Positions 1 to 64,000 of a DNA stretch of 64,000 nucleotides are shown here, in pieces. Origin of the DNA: Escherichia phage D6. The stretch lies in the sequence record NC_050154.1; one strand, 5' to 3'. The notes beneath the pieces were generated by a model, which had not been told where the DNA came from, ran no database searches, and worked only from the letters and a program-made list of their open reading frames with translations. How positions within the stretch are numbered: position 1 is the stretch's first letter; the number at the start of each line of letters is the position of its first letter. The position numbers and the translations under genes were made by a program.

Positions 1-98
1 CAATTATTTAAAGTTATAAAATGCCGATTTTTTTTAATCCATCATAGATTGATGATGACCAGTAACACGTTGCCTTCATGGTCTTTAATTAGCGAAGT

Positions 99-127
99 GT
101 GGTTTCTACGGTTGGTTTTCTAAAATT
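99..127 (+). promoter_or_regulatory. Tandem operator-like motifs (tggtttctacgg, ggttttctaaaatt) about 100 bp upstream of the 227..1264 gene
   Basis: Shares the core TTTTCTAAC seen at 4630, 9075, 10323, 11366, 21267 and 54208; position matches the autoregulatory operators upstream of P1 c1. Confidence 0.4.
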
Positions 128-197
128 GATGACAAAAAATCACAGTTCGATCCTTTACTCACTCTGTTATTCGACATAAATTTGTCATAGTAATTTT

Positions 198-210
198 ATG
201 TTAGAAAACT
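198..210 (-). promoter_or_regulatory. Inverted copy of the operator-like motif (plus strand atgttagaaaact) 17 bp before the ATG at 227
   Basis: Reverse complement agttttctaacat matches the dispersed core; sits over the expected promoter/RBS region. Confidence 0.4.
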
Positions 211-226
211 AAATCGAGTAGGAATA

Positions 227-1264
227 ATGAGTAAGAAGTCGATCGAGAAAGAGTACAAACGGTTCCTGCAAACCGCTGAACGGTGGAAAGAGCTGGTGGT
301 CGCAAACTCTGTTTTCCATGATACCAGTTATGCTGGCGAGGAATTCCGCCATGTTGCATTAACGCATGACCAAAACATATTAGAAGAAGCTGAAAAATGT
401 CTTGCTGAATGGAAAGCCTTCGTTGACATGTGCCGCGATGCCGACGGCAAAGCGTCGAACATTGTTGAGTCTGTATATTCTCCGATCCCATTCATCATTG
501 AGGACACCAATCAAAGCACGCATGTCGTTGTGCAAAGCGCTACAACAACACGTACATTTACACGTGAACAATTGCTAAAAAAATACGACAAAATCATAAA
601 GAAAAGCCTGAAAAATAGGGTTTTTTCTCAAATCGTAGGTGCTCTTGAAGAAGAACAGCGCTTCTTTGAAGCTGAGCCTGAAGGCGAGATCTACCGGGCG
701 CGTAAAGAGGCATATACAGATGTTGTGCTGACAACAAACATCGAAGGCAGCAATGCCCTTTCTCGCTTTAGAGTTGGCGCACATGGCGCATTGGTTTTCG
801 CAAGACTACCGAAGACAACGATCCCCGTTGTCAATAATGTTGGTGAACGCCGGAGCATTACAATTTATTCTGGCGTCGAATCGGTACCTTGCAGCCTTCT
901 CGGCGATTTTAACTTATATCGTGTTCGTGACCTGGAAAAACACCAGCCAAGCTACGTTGCGAAGTCGTACATCTTAAGGAACATCGATATTCGCAATGAA
1001 AGCCTTAAGCAGAAATCCGCTAAGATGCTGGAGGATGCCGATCCGGCTATTCGCCATATCATTGAGCGTAAGATACGTACATCACGTGAAGCAATGGCAA
1101 GGCTGGATAAAATGGATCTGGAATTGTTAGACGTAATGATGGCCTCTGGAGACGACCTGACCGGCATTAAACTGAATGAAGCTCGTAAAAAATACGGCAA
1201 AGCAATCGAAGAACGTTACGGATACACATTCCCCCAAACGCAGTACGCCGCGAAGCTCTGGTAA
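227..1264 (+). CDS. Hypothetical 345-aa protein; candidate immunity repressor (c1-position analogue), function unproven
   Basis: ATG start; convergent with pacB as c1 is in P1; two operator-like motifs immediately upstream; no domain recognisable by eye. Confidence 0.4.
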   Translation: MSKKSIEKEYKRFLQTAERWKELVVANSVFHDTSYAGEEFRHVALTHDQNILEEAEKCLAEWKAFVDMCRDADGKASNIVESVYSPIPFIIEDTNQSTHVVVQSATTTRTFTREQLLKKYDKIIKKSLKNRVFSQIVGALEEEQRFFEAEPEGEIYRARKEAYTDVVLTTNIEGSNALSRFRVGAHGALVFARLPKTTIPVVNNVGERRSITIYSGVESVPCSLLGDFNLYRVRDLEKHQPSYVAKSYILRNIDIRNESLKQKSAKMLEDADPAIRHIIERKIRTSREAMARLDKMDLELLDVMMASGDDLTGIKLNEARKKYGKAIEERYGYTFPQTQYAAKLW

Positions 1265-1271
1265 TCACAAC

Positions 1272-1291
1272 CGGCCCCGCATCGCGGGGCT
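1272..1291. terminator. Bidirectional hairpin terminator between the convergent 227..1264 gene and pacB
   Basis: ccccgc-atc-gcgggg stem-loop followed by T-rich tract. Confidence 0.5.
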
Positions 1292-2800
1292 TTATATATC
1301 CAGATCCGGCATTTCGATATCCGCCAGAACCTGATCTCGGAAAGTTGCCATTTCGGCACCAATATCTTCATTAGCAGGCACATAGTCCACCAGCATAGTG
1401 AAGCAGTAGGTATCCCATCGGTCAGGCGATTTGATGTTTAGCTTTTGCCGCATGTGCTCTTTGCGCATCATCGCCATTTTCCCTTCTTCATTCAGTAAAA
1501 AGGGGATTTTTGACGCTTGCTCTGCCGTTTTAGGGTCACTGTCTATCCGCATACGCCCTGACTTTATGGCATCACGCGCCATAATATTTGCGTAGGCACG
1601 CTGATTAACAAATCGCTCCCTGTCTTTGTTCGCAAACATGGGTTTTCCCCACCGAATACGTACCGGGTTCGCACCACGACGCACCAACTGCGCACACGTA
1701 TCAGAACCAAAACCATCAGCATCAACCGCGATTGTTATATTCGGGTATTTTTCCGGCGTACATTCGTTATATATGAAGTCAGCAAAGGCCAATGGGTCCA
1801 TAGTGCCAGACATCTCCATTACCTTAAAGTTAACAACGCGCCGCTTATCCCTGTGACCTGATACCTTGCAGATGTTGAGGACCGACTTATCTCGCCCATT
1901 ACCAACGTCAGCCGTTGCCACCCATCCCCAGTTTTTCTCCAACAACACCTTGCGGCGAGCAGCGCGATCGCATTCATCACGACCAAGCAAATAGCCGTTA
2001 ATTTCTCGTGGGAACTGACCAAGCACCTTGACCATGTACTCAATAGAATCGCGCCCGCCATATTCCAGAAGCTTCTGCTTGATGAATTGTGGTGTGACGA
2101 ACGGTGATTCTTCCGAGTTAAGAACAATTGCTGTCCAGATCCCTTTCGGGTTGTCTGGGGTTTTTGCTTGAGAATGGTGCGAATCGTAGAAATAACCACT
2201 TGGCCTTGTTGGCTGGGATAGCATCAACATCCGGTTATCTTCTTCAGTAAGAGCACCGGTCATTACGCCGATCGCCTTATCAGATATACCAGATGCTTCA
2301 TCCAGAATTAGAAGCAAATGTGCCGCGTGTTCCCCCGCCAGCGCTTCTTCGTTGCCGAGTCGATAACCTTTGCAGAGAACTTCCCAAATCCCCTTACGGG
2401 AGCGCTCATAAAACATGGTGTCAGAGAGGACAAAATAGGTCTGCAACCACCCATGACGCTTAACTGCATTCGCCCAATACTGTTTAACGTATTTGAATAC
2501 GCCTGTTTTTACCTGGCCTATCTTGTTAGCAACAATGATGACACGGGCATCGGGGAACAGGATCATGAAAATCAACAGCAACATCGCGGTAAGGGACGAC
2601 TTCCCCGTTCCGTGTCCGGACGTGACGGTCGTCCTACTCCCCGTTTCCTGCACGGACTGAATGATCTGCTGCTGCTGGTGGGAGGGGAACATCCCAAAAA
2701 TATCGACAACAGCTTGGGTAAAGTTGTAGCGGTATTTGATTACCATATCGCGCCAGCGTGGATCGCTGGTGACGCATTTAATCTTGCGCCCTCCAGCCAT
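1292..2800 (-). CDS. pacB: Terminase large subunit (PacB-like)
   Basis: 502 aa; Walker A GHGTGKS; start ATG overlaps the upstream gene stop (TAATG); P1 PacB-like size. Confidence 0.85.
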   Translation of the reverse strand: MAGGRKIKCVTSDPRWRDMVIKYRYNFTQAVVDIFGMFPSHQQQQIIQSVQETGSRTTVTSGHGTGKSSLTAMLLLIFMILFPDARVIIVANKIGQVKTGVFKYVKQYWANAVKRHGWLQTYFVLSDTMFYERSRKGIWEVLCKGYRLGNEEALAGEHAAHLLLILDEASGISDKAIGVMTGALTEEDNRMLMLSQPTRPSGYFYDSHHSQAKTPDNPKGIWTAIVLNSEESPFVTPQFIKQKLLEYGGRDSIEYMVKVLGQFPREINGYLLGRDECDRAARRKVLLEKNWGWVATADVGNGRDKSVLNICKVSGHRDKRRVVNFKVMEMSGTMDPLAFADFIYNECTPEKYPNITIAVDADGFGSDTCAQLVRRGANPVRIRWGKPMFANKDRERFVNQRAYANIMARDAIKSGRMRIDSDPKTAEQASKIPFLLNEEGKMAMMRKEHMRQKLNIKSPDRWDTYCFTMLVDYVPANEDIGAEMATFRDQVLADIEMPDLDI

Positions 2801-4164
2801 TAATCATCCTCCGGCGGTTCTATCGCGATATCATCATCTCCGGCGTCATACCCTGCATCAGATGCATCATAATCACCGTAAATATCAGCCGTTGCCGAAG
2901 GGTCAATATCCAGCTCTTCGTCGTTGGCCTCGAATTCTCCAGCTTTACGCTCGCCATTGCGGTCGTAATCTCCGCACCCCAATTCTTCAACAATGGTTGC
3001 CACATCCGCCCGGCGCTCTGCCAGCCATTGCGGATGGTTAGCCTGAAGCGTCGCAAACTCCCTCGCCTCTTTGTCCAGCTGTTCATCATCAACATCATTG
3101 ACGTCAGAAACAGGTGGTTCGAGAAGAGTGATAGCTTTCGCCGCGCGCGCCGCGAGGATAGCCGGGACGCTGACCCCCTGGCGCTCGATGTATTCAGCAA
3201 CACCGATATCATCCAGTTCCTCGCGCTCACGCATACGTATAGCGGCGGCGATAACTCTGGCAGCGCGTGCGTCAGCGCCAATGCGATATTCAATCTCTTT
3301 GCCACGCTGTTCGGCCTGTAGGCGTGCTAATTCGAGTTTTTCTCTGGCCTCAGCCTCTTTGAATGCTTGCTGGCGAGCGCTCTGACGAAGCTTTTCATCC
3401 CCCTGTCGCAGCTTTTGTTCGGACTGATATATAGCTGCCAACCTACTGATAAAATCATTCATGTAGTAGGCCGCGTCACTGATTAGACCGAGAAGGCGCT
3501 GCCCAGGGTGCATTCCTTCTGGCTCTTTATCGCCCAAGGCGTCTATTTCCGCCTGTAGACGTTCGGCCTCCTGATCAACAATGCTTTGATACTGAAGTGC
3601 GCGCTCTTGCGCCATTTGAATTGCTAACCGCAGGTGTTCTTCTGCGCCGTTCTTCATCATATCGCGAGCCACATTCGTAGTGGGCAATGTGGCACGCTGC
3701 ACAGCACCGCCAGGGATCATTGCTGAAGATCCCTCAATTTTTGGGGCGCTTTTATCTTCTTCGGGGATCATTTTCGCCATTTTTTCGCGCAATGATCTCC
3801 TGACAGATTCTTTTATCTCATTGTTATTATTGGTATTACTTTCATGATCCGAAGTTTTCTTTCTTGGCATACTTCGGAAAGAACCTGCACCCTGCGAATT
3901 GTCAATTTCTGTAAATTTTGTTTTTTCTGCACCCTCTTCCAGCTTTTTTGTTGCTCTTCCCGCCCGTTTTTTTTCAGGTGATTTGGTGCTTTTTTTTGTT
4001 GTCTTTACCTGCGACCGCACCTCATTTTTTTTCATATTGAGATGCTTTCTGGCTGTATTGAAGCTAAGGCCATGCTCCTCACAGTATTCCTTTACAGTGA
4101 TCCCTTTTTCTTCACGCAACGCTATAAAGCGGGCGCGGTGCTCCTCCCAATTAACCAGACTCAT
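2800..4164 (-). CDS. pacA: Terminase small / pac-recognition subunit (PacA-like)
   Basis: 454 aa; N-terminal HTH-like segment (KEYCEEHGLSFNTARKHL); acidic C-terminus; translationally coupled to pacB. Confidence 0.55.
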   Translation of the reverse strand: MSLVNWEEHRARFIALREEKGITVKEYCEEHGLSFNTARKHLNMKKNEVRSQVKTTKKSTKSPEKKRAGRATKKLEEGAEKTKFTEIDNSQGAGSFRSMPRKKTSDHESNTNNNNEIKESVRRSLREKMAKMIPEEDKSAPKIEGSSAMIPGGAVQRATLPTTNVARDMMKNGAEEHLRLAIQMAQERALQYQSIVDQEAERLQAEIDALGDKEPEGMHPGQRLLGLISDAAYYMNDFISRLAAIYQSEQKLRQGDEKLRQSARQQAFKEAEAREKLELARLQAEQRGKEIEYRIGADARAARVIAAAIRMREREELDDIGVAEYIERQGVSVPAILAARAAKAITLLEPPVSDVNDVDDEQLDKEAREFATLQANHPQWLAERRADVATIVEELGCGDYDRNGERKAGEFEANDEELDIDPSATADIYGDYDASDAGYDAGDDDIAIEPPEDD

Positions 4165-4553
4165 AAAGCAACACCACGCTTTTTAACGGCGGCATTCCAC
4201 AGCTTATTCGCCATGTCCACCAGCTCTCGTTGCTCTTTTCGCGCCTGTTCGACTGATTTCCTGCTACAGTTTTTAACCAGTAAGCTACCGTATTCAGGCG
4301 TGCGCCCGCGCACCTTGAACTGATATCCGTTCAGACCATGTAGCCAGTATTTTCGTGGATACACACGATCATCCAGCTCACAGATTGCCCTGCTTGAACG
4401 AACAAAATGACGAATGATGTTAGTTACACTTACTCGTGAAACATGGAGATGAGGGTATTTTTCTTTGGCGAGAGTGGTAATTTCAGTGACTGTCAGATAG
4501 CAGTCAGCCCTGATCATGATATCCGCAATTTCTGCGCTGCTGATTTGTTCCAT
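4161..4553 (-). CDS. Hypothetical protein in the late-promoter-activator position (Lpa-like?)
   Basis: 130 aa; overlaps pacA start (ATGA); operator-like motif 77 bp upstream, as for C1-controlled lpa in P1. Confidence 0.3.
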   Translation of the reverse strand: MEQISSAEIADIMIRADCYLTVTEITTLAKEKYPHLHVSRVSVTNIIRHFVRSSRAICELDDRVYPRKYWLHGLNGYQFKVRGRTPEYGSLLVKNCSRKSVEQARKEQRELVDMANKLWNAAVKKRGVAL

Positions 4554-4629
4554 TAATCCCCCGGGCAGGAAATGACCGAGGGGATGATAATGAGAATGTT
4601 AAAACTGTATAGACTGGTAAAAAGATGAT

Positions 4630-4643
4630 TGTATTAGAAAATT
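4630..4643 (-). promoter_or_regulatory. Operator-like motif (plus strand tgtattagaaaatt) upstream of the 4161..4553 gene
   Basis: Read in the gene's direction it is aattttctaataca; ~30-bp block closely resembles the reverse complement of the site at 54208. Confidence 0.45.
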
Positions 4644-4661
4644 AATATTAAATACCTAATG

Positions 4662-5054
4662 CTACCAGCGAGACAAACGAACAACATGTTTCACTTTTGC
4701 GATCCACTTTCCGCGATAACTATTGATTACGGCCTGTGCCAGCTTCAAATTGGCTTCAAAATCAGCCTTACTACCATCAGACTCCACCAGCATTCCTCCA
4801 TCTATTTCTGGTAAACATAGATAATCCTGCTCAACCTGCAGCGGCATTGATGGCTCTCTGAATGGCGTTACTTGCTCTGCTTTCCAGCGAAATCTAACCC
4901 TCATCCCCCTGGTGGTCATTACTAGATAGCCTGTTATAGTGCTTTTATGGCCCACATCAGTACGCGTGGCATTGCATGACACGATCTTACAGTTAGCGAT
5001 AGACCACTCCATATTGGTGGCCTGTTGAGTGCTTAATTTGGTAGTCCCGTACAT
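4662..5054 (-). CDS. Hypothetical protein
   Basis: 130-aa ORF; overlaps the upstream gene by start/stop coupling. Confidence 0.35.
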   Translation of the reverse strand: MYGTTKLSTQQATNMEWSIANCKIVSCNATRTDVGHKSTITGYLVMTTRGMRVRFRWKAEQVTPFREPSMPLQVEQDYLCLPEIDGGMLVESDGSKADFEANLKLAQAVINSYRGKWIAKVKHVVRLSRW

Positions 5055-5629
5055 CAGAAAGCCTCCCAGTCAGTCGCGATAATATCCACACCAGTTGCAA
5101 ACCAGTCTGTCTGCGCCTGTAAATCACCATTCATCATTACCAGGCGAGGCATCACCATCACATCGCACCCTTCCACAATATCGAATGCCTCTTCCGGCAA
5201 GAATTCGAAGAGCTTTTCTTTGCTGCCAATGCTGCCACGGAACATCGATATATAGCTCCCTTTAGGCCATGATGTCCGCCGGGCATCAAGCCCTTTCATC
5301 ATCCAGTAAAAAGCCGAGGAAAAAGGGATATTCTTTTTGCCAATGATTACATTATTCGCTTCTGTGTACTTCAGGAACTTAACTAACCTTACCATTGACT
5401 CGGATAACGCAACGTATGGCTCATGATTGATTGCTGACACGCTTACACCGTGCAATCCAACGCTTACCACTGTCATATCGCCGCTCTGTGCGGTTTCGAT
5501 ATTGACGCCTTTGCGAACTAATGAGGCGTAAAGTTCCTCTCGCTTTTGGGTCCAGCGTTCACGCTTCCCTATGAAGTCACTCAAAATGAGATCTTCTTCT
5601 GCATATGCGTTATCGTTCGCCATTAACAT
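5054..5629 (-). CDS. Hypothetical protein
   Basis: 191-aa ORF with ATG start; no recognisable motif. Confidence 0.35.
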   Translation of the reverse strand: MLMANDNAYAEEDLILSDFIGKRERWTQKREELYASLVRKGVNIETAQSGDMTVVSVGLHGVSVSAINHEPYVALSESMVRLVKFLKYTEANNVIIGKKNIPFSSAFYWMMKGLDARRTSWPKGSYISMFRGSIGSKEKLFEFLPEEAFDIVEGCDVMVMPRLVMMNGDLQAQTDWFATGVDIIATDWEAF

Positions 5630-6083
5630 AACGTCTCCTTTTTTACACGCGCGACTATCCCCCGGAAGTGCCGGTAGTGATGTCGTAACTTCGTATTAAT
5701 TAAGGGGTACAGCCTGAGCGGCTATATGATGAATTGAAAGGAGTTGTGGCGGTGGTGCCTCCACCTGCCAGGTTAGCCACTCCTGGCGACGTCACTTATC
5801 AGAACGTAGTGAATGAAAATGGCTTCGTCACGAGCGCATAGCCGCAATTACCACAACGGAAACGGCGCTCACGCTAATTAAACGCCTTTTCCTGTTGTGC
5901 GCCGTGCTCTTCCGGCTGTCACACCGAATCGCCAGGATGGTGAATCCTCGGTCCGACGATATGAACGGGGCTTGCACATTCCGGCTACCTGGTTTGTTGC
6001 CTGAGCTAGGGGAAAAGGTAACCCCTTTAACGTCACCAGACCGCTAACGACGCATGTGCCAGACGCCGTGTTACAACCAAATA

Positions 6084-6159
6084 TGGTGGCCCCTACCTGA
6101 CTTGAACCGGTGACCGTGCGATTATGAGTCGCCAGCTCTAACCACTGAGCTAAGGGGCC
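6084..6159 (-). tRNA. tRNA with anticodon CAT (Met or lysidine-Ile2)
   Basis: Hand-folded cloverleaf: acceptor GGCCCCT/AGGGGCC, D-arm GCTC..GAGC, anticodon loop CTCATAA, T-loop TTCAAGT, encoded CCA; one mismatch each in anticodon and T stems. Confidence 0.55.
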
Positions 6160-6168
6160 AATTAGTTT

Positions 6169-6279
6169 TTATTTTCGACGCCTGAGATTCTTCGCTACTT
6201 GTTCTACTCCGTATACGATCACAAGCAGAAATAGCAAAGACCATCCAGGGTTCTTATCAATATACGTCCAAAAATCCAT
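6169..6279 (-). CDS. Small hydrophobic protein (36 aa; tciC-like position)
   Basis: Hand-translated micro-ORF below the ORF-track cutoff; ATG overlaps upstream stop (TGATG); one predicted TM helix. Confidence 0.3.
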   Translation of the reverse strand: MDFWTYIDKNPGWSLLFLLVIVYGVEQVAKNLRRRK

Positions 6280-6443
6280 CATGAGTTCCTGAACGCAGCT
6301 TTAATAATCGGCAATAGCAATACCACAGCTACTGAAACCAGTGCCCCATCAGCCAACACCGACATCACTTTGCTGGTGAAATCCACCAGCACGGACAAAA
6401 CGAGAAAACCAATGGCGCACGCAATACGCGCCTTGCCAATCAT
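6279..6443 (-). CDS. Small membrane protein (54 aa; tciB-like position)
   Basis: Hand-translated micro-ORF; ATG overlaps the TerB-like gene stop (TAATG); two hydrophobic segments. Confidence 0.3.
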   Translation of the reverse strand: MIGKARIACAIGFLVLSVLVDFTSKVMSVLADGALVSVAVVLLLPIIKAAFRNS

Positions 6444-6877
6444 TACAGATAATCTTCCACACGAAGGCCCAAACGACGGCCTACTTCTTCCAGTACTTTG
6501 TGTTCTGCTGGCTCGATTTCACCGTCCGCTTCTGCAATCGTCAGCATGTTAACGAATACTTCTTCCGCTTCTTTTGGATCATTTTTGATATCTTCAATTT
6601 CGCGAAGGATATTCATGCGACCAACACGGAAACCAGCTTCCAGTTGCTCAGTAAAACGGGTGATTGTTGCGGTAATTTCGTTGCCAAAATGACTTAAGCG
6701 AGGATTAGAGCGGACAAGCTGATCAAGTTTCGCTGTTTCTTCCTTTTCGATTTCACCATCTGCGGCAGACACCAACAAACAGCCACCGATAATGGCCTCC
6801 ATCAGATCGCGATTCTCAACCCTTTTCAGCTCTACTTTTGCTGAAGCGACTTTCTTACCGAAAAATTTACCGAACAT
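6443..6877 (-). CDS. TerB-family protein (TciA-like)
   Basis: 144 aa; duplicated acidic EADGEIE motifs typical of TerB; P1 carries TerB-like tciA next to its tRNA genes. Confidence 0.55.
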   Translation of the reverse strand: MFGKFFGKKVASAKVELKRVENRDLMEAIIGGCLLVSAADGEIEKEETAKLDQLVRSNPRLSHFGNEITATITRFTEQLEAGFRVGRMNILREIEDIKNDPKEAEEVFVNMLTIAEADGEIEPAEHKVLEEVGRRLGLRVEDYL

Positions 6878-7144
6878 TGGTTATCCCTCAATAAACATGA
6901 CGTATTTATTAGGTTGCGGTGCCTGGTGCCTCCAGGTGACGTTAACCAGTTAACAATTAACGCCGGGATTTTTGACTTAACCACTAAGGAGGATTGTTTT
7001 AACTGTTCCGCGTGCGCTTAGCCGCATTCACCGCAATGGTAAGAGCACTTGGCTGGCTGGGCGGCGATGACGCCTGTACGCATTTGGTGATCCGGTTCTG
7101 CTTCCGGCATTCGCTTAATTAGCCAAATACTCTTAACGTTGCGC

Positions 7145-7231
7145 TGGCGGAGAGTAATGGAATCGAACCATCATCGCTTGCGCAATGGGACGGTTTTCAA
7201 GACCGCTTGAGCACCATGCGCCCTACTCTCC
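7145..7231 (-). tRNA. Atypical type-II tRNA-like gene (anticodon TGA, Ser?) or pseudo-tRNA
   Basis: Perfect 7-bp acceptor GGAGAGT/ACTCTCC with encoded CCA; anticodon arm GCGGT-CTTGAAA-ACCGT; variable arm with GCAA tetraloop; T-arm GATGG-TTCGATT-CCATT; D-arm not canonical. Confidence 0.4.
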
Positions 7232-7378
7232 GGCCGTTGTGGTGGCCGGTACTGAATCTCCGGCATACGGTGCAGCCAATTAGGACTACGGACGATCACC
7301 GCTCGCGAAAGGGAAGATTTGCGGCCGCATTTCCCTAACATCCAAGAAAGCTATCGCATCAGCCTGCGAATCCACCAC

Positions 7379-7466
7379 AACGTTGAGAACACTGGTTGTC
7401 ACGCTGCAACGCAACATTTATTCGTAGATTGGGATATGACCCCGTTACGCCAGTGTTCTCAACGTT
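7379..7466. repeat. Long-stem hairpin H1 (17-bp perfect inverted repeat, 54-nt loop)
   Basis: aacgttgagaacactgg ... ccagtgttctcaacgtt. Confidence 0.7.
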
Positions 7467-7608
7467 GTAGTGCCGGTTACGGTTCCGGCCAGGCCTCTTC
7501 CTCAACGGGGTGTTCTCCGTACGGACTACCGTTTATTGGTCGTTCCTGCGGTTTATGTTGTGAAGCCAGATGCTTATCTTCTGGTTGCTTCAAAGAGCTG
7601 CACTTCAT

Positions 7609-7695
7609 CACAACGGTAAGGGTACTTCGTAGGGATTCGAACCCTCTGCCAAGCTCGGCGATCTCCGACGTCGCAAAATACCCTTACCTGTTGTG
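7609..7695. repeat. Long-stem hairpin H2 (16-bp stem with one bulge) enclosing a T-arm-like GGTTCGAATCC element
   Basis: cacaacggtaagggta ... tacccttacctgttgtg; internal agggattcgaaccct; directly adjacent to tRNA-Thr; does not fold as a complete tRNA. Confidence 0.6.
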
Positions 7696-7696
7696 C

Positions 7697-7772
7697 TGGT
7701 GCCGATTAACGGACTCGAACCGCTGACATCCTGCTTACAAGGCAGGCGCTCTACCAACTGAGCTAAACCGGC
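7697..7772 (-). tRNA. tRNA-Thr (anticodon TGT)
   Basis: Clean cloverleaf folded by hand: acceptor GCCGGTT/AATCGGC, anticodon stem CCTGC/GCAGG, loop CTTGTAA, T-loop TTCGAGT, encoded CCA. Confidence 0.9.
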
Positions 7773-7774
7773 AT

Positions 7775-7850
7775 TGGCGATGGTGGATGGATTTGAACCA
7801 TCGACCCGTTGATTAACAGTCAACCGCTCTAACCGCTGAGCTACACCATC
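7775..7850 (-). tRNA. tRNA-Asn (anticodon GTT)
   Basis: Clean cloverleaf: acceptor GATGGTG/CACCATC, anticodon stem GTTGA/TCAAC, loop CTGTTAA, T-loop TTCAAAT, encoded CCA. Confidence 0.9.
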
Positions 7851-8353
7851 ACTTGCCGGGTACGTCTCCGGCGAGGGCTTCCACCTCCGTATGCTTTTCG
7901 GCGCACCGCGCCCTGGCTGCAATTCGGTAACAGGGGATGCACAACCCTGGCTTCCAGCGTGATTAGCGCCTTCAGCATGACGGGATATACCCGTTACAAG
8001 AAATTCCCCCAGGATGCCATTAAGCAATGGCTGTTACGCGGGAGGGACGTAACAGGTAAGGGCGCTGACCAGAAAGACCTGACCCTTCTCATTCATCTGG
8101 TTAATCACACCAGCGCCCTTGCCTGTTATGCCTCCCCGTTCCCTAATACACAGACGGGGACACTCTGCGGTCGATTTTTTGACGGGGGACGACTCATACC
8201 CCGTGGCGTCTGGCTTCTTAGGCCGCTACCATCATCAGATCATCGTTTGCATTTACTTTAATGGTCGGTTTCTAAACCGCCGCAAAGTCGCTAACCATGA
8301 CGAAAACCCTAAAAAAGCCCACCCGAAGATGGGCAAATACGCTACATCTCACA

Positions 8354-8432
8354 CAAGAAAGAAGCCGACTGCCTGAGCTGGATTCACTTTCAAATGCCCG
8401 CTGAAAGGGATCACAAGTCGGCTTCTTTCTTG
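8354..8432. repeat. Long-stem hairpin H3 (17-bp perfect inverted repeat, 45-nt loop)
   Basis: caagaaagaagccgact ... agtcggcttctttcttg. Confidence 0.7.
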
Positions 8433-8648
8433 ATGCGGCACTCTCTCCGCCCGTCACCGCTCTGTCTCGGTTGTCGCGTTTGCCACGCCAGCCATAACGA
8501 GGTTTAAAGTCTTTGCACGTTCCCATCACTCGACTGCCGTCTGTGGCTGTTCGTTGCAGCGGGGGTGCCTCCCCCTGGGGATATCCCCGGCCTTACCCCA
8601 TTCTTTCAAGACACAATGCAAGGCCACATCCGCATAGGTGCATTACCG

Positions 8649-8713
8649 CAACATTAAGGAGACTCAGGGCAAAAGGTAACCGCCACAAAAATCCCTATGC
8701 CTCCTTAATGTTG
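8649..8713. repeat. Long-stem hairpin H4 (13-bp perfect inverted repeat, 39-nt loop)
   Basis: caacattaaggag ... ctccttaatgttg; loop contains aaaaggtaacc, also present at 6013. Confidence 0.65.
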
Positions 8714-8941
8714 AAGATGTGCATTGATGATTAGATGCAGCATGTACCGTTACTCTCTGCCGGACCATCATCAATGAACACCTTAAAAAGACCTTCCGTG
8801 GCTCAACATGTATTGTCGTTTACTCCGCAAAGTGCTCTCTCTGAAACCACTTTCCGCACTAAACCTGCTGAACTTTGGCCTGCACGGTGCCAAAGCGTGC
8901 TCTTGCATTACTATACTTTTCTAACACTTTAATTTGTTAAA

Positions 8942-9015
8942 TGCTGGTGGGCGAACAATAACCAATAAGTGACTATCAAGCCCAGCAAGCGAAACGTGGG
9001 TACCGCCCACCAGCA
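8942..9015. repeat. Long-stem hairpin H5 (12-bp perfect inverted repeat, ~50-nt loop)
   Basis: tgctggtgggcg ... cgcccaccagca. Confidence 0.65.
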
Positions 9016-9074
9016 AGGAAAATTCTATGTTAAGTTACCTTCACAATCAATACATTCGAATTGTGATTTTAGAT

Positions 9075-9087
9075 TTCTAACACATTA
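9075..9087 (+). promoter_or_regulatory. Operator-like motif (tttctaacacatt) at the 3' end of the 407-aa gene, facing the ORF-free hairpin region
   Basis: Core matches the dispersed motif; preceded by gtgatttta as at the 54208 site. Confidence 0.4.
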
Positions 9088-10308
9088 TTTCCCGTAAAGA
9101 TCTTCTACACCCCCATTATTCTTATCCCATTCGTTCGCCCATACCCGGCAAGCGTCAATGATTTCCTGACGACGATCTCCTTGCATGAACGGAATGCTTT
9201 CATGGAAACAGCTTGGAATGCAGGCCACACTGAATACAGTATCAAACTCCGTCTGCTTGATTGCCTCCAGCGTCTCCGGACGCATTTTTAATTCATCGAT
9301 TGGCGCATCCTTAGAGTCCATAATCCGGCGATATAAGCACGGAAAATCCGTCTCCAGGTACGCCATAATTTTATCTGCGAGACATTCGTCTATGTCGGTA
9401 TTCCAGTCCTTTTCGAAGCCCGGCAGGCGATAGTAAAGCGGCGTTCCCCATACCGATGGGATCACATCCATCGTTAACAGGCGATTGGTTCTGATTTGTT
9501 GATGGTAATTAGCCGTCAGCAGTGCTTCGCCACGCTGCCCAGTTTCCGCAACCAGGCCGTGCGGATACTCATGGATGTAGGCAATGGCATCCCGCCCATC
9601 ATACATAAGTGGAAATGTCTCTGGTCTTTGTCCCATGCCACAAGCACGGTTCAGATCGTGACCAAGCTGTGAGCACTCTCGCTTTAATGTTTCGATAATG
9701 CTCTGCGCTGTAGCCAACTTTTTACGCAGTGTGACGCCTTCGCCTTGATAATCAATGCATTGCTGATTGAGCTTGGTTAAACGCTCTTTTAGTTCCCGGC
9801 GCTCTCTTTTCAGCGTGCGGTTATCCTTCTCCGCAACATCCAGCCGCTTTGTCAGGCTTGGCGGATAGTCTTTTTTGTAACGGTTCAAATCGGCTTCGGC
9901 AGATTTACGCAGTGTATTTGCCTGTTCAAGACGCGCTTCCAGATTGCCGATCTCATTACGCATATTCGCGGCAAATTGATTAACTGCATCACCCAGGCTT
10001 TCAACTGTCGCTGATACGCCTGTGACTTGTGAAAAACGGATCAAGCCATCATTAACGGCTTGTTGGTATTCCTCAAACTGATCCACCAGCTTATTGTAAT
10101 CAACTGCCCCATCATCAAGCAGCTTGTTGATTTCCGCCACCAGGTTATCTGTAGTGGCAATGACACTCTCGTGCAGTCGCTTTGACAGGTCATCACCAGG
10201 ATTCCGTTTCTGTATAAGAGCGATTTGTGTGCGCAGCGTTTCAATTGCTGTCGAGATAATTTCCAGATTAGAAGTATCAGTGTGTTGACTCATTGCTGTT
10301 CCCGTCAC
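9085..10308 (-). CDS. Hypothetical coiled-coil protein with a C-terminal globular domain carrying an HExxH motif
   Basis: 407 aa; N-terminal ~200 aa heptad-rich; HEYPH in AIAYIHEYPHGLVAE; several conserved-looking Cys; operator-like motif ~15 bp upstream of the start. Confidence 0.4.
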   Translation of the reverse strand: MTGTAMSQHTDTSNLEIISTAIETLRTQIALIQKRNPGDDLSKRLHESVIATTDNLVAEINKLLDDGAVDYNKLVDQFEEYQQAVNDGLIRFSQVTGVSATVESLGDAVNQFAANMRNEIGNLEARLEQANTLRKSAEADLNRYKKDYPPSLTKRLDVAEKDNRTLKRERRELKERLTKLNQQCIDYQGEGVTLRKKLATAQSIIETLKRECSQLGHDLNRACGMGQRPETFPLMYDGRDAIAYIHEYPHGLVAETGQRGEALLTANYHQQIRTNRLLTMDVIPSVWGTPLYYRLPGFEKDWNTDIDECLADKIMAYLETDFPCLYRRIMDSKDAPIDELKMRPETLEAIKQTEFDTVFSVACIPSCFHESIPFMQGDRRQEIIDACRVWANEWDKNNGGVEDLYGK

Positions 10309-10322
10309 TTTGTTAAATTAGT

Positions 10323-10335
10323 TTTCTAACATATT
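10323..10335 (+). promoter_or_regulatory. Operator-like motif (ttttctaacatat) immediately upstream of the 407-aa gene start
   Basis: Core match; lies between the upstream terminator and the start codon. Confidence 0.45.
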
Positions 10336-10375
10336 TTATTAGTTTGATGACGGTATCGGAAGATGCAATAAACAA

Positions 10376-10400
10376 AAAACCCGCTAATTGGCGGGTTTTT
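10376..10400. terminator. Rho-independent terminator (bidirectional)
   Basis: aacccgc-taatt-ggcgggtt followed by TTTTT, flanked by A-run. Confidence 0.6.
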
Positions 10401-10406
10401 ATGCAA

Positions 10407-10721
10407 TTACTGTGTTGCAGCCTGATAAATAAGATACGCGATAAATACAGGTACGATGGCCCATTGCAGCAATGAAAGTAGCCTCATTACTGTTATTGGG
10501 GTAACTCCATCCACGTATTGTTTCTCTGACATTTTCCCTAACCAACTAACCGACAACAGTGCCGAGTTTTCACCCAATTCCAGCTCTCTGAGAGCTTCAC
10601 GGATTAACGGCGCTGTCACAGCCTGAACCGGTGTGCTCAACGTGATACTCCGCGTCCTCCCCGCATCGTCAGCGAACGCCAGACTCACATAATATTTTTT
10701 GCTCAATGTACAAACTCCCAA
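10407..10721 (-). CDS. Hypothetical protein with C-terminal hydrophobic segment
   Basis: 104-aa ORF; C-terminus LLSLLQWAIVPVFIAYLIY is TM-like. Confidence 0.3.
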   Translation of the reverse strand: MGVCTLSKKYYVSLAFADDAGRTRSITLSTPVQAVTAPLIREALRELELGENSALLSVSWLGKMSEKQYVDGVTPITVMRLLSLLQWAIVPVFIAYLIYQAATQ

Positions 10722-10903
10722 TCATCAGCGCTTGCACTTTCCGGGGTTATGTGAACCTTATCGCCAGTAACAATATTGCGAGCTTCAAAACTTCCATTGA
10801 TACGTTTCGAGATCTCAATACATAGAGCCTGCTGCCATGAGCGACGACGAGCGATAGCATTAGTTCCTGCAGGGATAAGTTCTGCCACGTTATGTAAACG
10901 CAA
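10703..10903 (-). CDS. Hypothetical small protein
   Basis: 66-aa ORF overlapping neighbours in operon-like fashion. Confidence 0.25.
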   Translation of the reverse strand: MRLHNVAELIPAGTNAIARRRSWQQALCIEISKRINGSFEARNIVTGDKVHITPESASADDWEFVH

Positions 10904-10917
10904 AACGATTTCTCCGT

Positions 10918-11412
10918 TTAATCAAGACAAACATACTCCGTGATAGCTTTTATGGCTTCAGCGGCACTGCGCGCCTCAAAGCAGTAGTAACCGGCTTCTG
11001 TGAGGCGAGTCATCCAGACGAGTTGTTCGGGAGTCAGGCGATTTCTCCCATGTTTCATCTCAATGCGCATTCCGTGGTATCCCCCACAAGCAAGGTCTAT
11101 AGAAAGATCGGGATATCCCTTCTTTTGGCCCTCTGCCACCATTTTTATTGCCGTCCTTATGCCTCGCAGGCCACCGTTTGGAGTGGCGTGAGTATGCTCA
11201 TACACATAACGCATATTGCGATACATCCAGTCCAGGACGCGAACCTGCTCGTAATGCTCATGGTTCCTTTTGATTAGATCTGGGTTTTTCTCCAGTTCTC
11301 TAAGAGCTGCGGCATGTGGGGATGTTTCAGAATATTCACTGCGACGCCTTCTCTTTCGCGCTATTTTTCTAACACACCCATTGATAGTAAATATGCGAAA
11401 TAATAACAACAA
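10918..11412 (-). CDS. VRR-NUC domain nuclease-like protein (start codon uncertain)
   Basis: GYPDL ... LACGGYHGMRIEMK signature; an operator-like motif sits inside the annotated 5' end, so the true start is probably downstream. Confidence 0.55.
   Translation of the reverse strand: MLLLFRIFTINGCVRKIARKRRRRSEYSETSPHAAALRELEKNPDLIKRNHEHYEQVRVLDWMYRNMRYVYEHTHATPNGGLRGIRTAIKMVAEGQKKGYPDLSIDLACGGYHGMRIEMKHGRNRLTPEQLVWMTRLTEAGYYCFEARSAAEAIKAITEYVCLD
11366..11377 (+). promoter_or_regulatory. Operator-like motif (ttttctaacaca)
   Basis: Exact core match; upstream of the VRR-NUC coding core. Confidence 0.4.
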
Positions 11413-11548
11413 CGTTAGATTTGTAAAACAAGAGAGATACTACTCAAGGATGGTCTATATGCAACAGGTCGGATTTGCTTTTAGAGTAAAGAGCGACCTT
11501 AATCAACAAGGAGGGTAAATCGCATGGCATTTACCCAACCTGTTATTT

Positions 11549-11809
11549 TTAAAGGGTTATTTTATCCTGTTCGGATAATTCTTTGATTGTCTTGTCGATT
11601 GCGATCAACCAACCTTCATAGGTTAAATCATCAACAAGTTCTACCAACTTATCATCGGTGTGAGGAAAGTATATCCAGCTCCAGTTCGCAGGGTTTTCTG
11701 CTTTTCGCAGCGTAAAAACCTTCTTGTATCGGTGGAACTCAAGGATATACCCCTTCGATATGGAATATTCCTTTAGGTCTTCGACCGTAAACCTACGATT
11801 CTTTCGCAT
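11549..11809 (-). CDS. Hypothetical protein
   Basis: 86-aa ORF downstream of darB in the same orientation. Confidence 0.35.
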   Translation of the reverse strand: MRKNRRFTVEDLKEYSISKGYILEFHRYKKVFTLRKAENPANWSWIYFPHTDDKLVELVDDLTYEGWLIAIDKTIKELSEQDKITL

Positions 11810-11811
11810 GG

Positions 11812-12246
11812 CTACCCCATAATTCGATATTTCTCTATAGACTCGTCGTAACTTGTGTACACGTATGGCTCTGTATCATCGGCATAAGGTGCGACTTCCA
11901 GAGCATGAACAGGATTGTATACCGCGTCATTTTCCAGGCGATCGCTCGAATACAGATGCCCAGCCAAAACCGTAAGCGCCGGGCGACTCATTTTGTAGAT
12001 CTCTGCCACATCACTATCTACCACTTGTCCAAATGATATGTCGCCGCGCTCCAGCAATAACGTTTTAAGCGCAGGCCACCACGGCCCATAAAGGTGATAA
12101 AGCTGTGGATCTCGTTTCAGCCTTTCCACCATGCCATTCAGATATGCATCCAGAAACGCCTCTTCACTCCTGCCATTGAGCGCCTGCGGCAAAATGTCCT
12201 CAAGGTAGGATTCCGTCGGTTTTACAGTGTCAATTAATGTCGTCAT
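11812..12246 (-). CDS. Hypothetical protein
   Basis: 144-aa ORF immediately downstream of darB. Confidence 0.4.
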   Translation of the reverse strand: MTTLIDTVKPTESYLEDILPQALNGRSEEAFLDAYLNGMVERLKRDPQLYHLYGPWWPALKTLLLERGDISFGQVVDSDVAEIYKMSRPALTVLAGHLYSSDRLENDAVYNPVHALEVAPYADDTEPYVYTSYDESIEKYRIMG

Positions 12247-12282
12247 TCAAATTCGGCCCCGGTTGGGGCCGCTCCTTATCTG

Positions 12283-15200
12283 TTAGGCCGCATCGGCGAT
12301 TATTTTACGCAGTTCATCTACCGAGTAACGCGTAGATACCATCCATGCAGGACGGTCAAAGTTCACATCAGCAACCGGGTTTGCTTCAAAATTCCAGAAA
12401 CGCCCGCCAATCTTCTTAATCGCGTCTTTGGCGTTCCGTATTGTCGAGGAACCTGGTTGGTCGGCAATGAGATAAACCGCGCCAACGTCCTCGCTGACGC
12501 TCCACCAGCGCCCGCGAACACGCGCCTTAGCGCGAATCGGCTTATCATTAACCACAATGATATAGTCATCATTCGCCGCTTCATCAGCTCTGGCTTCAGC
12601 CACTGCCGCCTGCTCTTCTCTTTTGCTTTCAGCCTGCTCAAGCCTTTCCGCGATCTCTGATTCAGTGGCCCCGCCGTTTTTCAGCGATACATAGTCCTGC
12701 CACGTTGACGATTTGAGCGTATCCGGCAACTCATTCACATAGTCGCCGTCTTTCAACTCACGGGCGCGGCGGGTAGCCATTTCGACCAGGCGATTAACAG
12801 AAACAGCATCAGCAAAATCGTCCTTACTAATGTGTTTTTCATCAAATGCATTGATGACAGCCCCCACCTTAATCCACTGTGCTGCCGGTGATTCCAGGGG
12901 GTTATCAGCCTGAACAATGGCGAGTTTCGCTCCATCTACCCCATTATTCGCCAGCTGTTCCAATGCCGTCCATCCATCTGCATCACTGAGTGATTTATAT
13001 TGCTCAAACAATGCATCGCGCCAGGCCACCAGCGCAGAACGTGTTTTTTCGATCTTCGCCTTAATTTTCGCGATCTTGACCTGATTAAACATCCGTTCAA
13101 TATCATCGATATTGCTAAAGGCTTTCATCCTGCCCTGGAATAAACGGTATGCCAGCACGGTCCTCCAGAATGATTCCAGACCTTCTCCGGACGGTTTGCG
13201 GAACAAGCTAAGAATATCTTCAGAAGTGACTTTATTAAGCGAACGACCTGACAGACCACGCCCAGCCATCCAGTTTTCGAACTCCTGGGTAACATCATCC
13301 ATCGTTGCCTGTGCGCCCCATGCCTGCATTCCCTGGGTGTAATCATACCCATACAATGCCTGGAGGAATCCCTCGCCGTCCACGATATTCAGCGGGTTAT
13401 CACTGGCTTGTATTTTTGCCACTTCACGCTTCAGCGCCTCGTCGTTGCCATCAGGATATATCCATCGCTCAGGTGCTATATCCGATGCTCGCCCGATTTT
13501 TTGGCCTATCACGCCATCATAGGCCGATGACAGCGCGATCTGACCATCATCTGTGCGATATGCCCAGTATTTAATAGCTGACCCACCGCCCCATGCATTA
13601 CCAGGTTTACCAGCAATAACATTCATTACCCCATTGCGAATAGCATCATAGAACTGATCGCGAGTAAGTATTGTTGATAGCTGGTGGCACTGAACACCAC
13701 GCGCAGCCGTTGCGCGCGATTCAGCTACCCCCTCTTCAAAAGTTACCGCTTCAATCACAGAGTCAAACGGCAATGTAACGATTGCCCCCGGTGCTCGAGC
13801 GTAACGACTTGCTCTATCCAGCCAGGCGATACGGCAGAGGTATTGTGCTTTTTCACCGTCAATTTTTTCCACCCGGACAATCGCTGTTGTTTCGCGATCA
13901 TCAATGACTGCACGGTAATAACTACCTTTATGCAACAGGATATTCTTGTCAGTGCGCATATATTCCTGTGGGTTCTGAATAACATCGATACTGATATCCA
14001 GCACACCAGACTTAATAGCGCGCTCCACATCACCACGAGAGCGTTTCATTATGGTATCCGCGTCTTTTGCCCTGGTGATCGCAAACCGCAGCACCCGCGC
14101 ACGTTTTCTGTAGCTACTCAACTGCTCAAGCGCGTATTTTTGCCCATTCCTGTTCGTACCCGCTTTTATCAGGTCGTCAAGATTTCGCTGGTAATACTCT
14201 ATCTGTTCCATCGCGCTTTTCAGTTCTGTCTCCATCATGCCGATATCTTTTCCGGCGGCGTTTGCCGCTTTCAGGTAGATATCGAGAGCATTGTTGGCCT
14301 CGCGCTGTGCTTTCAGTTTCAGACGTTCTTCACGCTCTTGCGCCTGGCGAGCCATGATTGCGCGGCGTTCTTCCGGGTTTGCCGCCAGCATAATGGCGCG
14401 TTCATCAGCATCATCCGCATCACCATTGGCGATCTCTGACATGTCGGAGGTCATCACCATCTTGATCCAGTCTTTCTTACGTTTAAGCGTATCCAGACGG
14501 AAGTCATCGAATGTGCCTTTGCCACAATAGTAGTGAACATTGACCTTTTCTTGCGGTGAACCTACGCGCGCACCGCGCCCATTTCGTTGGTCGATACTGG
14601 CTGGTGTCCAGGGTAGTGTCAGGTGGTGGATATCGGTTGTCCCGATGTGCAGGTTAATACCTACTTCAGCCTTCTTGTTACAGATTATGATGCGCGTGCG
14701 ACCTTCGTTATAGTCGGCGGCAATACCTTCCATGCCCTCAAGGCCAGCATCATTTTTAGCGGAGAGATAATCCTCATATTGGGCAAGTTTGCTGTAGTAG
14801 GTTTCCCATGCCCCTTCTTTGTATTCACCGTTTTTGTTTGGAGTAGGTTCGGTCGGCTTATTCACCTTCTTCAGTTTGATGCCACCAGCCTGGCTAACTG
14901 TCGTCGCATTGATAATGCCAATCTCCTGCTCCGGCATTTGCAGTGCACTGGCGATAATACGGCGCAGCTTCTGGTGCTGGGCTTTTTCATCAATAAAGAC
15001 GATCTGCTTACCGTTCTTCAGACCTTCACGAAGATTTTCGATCAGCGCGGCATACTTCGGCGGGATGGGGTGCGATACCTGCTGCATATCAATGCCGGCA
15101 GCCGCAATGGCCTTCAGTATTTCAGCTTCCAGTTCAATGCTGGCACGTATTTCAACATGCGTCGGATGTTCACTAAAAGCGGTCTTCACTACCTTGCTGG

Positions 15201-18200
15201 TACGCGTACTGACCAGCCCGCCAGCGCCGTCTTCCTCGGCCTCATCAACATCATCTGCCACTTTACCGCCAGCTACTTTTGGCAAGGCATCAGCAATAGC
15301 TTTTACCTGGTCTGCAAGCTCAACGGGGAACTGGAATGTAATCGCACTGGCATACAGATCCGGGTCTATAGCAACCTTATCCATGTCACGGATGATGGAG
15401 AAGATGAAATCATCCGGTTTGTCGTTAGTGATATGCCCGTTTTCATCGACTGTCAGCTCATCATTGCGACTTAACTCCTGAGCACGCTTACGAAGCTCTT
15501 CATAAGCAGTCTCCTGCTCCCCTGTCATCGGGATCTGCAAGGTGTTCTCGATGATGTCGGGAATTTTAACCGTCGCTCCGACATCTGCAGCAGTCTTCAG
15601 AGTGGCCCAACGATGGAAAATACCACGCAGGCCGTCAAGGTTCTGGAAGCCCACCAGCCCCTGCTTCTCTTCCACTTCCCCGGAAATTTTCTGGACCTGA
15701 ACTGTGGCTGTTTTGCCAAACACACGAACGAAATCATCAGGCGTAATGATGCCCATACGCATCCACTCTTCCTGCGGAATGACAGTAGACAGCATGTTGA
15801 AGGCATCAATCGGACTGTTCACCAGCGGTGTTGCCGTCAGCATGACTACACCACGCCCGTTGTTGCGTTTCATCATGTACGCAGCTTTTACAGCCATGTC
15901 GCGGGCCATCTTGGATACTGCCGGGTTAGGCAAATATGCCAGTTGTCCCGCTTCACGCCCGGCATTAAAGGAGTTGCGGTAGTTATGCCCCTCGTCGGCA
16001 ATCACGCTATCGAAGTTCATATCCTCAAAGTACGGGATATTTTGCTTCTTCGTTGTACCGGTATTCGCGGCCTGATCCTTAATCTTGTTCTTCTTCTGCG
16101 CATCACGGTGTTTACCGGACGCCAGGTCAAGACGCCCCATTTCCACAGCATTAAAGACAGCTTGCTGTGAGTTCTCCTCGATGGTTTTTTCTCGTAGCGG
16201 GATAGACGCGAATTGTTCTTTTGTCATGATGACCGTTCGCCAATTTGACGACGGGATCATGTTCATACGCTGAACGATAACGGCGCTGGAGGACTCTTTC
16301 ACAACATTTCTGGTAAGAGGCTGCCCGTTACTGTCGAGGCGTGGTTCGCCATTTTCATCAAGCACCGGCGCGGTCAGAATATTTCCGCTGTCATCACGAA
16401 CTTCATCCAAACCGATAAACATCATATTGGCGAAGGCATCAGCACTGTAGAAACTCTGTGCCTCGTGATACCAGTTCTGATAAACCGCCTTCGGAACAAC
16501 AATACACGTGCGTTTAGTGCGACCTGTTTCGAAGTTATACGCCTCAAGCGCAAGCGCGGTCGTGGTTTTACCCAGCCCGGTACCAAATCCCATGATGCCA
16601 CGCCCATCTTCTGACAAGCGCCGAACTTCTTCATTCTGATAAGTCAGAGGAATGCGCTTTCCACTAATCCCTTCCAGGCCAAGCGGTGCGTCAGAATGTG
16701 TGAACGGAATGAAACCATTGAATGCGTCGTTATAGTCACGGGCTATCTGATCCGCCTGCGGGTGGGTGCGTAACCAGTCGTTAAAGCTAACTTCCAGTTG
16801 AGCAATTTTATCCAGGTACTCGTTAGCGTTCTGCCCACGCGGTTTAACACCGTTCAGGTAGTTTTCTAACTGGTTCAGGAAGCCGTCTTTATTGTTGGCC
16901 TTCTTGAACTCATTCCCGTTTTTGCCGTTTACGGTTCGTAGCTGATAGCCGGTAAATACCCCGTCCTTACCTTCGTAATCGTCCGGAGATACCAGAATGC
17001 CATCGACGACCTTCAGATCAGGTTCAGTGTACTTAAACTCGTCATAGCCCTGCTCTGCCAAGAACTCTTTTATCAAGCGGCGATCCAGCCAGCGGGCATT
17101 CAGATTAACGGTGACTTTATTTAGTGGCGTGAAAATGCGTTTCTCTTCGATTTTCGCCAACTGACGCTCAAAGTTCGCTTTCTGCTCACCTGTTGACGCA
17201 TCACGCCAGCCCACCAGCAGTGCTGTTTTGGTTGCAACATCGCCGCTGGTGGCGCGGTCCATCGGCAGCAGACAGCCATACCCATCAATAGCGATATCAT
17301 CAAATTTCGCCAGGTATTCAAGGACCGCGTCGTCGTCCTCTGGCAGTTCACCAGCAAACGCCTCACGAAAGTCGCCCAGCGTTATAGGATTAAGGGCTAC
17401 ATCACTAAAAAGATGTGCTATCACTTGTTCAGGACGTGTAAAGTCAATACCGGCAGCACCATCCGTTACATCAAGTCGCCCTGCCAGAAGGTCAGAAGTG
17501 GAACCATCCTGTTTCACATTGCCAGTGAACGTCATCCAGTTTTTAGCGCCAGCTTCAGCAAGCCCATTCAGCTTAATGGCGTGCGGTGGTCCATACTTCG
17601 CAACTTCTGCTGCCGCCAGGCGGGATGCATCTGCCAGTTTGTCATCAACGTTCACACCCAGGTTACGCAAATCAAGTGCCTTGTTGATCAACTGACCTAT
17701 CAGCGCACCGCGCATAACGCGCTCCCTGTCTTTTTCTCGCTGCTTGCCAGCAAAGCGAATCATTGCTGCCACTTCATCACTGACAACCGATGGATAGTCG
17801 GACGCGATCGCCGATATCTGGTCCCATGACAAAGCCAGAATCCCGTTTGTTGACTGGAACGCGATCTGCAGATCGCCAAACGTCGAAACACCATATCGAC
17901 TTACATCAAGCGCGGAGGATTTGGTTGTCGTGTCCTTAACCCATTTCAGACCATCAAACTCATGCCAGATACCGCCTACAAGGCGTTTATCGCCCACTTT
18001 CGCGCCCTGCCATGCCTGAGTAGTTACGCCGAGCAAATCCCAATTGATGCGACTATCAAAGCGACGAGATAGCGCGGTTTTCATCGACTCATTGGATACA
18101 CGACCGTCTTTTTTCACCACCAGGGTATTGCGGAAGCTGGTACGTTCCATGTCGCCGTAAACAAATCGCTTCCCTTCGGTTGTAAACCATTTTCCTTTGA

Positions 18201-19119
18201 GGAAGGTATCCCAAAGGACGTTTGCCGATTTGAGTGTTGAATCATCCGTGTCGGGGATCATCTCCAGGAAGGTTTCCGGGTGTTTACGCAATACCCATAC
18301 GTCCACCACGGTATCTGTACCGGATTCGCTGAACGTACCAGAAGGCATACGATGTGCGCCCAAAAATTCCGCTTTACGGCTGACTTTATCGCGCAATTTT
18401 TTATATTTCGCACCATCGGTCATGCCATTCGGCACCACCAATACGATAAGCCCACCAGGCTTAACCTTGTCGATCGTGCGCAGCACAAAGTAATTGCCAA
18501 CGTTCTTCTCGTTTGCATATGCCGGATCAAGACCGGCGACACCGGAACGCCCTTCACCAAACGGTACGTTACCAACAGCGTGATCATACATTGCGTCTTT
18601 CGCCGCCAGCGCCTCAAACGCCCCGATATTCACATCGTCTTCCGGGTGCAAAAGCTGGTTTATTCGACCGGAAATCGGAGACAGTTCGGCGCTGGTCATT
18701 ATCATGCCCTGCCGTTTTGTCTCCTGGAAAATACCTGTGCCCGCTGATGGTTCCAGTACGTGCCCGCCATCAATACCGTAGTCAGCAAACAGATCCCATA
18801 TACCTTCAGCCATAAACTGTGGCGTGTAGTATTCGTATTGGCTGCCCTCACCATCTGTCAGGCCGCCTTCACCGGTATACCCGGCAAGAATCTGACGTTG
18901 TTCGTCAGTTAATTTCGCCCCATCGAAGCCGGGCGGAAGGGAATTAAGAAGATTTACTGCGGCATTATTTGCTGCCCGGCGTGTTTTCTGAATACTGACG
19001 CCATCGGCTTTCCTGACGCCAAAGGTCGCAACAGCACGTAATTTATGCAACCGACTAACAATTTCAATCAGTTCGCCTAAGCTGGAGGCTTCACTGATTG
19101 AATGAAGTAGTTTGTCCAA
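12283..19119 (-). CDS. darB: DarB-like antirestriction protein (N-terminal adenine-methyltransferase domain plus superfamily-2 helicase)
   Basis: 2278 aa; MTase-like NVPFG and SAM-binding region; helicase motifs GFGTGLGKTT and DEGH; TTG start with strong RBS (GAGGGGG); size matches P1 DarB (~2255 aa). Confidence 0.8.
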   Translation of the reverse strand: MDKLLHSISEASSLGELIEIVSRLHKLRAVATFGVRKADGVSIQKTRRAANNAAVNLLNSLPPGFDGAKLTDEQRQILAGYTGEGGLTDGEGSQYEYYTPQFMAEGIWDLFADYGIDGGHVLEPSAGTGIFQETKRQGMIMTSAELSPISGRINQLLHPEDDVNIGAFEALAAKDAMYDHAVGNVPFGEGRSGVAGLDPAYANEKNVGNYFVLRTIDKVKPGGLIVLVVPNGMTDGAKYKKLRDKVSRKAEFLGAHRMPSGTFSESGTDTVVDVWVLRKHPETFLEMIPDTDDSTLKSANVLWDTFLKGKWFTTEGKRFVYGDMERTSFRNTLVVKKDGRVSNESMKTALSRRFDSRINWDLLGVTTQAWQGAKVGDKRLVGGIWHEFDGLKWVKDTTTKSSALDVSRYGVSTFGDLQIAFQSTNGILALSWDQISAIASDYPSVVSDEVAAMIRFAGKQREKDRERVMRGALIGQLINKALDLRNLGVNVDDKLADASRLAAAEVAKYGPPHAIKLNGLAEAGAKNWMTFTGNVKQDGSTSDLLAGRLDVTDGAAGIDFTRPEQVIAHLFSDVALNPITLGDFREAFAGELPEDDDAVLEYLAKFDDIAIDGYGCLLPMDRATSGDVATKTALLVGWRDASTGEQKANFERQLAKIEEKRIFTPLNKVTVNLNARWLDRRLIKEFLAEQGYDEFKYTEPDLKVVDGILVSPDDYEGKDGVFTGYQLRTVNGKNGNEFKKANNKDGFLNQLENYLNGVKPRGQNANEYLDKIAQLEVSFNDWLRTHPQADQIARDYNDAFNGFIPFTHSDAPLGLEGISGKRIPLTYQNEEVRRLSEDGRGIMGFGTGLGKTTTALALEAYNFETGRTKRTCIVVPKAVYQNWYHEAQSFYSADAFANMMFIGLDEVRDDSGNILTAPVLDENGEPRLDSNGQPLTRNVVKESSSAVIVQRMNMIPSSNWRTVIMTKEQFASIPLREKTIEENSQQAVFNAVEMGRLDLASGKHRDAQKKNKIKDQAANTGTTKKQNIPYFEDMNFDSVIADEGHNYRNSFNAGREAGQLAYLPNPAVSKMARDMAVKAAYMMKRNNGRGVVMLTATPLVNSPIDAFNMLSTVIPQEEWMRMGIITPDDFVRVFGKTATVQVQKISGEVEEKQGLVGFQNLDGLRGIFHRWATLKTAADVGATVKIPDIIENTLQIPMTGEQETAYEELRKRAQELSRNDELTVDENGHITNDKPDDFIFSIIRDMDKVAIDPDLYASAITFQFPVELADQVKAIADALPKVAGGKVADDVDEAEEDGAGGLVSTRTSKVVKTAFSEHPTHVEIRASIELEAEILKAIAAAGIDMQQVSHPIPPKYAALIENLREGLKNGKQIVFIDEKAQHQKLRRIIASALQMPEQEIGIINATTVSQAGGIKLKKVNKPTEPTPNKNGEYKEGAWETYYSKLAQYEDYLSAKNDAGLEGMEGIAADYNEGRTRIIICNKKAEVGINLHIGTTDIHHLTLPWTPASIDQRNGRGARVGSPQEKVNVHYYCGKGTFDDFRLDTLKRKKDWIKMVMTSDMSEIANGDADDADERAIMLAANPEERRAIMARQAQEREERLKLKAQREANNALDIYLKAANAAGKDIGMMETELKSAMEQIEYYQRNLDDLIKAGTNRNGQKYALEQLSSYRKRARVLRFAITRAKDADTIMKRSRGDVERAIKSGVLDISIDVIQNPQEYMRTDKNILLHKGSYYRAVIDDRETTAIVRVEKIDGEKAQYLCRIAWLDRASRYARAPGAIVTLPFDSVIEAVTFEEGVAESRATAARGVQCHQLSTILTRDQFYDAIRNGVMNVIAGKPGNAWGGGSAIKYWAYRTDDGQIALSSAYDGVIGQKIGRASDIAPERWIYPDGNDEALKREVAKIQASDNPLNIVDGEGFLQALYGYDYTQGMQAWGAQATMDDVTQEFENWMAGRGLSGRSLNKVTSEDILSLFRKPSGEGLESFWRTVLAYRLFQGRMKAFSNIDDIERMFNQVKIAKIKAKIEKTRSALVAWRDALFEQYKSLSDADGWTALEQLANNGVDGAKLAIVQADNPLESPAAQWIKVGAVINAFDEKHISKDDFADAVSVNRLVEMATRRARELKDGDYVNELPDTLKSSTWQDYVSLKNGGATESEIAERLEQAESKREEQAAVAEARADEAANDDYIIVVNDKPIRAKARVRGRWWSVSEDVGAVYLIADQPGSSTIRNAKDAIKKIGGRFWNFEANPVADVNFDRPAWMVSTRYSVDELRKIIADAA

Positions 19120-19270
19120 AGGATTTCCCCCTCTAAACCGTAAAAAATTCCGCTATGCGGTACGGTTGAGAGGGTATGGAGAATGTTATTTTCAGGGGGA
19201 CGATACTACCGTCAAAATCACATACTCCCCATAGTTTGCCTACTTATTAACCCATGACCGGGAGAAAAAT

Positions 19271-19756
19271 ATGGCAAACATTGAACCTCGCTGGCTAATT
19301 GAAGCCCGTAAGCACATTGGCCTGACTGAAATAAAAGGCGCTAAACACAACCCTGAAATCGTTCAGTTCTGGCGCGACATCAAGCGCGGCGGAATTAAAG
19401 ACGATGAAACGCCGTGGTGCGCAGCATTTGTCGGTGCAATGCTGGAACGTGTAGGCATCCGCTCAACAAGATTTGAGTCGGCAAAATCCTATCTGGATTG
19501 GGGCGAGAAATTAGATACACCGGCATACGGATGTATCGTTGTATTTACCCGCGTAGGCGGTGGGCACGTAGGCTTCGTTGTCGGACGCCGCGCCAATGGC
19601 GATCTGCTTGTCCTGGGTGGGAACCAGGGGGATGCGGTTAATATTCGCGCATTCCCAACATCAAGAGTGTCTGGCTATCGCTGGCCTGCTGGCGAACCAC
19701 GCAATACCGCTCTGTTACCAGTCGGAGACGCAGCAACCTCAACTAATGAGGCATGA
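19271..19756 (+). CDS. NlpC/P60-CHAP-type peptidoglycan hydrolase-like protein (TIGR02594-like)
   Basis: 161 aa; catalytic-type Cys (ETPWCAAFV) and His (GGGHVGFVVG) spaced as in CHAP/NlpC-P60 enzymes. Confidence 0.5.
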   Translation: MANIEPRWLIEARKHIGLTEIKGAKHNPEIVQFWRDIKRGGIKDDETPWCAAFVGAMLERVGIRSTRFESAKSYLDWGEKLDTPAYGCIVVFTRVGGGHVGFVVGRRANGDLLVLGGNQGDAVNIRAFPTSRVSGYRWPAGEPRNTALLPVGDAATSTNEA

Positions 19757-19780
19757 AAAAAGCCCCGGCCAGGCCGGGGC
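19755..19780. terminator. Hairpin terminator (T-run on minus strand) ending the icd/ant-like operon
   Basis: gccccggc-cag-gccggggc preceded by AAAAAA on plus strand. Confidence 0.55.
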
Positions 19781-19788
19781 ATCACGCT

Positions 19789-19989
19789 TCAAGTCACGAT
19801 CCAATCATTACCGACTATATCAGCCGTCGATAAATCAACTTCCCGGATCTGGAGTCCATTAATACAAAACCATCCGGTAGTAGAGTAATTATCAGGCCAG
19901 GCCCATACACCAACACTCCATGCTTTACGGCGGCACACTTCAGCCTGTCCTTCCCTGATTTTTTTTACCGCCTGCATGATGTCCATCAC
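19789..19989 (-). CDS. Hypothetical small protein
   Basis: 66-aa ORF, start overlaps stop of the upstream gene. Confidence 0.3.
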   Translation of the reverse strand: MMDIMQAVKKIREGQAEVCRRKAWSVGVWAWPDNYSTTGWFCINGLQIREVDLSTADIVGNDWIVT

Positions 19990-20693
19990 TCACCTCCCCA
20001 ACCGATCACCTGGAATTGCCCCATTTTGGGGTGATACCAGCGTTTTCCTCGGTGTTCAGCCTCCGACATCATCCGGTTAAAAGCATTCATGAAGGGAGAT
20101 AAGGCCACGATGGAACGACGCGACAATACCCCCTCTGGAGTTAAAAACTCATGCGTATCGGTGGGAATCCGGTAAGCGTTGACCAAGTTGCGACATTTGG
20201 CTTCGGTCAGGCCACATTTCGCCGCCAGCTGGCGGTAGCCAATGTAGCCTTCCGGCATATTGCCCTTCTTGATTTGCTCGACGGTTTCAGCGACCTGGCT
20301 AACCTTTGACTCAACAGCATGAAGCCGCTTTTGCTGCTGAACTGCATTTGCAGCCATTGCGGCGATCATCTCTATTTCGGTCAACGGCTGGCGTACTTGT
20401 TCTTCCAGTTCGCGCCAGCGGTCCACCAGCCGGGCGGTAAATTCGGGAGAAAGCTGCGCAACGACAATGATACTGTCACGCTTGCCTTGCTCGCCTTCGA
20501 AGACGTAGTGTGAATTTTTAACTTTAAATCCTAAGTTATTGATATTTTCGGAAACCTCCATTGGAGGAAGTGGAATAACACCTGATTTACTCAAGCGTTC
20601 AATAGTGCGTTTAACGTTATCCGGGCGACTTCCCACCAGCTCCGCGATCTCAATGCTGGTCATTGATGGCTTTTCAAGAATGCAGATTTCCAT
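19986..20693 (-). CDS. Antirepressor-like protein (Rha/ORF6N-type N-terminal domain)
   Basis: 235 aa; SIEIAELVGSRPDNVKRTIERL resembles phage Rha/Ant N-termini; strong RBS GGAGG; sits where ant sits in the P1 c4-icd-ant operon. Confidence 0.45.
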   Translation of the reverse strand: MEICILEKPSMTSIEIAELVGSRPDNVKRTIERLSKSGVIPLPPMEVSENINNLGFKVKNSHYVFEGEQGKRDSIIVVAQLSPEFTARLVDRWRELEEQVRQPLTEIEMIAAMAANAVQQQKRLHAVESKVSQVAETVEQIKKGNMPEGYIGYRQLAAKCGLTEAKCRNLVNAYRIPTDTHEFLTPEGVLSRRSIVALSPFMNAFNRMMSEAEHRGKRWYHPKMGQFQVIGWGGE

Positions 20694-20917
20694 CAGTGTG
20701 CCTCCGCAATTCCGGGATTGGTAATATTGCGATACCAGGGATTAGTGTTTGGTTGTGGGGAAGTAGAGAAACGACCAGTAAGAACACCATACTGATCAGG
20801 GATCAGAGAACGGGCTTCTTTTTCGGTTGCGGCAATTGCGAAGTGATCGCAGTGTTTTTGCAGGGAGTGGAAACGCCAGATGAATTCTGGGCGTGAGCAA
20901 GGATTGGCATTAACCAT
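20693..20917 (-). CDS. Icd-like small protein (position and size analogue)
   Basis: 74 aa (P1 Icd is ~73 aa, from memory); start codon lies 11 nt downstream of an antisense-target element; coupled to the ant-like gene (ATGA overlap). Confidence 0.35.
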   Translation of the reverse strand: MVNANPCSRPEFIWRFHSLQKHCDHFAIAATEKEARSLIPDQYGVLTGRFSTSPQPNTNPWYRNITNPGIAEAH

Positions 20918-20974
20918 AGTTACGGCCTCGTAAGTTGATAAACAACCTGCGACCCGCTGTCAAACAGGTGGCAG

Positions 20975-21015
20975 GACGTGACAGGGTTGACAGACTGGCA
21001 CTTACGAAACCAGCA
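20975..21015 (-). ncRNA. c4-like antisense RNA core (boundaries approximate)
   Basis: Transcript would carry CGUAAGU and CUGUCAA, complementary in the correct antiparallel order to two repeated target pairs (GUUUGACAG ... ACUUACG) at 21112..21134 and 20928..20965, the latter overlapping the icd-like RBS. Confidence 0.4.
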
Positions 21016-21266
21016 GGCCGAAGCCTCCCCATCACGCCCCACCATAATTCGGGCGTAACGTGGTTTTACGGACACAAAAATACCGCAATATCGGAAATGT
21101 GCGGTTGTCCGCGTAAGTATTCAGGCTGTCAAACCCGGTCGCAGAATTTGCTACGACGGCATGAATATAAGCCTGAAAACATGGAAGATCAACTAAAAAT
21201 TTCAGCAATGGATGACTTCAGTCGATGATGCAGATCATACATTCCGATTTAGAAACAGCAAATTAA

Positions 21267-21284
21267 TTTTCTAACACAAATCAT
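21267..21284 (+). promoter_or_regulatory. Operator-like motif (ttttctaacacaaatcat) upstream of the c4/icd/ant-like operon
   Basis: 18-bp identity with the site at 54208..54225. Confidence 0.5.
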
Positions 21285-21330
21285 CGAGCGAGCATTTTCC
21301 GATCATTGGGATGTTTTGTAGACACACAGG

Positions 21331-22293
21331 TCATCCCCTAAATCCCGCAGGGATTGACCAATCCTCACGGTCAAATTCAGACCGATAGCCACGCTGTTTC
21401 ATCAGGTCAAAGGCTTCACCAATGGTTGCACACCCCTGGGAGCCAGAATAATCCATTGAGAAATCCAGGGCACTGGATTGTTTAGGCTTATTCACTGCGG
21501 TAGCGGCACTACGTATCCATGCAAATTTTTTTGCCAGCTTTTCAGCGGTACGATACAGAGCCTGCCGTTTTGCGTGCCCCTCGTCTGAACGACGCTTTGC
21601 AGCTCTCGCTTTTGCCGCCGCCAGGCAGTGGTTGGTATGTTCTTCCCTGATTACTGGTTTTTTATCCAGTACCACGTTATCCGTTTGAGAACTATCTGCT
21701 GGTGAAGCCTTTGGCTGAACCGCGCATGATCTTTCTCTTCTTTTGGCTATAGAGTGACTCTTATTTTCTATTGGCTGTTCATTTTGAACATGGGGGGACT
21801 TGTTCAATTTGAACAGGGGGTTCCCAGTTTCAAAAAAATAACGAACCTTTGAAATCAACTGCTTAACCAGTTTTGTGGCGTTGGCAAATTTGATGCCCTG
21901 CTTACCCCCTATCTCCATTGCTACATGAATGAAGTGGAGAAATTGTGTCGTAAACCGATATACGTTACACACCTGGGCATTGTTATTCGCTACCTGATGT
22001 TGCTTAACAAGCATTCCGCACTTCGTCGCTTCAGTAAATGCCCGGCGCACAGTAGAAATACTGCGCCCTGTAATCTCAGACATATCAGCATATGAGCGAC
22101 GGATCATGTATTCATCGGTAGCCCCTGCAAGGTTGGCGAACTCGGCAATAATGGCGCTATGTGAAGGGGAAAGAAGACCGCTATGACGAGCAAAAAAACT
22201 CAACTGATGACCTTTGATTTTTTTGTGGTATTCAGTGTTGTTTTTATACTCAGAAGTGTTGAAAGTTACTGAAACTGAATTTAAAATATTCAC
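21331..22293 (-). CDS. HTH-containing hypothetical protein (possible replication or regulatory protein)
   Basis: 320 aa; HTH-like MSEITGRSISTVRRAFTEATKCGML; basic C-terminal half. Confidence 0.3.
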   Translation of the reverse strand: MNILNSVSVTFNTSEYKNNTEYHKKIKGHQLSFFARHSGLLSPSHSAIIAEFANLAGATDEYMIRRSYADMSEITGRSISTVRRAFTEATKCGMLVKQHQVANNNAQVCNVYRFTTQFLHFIHVAMEIGGKQGIKFANATKLVKQLISKVRYFFETGNPLFKLNKSPHVQNEQPIENKSHSIAKRRERSCAVQPKASPADSSQTDNVVLDKKPVIREEHTNHCLAAAKARAAKRRSDEGHAKRQALYRTAEKLAKKFAWIRSAATAVNKPKQSSALDFSMDYSGSQGCATIGEAFDLMKQRGYRSEFDREDWSIPAGFRG

Positions 22294-22354
22294 CAGATAG
22301 TTCCGTGAAAAAATCTATCTACCGTATAAATCTATGCCAGTGGATTTATACACC

Positions 22355-22388
22355 AAAAAGCCGCTTCTCAGCGGCTTTTGCTTTTTTT
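22355..22388. terminator. Bidirectional rho-independent terminator downstream of the protease gene
   Basis: gccgc-ttctca-gcggc followed by T-run; A-run upstream. Confidence 0.6.
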
Positions 22389-22493
22389 GGCAATCGCTAC
22401 CGGAGCAGTGACCGCGATCCTACTCGATCACATCGGACAGGATCAACAGTGTATATAAATACACTATGTTAGCAATTTAATTTCATACAGCGG

Positions 22494-23492
22494 TTATGCC
22501 CGTCGCGAAACGAAGAGTAATGGGGTAGTATTTTTGCTCTCCTTCGGCGATAACTCCGGCTCTTTCTTGCCTGATATCGGCAAGCCATAAGTCGCATTTG
22601 CCCCCATAGATTCAAGCATCGCAGCCACTATGCGAGCATCATCTTCAGACTGCATACGGCAGAGCGCCCGACGCTGTTCTGCGCTGATAAAAACAGGCAT
22701 TTCCTGGATAGCGTCACGCAAAATCCGGCGGCATTGCTTTGCATTTTCCCCCTGGCTTTCCATCATCGCTGTTTGAGCGCGCAGCTTATCTCGAAGCTGT
22801 ATGTTTTCCACTTCAAGGAGCATCAATTCTGATTCCAGGGCTTCACGATGTGCAGATTCGAGCATGGCTTGCTGATTTTTCATTGCTGAAAAGTGGTGAA
22901 CCAGATCCGTAGCAGCGTTATCGGTAAAACCTTGTTCGATAAGTGCTGCATGAATAGCCGCATCGCGCTCTTCTGCTGATTCAAGCATCAGGCTTTTCTT
23001 GTCGAGGCTGATATAGTTAGGCACAGTTACGTAATCAAAGCCGTGGAAAGACTTTACCAGGGATACCGATGAATCTGGACCAGATGTAGCCCACGACCAA
23101 CCACCAGCACCAGAATTAATCATGCCCTGAACAATACGCCCGGTGTCTGTATCCAGTATTTCCTGCGTATGAGTAACAATGCCGTTGTCGTCAATCGAAA
23201 TGTCGATAGTCCTGTTTGACGGCACGTTCTCCAATACAACAGGCTTCCCATCTACCATCACAACAGAGACTTCCGGCAAGTTCAGGCTTTTCGTTTTGTT
23301 ATAGTGCATCGCCCGGCGACCATGACCGTAATAACCATACATCTCACCCAGCGCGATACGCTCTTTTGTTTCTGGCGAGTTGAATGTGTCTCGTACCGAC
23401 TGAATGACGTAATTTCGGTTGTTCTGCGGTGTGTGTTTGCGGATTTTCTCTACCAGGGAGAAGCGATCCGTAACAGTATTCAGTGATTGCAT
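22494..23492 (-). CDS. Prohead protease/scaffold-like protein (Pro-like)
   Basis: 332 aa directly downstream of the portal-sized gene; GYYGHG motif; C-terminal coiled-coil-like region. Confidence 0.45.
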   Translation of the reverse strand: MQSLNTVTDRFSLVEKIRKHTPQNNRNYVIQSVRDTFNSPETKERIALGEMYGYYGHGRRAMHYNKTKSLNLPEVSVVMVDGKPVVLENVPSNRTIDISIDDNGIVTHTQEILDTDTGRIVQGMINSGAGGWSWATSGPDSSVSLVKSFHGFDYVTVPNYISLDKKSLMLESAEERDAAIHAALIEQGFTDNAATDLVHHFSAMKNQQAMLESAHREALESELMLLEVENIQLRDKLRAQTAMMESQGENAKQCRRILRDAIQEMPVFISAEQRRALCRMQSEDDARIVAAMLESMGANATYGLPISGKKEPELSPKESKNTTPLLFVSRRA

Positions 23493-23505
23493 TATTTCCC
23501 TCCGG

Positions 23506-25188
23506 TTAATTGCTCATCACAAATTTTGCAAAGTTTATTAACTGTTCTGGCGTCCAGTTTTCCGGATCGTCACCGGACGACAACGGCGCGGATTCGTACA
23601 TACCATGCTCGTTGTTTTGCTCTGATTCATTCGCCTTAAACTCTTTGATCATGGTGTTGAGAGTGTCATCGTCGATGTGCAACTGCTCAGTGAACAGATA
23701 ACGCATAAACGCGTCGCTACCAGCCAGTTTCGGGTTGTTCTGGATCTGGTCCATAATTTGGGAGATGACAGCAACAAAGTTGGCGCGTGCATCCAGTTCT
23801 CGGTTTTCCTCTTCCTGGATAGCAGTGTTCATTGAGTTGAATTGCACGTCATAAGGGCGGTTTGTTTCGGTGTAAACCTTGCCGTATTTATAAGCGAGGT
23901 GAATGTCCAGAAGCCGATAAATAGTTCGCTGGGCGGCCTGTCTGATCCAGTTCGCACGCAATGCAGCCTGGATAGCAGTTTGCTGCCAGCCGCCTTCTCC
24001 AAGCCCTCCGCTCATCTGATCAGCCCAGCCAAGCATTGTTGCGTCAATGCCGAGGCTTGCAGCAAGCTGCCGGAGGTGAAACATAACGTCTTCGATACCA
24101 CTGATATCTGCGGGTATGGATTGCGTATCAATGGTGATGCCGTTCTTCCCGTCTCCCATAACAGGTATCAGATGGTTAAGCACAGTCGGAATAGCGTTGG
24201 CATTAATCGACCTTTGCGCCACCAGGTCACTATGACGCTTCAATGCCTGGCTGACGCCACGCGTATAGTTCGCCGCATTAACCGGGTCCAGTGTGTTCGT
24301 CGTAAGAGCAATCAGGCGGTCAATTTTGGCTGCATTATTTCGCGTTGATTTCAGCGCGGCGAGCGAAGCACATAAATTAAGGTAAGGTTCATAGCTGTAT
24401 TCCAGGAATGAAGTTCCGTAATTCTGCGTCTCCATTAACGGCTTATCAGCCTGATCACTTAACAGTGAGTACCCTTTTGTGCCGTAGCTAACCGGAATAA
24501 CTTTATGCTGTGGCGTCCAATAGGGATTTTTCATGGAAACCAGATTCCACGGTTCGGTTATTACTCTGCGCAAACTATGCGTATCCAGAATGTAATCACC
24601 ACTGAAACCTACCAGCTGGCTACCACGATAAAACTCCTGGACGAAGTGTGGCAGAGTGTAATAACTGGACTCAATGCCTGTTATCCCCCTGCCCTGTTCA
24701 GCATAAGGTCGGACATAAGACACCCCAAAGATAGCCATAATCATGGCCCATGAAGGAAGTCCGTCATTAATCATCGCCCCCAAATCAGCGGTTAACTCTT
24801 CACATCTACTTACTGCCTCAGCATCGGAACCATCCTTTGGCGAAAGGATGAATGCTTGTCCGGTTTTTTTTGAAGGCGCAAGCGCATGTGCAATGTGAAT
24901 GTTTAAAGCCGTCGAGATAGTCGGGCTTTTAGCCATCGTTTCCAGGATGTTGTACTTTTGCAGGCGCTCGCCGGGCAGTTCAGCGGATAAAGAAATTGAA
25001 TCTGCTGCACTCGTCATGCCATCGCTGTTGCTCCCCAGTATACCTGGACGTAAAGCAGACAGGCCGGAACGAGCAACGACACTATGCCCGCTCGTAAAAA
25101 CGACCGGATCGGCGGGCGTAACATCACCACCGTTGAAGGCTTTCTTCAATGCTGACAGAAAGCCTTTGTTTTTGTCTTTCGTTGCCAT
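23506..25188 (-). CDS. Portal protein (Prt-like)
   Basis: 560 aa; immediately upstream of the protease-like gene; size and position as P1 prt. Confidence 0.5.
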   Translation of the reverse strand: MATKDKNKGFLSALKKAFNGGDVTPADPVVFTSGHSVVARSGLSALRPGILGSNSDGMTSAADSISLSAELPGERLQKYNILETMAKSPTISTALNIHIAHALAPSKKTGQAFILSPKDGSDAEAVSRCEELTADLGAMINDGLPSWAMIMAIFGVSYVRPYAEQGRGITGIESSYYTLPHFVQEFYRGSQLVGFSGDYILDTHSLRRVITEPWNLVSMKNPYWTPQHKVIPVSYGTKGYSLLSDQADKPLMETQNYGTSFLEYSYEPYLNLCASLAALKSTRNNAAKIDRLIALTTNTLDPVNAANYTRGVSQALKRHSDLVAQRSINANAIPTVLNHLIPVMGDGKNGITIDTQSIPADISGIEDVMFHLRQLAASLGIDATMLGWADQMSGGLGEGGWQQTAIQAALRANWIRQAAQRTIYRLLDIHLAYKYGKVYTETNRPYDVQFNSMNTAIQEEENRELDARANFVAVISQIMDQIQNNPKLAGSDAFMRYLFTEQLHIDDDTLNTMIKEFKANESEQNNEHGMYESAPLSSGDDPENWTPEQLINFAKFVMSN

Positions 25189-25272
25189 GAATCACCGCAA
25201 ATTGTTTCCAGTTTTGCGGCAGCATAATCAGTATGTGATTTGATAGGAGAGTTTTATTGGTGCTGTTAATGA

Positions 25273-25605
25273 TTACTTACACGCTTCCCTGCCCACATAG
25301 TCAGCGATGGAACCACTTACAATCCCCCCCATTTTGGGATCAGGTTTTGAATTTTTCATCTGTTCAAGCGTCTCCCCAGAACCAAGATACTTCACTTCAT
25401 TTGTCATGCAATTATATATTCTCTTCGAATATGCTTTCCCAGATGGGCCTTCCCTTTTTGTAATGATAGTTTTATATTCACCTTCACGACCAATATCCAG
25501 CACTGTATAAGTAGCTTTTGGATCAGAAGGGATTTTTATCTTATAGGGCGCAGCACAAACTGATGCAGAAGCTAATAAAGCACAAACCAGGATTATATTT
25601 CTCAT
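25273..25605 (-). CDS. Secreted small protein with signal peptide (possible MliC/PliC-like lysozyme inhibitor)
   Basis: 110 aa; signal peptide MRNIILVCALLASASVCA; SGSIADY resembles the MliC SxSGAxY motif; lies in an AT-rich island. Confidence 0.35.
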   Translation of the reverse strand: MRNIILVCALLASASVCAAPYKIKIPSDPKATYTVLDIGREGEYKTIITKREGPSGKAYSKRIYNCMTNEVKYLGSGETLEQMKNSKPDPKMGGIVSGSIADYVGREACK

Positions 25606-25649
25606 AACTATACTCCATGTTATAAATTATCAAAGCTAAGTAAGTAAAA

Positions 25650-26207
25650 CTAATCTGGATCAACAATAAGTTGTGAAACCTTCGCTGCAAGTCTTATATA
25701 GCGTTCAGCTTCATTTCTGGTGATTTCAAAATCCAGAAAGTGCGCGGCTTCATTTCTTAGCGAGCGAAGCCGTTTTAACAGCAAAGCAGCGGAATCTTCA
25801 AGTTTTCCTTCTTGAATCAACCAGTCAATGAATAGTTCTGGATTCCGTTTCGGCTTTAACCCTCCCTGTATAAAACCAGAGCGCCCGGCAGCCTCCTCTA
25901 CCATCAACCATGACTCCATAATAGCAGCTCTAGGTGAAAAATCAGCAATTCTCTCTAATTGTGCGATTTTATTTATATATTCAGAGTTATTATTACCATT
26001 GTTAATATTTCTATTCCCAACTGATGCTTCTGTTGCTAATACTTCTGCTGCGGTTAGTCCCGCATTAAACTCAGCTTCAGCTACTCCAATCTTGAATCTA
26101 CTCAGACGTACTATTAACTCCTTAATATCAACCCCATACTTATTAACAAACCACACAAACACCAATGGCCATGCAAGAGCTGAAACCAAATCTGTAAATG
26201 ATGACAT
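25650..26207 (-). CDS. Membrane-anchored HEPN-like protein (candidate toxin / abortive-infection effector)
   Basis: 185 aa; ATG start; N-terminal TM helix (LVSALAWPLVFVWFV); C-terminal LRSLRNEAAHF fits the HEPN R-x4-H motif; about 30% GC against ~45% in flanking genes. Confidence 0.4.
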   Translation of the reverse strand: MSSFTDLVSALAWPLVFVWFVNKYGVDIKELIVRLSRFKIGVAEAEFNAGLTAAEVLATEASVGNRNINNGNNNSEYINKIAQLERIADFSPRAAIMESWLMVEEAAGRSGFIQGGLKPKRNPELFIDWLIQEGKLEDSAALLLKRLRSLRNEAAHFLDFEITRNEAERYIRLAAKVSQLIVDPD

Positions 26208-26332
26208 CGGTTATCCTCATTCATTATATTTTCAGCTAGTTTACATATTATTAAACAGGAACAAAAATGAATTATGCGCCCATCTTCAGATATGTGATGA
26301 ACGCACAGAAAGAGCATTAAGTTACATTGATG

Positions 26333-27709
26333 TTACCCAACAGAGGTTGGCTCAAACATAGAAAAAATTAACCCTTTACCTTCGCCAAACTCAGTCTCAA
26401 TTTCATCAGAAACGGCAGATAAAATGCTACGCAGATCGACATCTCCGCCGCCGAACATATCGCCTAACGCTTGTTGTTGGTGAATAAGTTCATCGTTAAT
26501 TTTTTGCGCCAGTTTCTTGAAAGCGGCCCCCATTCGCTTAGCGCTTCGGTTGTTGGCAACAATAAACAGAGCAAGCGCTTCTGCTTCCGGAGTGCTATCT
26601 CCAAACAATCCACGCTGTGCGATCACCTCTTCTACTGCCTGACCGTTATCTTTTGCTTCACGAACAAGGTTAATTGCTTCCTGTAGCGCTGCAATAGCCT
26701 GTTTATCCAGACCATTCAATTGCTCTATACCGTCTACCAGTCCGGTTACCGTGTCATGGTGAACATCGCCAGACAGCGACTGCATTTGCGCAAAATCGCT
26801 GGCTGCCGTATTTAATGCGGTCAGGATATTACGCATTTCCGGATCTGGCTCTTCCGACACCAGCCGAACAAGCCTTTCATCCTTGTACGCTTTGGCAAAA
26901 ATTGCATTCTGGATGCGATCGATAAGCTGTTTCGTGGGACGCCCATCGGCAGTAAGCAAGCCTGCCGTCGCTGTATCGCCAATTTCGCGCAAAAACGCAC
27001 GAATAAACGCATCATTGGACCGCGCCAGCAGATTTCCATCATCTGAAGGATTAAATAGCGCCATGACGCTCTCAGTGAGAAATTGCGCATCCGCATACGC
27101 TTTTTCACTTGCTGCCATCTCTTGCAGATCGCTAATGTTTGAATCGCGGGCAAATTGAGCGCGGTCTACATCTGTGAGTCTTTCTCGCACCAGTACGGGC
27201 ATAGACATTTGCGAAATTTCGTCAGGATTCAGACCAAACTCTTTCGCATGGTCGATCAGGTACTGGCGATACTCATCCGCCTGTCCTTGCTCATAGGCAC
27301 GCCAGATACCCATACTCCTTCCGTTGCCGGATTCAACAACGTTGTCCGGACCAACTATCGGCGCTCCGTGGCTGCTCATACCGGAATCCATTAATTGTGC
27401 CGGGCGTAAATCGGAGGCAATACGGTTAACCTGGAGTTTGCTGGATAGCCGGGTACGATCTCGTGGTTGGAGTTCTTCCGGGAAGGCCGGGTTAATCGTA
27501 CCGTCAAGGTTGTTCGAAATGATCAGACTGCTGGCATCAACGACCTTAAAAGCCGTCTTTACCTCTGCACCTTTGCTGGTGACTACGTAGCTACTTCGCC
27601 CCAGGCGTGTTTCTTTCCTCTCTAATGAAGAAACCAGAGCAATGACGCTGTTAATATCTGCGGCCTCGGAAAGCGCAGAAGTAACTGATTTGTTCAAAAT
27701 ACACTCCAA
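26333..27709 (-). CDS. Hypothetical virion-associated protein (Ddr-like position)
   Basis: 458-aa ORF downstream of the darA-like gene. Confidence 0.3.
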   Translation of the reverse strand: MECILNKSVTSALSEAADINSVIALVSSLERKETRLGRSSYVVTSKGAEVKTAFKVVDASSLIISNNLDGTINPAFPEELQPRDRTRLSSKLQVNRIASDLRPAQLMDSGMSSHGAPIVGPDNVVESGNGRSMGIWRAYEQGQADEYRQYLIDHAKEFGLNPDEISQMSMPVLVRERLTDVDRAQFARDSNISDLQEMAASEKAYADAQFLTESVMALFNPSDDGNLLARSNDAFIRAFLREIGDTATAGLLTADGRPTKQLIDRIQNAIFAKAYKDERLVRLVSEEPDPEMRNILTALNTAASDFAQMQSLSGDVHHDTVTGLVDGIEQLNGLDKQAIAALQEAINLVREAKDNGQAVEEVIAQRGLFGDSTPEAEALALFIVANNRSAKRMGAAFKKLAQKINDELIHQQQALGDMFGGGDVDLRSILSAVSDEIETEFGEGKGLIFSMFEPTSVG

Positions 27710-27791
27710 CTATAGAGAAAGCTGTGAGTGTAAAAAGAGTGTGATTTATGTGAGAACAGAGAAGTGAAAGGGGCATTTCACCCCCTTTTGA

Positions 27792-28166
27792 TTACCCGGC
27801 ATAACCGTTGGCTTTCACCCAGCTTATGGTCTGCTCTTTAGCCTGCTCCAACGTAAGGAATTCACCAACATAGTTTGAGATCCCACGCAGCGCATCAATA
27901 AATTCCATTTGTGTGGACTTTGTGAACACGCCGCCCAGGAAGTCAGTCACTATCTTAGGAACTTCATCTGCAACAGGATCAGACTGTGGTTGTGGTTGCG
28001 GTTCCGACATCGGTTGAGCGGCAGTACCCAACCCCAGTTTAAGCATCAGATCAACAATCTGCTTACCAATGGCGACGCGTTGTAATACTGGCGCGGTTTT
28101 CTGCGCCTGCATTAAATCTGATAGCTCTTTACCCAATTTCAGACGGTCTAAAACAGAGATAGTCAT
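27792..28166 (-). CDS. Hypothetical protein (DdrA-like position)
   Basis: 124 aa, start/stop coupled to the darA-like gene. Confidence 0.3.
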   Translation of the reverse strand: MTISVLDRLKLGKELSDLMQAQKTAPVLQRVAIGKQIVDLMLKLGLGTAAQPMSEPQPQPQSDPVADEVPKIVTDFLGGVFTKSTQMEFIDALRGISNYVGEFLTLEQAKEQTISWVKANGYAG

Positions 28167-30142
28167 TAAGCACCTCCCTGCTGAATTTCAGCCAGAATGT
28201 TGATCAGGTAGTCAACTGCTGCGCCAACCGTTGATTCGTTCTCGTCGTATCGACCAGCACTGATAAGAGCGTTTGCAGCTTCCTGCACATGGTCAAGTTC
28301 GGCACTGATTACCGTCAGATCGCGAGATGTAAACTGCACCGGGACGGATTTAAGGTACTCCAACGCTTTATCTGCTTCCTGATCAGCTTCAGTTGCCGCT
28401 TCTTCAGCGTCTTCCGGCGTTGGCTGTTGCTCTGGTGCTGTTTGTGGGTGTGATTCTGGCTCAACTACAGGTGCTAATTCAGGATCTGGCGTTACTTCGT
28501 TTGAATGATTTTGAAGGGCGTTATATACGTCCATAATGAAAAGGTTCTCCCCATCACCAAGTGGATACGCCACGTTTGGAAACGCTTTGCGGAAAAGAAT
28601 TTTCACTTGCGCCTTGAATGTTTTCAGGTCACTGCCAAACAGGTCTACATAGCCATCAATATGTTTCGACATGCTGGACACAACCAATTGGCCTGCAAAA
28701 TCTTTCAGCTCATCTTCATCAGGAAGATAGAGCAACTCGTACTGGCTGACTTCTTCATCTGTCAGTTTACGGTCATACGTAATGATACCGTGACGAGCAT
28801 ATTCGTAATACTGATCAGCCTGGTCAGGACGATCAAGCACGGCTTTATTTCCATCCGGCACAGCACCAACACCAGCCGGGCGAGATAGAAGTGCATAGTG
28901 GTATTTACCTACATCCTGGCTCTCTGGTTGTGATACTGGGTTCGTCTCGGGGTCTGTCTGTGGTGGTTCGGGGTCTTCCTGCTGGCCTGGTAACACATCA
29001 ACTTTATATTTATCTGCGTTATGCTCTCGGTAGGCTTTAAGTAATTTGGTTGCAGCATCTGCCAAACTGCCTCCTTTGACAGCACTGGCATTAATACTGA
29101 ATTTACCTTCAGGTGCTACTATCGTAACGAAATTGTCACTGCCGGACGTGACATAATTAACTTCAGCGCCATTATCCAGCACTGTTTTTCCGTCAATGGC
29201 AAGATTATGTTTTACATGTCGCAGCTGGTCGCTAAACGCTCGTTCTTTCGTTTTTTCACCTTTAGCAGACAACAATTTATCGCGTGTTGCTTGTAATTCC
29301 TCGTTGATGGCTTTCTGGGCATCAAGTTTTTTTTGCATCTCCGTAAGAGCAGCACGCTTTTCAGTCAGCCCACGTTGCGCAACTTCCACCTGATCAATCA
29401 TTATTGACCGTTCTTCTGCCAGTTTATCTGCTTCATTGAGATAACTCTCAATATCTGCCTTCATTTTGTCCTGGCGCTCTTTTGCTTTCTTAAATTTTTC
29501 GCTGTTACGCTCAATCAAATTAGATAGCGCCTGGCATACCTGGCTTAAAGAAACATCTCTCCCACCAATCGGGGCGACAACGTGAGTTACGTTACGCTTA
29601 TTAAGTAAAAACTGAAATGCAACAAGCTCGTCGTTACTCTTTATTTTTGCCCCGTCAGCTGTTGGAGAGTGGAAAATTATGCTTGTACTCTGCCCGTCAG
29701 TAAGCGGTATCTGCGCGGTCAAAACAGGGATATTAGCTACCCGACGTACACGACCGATAATCGCACCACCAATACAATTACGTCCATTTTCATCGGTCCC
29801 AGCTTCATCAGTCCCTGCCATAATATTCGTACCATTCAGGCCACGATTCAGCGCACGGACGAAAGCTCGCATTGTTTGAGCTAACCGAATTCTGGTTGTA
29901 GTTATGGACTCAAACATAGCTTCGTCAGACACAACCAGAATTTCATTGCCCATATAGGCAAGCTCAATATCTTCTAAGGTCGCCGCCTCAAAAATCAGGT
30001 CATCTTCGCTTAATTCTTCTGAAGACCAGCGACTTGGCATATAGCCGGGGATCGTATCAGCAAAAGTAGACTGAATATTAATTCGTAAAGGATTGTTAAT
30101 CATGCTCATCCTCCAGGCGCGCGATTTCTTCTTTAAGAGCAC
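28166..30142 (-). CDS. DarA-like antirestriction/head-internal protein
   Basis: 658 aa (P1 DarA ~639 aa); downstream of holin/antiholin-like genes as in the P1 lydA-lydB-darA operon; acidic Pro/Glu-rich segments. Confidence 0.4.
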   Translation of the reverse strand: MLLKKKSRAWRMSMINNPLRINIQSTFADTIPGYMPSRWSSEELSEDDLIFEAATLEDIELAYMGNEILVVSDEAMFESITTTRIRLAQTMRAFVRALNRGLNGTNIMAGTDEAGTDENGRNCIGGAIIGRVRRVANIPVLTAQIPLTDGQSTSIIFHSPTADGAKIKSNDELVAFQFLLNKRNVTHVVAPIGGRDVSLSQVCQALSNLIERNSEKFKKAKERQDKMKADIESYLNEADKLAEERSIMIDQVEVAQRGLTEKRAALTEMQKKLDAQKAINEELQATRDKLLSAKGEKTKERAFSDQLRHVKHNLAIDGKTVLDNGAEVNYVTSGSDNFVTIVAPEGKFSINASAVKGGSLADAATKLLKAYREHNADKYKVDVLPGQQEDPEPPQTDPETNPVSQPESQDVGKYHYALLSRPAGVGAVPDGNKAVLDRPDQADQYYEYARHGIITYDRKLTDEEVSQYELLYLPDEDELKDFAGQLVVSSMSKHIDGYVDLFGSDLKTFKAQVKILFRKAFPNVAYPLGDGENLFIMDVYNALQNHSNEVTPDPELAPVVEPESHPQTAPEQQPTPEDAEEAATEADQEADKALEYLKSVPVQFTSRDLTVISAELDHVQEAANALISAGRYDENESTVGAAVDYLINILAEIQQGGA

Positions 30143-30731
30143 GTGTCTTAGCTACTTCCTGAGACAAGGCAGCTTTAACATTACCCGTATCTTGCATTAC
30201 TTTGTCTGACTTGCTCTGGAGTTTAGACAGTTTGTCGTTAGCATTAGCGATATCTTCACGGAGTGCATCACGTGATTCTTTCGCTTCAGCTAATTTCTGA
30301 GCGTTAGATTTAACTCCCTGCCGCTTCTTATTTCCGTCATCAATATTTTTTGCTGCACGAGCAAGTTTTCGAGCTAATGACTTCTGGAAAGAAGTTGCTC
30401 CACGATTAAATAAAGCCGCAAGAGATTGCCCCAAAGCCGACATTGTTTTTACTGGCTTGAACGGTACTGTTTTACCATTCAGTTTGATCCCAGATATATC
30501 ACCGGTATCGTTAACCTGAACTTCCATTGTCTGTTCATCAATACCAATAAGGGTAAACGTGCGCGTCATGATCCCATCTTTCTTCCTGCCATTACTTGCA
30601 GGGATCACCCTCGCTATCTTGTAACCACCTTTGCTGATTTCTTTGACGAGTTTTGACAGCCCCTTTTCGTTTAACTCATCATAATTAAGAAGAACATAAT
30701 TATTTTTATTTGACATCCCAGTCTCCTTCAC
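30096..30731 (-). CDS. Hypothetical protein (Hdf-like position), coiled-coil C-terminus
   Basis: 211-aa ORF between antiholin-like and darA-like genes. Confidence 0.3.
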   Translation of the reverse strand: MKETGMSNKNNYVLLNYDELNEKGLSKLVKEISKGGYKIARVIPASNGRKKDGIMTRTFTLIGIDEQTMEVQVNDTGDISGIKLNGKTVPFKPVKTMSALGQSLAALFNRGATSFQKSLARKLARAAKNIDDGNKKRQGVKSNAQKLAEAKESRDALREDIANANDKLSKLQSKSDKVMQDTGNVKAALSQEVAKTRALKEEIARLEDEHD

Positions 30732-31152
30732 GCTTTTCGATCGTAAACTGGCGCTCTATGCAGTCATTGATAGGGAAAATGCGATAAAGCGGATTCAGTC
30801 GGCAGTTACCGTTAGTCAATGTGACTTTCAGATCCCACTTCGTTGGCTCAAGATATTTCGTATCGATGAGCAAATACTCTTCTCTCTCACCGCGTTTTGA
30901 GGCGTCAACTGGTCGCGTTTTCCCTGAAATAACCACAGATGGATTTTTCAGGTCTTGCAACCAATATTCGATTTGAGCATTGCTCACCCAGCTTCGCTTA
31001 ACACGTAGCGAAACAGGAAATGCTATAGCGGATTCTTTCACTACAGCGTCACCAATACTCAAAATCTCAACACTCTTGCGACGAAAAATGAAACGGTCAA
31101 TGATGGCAACAAATGCCATGATAAAAATGAAATAATTTCCAAAGTTACCCAT
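30706..31152 (-). CDS. Antiholin-like protein (LydB-like), one N-terminal TM segment
   Basis: 148 aa; N-terminal hydrophobic helix; directly follows the holin-like gene. Confidence 0.35.
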   Translation of the reverse strand: MGNFGNYFIFIMAFVAIIDRFIFRRKSVEILSIGDAVVKESAIAFPVSLRVKRSWVSNAQIEYWLQDLKNPSVVISGKTRPVDASKRGEREEYLLIDTKYLEPTKWDLKVTLTNGNCRLNPLYRIFPINDCIERQFTIEKREGDWDVK

Positions 31153-31478
31153 TATTTCTCTCCACCTTTTCCCCCATTCGCTATTACGCTTAAGAGATTC
31201 AAGACGTTACTAGCTCTGGACTTCAAGCCCTGTAAAATTTCACTACCGTTGTTACTGGCAATCAGAACAACGCAGAAAATGATACCTTCAGGCCATTCTT
31301 GGCTAACCGCCACCCCATACCCCGCAAGCCCGGCTGTTACCGCAGTAAACAATTCACTCGCAAGATTGAGCAGGGACGCAGAAATGCGCCCGTCTCTAAC
31401 TCCGAGAAGGAATACGCCGGTTCCACTTAGTAGGGATGTTATGACTACTACAGCCAGATTTTCATAATCTGCAAACAT
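31152..31478 (-). CDS. Holin-like protein (LydA-like), three predicted TM segments
   Basis: 108 aa with three hydrophobic helices and a charged C-terminus. Confidence 0.45.
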   Translation of the reverse strand: MFADYENLAVVVITSLLSGTGVFLLGVRDGRISASLLNLASELFTAVTAGLAGYGVAVSQEWPEGIIFCVVLIASNNGSEILQGLKSRASNVLNLLSVIANGGKGGEK

Positions 31479-31556
31479 ACCCCTCCAGAAATAACATCTA
31501 ATGCGCCACTAACTTAGTCAGTTTGTTATTTCCTTACAGGACATCTTCTAGAATCT

Positions 31557-31579
31557 CCCCCCTTAACATACAAGGGGGG
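31557..31579. promoter_or_regulatory. GC-rich palindrome that would sequester the cin RBS
   Basis: cccccctt-aacatac-aagggggg; the GGGGGG run is the only SD-like sequence, 5 nt before the cin ATG. Confidence 0.35.
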
Positions 31580-31583
31580 ACAT

Positions 31584-32144
31584 ATGCTTATTGGATACAT
31601 TCGCGTATCAACTAATGACCAAAACACCGCTTTACAACGAAACGCCCTTGAAAGCGCAGGATGTGAGCTAATTTTTGAGGATAAGGCGAGCGGCAAAAAG
31701 GCTGAACGCCCAGGGTTAAAAAAGGTTCTGCGTATTCTTTCCAGAGGTGACACCCTGGTCGTATGGAAGTTAGATCGCCTTGGGCGCAGCATGCGTCACT
31801 TGGTTGTGCTGGTGGAAGAGCTGCGTGACAGAGGCATTAACTTCCGGAGTCTCACTGACTCCATCGACACCAGTACACCAATGGGGCGCTTTTTCTTTCA
31901 CGTAATGGGTGCGCTGGCAGAAATGGAACGTGAGCTTATCATTGAACGTACACGCGCTGGACTTGATGCAGCTCGCGCAGAAGGTCGTATAGGTGGGCGT
32001 CGGCCTAAATACCAAGAAGAAACATGGCAGCAAATGCGGCGATTGCTGGAGAAGGGCATCCCTCGTAAGCAGGTTGCAATCATCTATGATGTGGCTGTTT
32101 CCACGCTTTATAAGAAGTTTCCGGCATCATCATTTCAATCCTAA
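31584..32144 (+). CDS. cin: Cin-type serine DNA invertase
   Basis: 186 aa; near-identical N-terminus to P1 Cin/Mu Gin/Hin (MLIGYIRVSTNDQNT ... GDTLVVWKLDRLGRS); catalytic Ser in RVSTNDQ. Confidence 0.9.
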   Translation: MLIGYIRVSTNDQNTALQRNALESAGCELIFEDKASGKKAERPGLKKVLRILSRGDTLVVWKLDRLGRSMRHLVVLVEELRDRGINFRSLTDSIDTSTPMGRFFFHVMGALAEMERELIIERTRAGLDAARAEGRIGGRRPKYQEETWQQMRRLLEKGIPRKQVAIIYDVAVSTLYKKFPASSFQS

Positions 32145-32160
32145 ACCTTGGTTTAAGAGA
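32135..32160. promoter_or_regulatory. cix-type crossover site (left)
   Basis: aaaccttggtttaagagaa with AACCTTGGTT centre typical of cix/gix/hix sites; overlaps the cin stop codon. Confidence 0.6.
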
Positions 32161-32762
32161 ACTCGGTACCAGTGGTGAAAAGATCCCCCTGTTGAGTACG
32201 GCTAACACATGGAGTGCGCGCCAGACTTTCAATGGCGGGATCACCGGGGCGCTGATAGGGAACGCCGACACCGCGACGAAATTGAAAACAGCCATAAACA
32301 TTAATGGCGTCAGGTTCGATGGTTCGGCTGACATTAATATCAATACTCTGGTATCGCGTGGTCGCGTAACGGCTCTGGGGGCGAATGCACAGGGGACATC
32401 CGGGATTCAGCTGTATGAGGCATACAACAATGGCTATCCTTCCCCCTATGGCAATGTGCTTCACCTTAAAGGTGCCACCGCTGCTGGCGAAGGTGAATTA
32501 TTCATTGGCTGGAGTGTCTCGAGCGGTGACCATGCGCCCGTACATATCCGTTCGCGGCGTGATATTGATTCTGCCAACTGGTCTGAATGGGCACAGGTCT
32601 ATACGTCAAAAGATTCAGTTCCCGGCGTTAATGCCAAAGGGAATCAGGATACCTCTGGTAATGCGGCTACAGCGACCAAATTGCAGACGGCGTGTACTAT
32701 CAACGGTGTCTCGTTTGATGGTTCTAAAAACATTGAGCTAACGGCGGAAGATTTAAATCTTG
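32146..32762. repeat. Left inverted repeat of the C segment
   Basis: Encodes LLSTANTWSARQTFNGGITGAL ... ELTAEDLNL, mirrored at 35800..36413. Confidence 0.8.
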
Positions 32763-33712
32763 AGCAAACCGTAGAATTAGCCGCAGGAGCATTGCAGAAA
32801 AACCAGAACGGTGCAGATATTCCGAATAAAGATAAATTCATACAAAACACAGGGGCCTGTCGTGCATTTAGCGGTCAGACTGATATCGATGGTTCACAAG
32901 GTGAATGGTCGACAGTTGCATTTATCTCGTGGCTGGAGAATAACGGAGCTTTCCGACATCCATACTGGATGTGTAAAGGGTCATGGTCCTATGCCAGAAA
33001 CAGGGTTATTACGGATACCGGTTGTGGAAATATCTGCCTTGCCGGAGCCGTGATTGAGGTTATGGGAACCCGCGGCGCAATGACCATACGCGTTACCACG
33101 CCGAGCACGTCCAGCGGTGGCGGAATCACTAACGCTCAATTCACTTATATTAATCATGGTGATGCTTACGCTCCTGGCTGGCGACGAGACTACAACACGA
33201 AAAACCAGCAGCCTGCATTTGCTTTAGGGCAAACAGGACGCAGGGTCGCAAATGATAAAGCTGTTGGCTGGAACTGGAATAGCGGCGTTTATGATGCAGA
33301 TATCAGTGGCGCATCGACATTAATCCTCCACTTTAATATGAATGCGGGGAGTTGCCCTGCTGTACAGTTCCGCGTGAATTACAGAAATGGCGGTATCTTT
33401 TATCGTTCAGCGCGTGATGGTTATGGCTTTGAAGCTAACTGGTCAGAGTTTTACACCACAACACGCAAACCCTCTGCGGGAGATGTTGGTGCATATACGC
33501 AGGCAGAATGTAACTCAAGGTTTATTACAGGTATTCGCCTTGGCGGTCTGTCATCTGTTCAGACATGGAATGGTCCTGGCTGGTCTGACAGGTCAGGTTA
33601 TGTCGTTACTGGTTCAGTTAACGGAAACCGTGATGAATTAATTGATACAACTCAGGCAAGGCCAATTCAGTATTGCATTAATGGAACGTGGTATAACGCG
33701 GGGAGTATTTAA
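32192..33712 (+). CDS. Alternative tail-fibre variable segment Sv' (promoterless, silent in this orientation)
   Basis: Shares the N-terminal ~200 aa with the S variable part and then diverges; no independent start codon. Confidence 0.7.
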   Translation: MSTANTWSARQTFNGGITGALIGNADTATKLKTAININGVRFDGSADININTLVSRGRVTALGANAQGTSGIQLYEAYNNGYPSPYGNVLHLKGATAAGEGELFIGWSVSSGDHAPVHIRSRRDIDSANWSEWAQVYTSKDSVPGVNAKGNQDTSGNAATATKLQTACTINGVSFDGSKNIELTAEDLNLEQTVELAAGALQKNQNGADIPNKDKFIQNTGACRAFSGQTDIDGSQGEWSTVAFISWLENNGAFRHPYWMCKGSWSYARNRVITDTGCGNICLAGAVIEVMGTRGAMTIRVTTPSTSSGGGITNAQFTYINHGDAYAPGWRRDYNTKNQQPAFALGQTGRRVANDKAVGWNWNSGVYDADISGASTLILHFNMNAGSCPAVQFRVNYRNGGIFYRSARDGYGFEANWSEFYTTTRKPSAGDVGAYTQAECNSRFITGIRLGGLSSVQTWNGPGWSDRSGYVVTGSVNGNRDELIDTTQARPIQYCINGTWYNAGSI

Positions 33713-33714
33713 TT

Positions 33715-34248
33715 ATGATGCACTTAAAAAATATTACTGCTGGCAACCCTAAAACAAAAGAGCAATACCAGCTAACAAAGCAATTTAACATCAAATGGCT
33801 TTATTCAGATGATGGAAAAAACTGGTATGAGGAACAAAAGAATTTCCGGCCAGACACTTTGAAAATGGTCTATGACCATAACGGCGTTATTATTTGTATT
33901 GAAAAGGATGTTTCAGCAATTAATCCGGAAGGCGCAAGCGTCGTTGAATTACCTGATATTACAGCAAATCGCCGGGCTGATATTTCGGGTAAATGGATGT
34001 TCAAAGATGGCGTAGTGATAAAGCGAACTTATACCGAGGAGGAACAGAGGCAGCAGGCAGAGAATGAAAAGCAAAGCCTGTTGCAACTTGTCAGGGATAA
34101 AACCCAGCTATGGGACTCACAGCTACGGCTGGGTATCATTTCCGACGAGAATAAACAAAAATTAACCGAGTGGATGCTCTATGCGCAGAAGGTCGAATCC
34201 ACAGACACCTCCAGCCTGCCAGTAACGTTTCCAGAACAACCAGAATGA
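33715..34248 (+). CDS. Tail-fibre assembly protein U' (silent alternative)
   Basis: 177 aa; highly similar to the minus-strand U ([22 protein letters not shown] ...). Confidence 0.75.
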   Translation: MMHLKNITAGNPKTKEQYQLTKQFNIKWLYSDDGKNWYEEQKNFRPDTLKMVYDHNGVIICIEKDVSAINPEGASVVELPDITANRRADISGKWMFKDGVVIKRTYTEEEQRQQAENEKQSLLQLVRDKTQLWDSQLRLGIISDENKQKLTEWMLYAQKVESTDTSSLPVTFPEQPE

Positions 34249-34251
34249 AAC

Positions 34252-34278
34252 AAGGCCCGCTATCGGGCCTTAATTTTT
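34252..34278. terminator. Bidirectional hairpin between convergent U' and U
   Basis: ggcccg-ctat-cgggcc followed by T-rich tract. Confidence 0.5.
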
Positions 34279-34807
34279 ATTCAGGCTTTTGTGGCCATTC
34301 AGGATTTGCCGTATCCACACGGCTGACCAGAACACTGTAGCGTTCCCATGACTCCAGTCGTGCGCGTTCCTCATCCGTCGCCATATTCAGTCTGACAGCG
34401 CGTTCCAGTGGCTGAATAACGTTTTCTGCTTCGGAAAGTAACGCGGCCTTTTGTGATTCGGCCTGTTGTTGTTGCTCGTCTGCCGTATAAATCCGTTTAA
34501 CCACAGCTCCGTCCTTAAACATCCACTTCCCTGAATCATCGGCACGACGATTGGCTGTTATATCTGGAATCTCAACGACGCTAAAGCCTTCGGGATTAAG
34601 CGTTGAGGCATCTTTGGTTATGGCAACAATAATATTATTTTCGTCGTATACAATCTTTATGGTGTCGTCCTGAAAGTTATTTACTTCTTCATACCAGTTT
34701 TTACCGTCTTCGGACCATAACCAGATAACATCAAAATTCTTTGTTAGCTGATATTGTTCTTTCGTTTTAGGATTTCCAGACTTAATATTTTTTAAATGCT
34801 GCATCAT
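34277..34807 (-). CDS. U: Tail-fibre assembly protein U (expressed orientation)
   Basis: 176 aa Tfa-like protein directly downstream of S. Confidence 0.75.
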
Positions 34808-37633
34808 TTACACCTGTGCGACGTTATACCATGTGCCATTGATGTATTTTTGTATTGGCCTGAAGATGGCTTCATCATCGCCATCTACTTCACCAATGAT
34901 TCTTAATCCGGTAATTGCGTGTCCGGCTTTTTCATAACGACCACCACGCGCCATCAATTGAACAACACGTGTGCCAAGTCGGACATCTCTCACATAGCGT
35001 GAGTCAAAATTGCCATAATTGCCGGGAATAACTTGCGCACCACAAAGCCAGTTACCGTTATTATCCATGTACGCCTGACCATCGGTGCCATTGGCTGTCC
35101 TTGAGTTATTAATCATGTAGATGCCAAATTGCTTGTTCCCCAGTCCACCTATCATGAACTTTCGGTCGGCGTGATTCTGGCGAAGTAACGCCTGAGCGCT
35201 ATCAGTGTTAACTATATTTTTCCCAAAGATAGCGTTGTTATCGCGCATCTGAATCCACATACCATTACTGCTGTTAATAGCAAAACGGTCTGAAAGTGTC
35301 TCCCCTGAAACATTAAGACCACGTCCCATCGAAACAGCGCCAGTAGCGTTATTAATCCATAATGGCCTTAATCCGTTATAAGTCCCCATGTTGTCACCGG
35401 AGTTTGTCAACATGAAGTATGTATTTGAACCATCATTACGAATAAAGAATCCGTAATTACCATAAGCAATACGTAGGCCGTTTGCTGATTTTGATATGAC
35501 TTCGCCATTTACAATGGCATTGACAAGAACATACAAAGCATCCCATTTAAGATTCATCAGGTCTTTTGTTGTGGTACTTTGTTTGCTTCTCCATTTGAAA
35601 TATTCATTGCCGTTGTCGCCTGTCTCAAACCACATGTATGAATCAGTATCGCTGTCGGCATCATTTTTAAAACCAATCTTCGCCCAGTCAGTATTCCGAA
35701 TCCAGGCAAGGATTGAGTCGTTTTCAAAAGTAAGTCCACCGGACAAGGTATCGCCTGTCTTTTGAACCGCGTTATCAGCCTTGTTTACCGTTTCCTGTAG
35801 ATTTAAATCTTCCGCCGTTAGCTCAATATTTTTAGAACCGTCAAACGAGACGCCGTTGATAGTACATGCTATCTGCAATTTGGTCGCTGTAGCCGCATTA
35901 CCAGAGGTGTCCTGATTCCCTTTGGCATTGACGCCGGGAACTGAATCTTTTGACGTATAGATCTGTGCCCACTCGGACCATGCCGCAGCAGTGCTATCTC
36001 TTTTGGATCGAATGAAAGCAGGTGCATGAGCGCCATTTGTGCCACTCCAGCCAATGAATAACTCACCTTCGCCAGCAGCGGTGGCACCTTTAAGGTGAAG
36101 CACATTGCCATAGGGGGAAGGGTAGCCATTGTTGTATGCCTCATACATCTGCAATCCAGTAGCAGCACCTTGCGTTGTACCGGTAAGCGCAGTAACGCGT
36201 CCTCTAGACGTAATTGTTGGTATCGAAATGTTCGTAGAACCATCGAACCTGACGCCATTAATGTTTATGGCTGTTTTTAATTTCGTCGCGGTATCGGCGT
36301 TCCCTGTCAGCGCCCCGGTGATCCCGCCGTTGAAAGTCTGGCGTGCACTCCACGTGTTAGCCGTGCTCAACAGGGGGATCTTTTCACCGCTGGTACCGAG
36401 TTCTCTTAAACCAAGGTATTGGATAACGGCCAGTGTGCTTGTTTTAGCCAGAATATCGCGACCGACTGACGTTAAATCAGTCTGCGCTACCGTATCCTTA
36501 CCGGTGAAATAAGGCAGTTTGTTTGCACCAGTCGCAAGGCCAGCGAGCGCGGTTAAAGTTGCATCCAGAGGCTGTTTGCCTGCCAGCGCATTTGTCATTG
36601 TTGTCGCAAAGTTCGGGTCATTACCAAGTGCTGCGGCAAGCTCATTCAGGGTATCAAGAGCTTCTGGTGATGAACCAACCAATGCGGATATGGCAGCTCT
36701 TACATAAGCGGTCGTAGCAATCTGCGTGTTATTCGTACCCTGTGCAGCGGTAGGCGCAGTAGGTATTCCCGTTAATGCAGGACTTGCTAAAGGAGCTTTA
36801 AGAGCCAGAGCATTGTTGATAGTTGTGCTGAAATTCGGGTCGTTATTGATCGCAGCCGCTATTTCTTTCAGCGTGTCCATCGTTCCCGGAGCACCATTGA
36901 TAAGCGCATTTATAGCAGCATAGACAAAGGCCGCATTTGCGATCTGTGTGTTGTTTGTACCGGGTTCAGGTGTCGGCGAAGTCGGCGTACCTGACAGATG
37001 CGGACTATCGAGCGGAGCTTTTGTATCAACCAAATCATGGAGAGTTTTGACAGCCAGAGGTGTAGCCGCTTTTCTTTCTTCTGTACTGCTTATTTCATTA
37101 GAGAATTCGACACCAACAGCACGGTTAACCCGGTATTTAAGCACAATCATTTCTTTAGTCACAGCCGTTGCGCCGTTAGGCACGATAACTCGACATAATT
37201 CAATTTGATTCTGCCCAATAGTATTGTCCGTACGCGCGTAAATTCTTGCAGCACTGACAGAAGATGCGCTATCTACCTGTGTCGTTTTTACACCATGTTC
37301 AAAATTGGCTTCCAGCACAATAATGTTGGTAGCCCCAGCCTTTACCGAGACAGTCACATCTTCTATTTGCTGAACGGATATCTGAACATTATTTACATCT
37401 ACTGAAGCAGCCCCTTTACCTTCTGAGTTTTCAGAAGTTATACGAACACTCAACCCTGTGCCGGGAACTGGTTCAAATCCACAGTAAAAGCCAGGCAAAA
37501 CAATATTTTTAAGTTTTCTGTTAAGAGCCGAACTACTATAGAGTTCGAAATATTGAACATCAGCAAGCAAAGGCTGTGAGACACCAGAGGATAGTGTCAT
37601 TATGTTGTTCGTTTTATCAGCCCCCATAATCAA
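34808..37633 (-). CDS. S: Tail fibre protein S (constant part fused to the currently selected variable part)
   Basis: 941 aa; spans cixR; C-terminal half includes the inverted-repeat region. Confidence 0.8.
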   Translation of the reverse strand: MIMGADKTNNIMTLSSGVSQPLLADVQYFELYSSSALNRKLKNIVLPGFYCGFEPVPGTGLSVRITSENSEGKGAASVDVNNVQISVQQIEDVTVSVKAGATNIIVLEANFEHGVKTTQVDSASSVSAARIYARTDNTIGQNQIELCRVIVPNGATAVTKEMIVLKYRVNRAVGVEFSNEISSTEERKAATPLAVKTLHDLVDTKAPLDSPHLSGTPTSPTPEPGTNNTQIANAAFVYAAINALINGAPGTMDTLKEIAAAINNDPNFSTTINNALALKAPLASPALTGIPTAPTAAQGTNNTQIATTAYVRAAISALVGSSPEALDTLNELAAALGNDPNFATTMTNALAGKQPLDATLTALAGLATGANKLPYFTGKDTVAQTDLTSVGRDILAKTSTLAVIQYLGLRELGTSGEKIPLLSTANTWSARQTFNGGITGALTGNADTATKLKTAININGVRFDGSTNISIPTITSRGRVTALTGTTQGAATGLQMYEAYNNGYPSPYGNVLHLKGATAAGEGELFIGWSGTNGAHAPAFIRSKRDSTAAAWSEWAQIYTSKDSVPGVNAKGNQDTSGNAATATKLQIACTINGVSFDGSKNIELTAEDLNLQETVNKADNAVQKTGDTLSGGLTFENDSILAWIRNTDWAKIGFKNDADSDTDSYMWFETGDNGNEYFKWRSKQSTTTKDLMNLKWDALYVLVNAIVNGEVISKSANGLRIAYGNYGFFIRNDGSNTYFMLTNSGDNMGTYNGLRPLWINNATGAVSMGRGLNVSGETLSDRFAINSSNGMWIQMRDNNAIFGKNIVNTDSAQALLRQNHADRKFMIGGLGNKQFGIYMINNSRTANGTDGQAYMDNNGNWLCGAQVIPGNYGNFDSRYVRDVRLGTRVVQLMARGGRYEKAGHAITGLRIIGEVDGDDEAIFRPIQKYINGTWYNVAQV
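35800..36413. repeat. Right inverted repeat of the C segment
   Basis: Reverse complement of 32146..32762 at high but imperfect identity. Confidence 0.8.
36399..36426. promoter_or_regulatory. cix-type crossover site (right)
   Basis: ttctcttaaaccaaggtattggataa, mirror of the left site with the same AACCAAGG centre. Confidence 0.6.
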
Positions 37634-38076
37634 CCCTCAACTTGCTCGATTGTCATGAGAATACTGTAACGTTTACCTTTATAGAGGGTATCTTGCTGGG
37701 TGCAAAGCACACCAAAAGCCCGTTCCTCAGCATCAACAAGCACAAGCGTGTTAAAATCGTAAGGCGTGTTATCCGGCATTCTTTCTTGTGGGAAGGCTGC
37801 ATTGATAGTGATAATCCCATCCACGCTGGACAATATCAGATCGGACACAGCAAACTGTTGAGCGTCACTCAATTTAAAATCGAGTGGAATGTCCGCTATA
37901 TTCCAGCCTCCTGCACCATTAGCAGTTACCAGACTAGATTTGCACCAATACGCCTTAGAGATAACAAAACGCGCACCTTTGCCGATCGCCGACTCAGCGC
38001 GGCGTGAATAATAGTAGGAAAGCAATTGTGCCTTATACAGGCGGTTACCATCTCTTGCCTTTAAATTTTCAGCCAT
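37630..38076 (-). CDS. Tail fibre / baseplate-associated protein (R-like)
   Basis: 148 aa; immediately upstream of S. Confidence 0.4.
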   Translation of the reverse strand: MAENLKARDGNRLYKAQLLSYYYSRRAESAIGKGARFVISKAYWCKSSLVTANGAGGWNIADIPLDFKLSDAQQFAVSDLILSSVDGIITINAAFPQERMPDNTPYDFNTLVLVDAEERAFGVLCTQQDTLYKGKRYSILMTIEQVEG

Positions 38077-38170
38077 ACGAACATAGCTCCTTCATAAGCA
38101 ATGAACCAAAGGAGAGTATGCTCAGTTTGTGATTTCCGTTGTTCTTCCCCCAAATGCGGGGGAGGAATTA

Positions 38171-39016
38171 TTAAACAGGTTGAAGGTGGTAATCCAAAGG
38201 CCACGCATCGAGTGGGGTTACATCAAGATGTAATTGCTTTTCTGCCGTTCGGTTCGGTATGGCGTTAAGAGAAATATTGTCTACCTGGCAGGAGGTATCA
38301 CTACGGGATAGCATATCAGCCATACTCTCAGTAACATAAACACCTTCAATTACCGAAACATCCGTAGACAAGCAATTTAGTATTTCTGCCACTTCAGGGA
38401 ATACAGCACTAAGCCGAAACGAGACGCCATCAAAAACAATATGCAATGGCAATAAAGGGGCTATTACTGTTTCGAAGTCAGATAACAATTTCTGTACAGC
38501 GGCTTCTTTATCCTGCTCTCCATATGAGCGATATAGCTTGTTCTGATCAACAACGACCAGCCCCCTTGATGTCAGGAAGAACTCACCGAATTGAGCCTGT
38601 GCCGTAGGTATTTCTATTTCGGTCGCAAAATATGAACCATAGGGGTGTTTTTCTATATTTACAGGTGCATACAGCGGTTCCCAACTAACAGGAATACAAC
38701 CGAATTCACGCCAGAATGTCTGCTCAATTGGCAAGATAGTGCCTTTAAAGTGCACTTCATCTAAACGTTGTGCCAGCAGCATTGGCCTACGAGCCTTATC
38801 TTTTTCAGTGATAACGAAAAAACGCCCGTATTCAGCAATGCGGGCATCCATGTCCTCACTGTCCATAGTGAAGAAGGATTTTCTGTTACTTATTCTTGTT
38901 AATATTGGTTCTACTGCCTCATTCCAGACATCCTGTAAAGCGTCTATAAATGCACTCCAGAGATGTGAATCCTGTTTTACTTTAGTTAATCGTTCCTTAA
39001 GCCAATTATCTTTCAT
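38171..39016 (-). CDS. Baseplate protein (gene 16-like position)
   Basis: 281-aa ORF between baseplate J-like and R-like genes. Confidence 0.35.
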   Translation of the reverse strand: MKDNWLKERLTKVKQDSHLWSAFIDALQDVWNEAVEPILTRISNRKSFFTMDSEDMDARIAEYGRFFVITEKDKARRPMLLAQRLDEVHFKGTILPIEQTFWREFGCIPVSWEPLYAPVNIEKHPYGSYFATEIEIPTAQAQFGEFFLTSRGLVVVDQNKLYRSYGEQDKEAAVQKLLSDFETVIAPLLPLHIVFDGVSFRLSAVFPEVAEILNCLSTDVSVIEGVYVTESMADMLSRSDTSCQVDNISLNAIPNRTAEKQLHLDVTPLDAWPLDYHLQPV

Positions 39017-39026
39017 GCTAACCTCA

Positions 39027-40457
39027 TTACGGGTAAGAAATGCTGAACGTTGAAGATTTCACGTCAAGATAAATGAAGTCATTAAAGTAAACTGCATCTT
39101 TCATATTTTGTATTGTTATGTCATAAGAGAGAAACATATCCAGCGACTCTATTACTCGCCAAATATCTTTAACTTTTACCTGTGCATAACATTGCTGAGA
39201 ATCATCATCACTCTGTAGTAATAAACTGAATGATGACGAATCACGACCAAAATTTTCTTCCAACGCTGCTTTAATAGCATTTTGAGCGTCGTCTATCAGA
39301 ACATTTTTACGTGCAATACCTGTAAATTTTATAGTAAATGGTTGTTCATTTGTATCTACATACTCAAACCGCTTGTTCAACTCATTTGGAACATTCTCTA
39401 GAGCTTTCAGTATTTCTGATTTTAGCTGAGCCTGGCTTACACCTGGCTTATGTCCGCAAAAGAAAATCTTGTTGATGTTTCGAACGTCAAACCCAGTTAT
39501 TTTCTCTTGCAACGCTTCGCCCCAAACGTTCAACCATGAAGTTCCATGAACAACATTCTGAATGAATTGGCGATAATCACCGCCCCATACCACTTGTTCA
39601 TCGTATGCAACATAATACTGAGCACGATTTCGAGTTTCTTCTGTAGTTTCCATACCACTACCACCGGTAATGATCGAATCAGTTTTAAACTCTAGTGACT
39701 CCACATATTGAGCGATATTTCCAGCCGGTTCTAACTTTTGTCCTTCAGCCAAAGTATAGTCGCCAAGGCTAGCCATAACATCGATTCGAACCTGACAGCC
39801 TGCTGGAGGCATCATACCCATAGAACCATCACCAAACTTGACTCCAAGTTGTTCTGTAGGTTTATATGCCAATGAATAGTGCTTACTCTTGTCTCTGGAC
39901 ATTCTAAATAATGGGTTATATGTCCATTTTTCTTCTACGCCATCTGTAATAACATAAACATCCAGGCTAGAGACTTCTTTTGTTAATTCTCTGGAAAGCA
40001 ACAATGTCAGAAATAAAGTTTCCTTCTCAATATCAAATGTAACGCTAACAGCTTCATGCTGTTTAGTTTCTACGCCAGAAACAGTTCCTCCAGCAGGAAT
40101 TACAACACTGTTAATAATTGCCAAAGGTGTTTGGTCATTGGCAAGCAATTCAGCCCCGGCTGGTAACGTAATATCCCGATCAGTTTTATTGGTTATAGAC
40201 GTTGTTCCGTATGAAGCACTAACAAATCGCCCTACGTAGCTACGGTCTTCAGCAACCGCTAAAATACTTGAGCGGCGCGTAGCCGTTGAAATAAGTCCCT
40301 CAGTGAGGCCGCGGCTTGCAAATGTACGGGCAATATAAATAAGCTGTGATCCGAATATAGCGTGCATCTGCACAAACTGACTATTTACAAATCGTGACCA
40401 CCATGTGTTTTCATTTAACTTGGCGTTAAATTTGTCCAGTAATTCTGTAATCGTCAC
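39027..40457 (-). CDS. Baseplate J-like protein (BplA-like)
   Basis: 476 aa downstream of the W/gp25-like gene; classic myovirus baseplate order. Confidence 0.45.
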   Translation of the reverse strand: MTITELLDKFNAKLNENTWWSRFVNSQFVQMHAIFGSQLIYIARTFASRGLTEGLISTATRRSSILAVAEDRSYVGRFVSASYGTTSITNKTDRDITLPAGAELLANDQTPLAIINSVVIPAGGTVSGVETKQHEAVSVTFDIEKETLFLTLLLSRELTKEVSSLDVYVITDGVEEKWTYNPLFRMSRDKSKHYSLAYKPTEQLGVKFGDGSMGMMPPAGCQVRIDVMASLGDYTLAEGQKLEPAGNIAQYVESLEFKTDSIITGGSGMETTEETRNRAQYYVAYDEQVVWGGDYRQFIQNVVHGTSWLNVWGEALQEKITGFDVRNINKIFFCGHKPGVSQAQLKSEILKALENVPNELNKRFEYVDTNEQPFTIKFTGIARKNVLIDDAQNAIKAALEENFGRDSSSFSLLLQSDDDSQQCYAQVKVKDIWRVIESLDMFLSYDITIQNMKDAVYFNDFIYLDVKSSTFSISYP

Positions 40458-40828
40458 GCGCCCACCCCACTTGATTTCTGCATAACAATATCCATGCTCC
40501 CACCTTTCGCATAAAAACTAATTAATAAAGAATCTTCAGAAATTGATGTGCAACGAATCCCCTGCACATCCAAACCTGGCAAGTCTTGTCGTAGTTTTTT
40601 CATCATTCTCCCTTCAATAGCCACTTCAACTATGTGCGAAGTTTCAGAGCCGAATGGTTCATGCTTAAATTCTTCCATTGGATTCCCCCAAGAGGGTAAA
40701 CCATAAACACTCCCTTCAGGGGTTCGTAGCCACTCGTCAAGTCGGGCCATCCATGCTGCGGAACTTCCTTCTGCAATAATGACACCGCTCTCATTCGTTT
40801 GAAGTCTTGCGTCTATTTCATAAAGCAT
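40454..40828 (-). CDS. Baseplate wedge gpW/gp25-like protein
   Basis: 124 aa; directly downstream of the tape-measure gene and coupled to the J-like gene. Confidence 0.45.
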   Translation of the reverse strand: MLYEIDARLQTNESGVIIAEGSSAAWMARLDEWLRTPEGSVYGLPSWGNPMEEFKHEPFGSETSHIVEVAIEGRMMKKLRQDLPGLDVQGIRCTSISEDSLLISFYAKGGSMDIVMQKSSGVGA

Positions 40829-40833
40829 CTTTA

Positions 40834-43800
40834 TTAATCCTCAAGCAGAGCATCCAGCGACGGGTCATTAATAGTTGTGCTAGCACGTGGTCGCGGTTGC
40901 GGCTGCGATGTTTTGACAACCTTATCCGGATCGCCTTTTGTATTGTTCTTGTTCACATTCAGAAGATCGTTCAGGATAGAGCAGATGTTATCCAGCGCCT
41001 TCAACATAGCAGGATCGTTATTTATAGTGTCAGTAGTTAATGGTTGTCTTATTCCGCTTCGTGCGAGATCTGTTACAGTAGGAAGCTGTGGTGGCATAGC
41101 AAGAAAAGGTTCTTGCACGGCTGACGCAGAGCCAAATATGGCATTATTGGCTTCGTTTGATATACCTCTAATGCTATCTGCGGTTTGTTGAATACCATTA
41201 TTCAGCCAACTACCGGCGCTCCTGGTAAGCGGGCTAATAGCCCTAGCAATTGTTGAGTTCTGCCCAGTAGCCTGATAAACCAAATCATTAACAATGCCAG
41301 TGCCATCTACCCCACCAATAAGTCGTGAAACGTTATCGCCAATTGCAGGTAACACAGCAGAGCTAATACGTTTCAGACCTGTTAATGACGAGTCAAACAA
41401 AGAGCCAAGCACCCCCTTATCTTCACCATCAATTACCTTGTATCCATTGTCATAAACTGGAATCCCCCTTGAGTTTACAGGGATTTTTTCACTCTCACTT
41501 GCCGAAGAAACACCGGAAAGAAGATCCACTGAAGGCATATCGCGTTCAGCTTTTGGTCTTTTTTGTAAAGCGTCTCTTATATCAGTTACCTGGCTTGCTT
41601 TTTGAAATCCAAAAGATTTACCGGTTAAGCTGGATATCTTTTCAGTAAGAGCCTGATCCATTCCTTTCGCTTTTTCGGAAAGCGAAGATATAGAACCAAA
41701 CGAAGTCGCCGACGCAAAATCCTTAATCAGGCCAAGGCTTGTACCAGCAAGGCTGGTAGCCGCACCTCCAAATAAATTACCTACCCCGCTGTCATTTATA
41801 GCGATTAATCTCTCAAGCAGACTTGATGGAGAGCCAGTATTAACATCAACGTTCTCTGGATTAATCGGTTGCGATTGATTGCCTGTTTTTTGTGGCTTTT
41901 TGACTGCCTGGGCATATTGTGCAACCTCAATTGGCTGTTGTGTTGCTGTCGGAACGGCATTCAAAACTGGTTGAGCTGGAGATTTTCCATTAACATATTT
42001 TATCTTGCGACCAACACTATATTGCGAATCGCGGGCAATTAGCTGACCACCATTTTCTTTCTGAATTTTATTAATCCGCGCCAATGTTTCGTCAGAGAAT
42101 TGTCCCTCCCATCGACCAGTATTTGTGTTAAATGCCCCAAGAGCATTCTTTATGAACTCATTGTTAACCGCCGGGTTTCCACCTTCTTTCGTCGCTATTG
42201 CACGAACTAATTGCGTCATAACCTCTGGGTTGCTGACGTCTATTTTTTCATTAGGCGAGACGCCAAGATATTTGCTGACGTTATCAATATATTGATTAGT
42301 ATTGTTCTCCTTTGGGGGTGCCCATTTGGAAATAATACTGGATACCGTCTGTAGCTTCTGATACCCAGCAGCGGCGCTGGTGCCGTTGTAATAGCTTGAC
42401 ACCTGGTTTGCCAGCGCCCTGATCCCTTCTTCAGGCGTGTTAAATCGCGCAAAACGTTGTTCACCTTTTGCATTTGGTGCTTCCAGCGTCGCCCCTTCCT
42501 GATTAGCGAAAACAAGGTTGCCGAGATTATTATTCCGGTAATTGCGGTTTTTGGCGTTGCTGCCACCAATATTCAGATCCGCTGCAATGGTGTTGCTGGT
42601 AGGGGCATTAAATTCAGCCGGGGAAGTATACCCGTGCTCACCAACACCATCTTCACCATCACGCCCGCCTTGTAGCTGCTCACCTAAAGAATGAATCGCA
42701 TCGACAGTTTTTTTGGTGCCGTCTTCAACAGCTTTTTTTACTTGTTTTGTGTTTTCGTCAGTGGATAAAAATGTATCCTTAAGGCTACCAAAAACAGATT
42801 TTGTGATATCTACCGCGCCGTTAACACCACGAGCAATATCTCCGGTATCAAAATTCTGAAGTTTTTCACCTGCTCTTTCAAATCCTAGCGCAGAAATTCC
42901 TTTCCCTATCAAGTTTGTTGCGCCCGACACCAAGCCCCCCATATCGAGCACATTAGCTGTTGCGTAAGCCGTTTTTTGCTGTTCGGATACAGCATCATCG
43001 TCACTTAAACCAAAGGCTGCCTTTTGCGCCTCTGTATCTGTGTAACCATCTATGGCGTCATATCCAGCCATTGCCAGCGAACCGATGATAGGGACCGCTC
43101 TTGCCGCAGTGGATGCTGCTGATTTAACTCCTATTTTTGCAGCACTTTTGAGGGCTACAGATTCAGTTTTTTTCTTTGCAATGGCTTCGCCGGTTTTAAT
43201 GGTGGCATCTTCAGCCACAACACCAGCTGACTTCACGGCCTTAGCAGTATTTTTTGTTTCCTTTGCAATCCCCTTTGATGTATCGCTGATAGTGCTTACA
43301 TCTTTGGGTTTGCTGATCTCATTTTTAACTACTTTTGCTGCTCCGACACCAGTGCCAGCTGCAGCGCTACCGGCAGCAACTTTTTCGCCAACGGAGAGTG
43401 CTTTTTTCCCAAGATTGCGGCCTTTCCTTTTCGATTTATTCCGTTTATTTTTTCCCGTTTGATCACCAATATTGATTTTATTTCTTCTGCTTGCTCGATT
43501 TTTCCAGAGATCACTTAAGCCGAACTTATTTCCAGAAGACACTGATTTCCGAAGCTTAACTATCTCGTCAGAAACATTTTCCAGACCATCAATTATTTTG
43601 TTGTCATTGGTCTGAAGGATTTTGGTTTGCTCTTCTACTGCTTGTGCGGATTTTGTCTCAACAGCGTTATTGAACGCTTTTGCAGATGTTGCTTTTTGAG
43701 AATTCACCGCCGCCGGATAAGTAATTACTGGTGATATCGCTTTCGAGGTTGATGTTTCTTTTTTCCCCTTTTCTACCCATTCTTTAAGAGATTCTGCTTT

Positions 43801-44616
43801 ACCTGTGATCTCTTTAGTTATGTCGTACATGCCTCGAGCCGCCATCCATAACGGCCCACCAGCACCGACACCAGCTGCATTTGTTAAAGACTCTTCACTG
43901 GAAGACTGATTGCCATCTACCCCCATAATGGAACCTAGCTTTCTGAGAAAGCCAGCTTGTAATTTTGCGTCGGCTTTACGTGCGTTCTGCAATTCTTTTT
44001 TTCTGGCTATATCCTCATTGCTTTTTTGGGATACAAAACGTCCATTACTATCCCGCAGCGGGCCTTTTAGACTTTGGGGGGATTGTGGTTCAAGAGGGGC
44101 TGAATTAGCCGCTACCGGTATAAAACCGTCCGATTTTCGGATGGTCTGACGTGATTGCACGGAGCGAACACTTTCTGGTGTGTTCGTTGCAACGATAGCG
44201 CGGTCCACGGTTTGGTTTATCGGTGCCCTTTCCTTTTTAGCAGGGAGACGTTTTTTATATGGGTTAGTTTGGGCATCTCTAACGCTATCAGATGTACTTT
44301 GCTCGTAGTCTTTACGCCTGCGTGATAGTCTGTTGCTAACTCTGCCTTGCTTTTCGTCCTGTTGAGTTATGGTGCCTACCCCAGAAAGAATGGCGTCTTT
44401 TACCTCAGCAAGAGCTTTAAGTTCGTTTGTGCTCGCCTCCTGAATAGCGTCAATTATTGCGATACGGTCTTTATTCTCTTTCAAAATAACCTCTCTTTTA
44501 CCAGCGCGATCAACGTTTCCCGGCTTGAGCTTTGTATTTTTCTTCCAGGGCTTTTGACATATGGAGTGCTCGCCATTGCGGTAATTGTTCAACGTCGCTA
44601 ACGGGCTGATATCCAT
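40834..44616 (-). CDS. sit: Tape-measure / structural injection transglycosylase (Sit-like)
   Basis: 1260 aa; Ala/Gly/Ser-rich repetitive body; central region resembles lytic transglycosylase domains; position before baseplate genes. Confidence 0.55.
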   Translation of the reverse strand: MDISPLATLNNYRNGEHSICQKPWKKNTKLKPGNVDRAGKREVILKENKDRIAIIDAIQEASTNELKALAEVKDAILSGVGTITQQDEKQGRVSNRLSRRRKDYEQSTSDSVRDAQTNPYKKRLPAKKERAPINQTVDRAIVATNTPESVRSVQSRQTIRKSDGFIPVAANSAPLEPQSPQSLKGPLRDSNGRFVSQKSNEDIARKKELQNARKADAKLQAGFLRKLGSIMGVDGNQSSSEESLTNAAGVGAGGPLWMAARGMYDITKEITGKAESLKEWVEKGKKETSTSKAISPVITYPAAVNSQKATSAKAFNNAVETKSAQAVEEQTKILQTNDNKIIDGLENVSDEIVKLRKSVSSGNKFGLSDLWKNRASRRNKINIGDQTGKNKRNKSKRKGRNLGKKALSVGEKVAAGSAAAGTGVGAAKVVKNEISKPKDVSTISDTSKGIAKETKNTAKAVKSAGVVAEDATIKTGEAIAKKKTESVALKSAAKIGVKSAASTAARAVPIIGSLAMAGYDAIDGYTDTEAQKAAFGLSDDDAVSEQQKTAYATANVLDMGGLVSGATNLIGKGISALGFERAGEKLQNFDTGDIARGVNGAVDITKSVFGSLKDTFLSTDENTKQVKKAVEDGTKKTVDAIHSLGEQLQGGRDGEDGVGEHGYTSPAEFNAPTSNTIAADLNIGGSNAKNRNYRNNNLGNLVFANQEGATLEAPNAKGEQRFARFNTPEEGIRALANQVSSYYNGTSAAAGYQKLQTVSSIISKWAPPKENNTNQYIDNVSKYLGVSPNEKIDVSNPEVMTQLVRAIATKEGGNPAVNNEFIKNALGAFNTNTGRWEGQFSDETLARINKIQKENGGQLIARDSQYSVGRKIKYVNGKSPAQPVLNAVPTATQQPIEVAQYAQAVKKPQKTGNQSQPINPENVDVNTGSPSSLLERLIAINDSGVGNLFGGAATSLAGTSLGLIKDFASATSFGSISSLSEKAKGMDQALTEKISSLTGKSFGFQKASQVTDIRDALQKRPKAERDMPSVDLLSGVSSASESEKIPVNSRGIPVYDNGYKVIDGEDKGVLGSLFDSSLTGLKRISSAVLPAIGDNVSRLIGGVDGTGIVNDLVYQATGQNSTIARAISPLTRSAGSWLNNGIQQTADSIRGISNEANNAIFGSASAVQEPFLAMPPQLPTVTDLARSGIRQPLTTDTINNDPAMLKALDNICSILNDLLNVNKNNTKGDPDKVVKTSQPQPRPRASTTINDPSLDALLED

Positions 44617-44630
44617 ATAGAGTCAGGTTG

Positions 44631-45452
44631 TTAATAATGGTTAGCCATCCATTCAGATCTAATTGATGGGATAAACTCTCTATTGAGAAAGGGGACGTAC
44701 AGTGTGGTTGTCACATCTGCACCCTCCTTAGCGTTTTTGCAATGTTGCGGAGGCAGGATCAGTCGGCTTGTGCCTCTCTCAATAGACATTTTCAGGCCGT
44801 GGCGTAGGTCTTTTTGCATAAGCTGTATGCGAGCCACAAGCGGAGTAAATTCGGTTTCAAGCGCCATGCTTTCAATGATGTCAAAGCGTCGGTTAGCGGC
44901 CTGCGTGAAGTCCTCCGGATCGTCTTCAAGCGCCGTGCATAAAGCGAGTTCAGCAATTCGCATCCGTGCCACGCCAGCACTGTATTCGGGGCTTTTCATA
45001 TCAGGAAGTGACGCTCGCATTCGTTCAAGGAGTTCCGCGCCTTTCCCGGTTAATGGTTTAAGTATCCAGTCAGTTGGTATTCCATTTACTGGTACGTTGG
45101 TTTTCACGTAAGGAGGTACAGTGAGTATTTCTACTGTTTGGGCCAGGTCGCTCAGGTTAATATCTGCATGATGCGTATTACCGCAGTGACTGCACTCATA
45201 GGAGTAGGTCATTACTGCATCGGGGCGCGAATTAACAAATATCCACCAAAGAGCAGTTCTGCGATCCTGAACTGTCCAGTTAGCACTGTCGTTAATTTCA
45301 CCATCCTGCATAGAGTTAAGGTACTCTGTAGTAGTTGCCTCATCTTCTGCCGGGTTCAGGTCAGAATATTTCAGCGCATCCTTCACGGTAGGGGCGTGGA
45401 ACTGAATTTCTGTCTCAGGACGGGAAGGCAATGGGAATTTTGGAATGTTCAA
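44631..45452 (-). CDS. Tail-assembly-associated protein with Zn-ribbon (PmgB-like position)
   Basis: 273 aa; CSHCG motif; first gene of the tail operon. Confidence 0.3.
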   Translation of the reverse strand: MNIPKFPLPSRPETEIQFHAPTVKDALKYSDLNPAEDEATTTEYLNSMQDGEINDSANWTVQDRRTALWWIFVNSRPDAVMTYSYECSHCGNTHHADINLSDLAQTVEILTVPPYVKTNVPVNGIPTDWILKPLTGKGAELLERMRASLPDMKSPEYSAGVARMRIAELALCTALEDDPEDFTQAANRRFDIIESMALETEFTPLVARIQLMQKDLRHGLKMSIERGTSRLILPPQHCKNAKEGADVTTTLYVPFLNREFIPSIRSEWMANHY

Positions 45453-45698
45453 TTATTCCTCCGAAAAGCAGGTATCTGTTCATTTTCCAGAGGATAGGGA
45501 GTGTGTGATTTGCGATGGGGATTGAATGAAGATCTTTGCCGGTCGAGAAGCGATTATTGAGGGTGATTTTTACACCTTAAGTGACGCTACTCACATATCC
45601 ACAGAGTATTTTTATAAACCTTTTTCCATTTTTAATCCTTTTTAGATCCTTTTTAGGCGTCGCTGGAGCCAGTAGTGGCGCGGGCTGTAGAGGAGGCT

Positions 45699-45816
45699 GG
45701 TGTAAGATTTGCCCTCAATTAAATACGATCGGTGTAAGATTTGCCCTCAAAAGGTGTAAGATTTGCCCTCAAAAGGTGTAGTAATTGCCCTCAAAGTGAT
45801 GTAAAAATTGCCCTCA
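45699..45816 (+). repeat. Five direct ~20-bp iterons upstream of repA (origin / incC-like)
   Basis: ggtgtaagatttgccctcaa x3 then ggtgtagtaattgccctcaa and gatgtaaaaattgccctca, at ~22-bp spacing. Confidence 0.8.
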
Positions 45817-45840
45817 CCATTTGAAGGATCACACAGGGTT

Positions 45841-46596
45841 ATGAACAGAGCGGAATTAACAGCAAAAGCCGTCAGCCTGATTGAGTCAGCGACACCTATT
45901 AGTCGTAGTTTGGCACAAGCCAATGAGATCACGGAGGCTGCTTATCACCTGACTCGCGACCAAAAGCGACTGTTGTTTATTGTGGTGGGAAGACTTCGCT
46001 ATGCTTCTAAGGATGGCGTTCTTGGTTCAGGTGCCTGTGAGTTGACGGTCAACGAATATGCAGAGATGTATAATTTGCCCTCTGCTGAAGCCAGCAAGGA
46101 TATTCGTAAGGCCATTTCAGGTCTTAGCGAGAAGAAAGTTACGATATATAACCCTGATGAATCGACCGAATCAGAAGACAGTTATGAGTCTTATCCTTGG
46201 ATGATTAAGGATGCCTATTCACCACGGCGCGGGACTTACATTATTCATCTTAATCCATATCTCATGCCGTTTTTTACTCTGCTTGATAAGAGATTCACAA
46301 GGCTGAATTTTACCGAAGTATCTCGCCTTACAAATCCTTATTCTATGCGGCTTTATGAGTCCTTATGCCAGTACAGGAAGGATGATGGAAGCGGCTTTGC
46401 CATACTTGGCGTCGAATGGATGCGGGAGCGTTATGGGTTACCAAAAAGCTATCAGCGGTATGCCGAATTTAAGAGAAGTTTTTTAACGAAGGCTGTAGCA
46501 GAGATTGAAAAAAATACAAAAATGAAAATAGTCTTCTCAGAGGTGACGGAAGGCGGCAAAGTTACCAGGATAAAATTTACCTATCAGCAGTCTTAA
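45841..46596 (+). CDS. repA: Iteron-binding plasmid replication initiator (RepA-type)
   Basis: 251 aa from the first ATG (track ORF begins at an upstream TTG inside the last iteron); flanked by iterons on both sides as in the P1 R replicon, but different iteron sequence. Confidence 0.6.
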   Translation: MNRAELTAKAVSLIESATPISRSLAQANEITEAAYHLTRDQKRLLFIVVGRLRYASKDGVLGSGACELTVNEYAEMYNLPSAEASKDIRKAISGLSEKKVTIYNPDESTESEDSYESYPWMIKDAYSPRRGTYIIHLNPYLMPFFTLLDKRFTRLNFTEVSRLTNPYSMRLYESLCQYRKDDGSGFAILGVEWMRERYGLPKSYQRYAEFKRSFLTKAVAEIEKNTKMKIVFSEVTEGGKVTRIKFTYQQS

Positions 46597-46889
46597 GGGC
46601 AATTTTTACACCCTTCTCAAGGTGTAGAATTTGCCCTTAACGATCGGCAATTGAGGGCAATTTTTACATCTTAATTGCATGTATCTTGTTATTAGCAAGT
46701 TGTGTTTTTATATAACGTATTGATATATAAGGGTTATGTAAAAATCACCCTCAACCAATATCGTGCGTATCGTGCATTCTTATTGCGCTTTTTTATTATC
46801 ATTCACTGTGTTAACTGATTGATATTATTGAAATGTGTAAAGAATGCCTTCATTACAGATGAATTGATGATGTAAAAAATGCCCTCAAA
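46593..46889. repeat. Downstream iteron array in mixed orientation (incA-like copy-control locus)
   Basis: ttaagggcaatttttacaccc, ggtgtagaatttgcccttaa, ttgagggcaatttttacatc, tatgtaaaaatcaccctcaa, gatgtaaaaaatgccctcaa. Confidence 0.7.
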
Positions 46890-46977
46890 ATTGCGCTACC
46901 TTCCCTACCCGCTATCGTTGAGGGCGTGGGTGCTGACGGGAAATGAGCAACCCTCCAGCACACATAATTAAAGCGCT

Positions 46978-47685
46978 TCAGAATTTAATCACTCCACTCA
47001 CAGCTCCCTTTAACGCACTTGTAGCCATGCCTGCGGCACCGTTGACCAAAGCAGAAACACCTGAGCCTGCGGATGTGTATTTCTGGAAAGTGATTGGGTA
47101 TGACAAGAACTCTGACACCTGATCACGTGAGCGAGTGATTTCCCCAAGTTGTGTAGGAAATACGCGCATTTCTTCTTCCAGTTCTTTTCCGCCGTCCTGA
47201 GTTACCCGGTAGACACGGATTTTCATCAGATATTCCGGAGGAAGGTTTATTGTTCCATCAGGATTTGTTACACGAGAACGACGCTCTTTGAACCAGTCCA
47301 TGATCTTGCCATCTTCGGTATCCCTCACGGTCATAGTGACCGGTCCGGCGCTAACATAGGTTGGCTTGCTGAATTCTACGCTGCCGATCACCTTGCTTTC
47401 TGTCTCGATGTTCCCACTGCTGTAGGTGATATCCTTCACGAACATATCGAAGCCGTTCAGACCATCCACTTCAACGGTCCACTGCCACCCCTGGGCGTAA
47501 CGGATACGCATAGCGGCAGCAACAATATTTTTCCCGTAGGCAATATCGCTACTGTAATTCCCGCTTACCCCGCCGCCTGATATGGCTTTATCAAGAATGT
47601 CGCTAATGAGGTTGCTGGTGAATGATTTCGTGTTAAATGACAATGCGGTGGTCAACGTTCTACCAACGCTGCTGAAAATACTCAC
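46978..47685 (-). CDS. Hypothetical structural protein
   Basis: 235-aa ORF at the end of the head/sheath operon. Confidence 0.3.
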   Translation of the reverse strand: MSIFSSVGRTLTTALSFNTKSFTSNLISDILDKAISGGGVSGNYSSDIAYGKNIVAAAMRIRYAQGWQWTVEVDGLNGFDMFVKDITYSSGNIETESKVIGSVEFSKPTYVSAGPVTMTVRDTEDGKIMDWFKERRSRVTNPDGTINLPPEYLMKIRVYRVTQDGGKELEEEMRVFPTQLGEITRSRDQVSEFLSYPITFQKYTSAGSGVSALVNGAAGMATSALKGAVSGVIKF

Positions 47686-47700
47686 TCTGCGCCTCCAGCG

Positions 47701-48252
47701 TTAAAAAATGGTAGCCCCCGGAATAATGGCCCGGTTTGAGGACATTTTTTCCTCAATCTCCTGCACGCGGGCATATAGCGTGGCTTCATCGGGCAGATCG
47801 GAGTAGTCAAATTTCCCGTCGATGGATGCTCTACGCTGCCGGGCGACATTTCTTACGTTGATAAGCGCCTCCAGATATTCCTCCAGCATTCCAATGATTG
47901 CAGGAGGCACTTGCCATTCATCCAGCTTTCTGTCGCGTAGATTAACCAGATACAGCATTCGAAAAGGCCAGCGTTCTGAACCTGTTAGCTCTAATTCAAT
48001 AAAGCCGGATAATTCATCCGAATAGACCAACAGGCCGTTGTTGTCGGTAACATGAACCAGAGAGAGATAATCTTCTGGCAACGGGATTGCAGTACCACCA
48101 GCTCTTTCAAGTTTTAACGTTTTCACTACCCCTGCCCTGTCCTGATACGTGGTCAGAGCTTTGATCAGGAATGCTTTCAACGTTTCTTCTTCACGCACAA
48201 GCAGCGGATTAAATCGCTCTTTAACGCTTTCTAATAATTCAATTGGTGTCAT
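47701..48252 (-). CDS. Hypothetical structural protein
   Basis: 183-aa ORF. Confidence 0.3.
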   Translation of the reverse strand: MTPIELLESVKERFNPLLVREEETLKAFLIKALTTYQDRAGVVKTLKLERAGGTAIPLPEDYLSLVHVTDNNGLLVYSDELSGFIELELTGSERWPFRMLYLVNLRDRKLDEWQVPPAIIGMLEEYLEALINVRNVARQRRASIDGKFDYSDLPDEATLYARVQEIEEKMSSNRAIIPGATIF

Positions 48253-48306
48253 TGTTGCCTACAACTCAATAACAAGGATGTTCCCGCCACAAGGGCGGGA
48301 TAGGGA

Positions 48307-48798
48307 TTATTCCGCCCAGTTGTAAACAATGCGCAGGGAAGGTTTAACGACCGCCGTTACGTCTTCGGATGAGAAGTCCACGGCGTCGGAATACACTTTG
48401 CAATGAGAATATGTGCGGATCAGACCTTTATGGTTACCGCTATTCGATTCAGCCGCCGCCTGTAAGGTAATTTCCAGATATTCTTTTCCGTATACCATCT
48501 GTTTTACAGCGGCGAGAACTGCGCCTTCGATAGTTTCCGCGCATGTGACCTGAAATTCACCAGAGTTGCGTAATGGTCCGTGCTGGTTGAATTTCATGCC
48601 ACCAGGGGCGTAATCCTCCACATCTTCACGTGTCATTTCTGGTAACTGAGCTGTACGAACTAGTACAGACAGATGTTCGTAACCCTTAATGGTCATCCAA
48701 TATTCAGAACCAATAAGTTTTTCGCCTGCAGCCAGGTTTTTATTAAACCGGGATTTTAGAAAGGCCATATCGGCTTTTGTATTTGCAAAACCGGACAT
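48307..48798 (-). CDS. Hypothetical structural protein (possible tail tube)
   Basis: 163 aa; size and position downstream of the sheath-like gene. Confidence 0.3.
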   Translation of the reverse strand: MSGFANTKADMAFLKSRFNKNLAAGEKLIGSEYWMTIKGYEHLSVLVRTAQLPEMTREDVEDYAPGGMKFNQHGPLRNSGEFQVTCAETIEGAVLAAVKQMVYGKEYLEITLQAAAESNSGNHKGLIRTYSHCKVYSDAVDFSSEDVTAVVKPSLRIVYNWAE

Positions 48799-48806
48799 AA
48801 ATACTC

Positions 48807-49397
48807 CTACACAAAAACAGATGAGATATTGCTACGGTTGATCGATGTGTTACCGCTGCATTGCAGGGTTACCGTGTTATGAGTGAAATAGCCTTCCGGT
48901 GTGCGCGGGGCGTCCAGTTGGTAACTCACGCTTTTGATAACAACGTCGGTAAGGGCTATGTTCCTACCTATGTTTAACGTTACTGTCTCCGGGCGACGAC
49001 CGAATGGCGCTACATTGTTCAGTTCCGGCGATTCCATCTTCAGCAATGCTGTAATGGCTGCGTTCACTTCAAGTTGCGCATTCACTGTCGCCATGAAATC
49101 AATTACCAGATTAAATTCAGGCGGTTGCTGACCTTCCCAAACAAGCATTGAGTTGAAGAGGGTTTTTGTTGTTACGCCGGTTGCGGTCTGAAGCGTATCT
49201 GCAAGAGAGCCAGCCGCAGCGCTAATACCGCCAAGCAAACCTCCTACTGACTGGTTTTCAAATGGTGATTGCCACATTGATGACAGTTCTGCGGTAGATC
49301 CTTCACCGATATAACCGACGACCATATCCTCTGAAGAGAGGATATAAACCTTCATTAACGGACTTATTCCGTCAGGCATTATCGCGCCGCAAATCAA
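48807..49397 (-). CDS. Hypothetical structural protein
   Basis: 196-aa ORF. Confidence 0.3.
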   Translation of the reverse strand: MICGAIMPDGISPLMKVYILSSEDMVVGYIGEGSTAELSSMWQSPFENQSVGGLLGGISAAAGSLADTLQTATGVTTKTLFNSMLVWEGQQPPEFNLVIDFMATVNAQLEVNAAITALLKMESPELNNVAPFGRRPETVTLNIGRNIALTDVVIKSVSYQLDAPRTPEGYFTHNTVTLQCSGNTSINRSNISSVFV

Positions 49398-49446
49398 ACG
49401 CTATTTCTCCCAGGTAGAGGCCACCTTTGCAGGCGGCCTGTGTCAC

Positions 49447-50187
49447 TTACAAACCGCGTTTTTTGCGAATGCGCATTGATTTTTTGCGGTTGATATTCGC
49501 TACGGATGTATGTGCTTTGCGGCGTGCTTTTTTCAGCGCCTGTTTTTGCAATGACGTCATGCGGCGAGGACGCGGGCGTTTACGGATGATGGTAACCTTG
49601 CCATCACGAACCACTTTTTTACGTACCGCTTCCAGCATTGCGCTATCACCACCAGCAACGGTGTAAATGGCAATAGCTGTTTCCATCATGTCGGTGTCGC
49701 TTTCGGAAAGAGCGTCATAAACACGTTCGGCAGCTGAGTCATCTTCATCGTCGATCATTTCGGTTACATCGTCCTGATCAGCGCCAAGCGCAACAGCTGC
49801 ATCAGCAAGAGCTGCGAGAGCATCGTTATAAGCATCGATTTGCTCATCGGTGAAATCGGTGTCTTCATCGATATCAGCCAGGCCAGCCATAGTGATTGCT
49901 AATGCATCAAATGAGTCAGCCTCCGGATCACCATCTTCAACCCAACCAGCAAGCATGGAAGCTGCCAGGCTGCGCATATCACCTTGTGCACGGGATTCAA
50001 CCGCTTCCATCATCGCGGTTTCAATGTCGTCTTTGGGCTTTGGTTGAGTGTCCTTTCCTTTCTGTCCTGCGCTTTCCAGCATGGCGTTATCATTATTGTC
50101 CTGCGTGGATTTATCACCGCTTTCAAAGCAGCCAGAACCGAAAATCGCACGCATAAAAGGATCAGCAGTATAATTTTTCATATTCAA
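49447..50187 (-). CDS. Acidic protein with basic C-terminal tail (scaffold or internal-protein-like)
   Basis: 246 aa; Asp/Glu-rich body, RKRPRPRR and KKARRK C-terminus. Confidence 0.3.
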   Translation of the reverse strand: MNMKNYTADPFMRAIFGSGCFESGDKSTQDNNDNAMLESAGQKGKDTQPKPKDDIETAMMEAVESRAQGDMRSLAASMLAGWVEDGDPEADSFDALAITMAGLADIDEDTDFTDEQIDAYNDALAALADAAVALGADQDDVTEMIDDEDDSAAERVYDALSESDTDMMETAIAIYTVAGGDSAMLEAVRKKVVRDGKVTIIRKRPRPRRMTSLQKQALKKARRKAHTSVANINRKKSMRIRKKRGL

Positions 50188-50224
50188 ACCTCTCTCCCCC
50201 GCATCATTTAGCGGGGGTTATAAA

Positions 50225-51883
50225 TCAGCGCATCAGAATTGGCTTACCGACGATTCGGCGAGCTGTACCGGTCGGACAAACAGACCAGGACACTTCCCAC
50301 AGATCGATGTCCTTTTGGACAACCTGAACAACATATGGATCTTCACCCTGGGACTTGTCACGTGGAGTAACCAGCGCACCGGCTGCAACGTAACGGTCAA
50401 GCAATTCAGTCATTGCTTTCATTAGCGTTTCTTTGGTAATGCCATCCGGTTCGTGCTTAATCGCCTGAGCTACTTCATAGAAATCTCTGGCGATGGCGTT
50501 CATCAAGGAAGACACATGCTGGAATCGCAGATAGTTGTTTTTGCTGTAAGTTGTTAAAGAGTCGTCAATGTAAACGGACCCGTCAGCAGCAACTGAAACT
50601 GGATTAATGCGCGCAAGAACGAACGCTTCACGATCAACTGCACCGATATTTGGAATTCGGGCAATGTTCTGTCGATCAATAATCGCGCGTGATATACCTG
50701 CCGGTGCGTAATGCCAACCACCAACATCCGGTACCAGCGCCACTCCTTTTGCTTTCGCTACGAATGCGTCGCAGCTAATGCCATAGACGACATTCATTCC
50801 AGTGAAAGTATCTCGGCAGGAGAGCGGGAAGTAGTAACGGCTTGGTTGATGTGAGCCGCCAAAACTATGGCTTTTCGCTTCTGAAATAGCGTTTTCAGGT
50901 GTCTGGTTGCCCTTCAGGTCATAGAACATGTCTACGCGAACATCTTCAGCCAGCTTTTTGATTGCGGCTAAGGCGGATGCGTCATAACAACCCAGTGACA
51001 GCAATGCGGTGTAATTAACCTCTGAAGCTTCGAGAACCTTTAATGCTTCCAGATAGTCTTCAGTGTCAATTTCGGACAGATCTCCATCAGTACCACCTTC
51101 AAAAGCTACATCCTCAAAAATGAGTTGAGCAGCGGATGCTTCTGCATTATCTGCCAGTACGGCACCAATGCGAGTGGACTGGCTTTCAAGCAGTGTCGGA
51201 ATCCATGCTGGTTGGCCCATGTCGTTAGTGCCTTCTGGATTGAAAGACACTTGGTGGCTTTCCAGCACCTCAATGGACCCATCGGTTTGTTTTTCTTTCA
51301 GCGTCAGCGTAAAGAGTTCGCTTTCTTCATCATCGCGAGTTAGTGATAACGTGCGATTTTGAGATGCATCACCATCTTTGATGAAGAATAATGCCTTCTC
51401 TTCACCTTTAATCTGGGGCGTCTCTTTGGGTGTGAAGGACACTGATTGAGTCGTTGCAGTTGAAGCAACACCAACGCTTAATGTGTCACCTGGATTTACT
51501 GTGGTTTCAGTAGGTTCAACGGAAAGTTCTTTGCTCGCCTTTGCCGCTTTTGCTTTGCCCACAACGGAAACAGAAATACCCGGCACCTTCATGTCTTTAG
51601 CGCAAACTCGAACGACATATCCAGATCCGCCTTTTACTGCACGCTCCACGTGGCGATATGGTTCAAATGCCGCGCCCTGGCGAGGGTGAATCGGTGAACC
51701 TAATACGCTTTGATAAGTCGTATCGTCAACTTTCAGTACCTTACCCGGTGCGCCACGACGCGATATTACAAGCCCAGCAAAGACGGATGCGCCACCGCTG
51801 GTATTGGTGAGGGTAGCGTCAGCATTTACTGACATTACAGCAACGCCAGCTGCCTGCCCTACCGAAAAACTAATCTTATTCAT
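50225..51883 (-). CDS. Tail sheath-like protein
   Basis: 552 aa (~59 kDa); size and position as P1 gp22. Confidence 0.4.
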   Translation of the reverse strand: MNKISFSVGQAAGVAVMSVNADATLTNTSGGASVFAGLVISRRGAPGKVLKVDDTTYQSVLGSPIHPRQGAAFEPYRHVERAVKGGSGYVVRVCAKDMKVPGISVSVVGKAKAAKASKELSVEPTETTVNPGDTLSVGVASTATTQSVSFTPKETPQIKGEEKALFFIKDGDASQNRTLSLTRDDEESELFTLTLKEKQTDGSIEVLESHQVSFNPEGTNDMGQPAWIPTLLESQSTRIGAVLADNAEASAAQLIFEDVAFEGGTDGDLSEIDTEDYLEALKVLEASEVNYTALLSLGCYDASALAAIKKLAEDVRVDMFYDLKGNQTPENAISEAKSHSFGGSHQPSRYYFPLSCRDTFTGMNVVYGISCDAFVAKAKGVALVPDVGGWHYAPAGISRAIIDRQNIARIPNIGAVDREAFVLARINPVSVAADGSVYIDDSLTTYSKNNYLRFQHVSSLMNAIARDFYEVAQAIKHEPDGITKETLMKAMTELLDRYVAAGALVTPRDKSQGEDPYVVQVVQKDIDLWEVSWSVCPTGTARRIVGKPILMR

Positions 51884-51950
51884 GCTGGTTCTTATCCTCT
51901 AAAGCGAGAGAACGAGGCAAGGCTACCCACGGTTAATGGGCAGCCTCTGA

Positions 51951-52229
51951 TCAGGATTCGCTTACCGTGAAGTTGTCGCCTACGGTTACTTCTTTCGTAG
52001 TTGGTTCAACACTGACGGCGCTTACGCTTTTAGGTGCCTCCCTAACAGTGACTGTGCACTGTGCGGTTTTATTGCCGTCATTTGTTTTGATTGTCAGCAC
52101 TGCCTGCCCGGCCTTAAGAGCGGTACATGTAGTGCCATCAACCTGGACAATTTCAGGGTGATCTGACTCAACAGTGAAAGATTTGTCTGTTGCGTCAGAT
52201 GGCGTGATAGTTACTTGAATGTTTGCCAT
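51951..52229 (-). CDS. Ig-like (Big_2-type) domain protein
   Basis: 92 aa; TITPSDATDKSFTVESDHPEIVQVDGTT ... TVTV pattern typical of bacterial Ig-like folds. Confidence 0.35.
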   Translation of the reverse strand: MANIQVTITPSDATDKSFTVESDHPEIVQVDGTTCTALKAGQAVLTIKTNDGNKTAQCTVTVREAPKSVSAVSVEPTTKEVTVGDNFTVSES

Positions 52230-52376
52230 TCTTTTCTCCTGAACGCCCCTTATTCAGGGGCGTGTTTTTGCCTTACTTCTGCTTTGTTTTTTTCTGTGCC
52301 TTTGAAGTGTTCGCGGCGATAGTTTCACCTTCATCTACGTCAAGTGACGTTGGTGATACCGACACGTTCGCCACCA

Positions 52377-54074
52377 TCACTTTTTTTCGTTAACCTTGCC
52401 TGTCAGCATGTCGATAGCACCTTCTTTGGCACGAGTCAGACGCAGGCGGGTGAAGTAGTTTTCACCGTTGCGAGGATGTACTTCGTTGATGGCACTGCCC
52501 CAGAGAGTGGTACGGTTAACGAGAGACGGATTGGTTTCGTGCACGTAAGGGATTGCTGGGACTGCATCACCAGCAATCAGACCGGCTTTACCGATGCCTT
52601 CGCCACGCCCATAGAAGAAGATGTCATCCAGCCCGAAGTCATATCCCTGTGCCTGGAATTGCTCACAGACAGGTTGCGGCACTTCGTAAATACGAATCGT
52701 GCCAAACAGGGTGCCGATGTACTGTACATACGGCGACTGAACGTAACCTGGTGCGATCTGGAAGTGCTGTGGAGGCAGAGAGCGCAGGAAGTTCGCGGCG
52801 TCACCACCAGCAAAGCCGCCACGAATACCCGTTGTCAGGGTACGATTTGCCATTTCTTGAGACAGAGCGTTTACTACGTGACGCAGGAGGCCGACCCAGG
52901 ACTCATAGTTTTGAGCTTCCGGCAGAGCCACATCAAATTCACGACCATAAACGGTATGGAATACCAGGGTGCGCAGACGCATGATGTCGGTTTCATGGGA
53001 GATCCAGTTACGCATCGCGGAGAACTGAAGTGCCGCTAATTCAAGGCCGTGCTCACGGCTTAAATCGGATGCGGACATTACCGTGTGTTCGGAAGCAATT
53101 ACGTACTGGGACGGACGAACTTCGTACTTACGCATAGCCTGGTTGATCACCGGAATCAGGCTTGGATTGCGCTCGATGTTAATTTCGACCTGAACAGCAA
53201 TTTCAGTACCTTCTGGCGGAGCCTGGGTAAATGTAATGTCAATGACACCAGTGTCATAGGCAACTTTGGCAGTCGCTGAGAAAGCATTACCTTTGCTGTC
53301 TTTAGCATTGAAATAAAGGTTGCCATCGCCGTCGTCAACTTTGGACGGTTTGCGGTTGATCAGCAGTTTGTTATAACCAGCGCGAAGCGGGCAGGATTGT
53401 CCCTCAAAATTTTGGATGTCGAACTGGAAGGTTTTGGTGCTGCCATCCCCTTTAGTGGAAAGGGTATACAGGCGCTTCATTTGAGAATAAACACCAGCTG
53501 ACTGCATATTCAGTTCGTCACCTTGTTTGAAGGTGCCGAATTTTGTGCCTGCTACGTTGACCAGTTCATAAATATTTGACTCGTCACGATCACAAGGAAC
53601 AAAAGTACAGGCATCACTGGTAGCAGCGCCCAGAGAGGCAGGCAGAATTAGAGCAGCATATTGAGCAACTTTCATTACGCCGTCAGAGCTACGCATTGAT
53701 TGCGCGACAGACTCAAACATTGCCTTACCCGTGCCTTCATGGGTATCACTGGCACATTCAGTCATCAAGCGTTCAAGAGCCATGTGTGCGTTCGCCAGGA
53801 TGTCACTTGCCGGGTAATGACCATGTTGACGTTTATACTCATGCAGAGACATAGCCCACCCACCAGTGATCTGACGAGCGACCTCTGGATTTACGCCTTC
53901 AAACATAGGCACTTTCTGGATTGCTTTATCCAGGTTTTCCATCATTACTGCCTGGTCAGCAATCATGTTTCCTGCTGCATCGGTGGTCGGATCGACGGTC
54001 ATAGCCATGACGCTTGCCGCCCGATTCATAATCTCGCGCTCGCGATCACGAGCTGGCTGAATGTTTTTATTCAC
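52377..54074 (-). CDS. Major capsid-like protein
   Basis: 565 aa (~62 kDa), as for P1 gp23 precursor; first gene of the head/sheath operon. Confidence 0.4.
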   Translation of the reverse strand: MNKNIQPARDREREIMNRAASVMAMTVDPTTDAAGNMIADQAVMMENLDKAIQKVPMFEGVNPEVARQITGGWAMSLHEYKRQHGHYPASDILANAHMALERLMTECASDTHEGTGKAMFESVAQSMRSSDGVMKVAQYAALILPASLGAATSDACTFVPCDRDESNIYELVNVAGTKFGTFKQGDELNMQSAGVYSQMKRLYTLSTKGDGSTKTFQFDIQNFEGQSCPLRAGYNKLLINRKPSKVDDGDGNLYFNAKDSKGNAFSATAKVAYDTGVIDITFTQAPPEGTEIAVQVEINIERNPSLIPVINQAMRKYEVRPSQYVIASEHTVMSASDLSREHGLELAALQFSAMRNWISHETDIMRLRTLVFHTVYGREFDVALPEAQNYESWVGLLRHVVNALSQEMANRTLTTGIRGGFAGGDAANFLRSLPPQHFQIAPGYVQSPYVQYIGTLFGTIRIYEVPQPVCEQFQAQGYDFGLDDIFFYGRGEGIGKAGLIAGDAVPAIPYVHETNPSLVNRTTLWGSAINEVHPRNGENYFTRLRLTRAKEGAIDMLTGKVNEKK

Positions 54075-54207
54075 GGTTAAGCCCTAAATTCGGGCGCGGC
54101 GTGAAGGTTCTTTTGACGGGCTAACAATACCTACTTTGTGATTTAGTCAATAGGTTTAGTAAAATAAAATCTATTAACACTCATGTTGTTATGTGATTTA
54201 ATTTTGG

Positions 54208-54225
54208 TTTTCTAACACAAATCAT
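54208..54225 (+). promoter_or_regulatory. Operator-like motif (ttttctaacacaaatcat) 8 bp upstream of the 54233 start
   Basis: 18-bp identity with the site at 21267; preceded by gtgattta. Confidence 0.5.
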
Positions 54226-54232
54226 TAGAGTT

Positions 54233-54625
54233 ATGGCGTATCGAATCTTTGTTTCGTATAAAAATGGCGCTAAGAGCCACTCTCTGAACACAACAAGTCG
54301 CTTTCTTGTTGAGGCGCAGTTGGCATCAATTCTTGCCGAAAGTGAGATACTCTCGCTCGCTGAACGGATCGTTATCCAGTTTTCTGGTAGAGATATACTC
54401 AATGCCCCCGCCCTCACTCCGGCCTCCGAAGTTATGGAATCAATTAAATGGCCTGTATGCGGATGTCCTGCCAGGGTTGAAGAGCCGGTAACAGCAACGC
54501 TCTACATGCCGAAAGCAGTAAGAGATTGGCTTGCTATGGTTGGTAATGGGAAAGTCAGTGCTGGACTTCGCAAGTTAATTGAAATGGCAGATATTCCTGA
54601 GTTAAAAAATGCATGGCGACAATGA
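54233..54625 (+). CDS. Hypothetical protein, possible DNA-binding C-terminus
   Basis: 130 aa; ATG start; CGCP motif; C-terminal KAVRDWLAMVGNGKVSAGLRKLIEMA. Confidence 0.35.
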   Translation: MAYRIFVSYKNGAKSHSLNTTSRFLVEAQLASILAESEILSLAERIVIQFSGRDILNAPALTPASEVMESIKWPVCGCPARVEEPVTATLYMPKAVRDWLAMVGNGKVSAGLRKLIEMADIPELKNAWRQ

Positions 54626-54641
54626 GTAAACAAGGGACAAA

Positions 54642-55100
54642 ATGAGTCACGTTAACCCATCAAAAACACAATATCGCTTAATGCTGGCGATCGCGTCAGC
54701 TATACCAACCAGCCTGAATCCCCCGGCAGGCTATCCCGCTGTTGTTGATGATTGTTTTCAGTATTACGGAGAAGACATCCTGAGCCAGTCAAAAGCGCTC
54801 AAGCAGTTATGTAAGGCAGGTATTCTTCACTGTATCGGAGATCCGGACGATTTTGTTGTTATGCTGGCGGATCGTGACTCTTTTCTACTGTCCTGGAAAG
54901 CTGGTGCGCGCGAAGCACGTTTGGGGAATGGTATTGGTTACATAGACTATAGCGATTGTCCGCTGGCATTTGCTGGTGGATATATGCATTGGCATGAGCG
55001 AAATAGGGGCCGTCAGCGTCAGTATCGTTTGAGTGACTTTAACGTCTGTCACGGTTTCGAAGAAGCTGACAGCCAGGACATCTGGCTTCAGGAGCCTTGA
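54642..55100 (+). CDS. Hypothetical protein
   Basis: 152-aa ORF 17 bp downstream of the previous gene. Confidence 0.35.
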   Translation: MSHVNPSKTQYRLMLAIASAIPTSLNPPAGYPAVVDDCFQYYGEDILSQSKALKQLCKAGILHCIGDPDDFVVMLADRDSFLLSWKAGAREARLGNGIGYIDYSDCPLAFAGGYMHWHERNRGRQRQYRLSDFNVCHGFEEADSQDIWLQEP

Positions 55101-55420
55101 TCCCCCTTCCCTTCCCAAATCTCCCTGTTTCTTTGGTTATTCAGTGCGTTTCGTTGGTTGCATTCGTCGATCGTGCTGAATAACTGTTCAGCGTATGTCG
55201 GATACTTGTTTAACAGCACTGGCGTGTCTTCTGGCACTAAACAAGGGGAGTAATCAATCAGATTTGCCTGCGGCTTGCTGGTGGCTTCTACGGTAATTTT
55301 CACTGGCACGCTGGTTGATGGCTTTTGCCCGTTCCCGCTGCATCCTGATAACGTCATCAGGCACACGCACATCGTTAATCCCAGCACGGCGTAACGCATT
55401 TTCAAGGCGAGTGATTTCAT
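55088..55420 (-). CDS. Outer-membrane spanin lipoprotein (Rz1-like), overlapping the i-spanin gene out of frame
   Basis: Lipobox LSGC after a hydrophobic signal; Pro-rich mature region with Cys; RBS GAGAGGAAAG before ATG at 55420. Confidence 0.55.
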   Translation of the reverse strand: MKSLALKMRYAVLGLTMCVCLMTLSGCSGNGQKPSTSVPVKITVEATSKPQANLIDYSPCLVPEDTPVLLNKYPTYAEQLFSTIDECNQRNALNNQRNREIWEGKGDQGS

Positions 55421-55727
55421 TCTGGCTTTCCTCTCGTTGTTTGATTAGGTTGGCATTCAGTTCTGCTGTTTTGCGCTGGTACTCCTTTTCCAGTGCTTTA
55501 ATTCTTTCGTTTTCGGTCAGCATGGCTGAGCGAGCGTTCTCACTTAACTGTAATGCGGTAGAAAGCGTGTTGTTCGTGCTTTCCAGTTGTGATTTTGAGT
55601 CTTCAAGCGATCGGACATACCTGATGTGTTCGATAACTGCCGTCGTTGTTCGGTAAATTCCAGAAATGGCTAAAAGCGCAATTACAATCAAAATTATCTT
55701 TTTCAAAACCATCCTCTTCAGGTTCAT
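55254..55727 (-). CDS. Inner-membrane spanin (Rz-like)
   Basis: 157 aa; N-terminal TM helix followed by coiled-coil periplasmic domain; contains the Rz1-like frame. Confidence 0.55.
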   Translation of the reverse strand: MNLKRMVLKKIILIVIALLAISGIYRTTTAVIEHIRYVRSLEDSKSQLESTNNTLSTALQLSENARSAMLTENERIKALEKEYQRKTAELNANLIKQREESQNEITRLENALRRAGINDVRVPDDVIRMQRERAKAINQRASENYRRSHQQAAGKSD

Positions 55728-55782
55728 TTTCGGTGTTAAACATGTACCAAATTACATCCTTTTGTGTGCCTAAGTGGTGTTG

Positions 55783-56589
55783 CTATGGTTCCTTTTTGGT
55801 GTTCTTTTGGAGCGCATCGATAACGCCTTGTGGCATGATTAAACTGATTGCCGGACTCATTACTGCATCATCCAGTAGAGAACCAGTTAACGTGATGGCG
55901 ACAGCGTTCTCTAAACCTTTGGTTGCCTGAGTGGTTGACGTTTTAATGCGACCTGTAAGGGCTACGACACTCTCACTTGCTGAGTTAATTTCGGAGAGTA
56001 AAGCTTCGGCGGCTGTCACTGCTTCCCGTAAAGCATCAATTTCATCCTGAGTAATGACTGGAGCCTGAGCGCCCCCAGCACCACCCTGTCCACCATTGCT
56101 ATCACCACCACCAGCACTTCCGGCAGCTTCAATTTTTGCGTTAATGGCGTTCATGGCGGTTTTCAGAGCATCAAGTTTTAGCGCCGTCAATGCGTCCGTT
56201 AGAGATTGCGGAATGGAAACATTCCCCATTCCCTCAACAAGGGCGAAAGCAGGTATGGGGGTCAGCTCGTTACCTTTTGCGTAGCATTCCCAGCCAATCT
56301 TCATCTGTAACAGCTCTGATGGCTTGGTGTATGGGGAAAGAGAATCAGCCAGTAATGAAGACGCTTTGCTGGCCTCATTGAGCTGTTCAGAAAAGCCAAG
56401 CAATTGAGTAGTCCAGGCCGAAACAGAATCAGGATAGGTTTTATCGGCGTGAACTATTCCCTGTATGGCGCTGGCGAGCGATGAGGCTTTTACAGAAGCT
56501 GCTCGGCTTATGGTTATAGATTCTGGTGTAGAGATACCGGCATCTGACAGAATTTTGAAGGCTTTAACTTCACCTATTGAATCAAGCAT
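55783..56589 (-). CDS. Hypothetical Ala/Gly-rich protein
   Basis: 268 aa from ATG at 56589 (overlaps PAAR stop, TAATG); the track's longer ORF uses an upstream alternative start. Confidence 0.35.
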   Translation of the reverse strand: MLDSIGEVKAFKILSDAGISTPESITISRAASVKASSLASAIQGIVHADKTYPDSVSAWTTQLLGFSEQLNEASKASSLLADSLSPYTKPSELLQMKIGWECYAKGNELTPIPAFALVEGMGNVSIPQSLTDALTALKLDALKTAMNAINAKIEAAGSAGGGDSNGGQGGAGGAQAPVITQDEIDALREAVTAAEALLSEINSASESVVALTGRIKTSTTQATKGLENAVAITLTGSLLDDAVMSPAISLIMPQGVIDALQKNTKKEP

Positions 56590-56873
56590 TATGCAACCTG
56601 AAAAATATCCTCGCCGTTGGCGATAACAGAACCACAAGAAAGCAGATCGCCTACACAGACAACTCCCTTTCCACCTATCGAAAACCATGCTCGCGTCGAT
56701 ACAGCTGCCCCTGGATGTGCACTGTTACCGTCAGTGTGACTGGGAAACATGGCACCATCTACAACAACTGGCTTACCGTTAACGGTGAACCAGGGAACGG
56801 TTTCAGCTACCAGTCGCGGCGGAAATCCTCCGTGACCAGAACAAAGGGTGTCGCTGGTGGCTATTGCGCTCAT
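56589..56873 (-). CDS. PAAR-domain spike-tip protein
   Basis: 94 aa; CSGHGGFPP and VCVGDLLSCGS pattern typical of PAAR; strong RBS AGGAGG. Confidence 0.7.
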   Translation of the reverse strand: MSAIATSDTLCSGHGGFPPRLVAETVPWFTVNGKPVVVDGAMFPSHTDGNSAHPGAAVSTRAWFSIGGKGVVCVGDLLSCGSVIANGEDIFQVA

Positions 56874-56957
56874 TCTTCACCTCCTGGTTATCCTTCTATT
56901 GTCATCACTTTGTTATTTCGTCATTCAAACGGAGAGTTAAATTTCGGAATATTTTTG

Positions 56958-57116
56958 TATTCTCAATTCGCTCTCAAATTTATCTCACTATCAGACCATC
57001 ATTCGGTGGGTGATTAAGATATTCTCAAAATAAACTCAACAAGCGCCCTTTTTTATCTCGTTTGGTGTGGATTTTTGGGGGCTTCTCTTTTAAAATTACA
57101 TTTTGATTCTCAAATG
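56958..57116 (+). repeat. parC-like centromere region with repeated TTCTCAA(A) motifs
   Basis: tattctcaattcg, gctctcaaattt, atattctcaaaat, tgattctcaaatg upstream of parM. Confidence 0.4.
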
Positions 57117-57139
57117 TGTCTCAGAAGTGGAGCAAGAAG

Positions 57140-58096
57140 ATGCGCATTTTTATCGATGATGGTTCAACCAATATCAAAATGCTGTGGGAGCACGACGGGG
57201 AAACTCGCACTCACATCAGCCCTAACAGCTTTAAGCGCGGATGGTCAGCAACATTTGGTGCGGGCAAGCCGTTTAACTATGTCATTGACGACGAAAAGTA
57301 TTCATACGACTTGATATCGCCAGATGTTCTGCCGACGAATAATGTGGAATGGCAATACAGCCCGCTTAACGTCCTGGCTGTTCACCATGCCCTGCTGACA
57401 AGCGGTATTGAGCCGCAGGAAGTAGAAATTGTGGTCACGCTGCCTCTGGCAGAGTTTTACGACGACGACGCGCAATACAATCTCGATAACATCGAGCGCA
57501 AGAAAGCCAGTCTTATGCGCCCCGTCACGCTGAATAAAGGCAATGTATTCACTATTAAGAAAGTTACGGTACGCCCGGAGTCTATCCCGGCGGGAATTAG
57601 CCTGTGCGACAATCTGAACCCTGCCCACTCTGTTCTTATCGTCGATTTGGGTGGAACTACCCTTGATGTTTCAATGGTCGCTGGACAAATGACGGCAGTT
57701 TCCCGTGTTTTTGGCGATTCGAATCTTGGTGTATCACTGGTCACCAGGGAAGTAAGGCAAGCACTTGCAAGGGCCAATACCGAAACGTCAAATTACAATG
57801 TTGATCAGCTCATTATTAACCGCCACGATGAAGATTATCTGAACGACAATATCAATGACCCATCAGCGATTGGTGATGTGAAAAAGGCCATTGCCGCAAG
57901 CATTGACCGTCTGCGTACCCGCGTTCTTGATGTGATTGGCGACTTTAAAGGATATACGCATGTCATGGTGATCGGTGGTGGCGCACCGCTGGTGGCAGAT
58001 GCAATTCGCGAGCAAGTTAATATTCGTGATGACCGTTTCTTCGTGGCGGATGACCCGCAACTTGCTCTTGTTCATGGCCTGAAAGCAATCGGTTAA
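57140..58096 (+). CDS. parM: Actin-like plasmid segregation ATPase ParM (StbA)
   Basis: MRIFIDDGSTNIK ... ISPNSFKRGW ... VAVHHALLTSG closely parallels plasmid R1 ParM; ATG at 57140 with GGAG RBS. Confidence 0.85.
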   Translation: MRIFIDDGSTNIKMLWEHDGETRTHISPNSFKRGWSATFGAGKPFNYVIDDEKYSYDLISPDVLPTNNVEWQYSPLNVLAVHHALLTSGIEPQEVEIVVTLPLAEFYDDDAQYNLDNIERKKASLMRPVTLNKGNVFTIKKVTVRPESIPAGISLCDNLNPAHSVLIVDLGGTTLDVSMVAGQMTAVSRVFGDSNLGVSLVTREVRQALARANTETSNYNVDQLIINRHDEDYLNDNINDPSAIGDVKKAIAASIDRLRTRVLDVIGDFKGYTHVMVIGGGAPLVADAIREQVNIRDDRFFVADDPQLALVHGLKAIG

Positions 58097-58102
58097 CGAG
58101 GT

Positions 58103-58447
58103 ATGTCCATGTCTCAGGAACGTAAGAAAGTGATGATTTATCTTCGCCCAGAGGCTTATGCCAATGAAAAGGCGGCGAGCGAGAAGATAAAAAAACATAG
58201 CGATATGGCAAGAACTGCATTGTTGGCAGGGCTTGCGCTGGGAGAAGTCGATAGCAGGCTTCCAGGATTACTGGCTTCCCTGCTGACCGAAGACAATAAC
58301 CCGGAGCTGATCCGAAAAATGCTGGCATCCTTCTTGGAACTACCAGCTGCGGTTGAGGAGCGCCCTGCCTCCATTGAGCCAGTGAAGGAGCAATTTGTTG
58401 CCAAAAGCGCGTCGGCGCGCAATCTGGCTGACTCTCTACCTGATTGA
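58103..58447 (+). CDS. parR: ParR (StbB) centromere-binding adaptor
   Basis: 114 aa; RTALLAGLAL matches R1 ParR RAALTAGLAL; directly downstream of parM. Confidence 0.7.
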   Translation: MSMSQERKKVMIYLRPEAYANEKAASEKIKKHSDMARTALLAGLALGEVDSRLPGLLASLLTEDNNPELIRKMLASFLELPAAVEERPASIEPVKEQFVAKSASARNLADSLPD

Positions 58448-58465
58448 CAGAAGATGTGCTGGTTT

Positions 58466-58490
58466 AAGGCTGCAAATTGCAGCCTTTTTT
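58466..58490 (+). terminator. Rho-independent terminator after parR
   Basis: aaggctgca-aat-tgcagcctt followed by TTTT. Confidence 0.65.
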
Positions 58491-58500
58491 ATGCCTTAAT

Positions 58501-58570
58501 GGTGTCTAATTAGTGTTAATCTGGCACCAGTTAGGTGCTGTTATGGTGCAATTTTGTATCTGGTTCCAAT
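58501..58570. repeat. GGTGC/GGTTC-type repeats at ~11-bp phasing upstream of parA (putative centromere/operator)
   Basis: ggtgtc, ggcacc, ggtgct, ggtgca, ggttcc spaced about one helical turn apart. Confidence 0.4.
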
Positions 58571-58734
58571 TTGGGGCTGCTTTCGTGTTAAATAGGATGC
58601 AATATAAGGTGTATTTGGTCTGATTGATGTTATACTTTGCCAAACATTCATGACTCCATTATAGAGCCTGTCCCGCATCAAAAAGGCTCTTATCTGGAAC
58701 CGTTTTGATACCAAAATCACACCGAGGAACGGAT

Positions 58735-59376
58735 ATGATTATATTGGTAGTCAGCCAAAAAGGTGGCTGTGGAAAATCAACCACAAGCGTAAACATCTGT
58801 GCGGAGCTTGCCCGCGAAAATAAGGATGTAGTGTTACTAGATGCAGACAAGCAAGGAACAGCTGCCCGCTGGGCAGCTGACCGTAACACGGCAGAGGTTT
58901 CTCCTGTAATTCATTGTGTCCAGAAGTTTGGTAATATTCGAGAAACACTTCTCGATCTGGATAAGCGTTATGAATTTGTAGTTGTTGATACAGCCGGGCG
59001 CGATAGCAAAGAGATGCGTACAGGCATAACCGCTGCAGATATTGTGTTGGTCCCATTCAGACCATCTCAACCAGATTTAGACACGCTGGCACACTTTGTT
59101 GAAGTGTTTGAAGAGGCTTTGGACCTGATGCCTAATCCTAGCATCAAGGCGTTCGCAGTCTTAACAATGGCCCCATCCAATCCGGTTGTGAATGAAACCA
59201 ATGAGGCCAAAGAGTACCTGGCTGAATATCCGCAACTGAAGTTGCTGAAAACCATCATTCGTGATCGTAAGGTTTACCGCGATTGCATGGCTGAAGGGAA
59301 GGGCGTTGTTGAGATGGACAACGGGAAAGCTAAAGGTGAAATCCAGATGTTGGTTAAGGAGTTATTAAGTGATTAA
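58735..59376 (+). CDS. Small ParA-family partition ATPase (type Ib)
   Basis: Walker A KGGCGKST; 213 aa from ATG at 58735 with GAGGAA RBS. Confidence 0.75.
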   Translation: MIILVVSQKGGCGKSTTSVNICAELARENKDVVLLDADKQGTAARWAADRNTAEVSPVIHCVQKFGNIRETLLDLDKRYEFVVVDTAGRDSKEMRTGITAADIVLVPFRPSQPDLDTLAHFVEVFEEALDLMPNPSIKAFAVLTMAPSNPVVNETNEAKEYLAEYPQLKLLKTIIRDRKVYRDCMAEGKGVVEMDNGKAKGEIQMLVKELLSD

Positions 59377-59656
59377 GCCTCGTAAATCGGTAAAAGCCCC
59401 CGAAGTAAAAGACCCTGATCTTGAACGCCGAATTGAGGATTTTGCCAGTAAGGCTGATTTGGTGCCGGGTGAGCAACCAGAAGACAACAAAGTGCTCGAT
59501 AAGGACGCTCCACGTGATTTTAAATCTATTCGTGTTGGTTTCAATGAATACGAGTACCAAGTACTTGATGCGTTAAGTAAAAAGCATAATCGCAGCAAAT
59601 TGAATATGATCCGCCATGCTATCCTCATGTTAGCGGAGTCTGAGGAAGCAAAATAA
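59369..59656 (+). CDS. ParG-like centromere-binding protein (ribbon-helix-helix C-terminus)
   Basis: 95 aa; GTG start with AAGGAG RBS overlapping the parA stop; C-terminal IRVGFNEYEYQVLDALSKKHNRSKLNMIRHAI is RHH-like. Confidence 0.5.
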   Translation: MIKPRKSVKAPEVKDPDLERRIEDFASKADLVPGEQPEDNKVLDKDAPRDFKSIRVGFNEYEYQVLDALSKKHNRSKLNMIRHAILMLAESEEAK

Positions 59657-59690
59657 AGTCTTTCAGGTTGGTTTTAGAACTTAAAAAGTC

Positions 59691-59760
59691 TTGAACCAAA
59701 GGTGCACCAATACACCACTAATTTGGTGCACCTTTACATCCTTTTTGGTTCCAATTGTGT
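59691..59760. repeat. Second block of GGTGCACC / TTGGTTCC repeats downstream of parG
   Basis: Palindromic GGTGCACC twice (25-bp spacing) plus ttggttccaa; includes a terminator-like hairpin. Confidence 0.4.
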
Positions 59761-59924
59761 ACCATTTGTCATTAATTTACTTATGCGCAAAAGTGGGCTT
59801 CATGAAAAAGCTCATTATTGAAATAACGATAGAAAGCAATTTCTAATCAACTAGTGGTTGTCAGCCTATTCGGCTTATAAGATCATACGCTGTTATACGT
59901 TGTTTACGCTTTGAGGAATCCACA

Positions 59925-61586
59925 ATGAGTGAGGCAGAAGCCCGCCCGACTAACTTTATTCGTCAGATCATCGATGAAGATCTGGCCAGTGGTAAGCACA
60001 CCACAGTACATACCCGTTTCCCGCCGGAACCGAATGGCTATCTGCATATTGGTCATGCGAAATCTATCTGCCTGAACTTCGGGATCGCCCAGGACTATAA
60101 AGGCCAGTGCAACCTGCGTTTCGACGACACTAACCCGGTAAAAGAAGATATCGAGTACGTCGAGTCGATTAAAAACGACGTTGAATGGTTAGGTTTTCAC
60201 TGGTCTGGCAACATCCGTTACTCCTCCGATTATTTTGACAAACTCCATGCCTATGCTGTTGAACTGATCAACAAAGGCCTGGCGTATGTTGACGAACTGA
60301 CGCCGGAACAGATCCGCGAATACCGCGGCACCCTGACGCAGCCGGGTAAAAATAGCCCGTACCGCGATCGCAGCGTTGAAGAGAACCTGGCGCTGTTCGA
60401 AAAAATGCGTGCCGGTGGTTTTGAAGAAGGTAAAGCCTGCCTGCGTGCGAAAATCGATATGGCTTCGCCGTTTATCGTGATGCGCGACCCGGTGCTGTAC
60501 CGCATTAAGTTTGCTGAACACCACCAGACTGGCAACAAGTGGTGCATCTACCCGATGTACGACTTCACCCACTGCATCAGCGATGCGCTGGAAGGTATTA
60601 CGCACTCTCTGTGTACGCTTGAGTTCCAGGACAACCGTCGTCTGTATGACTGGGTACTGGACAACATCACCATTCCTGTTCACCCGCGCCAGTACGAATT
60701 CTCGCGCCTGAATCTGGAATACACTGTGATGTCCAAGCGTAAGCTGAACCTGCTGGTGACCGACAAGCACGTTGAAGGCTGGGATGACCCGCGTATGCCG
60801 ACCATTTCCGGTCTGCGTCGTCGTGGTTACACTGCTGCTTCTATTCGTGAGTTCTGCAAACGCATCGGCGTGACCAAGCAGGACAACACCATTGAGATGG
60901 CGTCGTTGGAATCCTGCATCCGTGAAGATCTCAACGAAAATGCGCCGCGCGCAATGGCGGTTATCGATCCGGTGAAACTGGTTATCGAAAACTATCAGGG
61001 CGAAGGCGAAATGGTCACCATGCCGAACCATCCGAACAAACCGGAAATGGGGAGCCGTCAGGTGCCGTTTAGCGGTGAGATTTGGATTGATCGCGCCGAT
61101 TTCCGCGAAGAAGCTAACAAGCAGTACAAACGTCTGGTGCTGGGTAAAGAAGTGCGTCTGCGTAATGCTTATGTGATTAAGGCAGAACGCGTCGAGAAAG
61201 ATGCCGAAGGTAATATCACCACCATCTTCTGTACTTATGACGCCGATACCTTAAGCAAAGATCCGGCAGATGGTCGTAAAGTCAAAGGTGTTATTCACTG
61301 GGTGAGCGCGGCACATGCGCAGCCGGTTGAAATCCGTTTGTATGACCGTCTGTTCAGCGTGCCGAACCCAGGTGCTGCGGATGATTTCCTGTCGGTGATT
61401 AACCCGGAATCGCTGGTGATCAAACAGGGCTTTGCTGAACCGTCGCTGAAAGATGCGGTTGCGGGTAAAGCATTCCAGTTTGAGCGTGAAGGTTACTTCT
61501 GCCTCGACAGCCGCCATTCTACGGCGGAAAAACCGGTATTTAACCGCACCGTTGGGCTGCGTGATACCTGGGCGAAGTTAGGTTAA
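59925..61586 (+). CDS. glnS: Glutaminyl-tRNA synthetase
   Basis: 553 aa; HIGH motif (HIGH at residues ~40-43), VMSKR motif; near-identical along its length to E. coli GlnS as I recall it. Confidence 0.95.
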
Positions 61587-61611
61587 TAGGTATTTCGCCA
61601 CATAAAAAAGT

Positions 61612-61636
61612 AAACGCCGCTACTGCGGCGTTTTTT
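61612..61636. terminator. Bidirectional rho-independent terminator between glnS and dam
   Basis: aacgccgc-tact-gcggcg followed by TTTTTT; A-run upstream. Confidence 0.7.
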
Positions 61637-62540
61637 ACTTCATTATTGCAATTATATCGTTAGCAACTACACGTGTTGACGCCTTGCAGGACACCGACCG
61701 TCTGGCTGCCATATGATGTACTTTAAACCCGTTTCCTTCATATAGTTCACGGATGTTTGGCGCACCACTATTTGTTATCACTACCTTAGCGCCGCGCTGG
61801 TGGGCTTCCACCAATAGAGATACCAGCCGTTTCTGTTCGTCGAAACGGAAGCTATTTCCTGAATAACTGGTAAACCCTTCTGTATCCGGCAGCGGTTCAT
61901 ACGGCGGATCGCAAAAAATCACATCGCCTTCACCAGCCGCCTCGATGACGCCAGCAAAGTCACCTGATACAAAGGACGTGTTTTTGAGTACGTCATCAGC
62001 CAAAAATGCCTCCATCTCTGCATGTGGGAAGTAGGGCGCTTTGTATTTGCCATACCCCACGTTGAACTCGCCATTTTGGTTGTACCGCGTTACGCCATTA
62101 AAACAGTGCCGATTAAGGTACAAAAAGGCGGCAGCATGATGTAGCTGGTCATACTTTCCTCTGTTAAATGCCTCACGCACTTCGAGGTAAGCGTCAGCGT
62201 TGTTGTAATTTTGGAAAAAACTATATGACAGCGTGACGAGCGAATGTCCTTCTCGCTGCAATGTCTGATAGAAGTTAATCAGGTCACCGTTAATATCATT
62301 AAGCAGGTTGTGGCGAAATCCTGCATTCGTAAATACGGAACCGCCACCAACGAATGGTTCTATTAACCGCTTACCGTGTGGTAGATGCTCAAGCACTGTA
62401 GGCAATTCTGAGAATTTACCACCTACCCATTTGAATATCGGACGCTCATATTCATCCGGAGTCCGAATGGTGCGCATATAGCTAATTTCAGCCATCGTAT
62501 CCTGTTTTTCTATGGCTATGCTTGCTATAGATTTACTCAT
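61635..62540 (-). CDS. dam: Dam-family N6-adenine DNA methyltransferase
   Basis: KWVGGK, FLYLNR, EFNV and DPPY motifs aligned to E. coli Dam; ATG at 62540 overlaps the upstream gene stop (ATGAGTAA). Confidence 0.8.
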   Translation of the reverse strand: MSKSIASIAIEKQDTMAEISYMRTIRTPDEYERPIFKWVGGKFSELPTVLEHLPHGKRLIEPFVGGGSVFTNAGFRHNLLNDINGDLINFYQTLQREGHSLVTLSYSFFQNYNNADAYLEVREAFNRGKYDQLHHAAAFLYLNRHCFNGVTRYNQNGEFNVGYGKYKAPYFPHAEMEAFLADDVLKNTSFVSGDFAGVIEAAGEGDVIFCDPPYEPLPDTEGFTSYSGNSFRFDEQKRLVSLLVEAHQRGAKVVITNSGAPNIRELYEGNGFKVHHMAARRSVSCKASTRVVANDIIAIMK

Positions 62541-63213
62541 AGAGCACCCCCTTATTCGCTTCGAAAACTGCCTTTGCGAATCCATGTGGAGTAGCACTTC
62601 GAAAATTAGCCCTGTCAGGCCCTGGTGGCGCGGCATGGATTCTGTTATCTGGCTTGCCTAATGATTCGTCCATTAGGGCATCAGGCATGACAAAGCCCTG
62701 GCCGCTCCAGAGGCATGTTTTTTTGGTGTAGTTATCTTCCTGACAATATGCAGTGAAGAAGTAAGGGTGAAAGATGTGATCTGGCTTACGCCAGAATGTC
62801 GATATTTTGCTGACCGGATTTTCAATCATGTACGGACAACCGATCATCTTTGCAATGTCATAACACTGCCAGACAACCTGCATTGCTTTGAACTGGAAAA
62901 CCGGATCTTTATTAGCCTTGTCCGAAAACCAGCGCGCGCCGGAAACAGCCAGGTCAGTACACGGTGGGAACCCGGCCAGAAACACGATGCGCTGCAAATT
63001 CTTACGGAGAAAAGCGTATACTTCATCGCTATCGATGATCGCACTAATACGCGTCAGAACGGCACCTGATTGCATCCGCTCGTCACTGGTCGATAAGTGC
63101 TGTGGATCGACGATAGCGGCATCGACACCGTATTCCAGCCAGGGGGCAACCATTGCCCCCGTAAAATCACAAAGACTCACAACAAGCGGTCGGTTATTAT
63201 CGTTCTGCTTCAC
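62533..63213 (-). CDS. Compact C5-cytosine-methyltransferase-like protein (start uncertain)
   Basis: [12 protein letters not shown] (PC motif IV-like) and YMIENP (ENV motif VI-like); candidate GTG start at 63213 with GGAGG RBS; too short for a full C5-MTase with target-recognition domain. Confidence 0.4.
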
Positions 63214-64000
63214 CGCCAATGGCCTCCACCAGCGCGTTAAACAGTGCAGATAATTCGCCCGTAAAGAGCACGAAATCAGCATCAAATCGTTGTGCTACAT
63301 CCTCCCGGTCGATATCGTCGTTCTGGTCATAGAGATCATCACAGAATGTCAGGGCTTTGATACTCATATCATCGTTGACTCTGAACGACGCGCGGTCCAT
63401 CCAGTTAATTGCAACGGTCGTAGCTACTTTCCCCGCCTCAATGTGAGACATAATCTCGTCGGACTGTAGATCAACTTTGTTGCAGCGAACGGCACCACCA
63501 TTATCGAGCAGACCCTTTAATGTGGCGTCTTCACCTGCTGTAAATCCGGCAGGGAAGCCGTTTTTAAACCACTCGGTCATTGTAATTTCCAGCGGTTCGC
63601 GTGGTGTGAATGGAATGACAGGCAGGCTGCCGAGCGATTTTCGCAATAAAGCCAGCTGGTCCTCTGCCTTTTTGGCGCTGCTTGCCTCAACGAATACCAG
63701 ATGGTTTCTGCGGTCGATCAGGATTTTGGCGAGTGATTTTCTCGTGAAAGCACGAGGAAGAAGAGAGTGAAGCACTTCATCCTTCAGCGAATCTTTTTCG
63801 GTCTTCTTCAGCTTTCTGTCTTGCTCTTCTTCAAGTGTCAGGATTTTTTTCTGTAACTCTTCTTTGAGCACTTGAGAAGGTAGGATTTTTTCCTCTCGTT
63901 TATGCTGTATCAGAAGAAAACCCTGGTATTCATGGGTGAGGTTGTCACCAAGAACGGAGGTCCAACCAGCTTTAGCCATATCCTGAGAACCGCATGGGGT
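63197..64000 (-). CDS. rdgC: RdgC-like recombination-associated protein (5' end beyond window)
   Basis: EEKILPS ... [21 protein letters not shown] ... [20 protein letters not shown] matches E. coli RdgC over its C-terminal ~260 aa; P1 carries a homologue (hrdC) next to dmt. Confidence 0.85.

What the first reader, a model, noticed from the sequence alone, without database searches (positions are those of the whole stretch)
25273..26207. AT-rich two-gene island upstream of the portal gene: secreted protein plus membrane-anchored HEPN-like protein
About 1.1 kb between the Ddr-like gene and the portal gene drops to roughly 30% GC, against about 45% in the flanking structural genes, which marks a horizontally acquired insert. 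It encodes (a) a 110-aa protein with a clear signal peptide and an SGSIADY motif reminiscent of MliC/PliC lysozyme inhibitors, and (b) a 185-aa protein with one N-terminal TM helix and a C-terminal LRSLRNEAAHF segment that fits the HEPN R-x4-H RNase motif. A membrane-tethered HEPN protein in a prophage insertion slot is a plausible single-protein abortive-infection or toxin module. I do not recognise this architecture as a named defence system.
Basis: partly seen in the sequence, partly recalled or inferred. Interest (0 to 1): 0.7.

Follow-up and report, generated by a model that had tools for sequence, protein, structure and literature searches.

The report
Membrane-anchored HEPN gene island in P1-like prophage
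A 1.1-kb low-GC insert in a P1-like plasmid prophage carries two unrelated accessory genes, a membrane-tethered predicted RNase of a widespread family already described by computation, which probably acts in phage or mobile-element defence, and a small secreted protein of unknown role; it is a plausible but untested and fairly ordinary cargo island.

Summary
Window 25242-26338 is a 1,097-bp insert at 38% GC (third codon positions about 31%; flanks 49%), not about 30%. It is present at 99% identity or more in 14 P1-like plasmids. About 100 relatives lack it and have the ddrB-like gene abutting the portal gene.

The family is large: 4,233 50%-identity clusters at E<=1e-10. It is stand-alone with no conserved partner. 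It sits in satellite accessory slots, at an ICE end and in integron cassettes, sometimes next to defence genes. A single-gene abortive-infection-type RNase is therefore the best reading, but it is inferred.

ORF110 (25273-25605, minus strand) is a secreted protein with two invariant cysteines. It is an independent prophage accessory gene with a Protein-E-like fold. The MliC/PliC idea is not supported.

Verdict: new member of a known kind, moderate-to-low interest.

The parts
25242..26338 (.). Inserted island of 1,097 bp at 38.3% GC, lying between the ddrB-like gene and the portal gene. It is absent from about 100 related P1-like plasmids.
   Evidence: Alignment to island-free relatives L002 and L004; megablast against plasmids; composition.
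25650..26207 (-). ORF185: membrane-anchored DUF4145/HEPN protein (185 aa plus stop codon).
26142..26189 (-). Codons for residues 7-22: the N-terminal transmembrane helix. The conserved W13-P14 pair is at 26166-26171.
   Evidence: Maximum Kyte-Doolittle 19-residue window is at the N-terminus (1.63). W13 and P14 are at least 90% conserved in 57 homologues. This matches the 'WP signature' TM class of PMC3710099.
25662..25988 (-). Codons for residues 74-182: the five-helix HEPN (DUF4145) domain. It includes the invariant SPRAA..E..W..E motif (25896-25937).
25740..25757 (-). Codons for R151-N-E-A-A-H156, the R-x4-H putative catalytic motif.
   Evidence: R151 is invariant; N152 and H156 are at least 90% conserved. 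A weak profile match to the same motif of HepS (9oij) has E 0.24.
26208..26332 (-). AT-rich (32.8% GC) 125-nt leader carried by the island upstream of ORF185, with a sigma-70-like site at 26298-26271 (ATCACA-16-CATAAT). It may hold the gene's own promoter.
   Evidence: Composition. The promoter scan found the site but no more sites than in shuffles. An own promoter is inferred only.
25273..25605 (-). ORF110: secreted small protein (110 aa plus stop codon). Signal-peptide codons are about 25549-25605. Two invariant cysteines, C66 and C109.
26333..27709 (-). Upstream flank: ddrB-ParB-domain gene of the Dar-like block. Its last codons and its stop codon are supplied by the island junction.
   Evidence: Pfam ddrB-ParB, E 1e-42; junction alignment showing a 40-nt difference from L004.
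23506..25188 (-). Downstream flank: portal gene, 100% identical in island-free relatives up to position 25241.
   Evidence: PHROG portal family, E 6e-230; alignments.

Best explanation
The region is a roughly 1.1-kb accessory-gene ('moron') insertion. It arose once, at the ddrB-like/portal junction of one lineage of P1-like phage-plasmids of E. coli and Salmonella. It carries two functionally independent cargo genes.

Gene 1 (ORF185) belongs to a large stand-alone family of about 190-aa inner-membrane proteins. Its layout is:
- a very short periplasmic N-terminus;
- one TM helix with a conserved Trp-Pro pair;
- a long conserved cytoplasmic helix;
- a variable disordered linker;
- a cytoplasmic DUF4145/HEPN domain with an R-x4-H motif.

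By analogy with characterised HEPN and DUF4145 proteins (RAZR/PD-T7-4, HepS, Tha), the most likely mechanism is a latent membrane-tethered RNase. It would be made in the lysogen and activated by an infection-associated cue, either a membrane or envelope event or a protein of an incoming phage or other element. It would then cleave cellular RNA at the inner face of the membrane and stop growth, aborting the competitor's replication.

Gene 2 (ORF110) is a secreted periplasmic protein with two invariant cysteines (a disulfide is inferred) and a Protein-E-like sheet-plus-helix fold. It recurs alone in lysogeny-associated accessory slots of other prophages, and its role is unknown.

Shown: the insertion, the domain architecture, motif conservation, fold similarity, family size, the lack of a conserved partner, and the mobile-element contexts. 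Inferred: RNase activity, topology, expression in the lysogen, the trigger, and the defence phenotype.
For: Insertion and single origin:
- 14 of 115 related plasmids carry the island and about 100 have an empty slot.
- The island occurs only on plasmids, in 9 of 5,426 complete E. coli genomes, all at 99% identity or more.

HEPN identity:
- Pfam DUF4145, E 7.6e-4 for this protein; 48 of 57 family members hit it (best 2.8e-8). HEPN_Swt1 is hit in 23 members and RiboL-PSP in 8.
- R151 is invariant and H156 near-invariant.

Architecture:
- It matches the WP-TM + DUF4145 class described in PMC3710099.
- The family is large and uniform: 7,407, 4,233 and 669 clusters at E<=1e-3, 1e-10 and 1e-30. The top 150 are all full-length matches, nearly all 177-221 aa, with four of 257-285 aa that carry an N-terminal extension.

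Stand-alone gene in mobile contexts:
- In Klebsiella and Raoultella satellites it lies directly after the primase gene. That slot was shown to hold immune genes (PMC11364771). The same satellite carries PD-T7-1 in its 5' slot.
- It lies at the end of an ICE next to tRNA-Thr in Salmonella and E. coli.
- In several diverse loci it is followed by an attC-like hairpin (L053, L068, L071, L076, L082, L086). Integron cassettes are documented defence libraries.
- Neighbours include AbiTii, a weak HepT-like hit, CBASS cyclases, TIR and MADS genes.

Precedent: DUF4145 is catalytically required in a validated defence RNase, RAZR (PMC13017515).

ORF110 independence: homologues sit after a CI-like repressor or before the tape-measure gene in other prophages, with no HEPN gene nearby.
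Against: - There is no experimental datum for this family.
- No PADLOC model matches it or its relatives.
- The defence association of neighbours is modest: roughly 5% of 149 immediate neighbours, and many neighbours are housekeeping genes. No control set was available.
- The promoter-like site in the leader is no better than chance.
- The genes lie co-directionally inside a late structural operon with no predicted terminator. They may be expressed mainly in lytic growth rather than in the lysogen.
Confidence: 0.55

Rival explanations
1. ORF185 acts against other mobile elements, or as an addiction or competition toxin for the plasmid prophage (plasmid loss or exclusion, post-segregational effects), rather than against phages.
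For: A DUF4145/HEPN single-gene system (Ishtar) causes loss of plasmid RP4 (bioRxiv 10.64898/2026.07.06.735840). The host element is itself a plasmid, and homologues sit at an ICE end.
Against: There is no antitoxin-like partner: no MNT gene, and ORF110 is periplasmic. Homologues also occur in phage satellites and prophage-like viral contigs. Ishtar has a different C-terminal domain and no TM helix.
Confidence: 0.15
2. ORF185 is a phage-beneficial late function, such as a host-takeover or RNA-processing RNase expressed with the head genes during lytic growth, and not a lysogen-expressed defence.
For: It has the same orientation as the flanking late genes (the Dar-like block, portal and protease). 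No terminator is predicted between them, and no convincing promoter of its own was found.
Against: About 100 closely related phage-plasmids do without it. Homologues are common in non-phage contexts: integron cassettes, ICEs and small chromosomal islets. Many of these have long upstream intergenic regions or divergent neighbours, which implies autonomous transcription.
Confidence: 0.12
3. The two genes work together: the periplasmic ORF110 senses or gates an envelope event and signals to the membrane-anchored HEPN protein.
For: They are adjacent, co-directional and 44 nt apart. They are always found together in this island. PMC3710099 proposed that the WP-TM segment senses surface stimuli.
Against: No co-occurrence outside this island. 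ORF185 relatives have unrelated neighbours: a 175-aa cytoplasmic protein, a dCTP-deaminase-like protein, AbiTii, capsid genes and other cassettes. ORF110 relatives sit alone in other prophages. The periplasmic part of ORF185 is only about 6 residues.
Confidence: 0.07
4. ORF110 is a periplasmic lysozyme inhibitor of the MliC/PliC type.
Confidence: 0.05
5. ORF185 is an anti-restriction accessory of the adjacent Dar-like block, acting as a decoy of the DUF4145 N-terminal domain found on some type I HsdR subunits.
For: It lies directly next to the darA-, ddrA- and ddrB-like genes. A weak NCBIfam match falls on the N-terminus of a type I endonuclease model (E 0.036). DUF4145 is fused to restriction enzymes (PMC3710099).
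Against: The match simply reflects the shared domain. The membrane anchor argues against capsid packaging as seen for Dar proteins. Homologues elsewhere have no Dar context. The catalytic R and H are conserved, which a decoy would not need.
Confidence: 0.05

Closest known systems
WP-signature TM + DUF4145 HEPN proteins (Anantharaman et al. 2013, Biol Direct 8:15; example from Vibrio cholerae)
   Same: Single N-terminal TM helix with a conserved Trp-Pro pair, followed by a cytoplasmic DUF4145-type HEPN domain with an R-x4-H motif. It is a small stand-alone protein.
   Different: Nothing architectural differs. That description is purely computational and proposed stimulus-dependent RNA degradation, not specifically phage defence. 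The occurrence in a P1-like phage-plasmid, in satellites and in integron cassettes was worked out here.
RAZR / PD-T7-4 (PMC13017515)
   Same: A single-protein system whose effector is a DUF4145-type HEPN RNase. The catalytic Arg and His are required. It works by abortive infection.
   Different: RAZR has an N-terminal zinc ribbon, is soluble, has R146/H154 spacing, and is activated by assembling around phage ring proteins (portal, Gp77). ORF185 has a TM anchor, no zinc ribbon, and no hit to any PADLOC model.
HEPN-TM system of phage-inducible chromosomal islands (Fillol-Salom et al. 2022 Cell, as cited in PMC11087260 and PMC12948488)
   Same: Combines HEPN with a transmembrane element, is carried by phage satellites, and has broad anti-phage activity. 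Klebsiella and Raoultella homologues of ORF185 also sit in satellite accessory slots.
   Different: As I recall, that system is catalogued as two genes (a HEPN protein and a TM protein) located at an island end. Here both parts are in one polypeptide, and satellite homologues lie after the primase gene. Homology could not be tested because the paper and models are not available to me.
HepS and Tha (prophage-encoded single HEPN abortive-infection proteins; PMC13043305, PMC11087260)
   Same: Prophage-borne single-gene HEPN RNases held inactive until a structural protein of an incoming phage appears. Both have an R-x4-H motif. There is a weak local profile match to HepS at the motif (E 0.24).
   Different: Both are soluble, have different N-terminal sensor regions, and belong to different HEPN subfamilies. 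Neither has a membrane anchor.
Haemophilus influenzae Protein E (for ORF110)
   Different: About 10% identity. ORF110 has no lipobox, because the Cys in its signal peptide is not conserved. It is shorter and prophage-borne. No adhesin function is implied.

Membership tests
HEPN superfamily, DUF4145 family (PF13643) | Significant match to the family profile | tested here: met
   This sequence alone is sub-threshold (19.9 bits against a gathering score of 23.1, E 7.6e-4). However, 48 of 57 full-length homologues match DUF4145 (best 2.8e-8), and the other Pfam hits are almost all HEPN-clan models (one member hit DUF4559). PGAP names the identical protein DUF4145.
HEPN superfamily, DUF4145 family (PF13643) | Conserved R-x4-6-H motif | tested here: met
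   R151-N-E-A-A-H156. R is invariant; N and H are at least 90% conserved in 57 sequences.
HEPN superfamily, DUF4145 family (PF13643) | All-alpha HEPN helical-bundle fold | tested here: met
HEPN superfamily, DUF4145 family (PF13643) | RNase activity and dimeric composite active site | not testable with these tools
   This needs biochemistry. No multimer prediction was available.
WP-TM + DUF4145 membrane-associated HEPN class (PMC3710099) | [quoted passage not shown] | tested here: met
   Hydrophobic residues 7-22; W13 and P14 are at least 90% conserved. The AF2 helix starts at residue 2.
WP-TM + DUF4145 membrane-associated HEPN class (PMC3710099) | C-terminal domain of the DUF4145 type | tested here: met
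PICI HEPN-TM defence system (Fillol-Salom 2022) | Sequence homology to its HEPN and TM components | not testable with these tools
   The paper is not held. No models are in the PADLOC copy, and no PADLOC hit was found. The DefenseFinder models are unavailable.
PICI HEPN-TM defence system (Fillol-Salom 2022) | Carried in an accessory region of a phage satellite | tested here: inconclusive
   True for the Klebsiella and Raoultella homologues, which lie in the slot after the primase gene. The window gene itself is in a phage-plasmid, not a satellite.
RAZR / PD-T7-4 | N-terminal Cys4 zinc ribbon plus a match to the PD-T7-4 model | tested here: not met
   The N-terminus is a TM helix with no Cys4 cluster. 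No PADLOC hit at E<=1 for the protein or E<=0.1 for 57 relatives.
HEPN-MNT (type VII) toxin-antitoxin | Adjacent minimal nucleotidyltransferase antitoxin gene | tested here: not met
   The neighbours are the ddrB-like gene and the secreted ORF110. No MNT gene is present here or in the surveyed loci.
MliC/PliC lysozyme inhibitors (ORF110) | Match to the MliC family profile and an eight-stranded beta-barrel fold | tested here: not met
MliC/PliC lysozyme inhibitors (ORF110) | Conserved S-x-S-G-x-x-Y loop that inserts into lysozyme | tested here: inconclusive
   SGSIADY is present, and S99, I100, A101 and Y103 are at least 90% conserved. However, the segment is predicted helical. The comparison motif is from memory.
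Integron gene cassette | attC recombination site directly downstream of the gene | tested here: not met
   Not met in the window: only 44 nt and 31 nt follow the two stop codons, and no attC-like hairpin is present. It is met for several distant homologues (L053, L068, L071, L076, L082, L086).

The most novel reading that the evidence does not exclude
The WP-TM/DUF4145 proteins may be a very widespread, still unvalidated and unnamed single-gene immune system. Thousands of 50%-identity clusters exist across many phyla, spread as integron cassettes and as satellite, ICE and phage-plasmid cargo. Their membrane anchor would let a HEPN RNase sense an envelope-level step of infection or DNA entry directly. 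This would be a sensing mode different from the soluble HEPN defences activated by phage structural proteins.
Probability: 0.3. Interest if true: 0.6.

Novelty: new member of a known kind. Interest (0 to 1): 0.35.

Why it matters
If the inferred function is right, this P1-like lineage carries a compact defence gene that could shape which phages or plasmids can coexist with it. The lineage is common in livestock-associated E. coli and Salmonella. The same approximately 190-aa family is abundant in integron cassette arrays and phage satellites, and it is absent from the defence-gene library I could search (PADLOC-DB v2.0.0). A single validation experiment would therefore annotate thousands of genes. 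It would also test a 2013 prediction that membrane-tethered HEPN domains couple surface stimuli to RNA degradation. As it stands the finding is a plausible, ordinary accessory-gene island with an already annotated domain.

Tried and rejected
1. The 'phages' collection returned nothing for DNA or protein, not even for the portal flank. It seems to lack P1-like genomes, so plasmid and E. coli genome collections were used instead.
2. PADLOC gave no hit for either protein or for 57 relatives of ORF185.
3. The NCBIfam match to a type I HsdR model (E 0.036) was judged to be shared-domain noise.
4. A PDB sequence-profile search gave only a weak HepS motif match for ORF185. The ORF110 hit to a flagellin-repeat protein was spurious; no single stretch was significant.
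5. An Rfam scan of 24900-26700 found nothing.
6. Terminal direct or inverted repeats that might explain the insertion: only short chance-level repeats were found. The 8-nt TATGTGAT near both ends is not at the boundaries. On the coding strand the upstream junction reads G|TTGGGT, an integron core-site-like heptamer, but there is no attC-like element at the other end. I do not claim integrase-mediated insertion.
7. A P1 C1-operator consensus recalled from memory had no match within 3 mismatches anywhere in the window.
8. The Fillol-Salom 2022 paper could not be retrieved by DOI or PMID, and 'FS_HEPN_TM' appears in no held paper.
9. The afdb50 fold library was unavailable.
11. A shared partner was sought and rejected: the 175-aa neighbour in Serratia and two viral contigs is unrelated to the dCTP-deaminase-like neighbour.

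Full report
**What is in the sequence.** On the minus strand the window reads, from high to low coordinates:
- a darA-like head protein gene (28166-30142);
- a ddrA-like gene (27792-28166);
- a gene with a ddrB-ParB domain (26333-27709);
- ORF185 (25650-26207);
- ORF110 (25273-25605);
- the portal gene (23506-25188);
- a head-processing gene (22494-23492).

The window is 100% identical over the tested 2 kb to unnamed 90-96-kb plasmids of porcine E. coli. It is 99.7% identical to Salmonella plasmids of the same replicon cluster, so it is a P1-like phage-plasmid. Both ORFs have AGGA or GGAG ribosome-binding sites 7 nt upstream of the ATG.

**Composition.** The island is 38.3% GC, each ORF is 40% with GC3 of 31-32%, and the 125-nt leader is 32.8%. 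The flanking genes are 49% and the window mean is 47.2%. Only 0.6% of 1.1-kb windows are this low, and the only other such stretch lies at about 38.3-40.2 kb.

**It is an insertion.** Megablast against plasmids found 115 related records. Fourteen carry the segment: twelve at 99% identity or more, and two error-rich Salmonella sp. records at 90-94%. Almost all the rest match both flanks within a 941-942-bp span, which means the ddrB-like gene abuts the portal gene with a 64-bp spacer.

Alignment with an island-free relative that has a 96% identical ddrB allele (L004) is identical up to window 25241 (...CAGTATGTGATTT). It resumes at about 26339 (CAGAGGTTGGCT...). The insert is therefore 25242-26338, or 1,097 bp. 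The island-bearing lineage also lacks 40 nt at the 3' end of the ddrB-like gene, which now terminates on a stop codon supplied by the island.

The island occurs only on plasmids, in 9 of 5,426 complete E. coli genomes, always at 99% identity or more. The exact proteins, or single-residue variants, are on record from hundreds of draft contigs of Salmonella and E. coli. No terminal repeats or recombination sites explain the insertion.

The slot is moderately variable. One relative has an IS200/IS605 tnpA-tnpB element there. Another has different small genes and a 1,013-aa ddrB-like gene.

**ORF185.** Pfam gives DUF4145 at 19.9 bits, just below the gathering score, and a weaker HEPN_RiboL-PSP hit. 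PGAP labels the identical protein "DUF4145 domain-containing". A homologue search returned 103 clusters, almost all 180-200 aa and full length. They come from Serratia, Klebsiella, Salmonella, Yersinia, Cronobacter and Pantoea, and extend to Cloacimonetes and Methylocystis.

In a 57-sequence alignment:
- invariant residues are S91-P-R-A-A95, E98, W100, E104, R151, A154 and Y170;
- residues at least 90% conserved are W13, P14, K39, E44, F47, L51, R86, L130, L150, N152, H156, F160 and A174.

Forty-eight of the 57 members hit DUF4145 (best 2.8e-8), 23 hit HEPN_Swt1 and 8 hit RiboL-PSP.

The positive-inside rule applied to the sequence places the six N-terminal residues outside and the HEPN domain in the cytoplasm. 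This is an inference.

**The architecture is already described.** Anantharaman et al. [quoted passage not shown] They proposed stimulus-dependent RNA degradation at the membrane (PMC3710099).

**Family size and contexts.** A profile search of 1.84 billion cluster representatives found 7,407, 4,233 and 669 clusters at E<=1e-3, 1e-10 and 1e-30. The best 150 are all full-length matches. Nearly all are 177-221 aa, and four of 257-285 aa carry an N-terminal extension.

Contexts are diverse and there is no conserved partner:
- **Klebsiella and Raoultella.** The gene lies in a phage satellite directly after the D5-type primase gene and before the capsid genes. That position was shown to carry immune genes in such satellites (PMC11364771). 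The same satellite has PD-T7-1 in its 5' slot.
- **Salmonella and E. coli.** It sits at the end of an integrative conjugative element beside tRNA-Thr and proA.
- **Serratia.** It forms a small islet between nrdDG and arsP, together with a 175-aa cytoplasmic protein that is also its neighbour in two viral contigs.
- **A metagenomic lineage.** It precedes a dCTP-deaminase-like gene.
- **Viral contigs.** Neighbours include an AbiTii protein, a weak HepT-like protein and an 8xMP membrane protein.
- **Genome survey.** Of the 54 loci returned, I gene-called 44 from many phyla. Many show arrays of small co-directional ORFs. In at least six loci (L053, L068, L071, L076, L082, L086) the gene is followed at once by a hairpin of the attC type, of the form GCCTAAC...GTTAGGC. 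These are integron cassettes.

Of 149 immediate neighbours in the genome survey, a few are CBASS cyclases with SLATT or AGS-C partners, TIR or bSEFIR proteins, and MADS components. Most are unrelated singletons, including housekeeping genes. I had no control set, so this is only a modest association.

**Mechanistic reading.** Validated relatives at the domain level behave as latent RNases that abort infection:
- RAZR/PD-T7-4 has a DUF4145 domain whose Arg and His are required. It cleaves single-stranded RNA after assembling on phage portal or Gp77 rings (PMC13017515).
- HepS and Tha are single prophage HEPN proteins triggered by tail proteins.
- BxaP and Ishtar are further DUF4145 proteins that act against phage and plasmid respectively.
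- A satellite-borne "HEPN-TM" system with broad activity is cited from Fillol-Salom et al. 2022. I could not obtain that paper or its models, so identity with ORF185 is untested.

I therefore commit, at about 0.55 confidence, to ORF185 being a membrane-tethered HEPN RNase that acts as a single-gene abortive-infection or exclusion module for the lysogen. The points against this are:
- no PADLOC model matches;
- the promoter evidence is no better than chance;
- the gene lies co-directionally within a late operon with no predicted terminator, which leaves room for a lytic-cycle role.

**ORF110.** The family (108 hits) consists of proteins of about 110 aa from Enterobacterales, Pseudomonas, Xanthomonas, Thiobacillus and others. 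All have an N-terminal signal peptide and two invariant cysteines, C66 and C109. The Cys inside the window protein's signal peptide is not conserved, so the protein is a secreted SPase-I substrate and not a lipoprotein.

Homologues sit in classic accessory-gene positions. One lies directly after a CI/LexA-type repressor in a Pseudomonas prophage. Others lie just before the tape-measure gene in Serratia and other siphovirus-type prophages. None has a HEPN gene nearby.

**Verdict.** The object is a recently acquired two-gene accessory island whose interesting gene belongs to a known, annotated and computationally described family. Its defence role is plausible but untested here. I rate it a new member of a known kind, with interest 0.35.

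Noticed in passing
window 26333-26352, compared with L004 3443-3500: The island-bearing lineage lacks 40 nt at the 3' end of the ddrB-like gene. The protein ends ...FEPTSVG on a stop codon supplied by island DNA, instead of the longer C-terminus (461 aa) seen in island-free relatives.
   Followed up: partly
L031 (CP057763.1, 69.6-71.4 kb) and L032 (NZ_CP035876.1, 11.1-15.3 kb): The same ddrB-like/portal junction holds an IS200/IS605 tnpA-tnpB element in one relative. In another it holds different small genes (including an XRE-family gene) next to a 1,013-aa ddrB-like gene. The junction is therefore a modest cargo hot spot.
   Followed up: partly
L053, L068, L071, L076, L082, L086 (downstream of the homologue in each): Distant homologues of ORF185 are integron gene cassettes. 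attC-type hairpins (for example GCCTAAC...GTTAGGC) start within a few bases of the stop codon. In Holophaga foetida (L068) eight attC-like sites of 113-131 nt (five of them 125 nt) punctuate the array.
   Followed up: partly
L010 6704-7231, L035 8699-9226, L036 984-1508: In the clade closest to ORF185 (58% identity) the downstream gene is a conserved 175-aa cytoplasmic protein. It has no Pfam or PADLOC hit and contains an ...AINALKHGDG... segment. In the window its place is taken by the unrelated secreted ORF110.
   Followed up: partly
L017 390-1739 and 5001-5576: A Klebsiella phage satellite carries PD-T7-1 (PADLOC E 4e-156) in its 5' accessory slot and the ORF185 homologue in the slot after the primase gene. 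It has two cargo positions in one 10-kb element.
   Followed up: no
window about 38170-40460: This is the second low-GC stretch of the window (about 38-39% GC over 1.1-kb windows). It covers two minus-strand ORFs of 281 and 476 aa in the structural region.
   Followed up: no
window 26332-26340, minus strand: On the coding strand the upstream island junction reads G|TTGGGT. This matches the integron core-site consensus GTTRRRY at the expected cut position, but no attC-like site exists at the other end. It is probably coincidence.
   Followed up: partly
L047 (contig labelled Chryseobacterium sp. 18061): This contig holds a 58%-identical homologue followed by a convergent ORF of about 470 aa (6660-8069) in the same position as the 468-aa neighbour in the Salmonella and E. 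coli ICE. This suggests contamination or recent transfer in that assembly.
   Followed up: no
'phages' collection: No DNA or protein match was found, not even for the portal-gene flank. Yet both island proteins match PHROG families end to end (phrog_18019, phrog_13843). The phage collection used here appears to lack P1-like genomes.
   Followed up: no

What the first reader, a model, noticed from the sequence alone, without database searches (positions are those of the whole stretch)
31557..31579. Palindrome sequestering the cin ribosome-binding site
An 8-bp GC stem (cccccctt / aagggggg) with a 7-nt loop ends 5 nt before the cin ATG, and its 3' arm is the only SD-like sequence. This could keep invertase translation low or make it conditional, which would set the frequency of tail-fibre switching. 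The same palindrome lies upstream of the divergent holin-like gene.
Basis: seen in the sequence. Interest (0 to 1): 0.35.

Follow-up and report, generated by a model that had tools for sequence, protein, structure and literature searches.

The report
Hairpin over the cin ribosome-binding site
A real GC-rich palindrome in a P1-like phage-plasmid would bury the ribosome-binding site of the tail-fibre-switching invertase gene if fully transcribed, but it is lineage-specific, evolves at a neutral-like rate, and sits so close to the likely promoter that much of it may never be in the mRNA.

Summary
The palindrome is confirmed: CCCCCCTT-N7-AAGGGGGG at 31557-31579, 9 bp counting T31556-A31580. It ends 4 nt, not 5, before the cin ATG (31584). 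Its 3' arm is the only Shine-Dalgarno (SD) sequence. As RNA it folds at -16.4 kcal/mol (z -3.5). Opening the SD costs about 16 kcal/mol, the highest of 95 ORFs in the window.

The window is a P1-like phage-plasmid. Its Cin is 98% identical to P1 Cin, it has intact cix sites, and it lacks lydC. P1, P7 and the sister lineage L056 do not have this palindrome. P1 and many Gin/Pin-type leaders carry unrelated hairpins that also hold the SD.

Thirty-seven related copies were examined. All 18 with an intact cin keep a hairpin (-6.3 to -16.4 kcal/mol among the 17 folded). The patch diverges at the same rate as cin synonymous sites, with no compensatory double changes.

A conserved -10-like hexamer, TA(G/A)AAT, ends 2 nt before the 5' arm. 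A normal start site (31560-31563) would therefore exclude most of that arm, dropping the opening cost to 2-6 kcal/mol.

Verdict: probably a translational throttle on cin whose strength depends on the start site. A neutral by-product is a serious rival. Interest is modest.

The parts
31556..31564 (+). 5' arm of the palindrome (TCCCCCCTT). The C6 tract begins 2-3 nt after the -10-like hexamer, so it covers the expected start-site window.
   Evidence: Variable among relatives: C->T at 31559, 31560 and 31561, and C6->C5. Replaced by GCCG in sister lineage L056.
31565..31571 (+). 7-nt loop, AACATAC
   Evidence: Invariant in all group A copies; A->G at the second position in group B.
31572..31580 (+). 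3' arm (AAGGGGGGA), which is the cin Shine-Dalgarno sequence
   Evidence: Best anti-SD duplex, -11.0 kcal/mol. An SD-type purine run is kept in every lineage: AAGGGGGG, AAGGGGG, AAGGGAG, AAGGGGAGG and G9.
31549..31554 (+). -10-like hexamer TAGAAT, the candidate cin promoter -10
   Evidence: TAGAAT, TAAAAT or TAGGAT in the 33 copies (the four added also have TAAAAT or TAGAAT), with T1, A2, A5 and T6 invariant. It aligns positionally with TAAAAT in P1, P7 and L056; in P1 that hexamer is annotated as the predicted P1cin -10. The -35 is poor, and the consensus scan did not call this promoter. Inferred, not shown.
31560..31563 (+). Expected transcription-start window (6-9 nt after the -10-like hexamer; bases C, C, C, T)
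   Evidence: Inference from standard sigma70 -10-to-start spacing. SD opening cost is 6.3, 3.4, 2.0 and 1.9 kcal/mol for 5' ends at 31560-31563, against 16.3-16.6 for 5' ends at or upstream of 31556.
31584..32144 (+). cin, a serine DNA invertase (186 aa)
   Evidence: 98% identical to P1 Cin. Pfam Resolvase plus HTH_7.
31582..31608 (+). Second, weaker predicted hairpin pairing AUAUGC (containing the start codon) with GCGUAU at 31603-31608
   Evidence: P(unpaired) of the AUG is about 0.2-0.45. Prediction only.
31441..31468 (+). Alternative upstream promoter-like site (ATGACT-16-CATAAT). If active, it would put the whole palindrome into a leader of about 109 nt.
   Evidence: Consensus scan. It lies inside the lydA 5' coding region, so its conservation is uninformative.
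31152..31478 (-). LydA-type holin gene, divergent from cin. Its own SD (GGAGGGG) is at 31480-31486.
   Evidence: Annotated as holin in related plasmids.
31519..31533 (+). Conserved intergenic block CAGTTTGTTATTTCC, shared with the P1, P7 and L056 cin-upstream regions
   Evidence: Alignment A3.
32141..32159 (+). cixL crossover site at the 3' end of cin. Its partner, cixR, is at 36403-36421 on the - strand.
   Evidence: P1 annotation of cixL.

Best explanation
The palindrome is the translation-initiation region of cin in one lineage of P1-like phage-plasmids. Its 3' arm is the cin Shine-Dalgarno sequence. Its 5' arm is a C-tract lying between the cin promoter's -10 element and that SD.

In any cin mRNA that contains the 5' arm, the two arms pair into a very stable hairpin that hides the SD from 30S subunits, so little Cin is made and C-segment (tail-fibre) inversion stays rare. 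The strength of the block is set by how much of the C-tract is in the transcript, at about 3 kcal/mol per C.

Shown here: the anatomy, the thermodynamics, retention of a hairpin in all intact-cin relatives, and non-homologous SD-holding hairpins on other invertase leaders. Inferred: that the 5' arm is transcribed, that the hairpin forms in vivo, and that it lowers translation and inversion frequency.
For: - Hairpin energy is -13.8 kcal/mol (8 bp) or -16.4 (9 bp), z -3.5 against shuffles.
- SD opening energy is 16.2 kcal/mol, rank 1 of 95 ORF proxies (median 4.5, 95th percentile 10.0). This exceeds the -11.0 kcal/mol SD:anti-SD duplex.
- Permuting only the upstream leader gives p=0.017-0.02.
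- All 18 relatives with an intact 186-aa cin keep a hairpin; the 17 folded ones span -6.3 to -16.4 kcal/mol. All three substituted 5'-arm positions are C->T, which keeps G.U pairs in RNA.
- Copies with degenerate arms (group B, L116) all have a truncated or pseudogenised cin.
- The P1 leader has an unrelated 9-bp hairpin containing its annotated RBS (-10.2 kcal/mol, z -2.1).
- 10 of 35 distinct invertase leaders show SD occlusion at p<0.05, against 3 of 36 other window genes. Opening energies have median 7.0 vs 4.5, Mann-Whitney p=5e-5.
- C-segment inversion is described as infrequent (bioRxiv 10.1101/2022.07.24.501295).
Against: - The -10-like hexamer ends 2 nt before the 5' arm. It is conserved in position across P1, P7, L056 and this lineage, with T1, A2, A5 and T6 invariant. 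Canonical starts at 31560-31563 would leave at most 5 bp and an opening cost of 2-6 kcal/mol, an ordinary value.
- The patch diverges at the cin synonymous rate (0.068 vs 0.076), with no double compensatory change. Three changes break or remove pairs: A31572T, G31576A and G31579A.
- The hairpin is absent from sister lineage L056, whose cin reading frame is open (193-aa ORF from an upstream in-frame ATG), and from P7.
- The intact-versus-pseudogene association rests on only one or two evolutionary events.
- The family-wide enrichment uses non-independent leaders, and the control false-positive rate was about 8-11%.
- No transcript or expression data exist for this lineage.
Confidence: 0.45

Rival explanations
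1. Functionally neutral by-product. The cin mRNA starts within or after the C-tract, so the full hairpin never forms. The palindrome is then just a G-rich SD next to a C-rich promoter-proximal stretch. It would have been made more perfect by homopolymer slippage, or by quasi-palindrome template-switch mutation, in one sub-lineage.
For: - The position of the -10-like hexamer relative to the arm, and the steep loss of opening cost with start position.
- Neutral-like divergence of the patch.
- Tract-length polymorphism: C5/C6 and G5/G6/G9.
- Imperfect T-containing forms lie basally, and the perfect C6/G6 form lies mostly in nested clades, so the perfect form is probably derived.
- L056 has the same SD and -10-like hexamer without the C-run.
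- Leader-only shuffles already give a high opening cost (mean 8.1 kcal/mol) because of composition.
Against: - cin is the most occluded of 95 ORFs.
- The complementarity extends 3-4 bp upstream of any start site allowed by that -10, which this model leaves unexplained unless it arose by templated mutation.
- Several successive changes all increased pairing.
- Unrelated invertase leaders (P1, Gin/Pin type) also place the SD in a stem.
Confidence: 0.3
2. pyrC/pyrD-type conditional control. RNA polymerase chooses among start sites in the C-tract, or stutters on it, according to nucleotide pools. Starts at upstream Cs make transcripts whose extra 5' Cs complete the SD-occluding hairpin. Downstream starts make translatable mRNA. 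This would couple tail-fibre switching to growth state.
For: - The anatomy matches the published description of pyrC/pyrD: starts with CTP 6-7 nt after the Pribnow box add two Cs that allow a 5' hairpin to sequester the RBS (PMC6524683).
- Here positions 6-8 after the -10-like hexamer are C, C, C, and each adds about 3 kcal/mol of SD occlusion.
Against: - There is no G at the alternative start position. The next purines are A31565 and A31566, 11-12 nt from the -10.
- Even the longest allowed transcript has only 5 bp (6.3 kcal/mol).
- The promoter itself is only predicted.
- Natural variants replace these Cs with Ts without loss of cin.
- There is no experimental evidence.
Confidence: 0.1
3. 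A DNA-level operator. The palindrome (12-nt arms, 11/12 complementary) binds a dimeric regulator that blocks cin transcription at or just after the start site, as the C1 operator on the P7 cin leader may do.
For: - Dyad symmetry directly downstream of the -10-like hexamer.
- P7 carries an annotated C1 operator at the equivalent place on its cin leader.
Against: - No match to the P1 C1 operator consensus anywhere in the window at 3 or fewer mismatches.
- The palindrome is unique in the window.
- The arms are the most variable part, and the C->T changes break DNA symmetry while preserving RNA pairing.
- It does not resemble cix half-sites, which need AAACC next to a 2-bp core.
Confidence: 0.07
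4. A transcriptional insulator or terminator between the divergent lydA and cin units, or a 5'-terminal stem-loop that stabilises cin mRNA.
For: A strong GC stem forms on both strands (-16.4 on +, -19.7 on -), in an intergenic position between divergent genes.
Against: - There is no U-tract after the stem on either strand, and the terminator scan did not call it.
- Nothing is transcribed toward it on the + strand.
- Leftward tail-fibre transcription meets a terminator-like hairpin at 34252-34271 before reaching cin.
- A stabilising 5' stem would not need to contain the SD.
Confidence: 0.05

Closest known systems
E. coli / Salmonella pyrC and pyrD leaders (start-site switching plus an SD-sequestering 5' hairpin)
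   Same: A -10 element is followed within a few nt by C residues at the start window. Extra 5' Cs complete a hairpin whose other arm contains the RBS (PMC6524683).
   Different: No G is available as an alternative start. The complementarity extends upstream of any feasible start. Neither the promoter nor nucleotide sensitivity has been shown. The gene is a phage invertase, not a pyrimidine-biosynthesis gene.
Phage P1 cin leader (GCTTGCTAT-N8-ATAGTGAGC, between the predicted P1cin -10 TAAAAT and the ATG)
   Same: It occupies the same position relative to the same gene (98% identical protein). It is a 9-bp stem whose 3' arm holds the annotated RBS, and it folds better than shuffles.
   Different: The sequence is unrelated. 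It is AU-rich and weaker (-10.2 kcal/mol, opening cost about 9), with a weak SD (GAG). The stem starts 6 nt after the -10, so it can be transcribed whole. P1 also has lydC between lydA and cin.
Gin/Pin-type invertase leaders (P2-like, phi80 pinL, Mu-like prophages)
   Same: A purine-rich SD pairs with an upstream pyrimidine run across a CTTTTG-type loop, with opening costs up to 11 kcal/mol.
   Different: The leaders are unrelated in sequence. The invertase lies on the other side of its invertible segment, with the crossover site about 55 nt upstream. They carry an invariant TGGCAT that can pair with AUGC of the start codon, or could be a sigma54-type -24 element. Many variants are not significant in the shuffle test.
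P7 Op(lydC) C1 operator on the cin leader
   Same: A regulatory element annotated immediately upstream of the cin ATG in a homologous intergenic region.
   Different: It is an asymmetric protein-binding site, not a hairpin. The P7 leader is unstructured (opening cost 0.6-3 kcal/mol).
Generic SD-sequestering cis elements (translational operators, RNA thermometers)
   Same: The SD sits in the 3' strand of a stem close to the AUG.
   Different: Nine pairs, six of them consecutive G-C, are too stable to melt in the physiological range (my own knowledge). There is no evidence of a ligand, protein or temperature trigger, and no Rfam family matches.

Membership tests
SD-sequestering leader hairpin (cis translational repression) | The Shine-Dalgarno sequence lies within a stem close to the start codon | tested here: met
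   The best anti-SD site, CAAGGGGGG, is the 3' arm, 4 nt from the AUG.
SD-sequestering leader hairpin (cis translational repression) | The structure is more stable than expected from composition, and opening it costs more than SD:anti-SD pairing gains | tested here: met
   -16.4 kcal/mol, z -3.5. Opening cost 16.2 vs -11.0 kcal/mol. Leader-shuffle p about 0.02.
SD-sequestering leader hairpin (cis translational repression) | Both arms are present in the mRNA (the start site lies upstream of the 5' arm) | not testable with these tools
   The sequence suggests otherwise for the best -10 candidate (31549-31554): expected starts at 31560-31563. An upstream promoter-like site at 31441-31468 would include both arms.
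SD-sequestering leader hairpin (cis translational repression) | Pairing is conserved or covaries among relatives | tested here: inconclusive
   A hairpin is kept in 18 of 18 intact-cin copies, and the 5'-arm changes are all C->U, giving G.U pairs. However, there are no double compensatory changes, the rate equals the synonymous rate, and the hairpin is absent in L056, P1 and P7.
SD-sequestering leader hairpin (cis translational repression) | Disrupting the stem raises translation | not testable with these tools
   Needs reporter fusions.
pyrC/pyrD-type start-site-switch control | C residues lie 6-7 nt downstream of the -10, and their inclusion completes the RBS hairpin | tested here: met
   Positions 6-8 are C31560-C31562. 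Opening cost rises from 2.0 to 3.4 to 6.3 kcal/mol as they are included. Definition taken from PMC6524683.
pyrC/pyrD-type start-site-switch control | An alternative purine start lies just downstream, and start-site choice is sensitive to nucleotide pools | tested here: inconclusive
   There is no G; the first purines are A31565 and A31566, 11-12 nt after the -10. Sensitivity to nucleotide pools cannot be tested here.
Intrinsic (Rho-independent) terminator | A GC-rich stem-loop followed by a U-tract | tested here: not met
   The terminator scan did not report it. The tails are ACATATGCTTATT on + and AGATTCTAGAAG on -.
cix/gix/hix invertase crossover site (quasi-cix) | Two 12-bp half-sites with AAACC next to a 2-bp core, about 26 bp in total | tested here: not met
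   The true cix sites are at 32141-32159 and 36403-36421. The palindrome has 7 nt between its arms and no AAACC/GGTTT.
P1 C1 repressor operator | Match to the 17-bp consensus ATTGCTCTAATAAATTT | tested here: not met
   No match with 3 or fewer mismatches in the whole window.
Cin/Gin/Hin/Pin serine-invertase switch (context of the finding) | A Resolvase plus HTH_7 recombinase next to an invertible segment bounded by inverted crossover sites | tested here: met
   Pfam hits. 98% identical to P1 Cin. The cix pair and 198- and 366-nt inverted repeats are present.

The most novel reading that the evidence does not exclude
The C6 tract is a start-site rheostat. RNA polymerase initiating at different Cs, or stuttering on the tract, produces cin mRNAs with 0 to 9 bp of SD-occluding stem. 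Invertase translation, and hence the tail-fibre switching rate, would then respond to CTP pools or growth state as in pyrC. More broadly, SD or AUG occlusion would be a convergent, independently evolved feature of Cin/Gin/Pin invertase leaders that sets phase-variation frequency at the translational level.
Probability: 0.12. Interest if true: 0.6.

Novelty: new member of a known kind. Interest (0 to 1): 0.3.

Why it matters
Invertase dosage sets how often a phage population switches host range, yet how Cin, Gin or Pin levels are kept low is poorly documented. I found nothing on translational control of these genes in the searchable literature.

If the hairpin works, this lineage supplies a ready-made natural allelic series for relating invertase translation to inversion frequency: -6.3 to -16.4 kcal/mol, C5/C6, G5/G6/G9, and -10 variants TAGAAT and TAAAAT. 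The recurrence of unrelated SD-holding stems on the P1 and Gin/Pin leaders would then point to a general design rule.

If it does not work, the palindrome is a cautionary example: it looks regulatory but mostly lies upstream of the transcript.

Tried and rejected
- Mutational or selection hotspot. The clustered variants suggested one, but patch divergence (0.068/nt) equals cin synonymous divergence (0.076). The contrast with the flanks arises because the lydA side is a much more conserved module.
- Two opposed SDs of closely spaced divergent genes creating the inverted repeat. Rejected: lydA has its own SD at 31480-31486, and L064 has no divergent gene at TGGCAT.
- Relic of the lydC RBS. The 5' arm resembles the complement of the P7 lydC SD, but the alignment places the P7 lydC start opposite the window's lydA start, not opposite the palindrome.
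- Terminator, quasi-cix site, C1 operator: not met.
- P1-type late-promoter box (AAGTTACTT-N4-TANNNT) near lydA: none found; three hits elsewhere against 4.6 expected.
- The 11-bp palindrome ACTAACTTAGT (31508-31518) as a repeated motif: 11 hits against 9.6 expected.
- Rfam: nothing for the window-type, P1-type, L056-type or Gin/Pin-type leaders.
- Column-wise covariation of the Gin/Pin inner hairpin failed because the stems shift register. RNAalifold recovered only GGCAU/AUGCU, with one-sided changes.
- The genome-contig scan with the cin 5' end found nothing.
- The P1 genome paper is not held, so P1 promoter information comes from the GenBank annotation, where the promoters are only predicted.

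Full report
**What is there.** The window carries the lysis/dar, cin and C-segment region of a P1-like phage-plasmid. The same stretch is 100% identical to a Salmonella plasmid, NZ_CP028198. It occurs on plasmids of roughly 90-110 kb in 80 of 5,426 complete E. coli genomes.

- cin (31584-32144) encodes a Resolvase plus HTH_7 protein 98% identical to P1 Cin.
- The crossover sites lie at 32141-32159 and 36403-36421, with flanking inverted repeats.
- The divergent gene at 31152-31478 is a LydA-type holin (43% to LydA, 33% to LydC), followed by LydB.
- Unlike P1 and P7, there is no lydC between the holin gene and cin.
- Megablast similarity to P1 begins at window 31582, two bases before the cin ATG.

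**The observation.** CCCCCCTT-AACATAC-AAGGGGGG occupies 31557-31579. T31556-A31580 adds a ninth pair, and the 12-nt arms are 11/12 complementary. The spacer to the ATG is ACAT, 4 nt rather than 5. The 3' arm is the only SD-like sequence, pairing with the 16S 3' end at -11.0 kcal/mol.

As RNA the element folds at -13.8 kcal/mol (8 bp) or -16.4 (9 bp), with z -3.5 against dinucleotide shuffles. The window holds about 15 perfect hairpins of 8 bp or more, mostly terminator-like, and this one is among the four strongest. About 1.2 of this strength are expected per 64 kb. Its position, not its existence, is what stands out. The energy needed to unpair the SD in a -60 to +30 transcript is 16.2 kcal/mol, the highest of 95 ORF proxies (median 4.5, 95th percentile 10.0).

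**Relatives.** Scans anchored on either flank recovered the same lineage. With fetched plasmid records, this gave 37 related copies besides the window. They fall into two groups.

*Group A* has the window-type leader.
- 18 copies have an intact 186-aa cin; four more carry a disrupted cin and one is truncated by its contig end.
- Its variants are C->T at 31559, 31560 or 31561, C6->C5, G6->G5 or G9, A31572T and G31579A.
- Hairpin energies span -6.3 to -16.4 kcal/mol in the 17 intact-cin copies that were folded.

*Group B*, plus the intermediate L116, has degenerate arms (TATCCTT...AAGGGAG, about -5 kcal/mol).
- Every copy has a truncated cin, annotated as a pseudogene in the two RefSeq records fetched.
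- Some carry another recombinase gene in the opposite orientation.

The clustered variation looked like a hotspot, but it is not. Mean pairwise distance in the 35-nt patch is 0.068/nt, against a synonymous p-distance of 0.076 in cin. The lydA side is simply far more conserved. All three substituted 5'-arm positions are C->T, which retains G.U pairing in RNA. With three sites and a transition bias this is not significant. Three 3'-arm changes break or remove pairs, and there is no double compensatory change.

**Comparison outside the lineage.** P1 and P7 lack the palindrome. The P7 lydC-cin spacer is the positional homologue of this intergenic region: both share a CAG(A/T)TTGTTATTTC block and a TA(A/G)AAT hexamer. 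P7 has an annotated C1 operator on the cin leader instead of a hairpin.

L056 is a sister lineage with the same lydA-cin junction, the same TAAAAT and the same SD (AAGGGGAGG). It has GCCG where the window has CTCCCCCC, and no significant hairpin. So the SD and the -10-like hexamer are ancestral, and the C-run arm is a lineage-specific addition.

In a cin tree, P1 nests inside group A (10-26 differences in 558 nt), while L056 cin is 86-98 differences away. The leader plus about the first 25 nt of cin is therefore a separate mosaic module. The imperfect T-containing forms sit basally, and the perfect C6/G6 form sits mostly in nested clades. This suggests the perfect palindrome is derived, though recombination makes that weak.

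**A recurrent theme.** Eighty invertase loci from IMG/VR gave 34-35 distinct leaders in at least five unrelated classes.
- The P1 leader folds GCUUGCUAU-N8-AUAGUGAGC, a 9-bp stem at -10.2 kcal/mol (z -2.1) with the annotated RBS in its 3' arm.
- Many Gin/Pin-type leaders (P2-like phages, phi80 pinL, Mu-like prophages) pair a purine-rich SD with an upstream pyrimidine run.

Opening energies are higher than for window genes (median 7.0 vs 4.5, p=5e-5). Permuting only the upstream leader gives p<0.05 for 10 of 35 leaders, against 4 of 37 control genes including cin itself. The leaders are not independent, so this is suggestive rather than established. No Rfam family matches any class, and I found no literature on translational control of these invertases.

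**The complication.** The hexamer TAGAAT (31549-31554) varies only at positions 3 and 4 (TAGAAT, TAAAAT, TAGGAT) across the copies. It aligns with the TAAAAT annotated in P1 as the predicted P1cin -10. It ends 2 nt before the 5' arm, and normal sigma70 spacing puts the start at 31560-31563. The SD opening cost depends steeply on the 5' end:

| 5' end of the transcript | SD opening cost (kcal/mol) |
|---|---|
| at or upstream of 31556 | 16.3-16.6 |
| 31557 | 14.9 |
| 31558 | 12.3 |
| 31559 | 9.3 |
| 31560 | 6.3 |
| 31561 | 3.4 |
| 31562 or later | about 2.0 |

From this promoter, then, the full 8-9 bp stem cannot exist in the mRNA; at most a 5-bp remnant can. A weaker promoter-like site at 31441-31468 would include everything. 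In P1 the stem begins 6 nt after the -10 and can be transcribed whole. No start-site data exist.

The main rival (0.30) is that the stem lies largely upstream of the transcript and is a neutral by-product of a G-rich SD next to a C-rich stretch, perfected by slippage or quasi-palindrome template switching (my own knowledge of that mutational mechanism).

A pyrC/pyrD-like conditional version (0.10) fits the anatomy described in PMC6524683, but there is no G as an alternative start and no experimental support. An operator (0.07) and a terminator or mRNA stabiliser (0.05) are disfavoured.

**Novelty.** SD sequestration is a textbook mechanism, so this would be a new member of a known kind. The possibly new element is its recurrence, in unrelated sequences, on invertase leaders.

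Noticed in passing
L058-L115 (e.g. L064:366-381), about 20-35 nt upstream of Gin/Pin-type invertase ATGs: TGGCAT is invariant in 22 distinct leaders. It can pair (GGCAU/AUGCU) with the start codon in all of them. It also fits a sigma54 -24/-12 pattern (TGGCAT-N7-GC), kept in most variants. It is neither a coding feature nor a divergent-gene start.
   Followed up: partly
L030 (OGYH01001011.1), around 14467-14500: An IS2 left end (TAGACTGGCCCCCTGAATCTCC) is inserted inside the SD arm of a group B palindrome (AAGG|TAGAC...). L006 (NZ_CP027309) has IS1203 inside cin.
   Followed up: no
L003, L005, L117 and other group B copies; 45 of 81 E. coli plasmid hits at 90-95% identity: All group B copies examined keep only a truncated cin remnant. 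In several, a different recombinase gene lies in the opposite orientation a few hundred bp downstream. The invertase appears to have been replaced, leaving the old leader as a fossil. The 45 hits at 90-95% identity are probably of this type.
   Followed up: partly
L118 (NZ_CP122593.1), around 775-800: An intact cin whose SD G-run is expanded to G9 (AAGGGGGGGGGCATATG). Elsewhere the tracts are C5/C6 and G5/G6. This is either homopolymer slippage at the RBS or an assembly error.
   Followed up: no
window 31488-31532: A 9-bp perfect inverted repeat (GAAATAACA / TGTTATTTC, 27 nt apart) brackets an 11-bp perfect palindrome, ACTAACTTAGT (31508-31518), upstream of lydA, where P1 has the LPdar late promoter. 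No P1-type -22 box plus -10 is recognisable, and the 11-mer is not enriched in the window.
   Followed up: partly
window, whole 64 kb: There is no match to the P1 C1 operator consensus (ATTGCTCTAATAAATTT) at 3 or fewer mismatches, which is unexpected for 64 kb of a P1-like element. Either the operators lie outside the window or the immunity specificity differs.
   Followed up: no
window, genes starting at 4553(-) and 50181(-): Two other genes have strongly occluded SDs (opening cost 15.2 and about 10.5 kcal/mol; leader-shuffle p about 0.007 each), comparable to cin.
   Followed up: no
window 34252-34271: A perfect 8-bp GC hairpin (AAGGCCCGCTATCGGGCCTT) sits between the convergent U' and U genes in the middle of the C segment. 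It looks like a bidirectional terminator that would stop tail-fibre operon transcription before it runs antisense into cin.
   Followed up: no
window 31584-31610 compared with P1 (L001:3003-3030): The first ~25 nt of cin (ATGCTTATTGGATACATTCGC) differ from P1 at 6 of 21 positions and resemble L056. The rest of cin is only 2-5% diverged from P1. A mosaic breakpoint therefore lies just inside the gene, next to the annotated inversion enhancer.
   Followed up: partly

Follow-up and report, generated by a model that had tools for sequence, protein, structure and literature searches.

The serine invertase gene cin stands beside two convergent sets of tail-fibre genes in Escherichia phage D6 (NC_050154.1), of which a stretch of 64,000 nucleotides, here called the window, was analysed. 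D6 has been described as carrying a cin-gpS-gpU-gpU'-gpS' tail-fibre inversion region, the part of its genome most similar to P1 (PMC6799933). The coordinates of all features are collected in Table 1. On the minus strand, the frame 34808-37633 is open across cixR, and S most likely starts at the ATG at 37627, which has a GAGGG ribosome-binding site. The continuous ORF 34808-37627 bears out the original prediction, in which S ran uninterrupted through cixR into Sv and then U. The prediction that the plus-strand Sv'-U' has no start also agrees with the sequence: the open Sv' frame (32141-33712) lacks an ATG start, an internal TTG at 32192 being the sole start listed. Over its unique part, Sv' shares 98% identity with the Sv' of plasmids L004 and L007. 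The same prediction called S-Sv-U the expressed orientation; the continuity of Sc and Sv is real, but "expressed" covers only those molecules that the assembly represents, and the orientation in the window is an assembly snapshot.

The convergent genes U' and U are separated by a terminator-like hairpin with a GC-rich stem of 8 to 9 bp and T-rich tails on both strands. A search upstream of R for the P1 late-promoter motif (AAGTTACTT-N4-TANAAT) returned none, the lone match, at 9022, being at chance level. Tandem Repeats Finder and self-BLAST detected no tandem repeats in Sc in the window, which has one copy of the 222-bp 'b' repeat known from P1.

Table 1. Features of the tail-fibre inversion region, in window coordinates.
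Feature	Position	Strand	Evidence and remarks
cin, serine DNA invertase, 186 aa	31584..32144	+	Pfam Resolvase PF00239 5e-51, HTH_7 PF02796 3e-18
Recombinational enhancer (sis), candidate, in 5' part of cin	31602..31673	.	matches NC_005856-annotated enhancer
cixL, core TT at 32148-32149	32138..32161		minus-strand match to TTCTCTTAAACCAAGGTTTAGGAT, 0 mismatches
Invertible C segment between two crossover cores, ~4.27 kb	32150..36412		cixL/cixR bounds; flipped in relatives
Left inverted-repeat arm, encodes proximal ~208 aa of Sv'	32150..32773	+	repeat search, blastn; 93-98% identical to P1
Sv', silent alternative C-terminal fibre part, 520 aa + stop	32150..33712	+	without own start; in frame with Sc across cix core
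U', tail-fibre assembly chaperone for S'	33715..34248	+	Pfam Caudo_TAP 1.5e-36; 94.9% aa identical to P1 U'
Bidirectional terminator-like hairpin	34251..34272	.	consensus scan
U, tail-fibre assembly chaperone, downstream of S as assembled	34277..34807	-	Pfam Caudo_TAP 2.4e-37; 96% aa identical to P1 U
S as assembled, 939 aa	34808..37627	-	continuous ORF; Pfam Gp34_trimer, Phage_fiber_2; 78.7% aa identical to P1 S
Sv, aa 406-939 of S	34808-36412	-	inside segment
Right inverted-repeat arm, proximal part of Sv	35786..36412	-	repeat search, blastn; diverged patch ~35982-36279
cixR, core AA at 36413-36414	36401..36424		plus-strand match to TTCTCTTAAACCAAGGTATTGGAT
Sc, aa 1-405 of S	36413-37627	-	outside segment
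R, first gene of R-S-U tail-fibre operon	37630..38076	-	AAGGAG ribosome-binding site; backbone-type, 45% aa identical to P1 R

Recombinase, enhancer and crossover sites

Cin is full length and intact, with an N-terminal resolvase catalytic domain followed by a C-terminal helix-turn-helix, and the catalytic Ser of the YIRVST motif is present. It shares 97.8% amino acid identity with P1 Cin across all 186 residues, from which it departs by four conservative changes. The candidate enhancer within cin is identical at 68 of 72 nucleotides, with four substitutions, to the element annotated in NC_005856 as "enhancer of Cin-mediated C-segment inversion," and on this correspondence 31602-31673 is the putative counterpart of that enhancer. 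The stop codon of cin is overlapped by cixL.

The two cix sites, 24 nt each and mutually inverted, flank the ~4.27-kb segment; cixL is identical to P1 cixL over 40 nt, and cixR is identical to P1 cixR. Crossover sites had been placed at the outer ends of the repeats, and the exact P1 matches at 32138-32161 and 36401-36424 locate them there. The cix query had no match in 100 shuffles, and allowing up to three mismatches revealed no further site in the window. A relaxed 14-mer search gave three matches (0.68 expected by chance), two of which are the cix sites; the third is a weak match at 33511 with two mismatches. With only two convincing crossover sites, multi-site inversion of the Min type known from p15B, or of the shufflon type, does not apply, and the arrangement is that of a simple two-state switch.

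Inverted-repeat arms and relationship to P1

The segment is bordered by inverted-repeat arms whose likeness to each other is far above chance level. A repeat search resolved them into two pairs offset by a 3-nt indel (32138-32335/36227-36424, 198 nt, 93%; 32408-32773/35786-36151, 366 nt, 86%), and blastn joined them in a single 646-nt alignment of 84.8% identity. The arms of the original prediction are therefore real, but their limits, given as 32146-32762 and 35800-36413, become 32138-32773 and 35786-36424 when the cix sites are included. The statement that they differ at several codons was right in kind and too modest in extent: nucleotide divergence is ~15%, and 183 of 219 encoded residues are identical, leaving 36 that differ plus a 1-aa indel. 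In P1 the two arms differ at only 6 of 623 nt (99% identical), compared with ~85% identity here.

The right-arm patch at ~35982-36279 is 71-81% identical to P1. No clear donor was identified, the best alleles, in other P1-like plasmids, reaching only 93-94%. Other plasmids carry the right-arm allele of the window on Sv' instead of Sv, and in some relatives the arms are as short as 155-188 bp, with both cix sites kept. The ~210-aa "shared" arms might conceivably be no constant region at all but a third module, for specificity or for the shaft, that reassorts on its own, a reading that we consider unlikely. If it were true, a single flip would switch two fibre modules together; homology between the arms could be dispensed with and would be subject to diversifying exchange. 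The diverged arms also make the element a handy natural substrate for telling site-specific from homologous exchange.

The C segment of P1 (NC_005856, 31660-37841) has the same gene order, cin, cixL, Sv', U', U, Sv, cixR, Sc, R, with arms of ~0.62 kb and a segment of ~4.26 kb. From 31582 to 37036 the window runs collinearly with the C(+) reference of P1, in the same orientation and with 90.9% nucleotide identity overall; mosaic patches occur at 32782-33081 and 35982-36279. S has 939 aa here and 987 aa in P1, Sc being the shorter here. DNA-level likeness to P1 is confined to 31582-37036, the rest of the window having no such match, and the amino acid identity of R, LydA, and LydB to their P1 counterparts is just 34-45%. 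In contrast, the backbone is 99.3% identical over 20 kb to pYU39_89 (CP011430), whose own cassette differs from that of the window in being shorter, with an inverted repeat of 263 bp and a different set of fibre genes. The locus had been called an invertible C segment with cix sites. Cin, the cix sites, and collinearity uphold the segment, but its carrier is a D6-like phage-plasmid with a P1-like cassette and not P1 itself.

The unique central ~3 kb of the segment (window ~32790-35800) is 92-93% identical to the S-U-U'-S' region of Mu/D108. The G segment of these phages, acted on by Gin at gix, follows the same logic, with a constant fibre N terminus outside and alternative C termini and chaperones inside. 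Mu, however, has short 34-bp repeats only, gin lies on the opposite side of the segment, and the gix sequences differ from cix. The Min system of p15B and plasmid shufflons likewise vary a tail fibre or pilus tip by site-specific inversion, although the shufflon enzyme, Rci, is a tyrosine recombinase and Cin a serine recombinase. Min is a close relative of Cin (PMC6906374).

Both orientations among relatives

A relative in the opposite orientation was found in IMG/VR. Contig 2778261223_000007 (L013 and L025) is ~99.7% identical to the window with the whole segment flipped; L013 aligned end to end with a synthetic inverted window over 5,747 nt, with 16 mismatches and no gaps. The 54-mer predicted for the inverted right junction occurs exactly once in IMG/VR, in this contig. 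Its S ORF is an uninterrupted Sc-Sv' of 999 aa, and its cin segment is identical to that of the window (554 nt, 100%). The case in which only one orientation is ever observed, together with an inactivated cin, is thus not what was found. The 15% divergence of the arms allowed the exchange to be mapped, and it falls in a 28-bp interval, 32145-32172, that contains the cixL core. A search of IMG/VR for a near-identical relative in the orientation of the window gave 23 contigs with the same right-junction 54-mer, of which none exceeded ~98% identity across the segment.

A second case is provided by the sister Salmonella plasmids CP092511.1 and NZ_CP092628.1 (92,361 bp each): the stretch from one cix site to the other is exactly inverted in one relative to the other, with 99.93% reverse-complement identity, and the flanks have zero mismatches. 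In PLSDB, 125 records covered at least 80% of a query for the cin-Sv' junction. The synthetic cin-Sv junction was covered to at least 80% in 26, and the true number of cin-Sv junctions is below 26, as at least two of the best 25 of these 26 that were inspected (H125 and H126) are actually Sc-Sv junctions. That both orientations occur in nature, with exchange at cix, is direct evidence for inversion among the relatives.

It could be argued that the parts are recognizable here but that the segment no longer inverts, for example through arm divergence or enhancer changes, leaving only Sc-Sv to be made. Arms of just ~85% identity and an enhancer with 4 substitutions in 72 positions would fit such a state, and published P1-like plasmids include some in which cin or the C segment is disabled (PMC6906374). 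We consider it highly improbable for this element, given that cin is full length, that the flipped relative shares its cin segment without a single difference, that the cix sites are those of P1, and that relatives with arms of 155-188 bp retain both of them. Nor need arm divergence matter, since serine invertases require only the cix sites and the enhancer, and no arm homology.

Even less probable is that the flips arose by RecA-dependent homologous recombination between the 0.6-kb arms, which as inverted repeats could in principle recombine, and not by Cin at cix: in the flipped IMG/VR contig, the arm in its entirety moved along with the unique part (1 mismatch in 939 nt past the junction), the switch point lies within 28 bp including the cix core out of an arm of ~636 bp, no mismatch separates the cin-adjoining arm of one Salmonella plasmid from the distal arm of its sister, and 15% divergence strongly disfavours RecA exchange. 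Arm alleles do seem to have been reassorted between Sv and Sv' across plasmids, which suggests some homologous exchange over evolutionary time.

Inversion by Cin at cix is thus the reading that we retain. All the hallmarks of a Cin/Gin/Hin/Pin (Din) serine-invertase switch that were checked by sequence were present, namely, a small recombinase (about 185-190 aa in this family), two inverted, imperfectly palindromic sites of roughly 24-26 bp whose 2-bp cores match, a candidate enhancer, both orientations, and in-frame fusions. We conclude that the region 32150-36412 is almost certainly a Cin/cix site-specific inversion switch of the P1 C segment type in a D6-like plasmid prophage. The system is an already known one, the well-known P1-type C segment, and the switch in the window appears to be fully functional and ordinary of its kind.

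Predicted fibre switching and annotation

In the proposed mechanism, Cin would bind the two inverted cix sites, swap strands at the 2-bp core, and flip the 4.27-kb segment, probably assisted, by analogy with P1, by the enhancer within cin and by host Fis. Both the Fis dependence and the late promoter are carried over from P1 and Mu. S begins outside the segment, so that Sc would be transcribed with R from the minus strand and would read over cixR into the variable part that happens to adjoin it. The assembled orientation would yield Sc-Sv (939 aa) and then the chaperone U, and the inverted one Sc-Sv' and then U'; the Sc-Sv' fusion, predicted at 925 aa, is in frame across the cix core. The hairpin between U and U' would terminate the transcript in both states. 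Since either variable part can join Sc, a lysogen population would yield virions with two alternative fibres. These presumably confer two host ranges; we infer a change of host range on inversion from the behaviour of P1 and Mu.

Predictions of the host range of D6-like phage-plasmids in E. coli and Salmonella, and of how far they can transduce, are affected accordingly, because these elements can display either of two receptor-binding fibres; some of them carry resistance genes. The main use of the present analysis is correct annotation, and it has little significance beyond that. Assemblies are legitimate in either orientation, and the plus-strand ORF that pipelines call a "phage tail protein," as in NZ_CP092628.1, is the silent half of a fibre gene.

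Organization of the Cin/cix switch

Window positions 31582-37036 follow the phage P1 reference collinearly (90.9% identity) and share its C(+) orientation; the P1 annotation of the matching region reads cin, enhancer, cixL, Sv', U', U, S, cixR. A 24-nt cix query gave only two matches in 64 kb, where shuffled sequences led us to expect none. Each crossover site lies at the outer end of its arm, as the original prediction had placed them; the two are inverted relative to each other, and every base of both equals its P1 counterpart.

Features of the C segment and adjoining genes in the window
Feature	Position	Strand	Remarks
cixL	32138-32161	-	exact match to 24-nt cix query; core TT 32148-32149
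U'	33715-34248	+	after Sv'
Hairpin	34251-34272		GC-rich, T-tails on both strands; between convergent U and U'
U	34277-34807	-	after S
ORF containing S	34808-37633	-	from ORF map
cixR	36401-36424	+	2 mismatches to 24-nt cix query; core AA 36413-36414

Collinearity and P1-identical cix sites bear out the earlier reading of a P1-type segment, which nevertheless understated the divergence of the arms. A repeat search of the window identified two arm pairs with a 3-nt offset between them, 32138-32335/36227-36424 (198 nt, 93%) and 32408-32773/35786-36151 (366 nt, 86%), which blastn joins in a single 646-nt alignment at 84.8%. The arms had been said to differ at several codons; the actual difference amounts to 36 residues among 219 aligned, together with a 1-aa indel, whereas the P1 arms differ at 6 of 623 nt.

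Cin (186 aa) has resolvase and HTH_7 domains and differs from P1 Cin by four conservative changes (97.8% identity); the counterpart of the P1 inversion enhancer lies inside cin at 31602-31673 (68/72 nt identical). As predicted, the S ORF runs uninterrupted across cixR and is followed by U, and the Sv' frame, open over 32141-33712 (+), has no ATG. S likely starts at ATG 37627, which is preceded by GAGGG and lies 2 nt past the R stop, giving a protein of 939 aa with tail-fibre domains. Both U (96% identical to its P1 counterpart) and U' (95%) are chaperones with a Caudo_TAP domain. Every defining feature of a P1-type Cin/cix switch that is open to sequence testing was found. A Min-type multiple-inversion system is ruled out because there are only two sites, and a shufflon because the recombinase is of the serine type. 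The Cin/cix inversion system is textbook knowledge, and the P1-type switch is already known and described for D6-like prophages.

Cin acts on cixL and cixR and, by analogy with P1, would also require the enhancer and host Fis. Sc (aa 1-405), outside the segment, would be cotranscribed with R. The Leu codon CTT holding the core is common to both sites, so both fusions are in frame: Sc-Sv (939 aa) as assembled and Sc-Sv' (925 aa) after a flip, each followed by its own chaperone. From the precedent of P1 and Mu, a flip would be expected to alter host range.

A relaxed cix search gave three matches versus 0.68 expected by chance, two of the three being the real sites. Inside Sv', at 33511-33524 (+), lies a weak cix-like 14-mer, TAACTCAAGGTTTA, with two mismatches, at best a possible quasi-site. 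The silent Sv' (window 32192-33712 (+)) is annotated in NZ_CP092628.1 (locus L003, 1600-3120) as a free-standing "phage tail protein" with an internal TTG start; such a gene call is an artefact that annotation pipelines produce from invertible fibre genes. cin, Sv', and U' are co-oriented (31584-34248, +). No convincing terminator was found in this stretch between cin and Sv', its sole plus-strand terminator-like match (31783-31797) lying within cin, and read-through from the cin promoter could therefore allow low-level U' expression in the silent state.

Both orientations among relatives

IMG/VR contig 2778261223_000007, represented by two abutting loci (L013 and L025), matches the window at ∼99.7% identity across lydAB-cin and the entire C segment, but its segment faces the other way with respect to cin and Sc. 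L013 aligned end to end with a synthetic inverted window (5747 nt, 16 mismatches, 0 gaps) but gave no better than 97.9% identity, and 15 gaps, when aligned with the as-assembled window. In L025, Sc is fused to the left arm, followed by Sv' and U'; the resulting Sc-Sv' ORF is uninterrupted and encodes 999 aa. The 54-mer predicted for the right junction of an inverted segment has exactly one occurrence in IMG/VR, on this contig. The 15% divergence of the arms allowed the exchange point to be mapped: it lies in a 28-bp interval that includes the core, after the final base specific to the flank (32144) and before the earliest SNP specific to the arm (32173). Its position favours site-specific over homologous recombination.

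Two S. Thompson plasmids, CP092511.1 and NZ_CP092628.1, both of 92,361 bp and with identical left flanks, differ by an exact inversion between the cix sites (99.93% reverse-complement identity), the cin-adjacent arm of one being identical to the distal arm of the other. In PLSDB, a cin-Sv' junction query was covered to at least 80% in 125 records and a synthetic cin-Sv junction query in 26; among the best 25 of the latter, at least two (H125 and H126) lack cin and match the Sc-Sv side only, so the true cin-Sv count is below 26. For plasmid NZ_CP122833.1, whose backbone is that of P1, a flip of the entire segment was confirmed. Two further IMG/VR contigs, L010 (4215 nt) and L014 (4311 nt), are about the size of the C segment and begin or end in the arms, consistent with assembler breaks at repeats where a sample holds both orientations.

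Variation of arms and shaft

The left arm is P1-like (93-98%), and a right-arm patch (∼35982-36279) is 71-81% identical to P1, its nearest alleles (93-94%) being in other P1-like plasmids. Arms span 623-636 nt at 99% in P1 and CP088384.1 and 616 nt at 98% in the S. Thompson plasmids, and the high-identity repeat is just 155-188 nt in CP055626.1 and NZ_CP122910.1. In NZ_CP122910.1, an allele like the window's right arm (93%) is joined to Sv', not Sv. The short repeats and this allele placement indicate that arms reassort independently of the distal receptor-binding parts; given the wide range among relatives, the window is not anomalous but occupies one position in a mosaic continuum. The switch is evidently retained without need for arm homology.

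An Sc element present once in the window (∼36717-36993) is duplicated in tandem in L025 (3196-3694), where the two copies have diverged (82%) and repeat with a period of 222 nt; in P1, the same 222-bp repeats are annotated as "b1/b2." The copy difference is a 74-aa shaft-length polymorphism in the constant fibre part.

The cassette and its backbone

P1-like DNA begins 2 bp ahead of the cin ATG and stops ∼610 bp into Sc. The flanks compared (30000-31581 and 37037-39500) gave no DNA-level match to P1; synteny is kept there, although R, LydA, and LydB share no more than 34-45% identity with their P1 counterparts. Given this confinement between diverged flanks, cin, the C segment, and distal Sc behave as an exchanged cassette in a D6-like backbone. 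In the cassette, Sv matches P1 at 98% over its unique part, and an Sv' patch (32782-33081) is divergent (59-72% identity to P1). A second short P1-like island, at 20807-21178 (89-92%), corresponds to c4/icd immunity-region annotations of P1 records, in surroundings otherwise dissimilar to P1.

A query made of the structural region (37000-57000) was covered to at least 80% by 82 E. coli/Salmonella plasmids; identity was 99.3% with Salmonella plasmid pYU39_89 (NZ_CP011430.1) and 98.9-99.0% with several of the set, whose typed members are rep_cluster_1704 plasmids of ∼89-94 kb. pYU39_89 has been described as a plasmid prophage of the D6 type that shares 99% identity with phage D6 save for the tail-fibre inversion region, which is where D6 most resembles P1 (PMC6799933). 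Judged by sequence, the element is not P1, and a D6 backbone with a P1-like cin-C cassette fits that description, so that the element is probably D6 or closely related to it. The invertible cassette of pYU39_89, the nearest relative by backbone, is a different and shorter one (L009, 1700-4300): its inverted repeat measures 263 bp (93.5%), its cix is a variant (TTTCTCCTAAACCAAGGTTTAGGATTG), and its fibre and chaperone genes are not those of the window; the adjoining cin is 98.7% identical.

What the first reader, a model, noticed from the sequence alone, without database searches (positions are those of the whole stretch)
54208..55100. Operator-flanked two-gene cassette of unknown function between the capsid operon start and the spanins
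The 18-bp operator-like site, identical to the one controlling the c4-like operon, sits 8 bp before a 130-aa gene with a possible DNA-binding C-terminus and a CGCP motif, followed by a 152-aa gene. Their placement and control fit early, repressor-regulated accessory functions such as anti-defence, superinfection exclusion or a regulator. I cannot match either to a P1 protein from sequence.
Basis: partly seen in the sequence, partly recalled or inferred. Interest (0 to 1): 0.45.

Follow-up and report, generated by a model that had tools for sequence, protein, structure and literature searches.

The report
Repressor-controlled early gene pair in phage D6
Two small genes of unknown function in the plasmid-prophage D6 sit behind a genuine binding site for the phage's main repressor, so they are most likely silent in the dormant phage and switched on early in infection; this is an ordinary kind of phage operon, although neither protein has a known relative of known function.

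Summary
The 18-bp sequence TTTTCTAACACAAATCAT occurs exactly twice, at 54208-54225 and 21267-21284. The first copy ends 7 nt before a 130-aa gene, which is followed by a 152-aa gene.

The window is phage D6 or a near-identical D6-like phage-plasmid. The 18-mer is one of 8 copies in the window of a 17-bp motif, AGTTTTCTAACACAAAT, and all 8 are intergenic. The motif matches the P1 C1 operator at 10 of 17 positions. It lies in front of D6's c1, lpa and c4 genes and a tRNA/terB block. In a 99.9% identical plasmid it also lies in front of rdgC and ref. That reproduces most of P1's C1 regulon.

The capsid gene has its own late promoter between the operator and its start codon. The two strongest sigma-70-like promoters in the spacer point rightward. 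The operator therefore belongs to the two-gene unit.

Both genes are under purifying selection and keep this position in Salmonella, Raoultella and metagenomic relatives. ORF1 evolves fast, and its CGCP motif is not conserved. Its ribbon-helix-helix-like C-terminus is unproven. ORF2 belongs to an unannotated family of at least 370 clusters. Its members lie beside Ref nuclease and other early DNA-metabolism genes in other phages, and alone on Alteromonadales chromosomes.

Early, C1-repressed expression is well supported. The biochemical function is not established. Exclusion and toxin-antitoxin readings are disfavoured.

The parts
54206..54225 (+). C1-type operator. The 17-mer is GGTTTTCTAACACAAAT at 54206-54222. 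The 18-bp stretch identical to the c4 site is 54208-54225.
   Evidence: Exact twin at 21267-21284. PWM score 23.0, one of 8 intergenic sites. The core is conserved in Salmonella and Raoultella relatives.
54174..54202 (+). Best candidate sigma-70 promoter for ORF1-ORF2. It reads TTAACA-17 nt-TTTAAT with TG at 54194-54195, which predicts a start near 54209, inside the operator. This is inferred.
   Evidence: Highest-scoring promoter-like site in the spacer, in the top 0.001% of window positions with a rough PWM. The TGTG-N-TTTAAT block is conserved in relatives.
54136..54165 (+). Second candidate rightward promoter, TTGTGA-18 nt-TAAAAT. The operator would then lie at about +35 to +52. This is inferred.
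54233..54625 (+). ORF1, 130 aa (phrog_7830). It has an N-terminal alpha/beta domain and three C-terminal helices with a ribbon-helix-helix-like sequence pattern.
54642..55100 (+). ORF2, 152 aa (phrog_8101). It is highly conserved and has its own Shine-Dalgarno sequence (AAGGGA) 16 nt after the ORF1 stop codon.
54124..54144 (-). Late promoter of the capsid gene: AAATCACAAAGT at 54144-54133, then 3 nt, then the -10 TATTGT at 54129-54124.
   Evidence: The same motif and spacing occur upstream of six other late units. The layout parallels P1 LP23, with a -22 region plus a -10.
21265..21284 (+). Twin operator upstream of the minus-strand c4-icd-ant (immI-like) operon.
227..1264 (+). c1 repressor gene of D6, the presumed protein that binds the operators.
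   Evidence: 100% identical to AAV84948 'c1 phage repressor protein' of phage D6.
194..210 (-). Operator copy 17 nt upstream of the c1 ATG.
4627..4643 (-). Operator copy upstream of lpa, the late-promoter activator gene at 4553-4161. The first base of the TTTTC core (4641) is 88 nt from the lpa ATG, against 87 nt from the start of Olpa to the ATG in P1.
8915..8931 (+). Operator copy at the head of the minus-strand block of non-coding DNA, tRNAs and terB. This position matches P1 Oban/Op72.
9071..9087 (+). Second operator copy of the same region.
10320..10336 (+). Operator copy next to the start of the pmgS-like gene.
11363..11379 (+). Operator copy upstream of the VRR-NUC gene.

Best explanation
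ORF1 and ORF2 form a rightward early operon of phage D6 that is repressed by the phage's C1 repressor.

Mechanism:
- In the plasmid prophage, C1 (gene at 227-1264) binds the 17-bp operator at 54206-54222. The operator lies at or just downstream of the transcription start of a strong sigma-70 promoter and directly in front of the ORF1 ribosome-binding site. Binding blocks transcription.
- C1 is absent on infection and is inactivated by the c4/ant immunity circuit on induction. The operon is then transcribed together with the rest of the C1 regulon (lpa, ant, ref, rdgC and others).
- The divergent capsid gene is driven separately by its own Lpa-type late promoter.

The two proteins:
- ORF1 is a fast-evolving two-domain protein. 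Its C-terminus may be a ribbon-helix-helix DNA-binding module.
- ORF2 is a strongly constrained protein of a wider unannotated family. Other phages place it in early recombination/replication operons, next to Ref nuclease, a PadR-like regulator, or RdgC and DnaC-like genes.

The most likely role is an early accessory function in DNA transactions or host takeover, with ORF1 as the specificity or regulatory partner.

What is shown and what is inferred:
- Shown: the site family, its genomic distribution, the gene reality and the gene contexts.
- Inferred: C1 binding, the exact promoter, early timing and the function.
For: - The 18-mer is identical to the site at the c4 operon.
- The 10-mer core occurs exactly 6 times, and two further intergenic copies carry one mismatch. 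All 8 PWM hits of 19.9 or more are intergenic.
- The motif matches the P1 C1 operator at 10 of 17 positions.
- Copies sit before c1, lpa (same operator-to-ATG distance as P1 Olpa) and c4, and in an Oban-like position. In the 99.9% identical plasmid pSL26_91 they also sit before rdgC, ref and a DUF968 gene.
- At rdgC the operator ends 8 nt before the ATG, the same tight geometry as at ORF1.
- c1 is 100% identical to D6 c1.
- The capsid gene has its own late promoter, with a motif shared by 7 late units.
- The best promoter-like sites in the spacer are rightward and place the operator at positions +1 to +52.
- The operator core is conserved in relatives whose ORF1 is only 58-64% identical.
- dN/dS is 0.17 for ORF1 and 0.02 for ORF2.
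- ORF2 homologues lie in early or Ref-linked contexts.
Against: - No binding or expression data exist for D6.
- The operator has the opposite orientation at c4, c1, pmgS and VRR-NUC relative to the gene it precedes. Orientation alone would therefore point to the leftward capsid gene.
- The -10 of the best promoter (TTTAAT) lacks the conserved A at position 2.
- Neither protein matches any family of known function in Pfam, NCBIfam, PADLOC or the PDB.
- The ribbon-helix-helix assignment is not significant (3.4% probability).
- The ORF2 structure model is unusable, with pLDDT 46.
- ORF2 homologues also occur as single chromosomal genes in Alteromonadales, so the family is not phage-specific.
Confidence: 0.6

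Rival explanations
1. The operator acts on leftward transcription instead of, or as well as, rightward transcription. Read on the minus strand the site is TG-T-TAGAAA, an extended -10-like element. It has this same orientation at c4, c1, pmgS and VRR-NUC. C1 might therefore gate an early leftward promoter that reads into the capsid operon, or simply insulate that operon.
For: At five other window sites the regulated gene lies on the opposite strand at the 5' side of the motif. The minus-strand reading contains TGnTAGAAA.
Against: The capsid gene has a complete late promoter 60-80 nt closer to its start. No minus-strand sigma-70 candidate that uses the operator scores well, and the best leftward hit is the late-promoter region itself. 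lpa and rdgC show that the parallel orientation is also used. P1 has no C1 operator at gene 23.
Confidence: 0.12
2. The pair is a dedicated anti-defence module. ORF1, or the ORF1-ORF2 complex, would neutralise a host immunity system immediately after infection.
For: - Early, repressor-controlled expression is predicted (see best explanation).
- ORF1 is a local divergence hot spot, at about 60% nucleotide identity against 80-90% in the flanks.
- In the Raoultella relative the cassette is extended by a gene with a Tad2-like domain, scoring 23.9 bits against a cut-off of 25.
Against: All fold matches are below significance. There are no hits to known anti-defence families. ORF2 is extremely conserved and also exists as a lone chromosomal gene in marine bacteria, which is unlike a typical arms-race protein.
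Confidence: 0.2
3. The pair is a toxin-antitoxin or plasmid-addiction module expressed in the lysogen, or a lysogen-expressed exclusion module. ORF1 would be a DNA-binding antitoxin and ORF2 the toxin.
Against: - A C1 operator of full strength at the transcript start predicts silence in the prophage.
- ORF2 homologues occur without any ORF1-like partner in Vibrio phages, in other phage-plasmids and on chromosomes.
- There is no match to any toxin or PADLOC family.
- The element already carries the RelE/HigA and Phd/Doc toxin-antitoxin modules.
Confidence: 0.06
4. The repeat is a chance or recombination-derived duplicate with no regulatory role, and the two ORFs are constitutive or late genes.
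For: Only two exact 18-mers exist. No experimental data are available.
Against: The expectation is 0.06 for two hits. Eight of eight family members are intergenic and lie at homologues of known P1 C1-regulated genes. The core is conserved across diverged relatives while the flanking spacer diverges.
Confidence: 0.02

Closest known systems
C1-controlled operators and early operons of phage P1 (Oc4/Op51, Olpa/Op94, Odmt/Op68, Oban/Op72)
   Same: The operator is a 17-bp asymmetric sequence sharing 10 of 17 positions with ATTGCTCTAATAAATTT. There are many copies per genome, all intergenic, in front of homologous genes (c1, lpa, c4, rdgC/hrdC, ref, tRNA-terB block). The operator-to-ATG distance at lpa is the same as in P1.
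   Different: The sequence specificity differs: the core is TTTTCTAACAC in D6 and TGCTCTAATAA in P1. The c4 operator is inverted relative to P1. The ORF1-ORF2 unit has no counterpart in P1, where the same genomic interval holds parS-parBA-repA-oriR and upfA.
PHROG families phrog_7830 (ORF1) and phrog_8101 (ORF2), both 'unknown function'
   Same: Both ORFs give full-length matches, at E 9e-79 and 8e-98. The Vibrio phage-plasmid homologue of ORF2 also falls in phrog_8101.
   Different: These families carry no function, so membership names the proteins but explains nothing.
Ref (RecA-dependent nuclease) early operons of P1-like phage-plasmids
   Same: ORF2 homologues lie in the same gene string as ref in a Vibrio phage-plasmid and in a phage-plasmid that encodes a P7-type C1. 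In P1, ref is C1-controlled, as I recall from the P1 literature.
   Different: In D6 itself, ref is elsewhere (pSL26_91 77853-78431), and ORF2 is paired with ORF1 next to the capsid gene.
Ribbon-helix-helix regulators (Arc/MetJ/CopG) and two-domain antitoxins with a C-terminal ribbon-helix-helix domain, such as some HicB proteins
   Same: ORF1 residues 87-118 read as a hydrophobic strand (TATLYMP), then a helix, then a G-x-G-K-x-S turn, then a helix. These follow a small alpha/beta domain.
   Different: There is no significant sequence or fold match. The partner gene is not a HicA-like or other known toxin.

Membership tests
P1-type C1 repressor operator | Asymmetric sequence of about 17 bp that matches a consensus repeated across the genome | tested here: met
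   There are 8 sites in the window with PWM scores of 19.9 to 24.4, against 1.7 weak hits per shuffle at the much lower threshold of 12. There are 8 more (scores 13.0-23.6) in the rest of the D6-like plasmid. The consensus shares 10 of 17 positions with the P1 consensus.
P1-type C1 repressor operator | Located in promoter regions of the C1 regulon (c1, lpa, c4/ant, ban region, hrdC/dmt, ref) | tested here: met
   Sites lie upstream of c1, lpa, c4, the tRNA-terB block, rdgC and ref homologues. All are intergenic.
P1-type C1 repressor operator | A cognate C1 repressor is encoded by the same element | tested here: met
   The ORF at 227-1264 is 100% identical to the annotated c1 of phage D6. It gives no Pfam hit.
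P1-type C1 repressor operator | Physical binding by C1 and repression of the adjacent promoter | not testable with these tools
   This needs EMSA or footprinting and reporter assays.
Ribbon-helix-helix DNA-binding domain (ORF1 C-terminus) | Significant sequence or profile match to ribbon-helix-helix families | tested here: not met
   Pfam gives no ribbon-helix-helix family even at E<=10 on the C-terminal segment. The PDB profile search finds none. hhalign against a recalled set of ribbon-helix-helix sequences aligns in the expected register, but at only 3.4% probability.
Ribbon-helix-helix DNA-binding domain (ORF1 C-terminus) | Strand-helix-turn-helix secondary structure that forms a dimeric beta-ribbon | tested here: inconclusive
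   The AF2 monomer shows helices at 94-103 and 108-118 preceded by an extended, low-confidence segment. No dimer could be modelled.
Type II toxin-antitoxin module | The second gene belongs to a toxin family and is always paired with an antitoxin | tested here: not met
   There is no toxin family hit. ORF2 homologues stand alone on chromosomes and in other phages.
P1 structural or lysis proteins | Detectable homology to a P1 virion or lysis protein | tested here: not met
   tblastn against 50,697 phage records, including P1, gave no hit for ORF1. For ORF2 it found only Vibrio phage douglas 12A4.
Known defence or anti-defence families (PADLOC, Tad2 and others) | A profile match for either protein | tested here: not met
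   PADLOC and Pfam give nothing for ORF1 or ORF2. Only a neighbouring gene in the Raoultella relative is Tad2-like, and it scores just under the cut-off.

The most novel reading that the evidence does not exclude
ORF2 may found an uncharacterised protein family, with ORF1 as its fast-evolving partner in D6.
- The family has at least 370 clusters, in D6-like elements, Vibrio phages and phage-plasmids, and Alteromonadales chromosomes.
- Its members share an invariant Y..G..Y-x-D-Y..F-x-x-G-x-x-H..C-H-G signature, which could mark a new enzyme or nucleic-acid-binding fold.
- Phages would deploy it early, often beside Ref nuclease.
- ORF1, possibly DNA-binding, would make the pair a new early module that controls recombination or counteracts a host defence.
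Probability: 0.2. Interest if true: 0.5.

Novelty: new member of a known kind. Interest (0 to 1): 0.3.

Why it matters
This adds a D6-specific unit to the C1 regulon. It also yields, from sequence alone, the D6 operator consensus and the D6 late-promoter motif. Both are useful for annotating D6-like phage-plasmids, which occur in Salmonella, E. coli and Shigella. The two proteins are candidates for early functions in phage-plasmids. ORF2 in particular marks a conserved family without annotation that recurs in early recombination operons. The regulatory logic itself is standard for P1-like phages.

Tried and rejected
- **Family searches for both proteins.** Pfam, NCBIfam and PADLOC gave nothing.
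- **Nucleotide search of the region against phage records.** No match. The complete D6 genome appears to be absent from that collection.
- **PDB sequence and profile searches.** Nothing meaningful.
- **ORF2 structure model.** pLDDT 46, so it was not searched.
- **ORF2 against ribosome modulation factor (Rmf/CrpP-like motif).** This was my own idea and is rejected, at 2% probability.
- **ORF1 against a ribbon-helix-helix set.** 3.4% probability, inconclusive.
- **ORF1 against the 153-aa gene preceding ORF2 in locus L019.** No relation.
- **P1-type or D6-type operator in L019.** None found, and the repeat search there was uninformative.
- **Capsid gene as the target of the operator.** Set aside after its own late promoter was found.
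- **Literature.** The D6 genome paper, the Dre/rox paper and the P1 genome paper are not held. Phage-plasmid surveys do not mention these genes.

Full report
**What the window is.** The region 54075-55100 is 99.9% identical to ~90-kb non-mobilisable plasmids of Salmonella and E. coli, and 121 such records match it. The 345-aa ORF at 227-1264 is 100% identical to the annotated c1 repressor of phage D6 in AY753669. In that record it is flanked by pacB and by the Dre recombinase with its rox site. The window is therefore phage D6 or a near-identical D6-like phage-plasmid, a P1 relative with different immunity, replication and partition genes (RepB and ParM).

**The observation.**
- The 18-mer TTTTCTAACACAAATCAT occurs exactly at 54208-54225 and 21267-21284. 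There is nothing else within 3 mismatches, against 0.06 expected.
- The first copy ends 7 nt before the ATG of a 130-aa ORF (54233-54625).
- After a 16-nt gap containing AAGGGA, a 152-aa ORF follows (54642-55100).
- To the left, on the other strand, is the gp23-like capsid gene (54074->52377; phrog_1014).
- To the right, also on the other strand, are an i-spanin/o-spanin pair (55088-55727), a UpfB-like gene and a PAAR gene.
- Rfam finds the C4 antisense RNA (21049-20964) and its a1b1 targets (21170-21118) on the minus strand. They are followed by icd and an Ant/Rha antirepressor. The twin site therefore sits upstream of a minus-strand immI-like operon.

**The site is one member of a C1-type operator family.**
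- The 10-mer core TTTTCTAACA occurs exactly six times in the window. Two further intergenic copies carry one mismatch.
- A 17-bp weight matrix with consensus AGTTTTCTAACACAAAT recovers exactly these eight sites at scores of 19.9-24.4. The next hit scores 13.9. All eight are intergenic.
- In the window the sites lie:
  - 17 nt upstream of c1 (194-210);
  - upstream of lpa (4627-4643; Pfam BPP1_LPA, E 5e-57);
  - at the head of a minus-strand block of non-coding DNA, tRNAs and terB (8915 and 9071), which matches the position of P1's Oban;
  - next to a pmgS-like gene (10320);
  - next to a VRR-NUC gene (11363);
  - upstream of c4 (21265);
  - upstream of ORF1 (54206).
- In the remainder of the near-identical plasmid pSL26_91 there are further sites. 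They include an inverted pair directly before rdgC (the hrdC homologue), one between ref and its divergent neighbour, and a pair before a DUF968 gene.
- The richly annotated P1 record lists C1 operators at c4, kilA/repL, rlf, dmt/hrdC, ban and lpa. Their sequences give ATTGCTCTAATAAATTT. The D6 consensus matches this at 10 of 17 positions.
- At lpa the distance from operator start to ATG is 88 nt in D6 and 87 nt in P1.
- This reproduces most of the P1 C1 regulon with a changed specificity, as expected for a heteroimmune relative.
- I conclude that the 54208 site is a genuine C1-type operator. Actual binding remains inferred.

**Which gene it controls.** Orientation alone is ambiguous. At c1, c4, pmgS and VRR-NUC the regulated gene is antiparallel to the motif. 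At lpa, rdgC and the gene divergent from ref it is parallel. Four observations assign the 54208 site to the rightward ORF1-ORF2 unit.
1. The capsid gene has its own late promoter between the operator and its start. This is AAATCACAAAGT (54144-54133), then 3 nt, then TATTGT. The same 12-mer with the same spacing to a TAnnnT -10 is found upstream of the lysozyme gene (19215), the portal gene (25230), three tail or baseplate units (31520, 38124, 45500) and the PAAR-spanin operon (56907). P1 annotates its late promoters in the same way, as a '-22 region' plus a -10, including LP23 before gene 23.
2. With a rough sigma-70 matrix, the two best promoter-like sites in the spacer are rightward. One is TTAACA-17-TTTAAT with an upstream TG (54174-54202), in the top 0.001% of window positions. 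The other is TTGTGA-18-TAAAAT (54136-54165). They place the operator at about +1 to +17 or at about +35 to +52. No leftward candidate uses the operator.
3. At rdgC, a gene expected to be C1-controlled, the operator also ends 8 nt before the ATG.
4. The operator core and the TGTG-N-TTTAAT block are conserved in Salmonella and Raoultella relatives, while the rest of the spacer diverges.

**The two genes are real and travel together in D6-like elements.** The order capsid(-)/ORF1(+)/ORF2(+)/spanins(-) is kept in four kinds of element:
- E. coli and Salmonella plasmids;
- a diverged Salmonella lineage with ORF1 64% identical;
- Raoultella plasmids with ORF1 58% identical;
- a metagenomic contig with ORF1 49% identical.

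dN/dS against the Salmonella lineage is 0.17 for ORF1 and 0.02 for ORF2. ORF1 is a local divergence hot spot, at about 60% nucleotide identity against 80-90% in the flanks. In P1 the corresponding interval, between gene 23 and upfA/mlp/ppfA/upfB/upfC, holds parS-parBA-repA-oriR. Neither ORF has a P1 homologue.

**ORF1.** The family is tiny, with 12 clusters, all from Enterobacteriaceae. The CGCP motif is not conserved. The AF2 model (pLDDT 79) shows an N-terminal alpha/beta domain (residues 1-70), a disordered linker and three C-terminal helices. Residues 87-118 (TATLYMPKAVRDWL..GNGKVSAGLRKLIE) have the look of a ribbon-helix-helix motif. However, Pfam, PDB and profile-profile tests do not support it significantly. 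Fold searches give only sub-threshold similarity to small phage inhibitors and antitoxins.

**ORF2.**
- A full HMMER scan of 1.8 billion representatives finds 23 relatives.
- A profile search of the larger collection finds 370 clusters, all 130-156 aa and all without annotation.
- Invariant residues include Y41, F81, G88, G95, Y100, F110, G113, H116 and C136-H137-G138.
- The contexts of its homologues are:
  - Vibrio phage douglas 12A4, in an early block with DnaC-like, RdgC-like and oligoribonuclease genes;
  - Vibrio phage-plasmids, as the first gene of a string ORF2-like -> PadR-like regulator -> Ref nuclease -> ... -> DUF4406;
  - a phage-plasmid encoding a P7-type C1, downstream of ref;
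  - Alteromonadales chromosomes, as a lone gene among housekeeping genes.
- ORF2 is thus not dependent on ORF1 and is not a toxin. It is repeatedly an early gene linked to recombination or replication functions.
- In the Raoultella relative, two more genes are appended to the cassette. One is Tad2-like, scoring just below Pfam's cut-off.

**Verdict.** The regulatory reading is well supported by comparative evidence. It remains to be shown experimentally. The function is unknown. Early expression favours an accessory role in DNA transactions, host takeover or anti-defence. It disfavours superinfection exclusion or addiction, which need expression in the lysogen. This is a new, D6-specific member of a well-known kind of unit, so interest is modest.

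Noticed in passing
window 19215-19226(+), 25230-25241(-), 31520-31531(-), 38124-38135(-), 45500-45511(-), 54133-54144(-), 56907-56918(-): A D6 late-promoter motif, AAATCACAnAsT followed after about 3 nt by a TAnnnT -10, precedes the lysozyme, portal, tail/baseplate, capsid and PAAR-spanin units. It occupies the same -22 position as the P1 Lpa box but has a different sequence (P1: AAGTGACTT / AAATGACTA).
   Followed up: partly
window 54189-54200 (-): A second copy of the first 10 bases of the late motif (AAATCACATAAC), without a proper -10, overlaps the candidate ORF1 promoter. If Lpa binds there it could shut the early promoter off late in infection. GTGATTTA is thus repeated 54 bp apart in the spacer.
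   Followed up: no
window 55088-55100: The 3' end of ORF2 overlaps the 3' end of the convergent o-spanin ORF by 13 nt, and no terminator-like hairpin follows ORF2. Early rightward transcripts would therefore run antisense into the spanin genes.
   Followed up: no
window 21265-21284 versus P1 48140-48156 (L011 8141-8157): The D6 c4 operator is inverted relative to P1's Oc4 and lies about 36 nt further from the conserved P51b-like promoter (TTGATC-17-TATATT, 21192-21164). From that promoter onward the D6 and P1 sequences are nearly identical, through the C4 RNA.
   Followed up: partly
window 21331-22293 (-): A 320-aa gene with weak similarity to replication initiators lies upstream of c4 rather than downstream of ant as repL does in P1. 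The PWM scan found no operator copy before it.
   Followed up: no
window 8530-9084: About 550 bp with no convincing ORF and no Rfam hit is bracketed by two operator copies (8915, 9071). It lies upstream of minus-strand tRNA genes (7850-7700, 6159-6087) and terB. The position matches P1's Oban / dicF-like region / tRNA / tciA operon.
   Followed up: partly
window 5054-5629 (-) and L008 7536-7826: D6 encodes a 191-aa protein with a Tad2-like (Thoeris anti-defence 2) domain (E 1e-9). It lies two genes upstream of lpa. A second Tad2-like gene is appended to the ORF1-ORF2 cassette in Raoultella relatives.
   Followed up: no
window 59925-61586 (+): The element carries a full-length glutaminyl-tRNA synthetase gene (glnS, 553 aa) in addition to three tRNA genes. 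This is unusual cargo for a P1-like phage.
   Followed up: no
L003 1973-2012 (pSL26_91 63972-64011, just beyond the window end): An inverted pair of operators 6 bp apart lies directly in front of rdgC. It resembles a bivalent operator of the P1 Op72ab type.
   Followed up: partly
window 54233-54625 versus L004/L008: ORF1 is much more diverged than every neighbouring gene, at 60% nucleotide identity against 80-93%. This suggests allele replacement or diversifying pressure, while ORF2 immediately downstream is 87-88% identical.
   Followed up: partly
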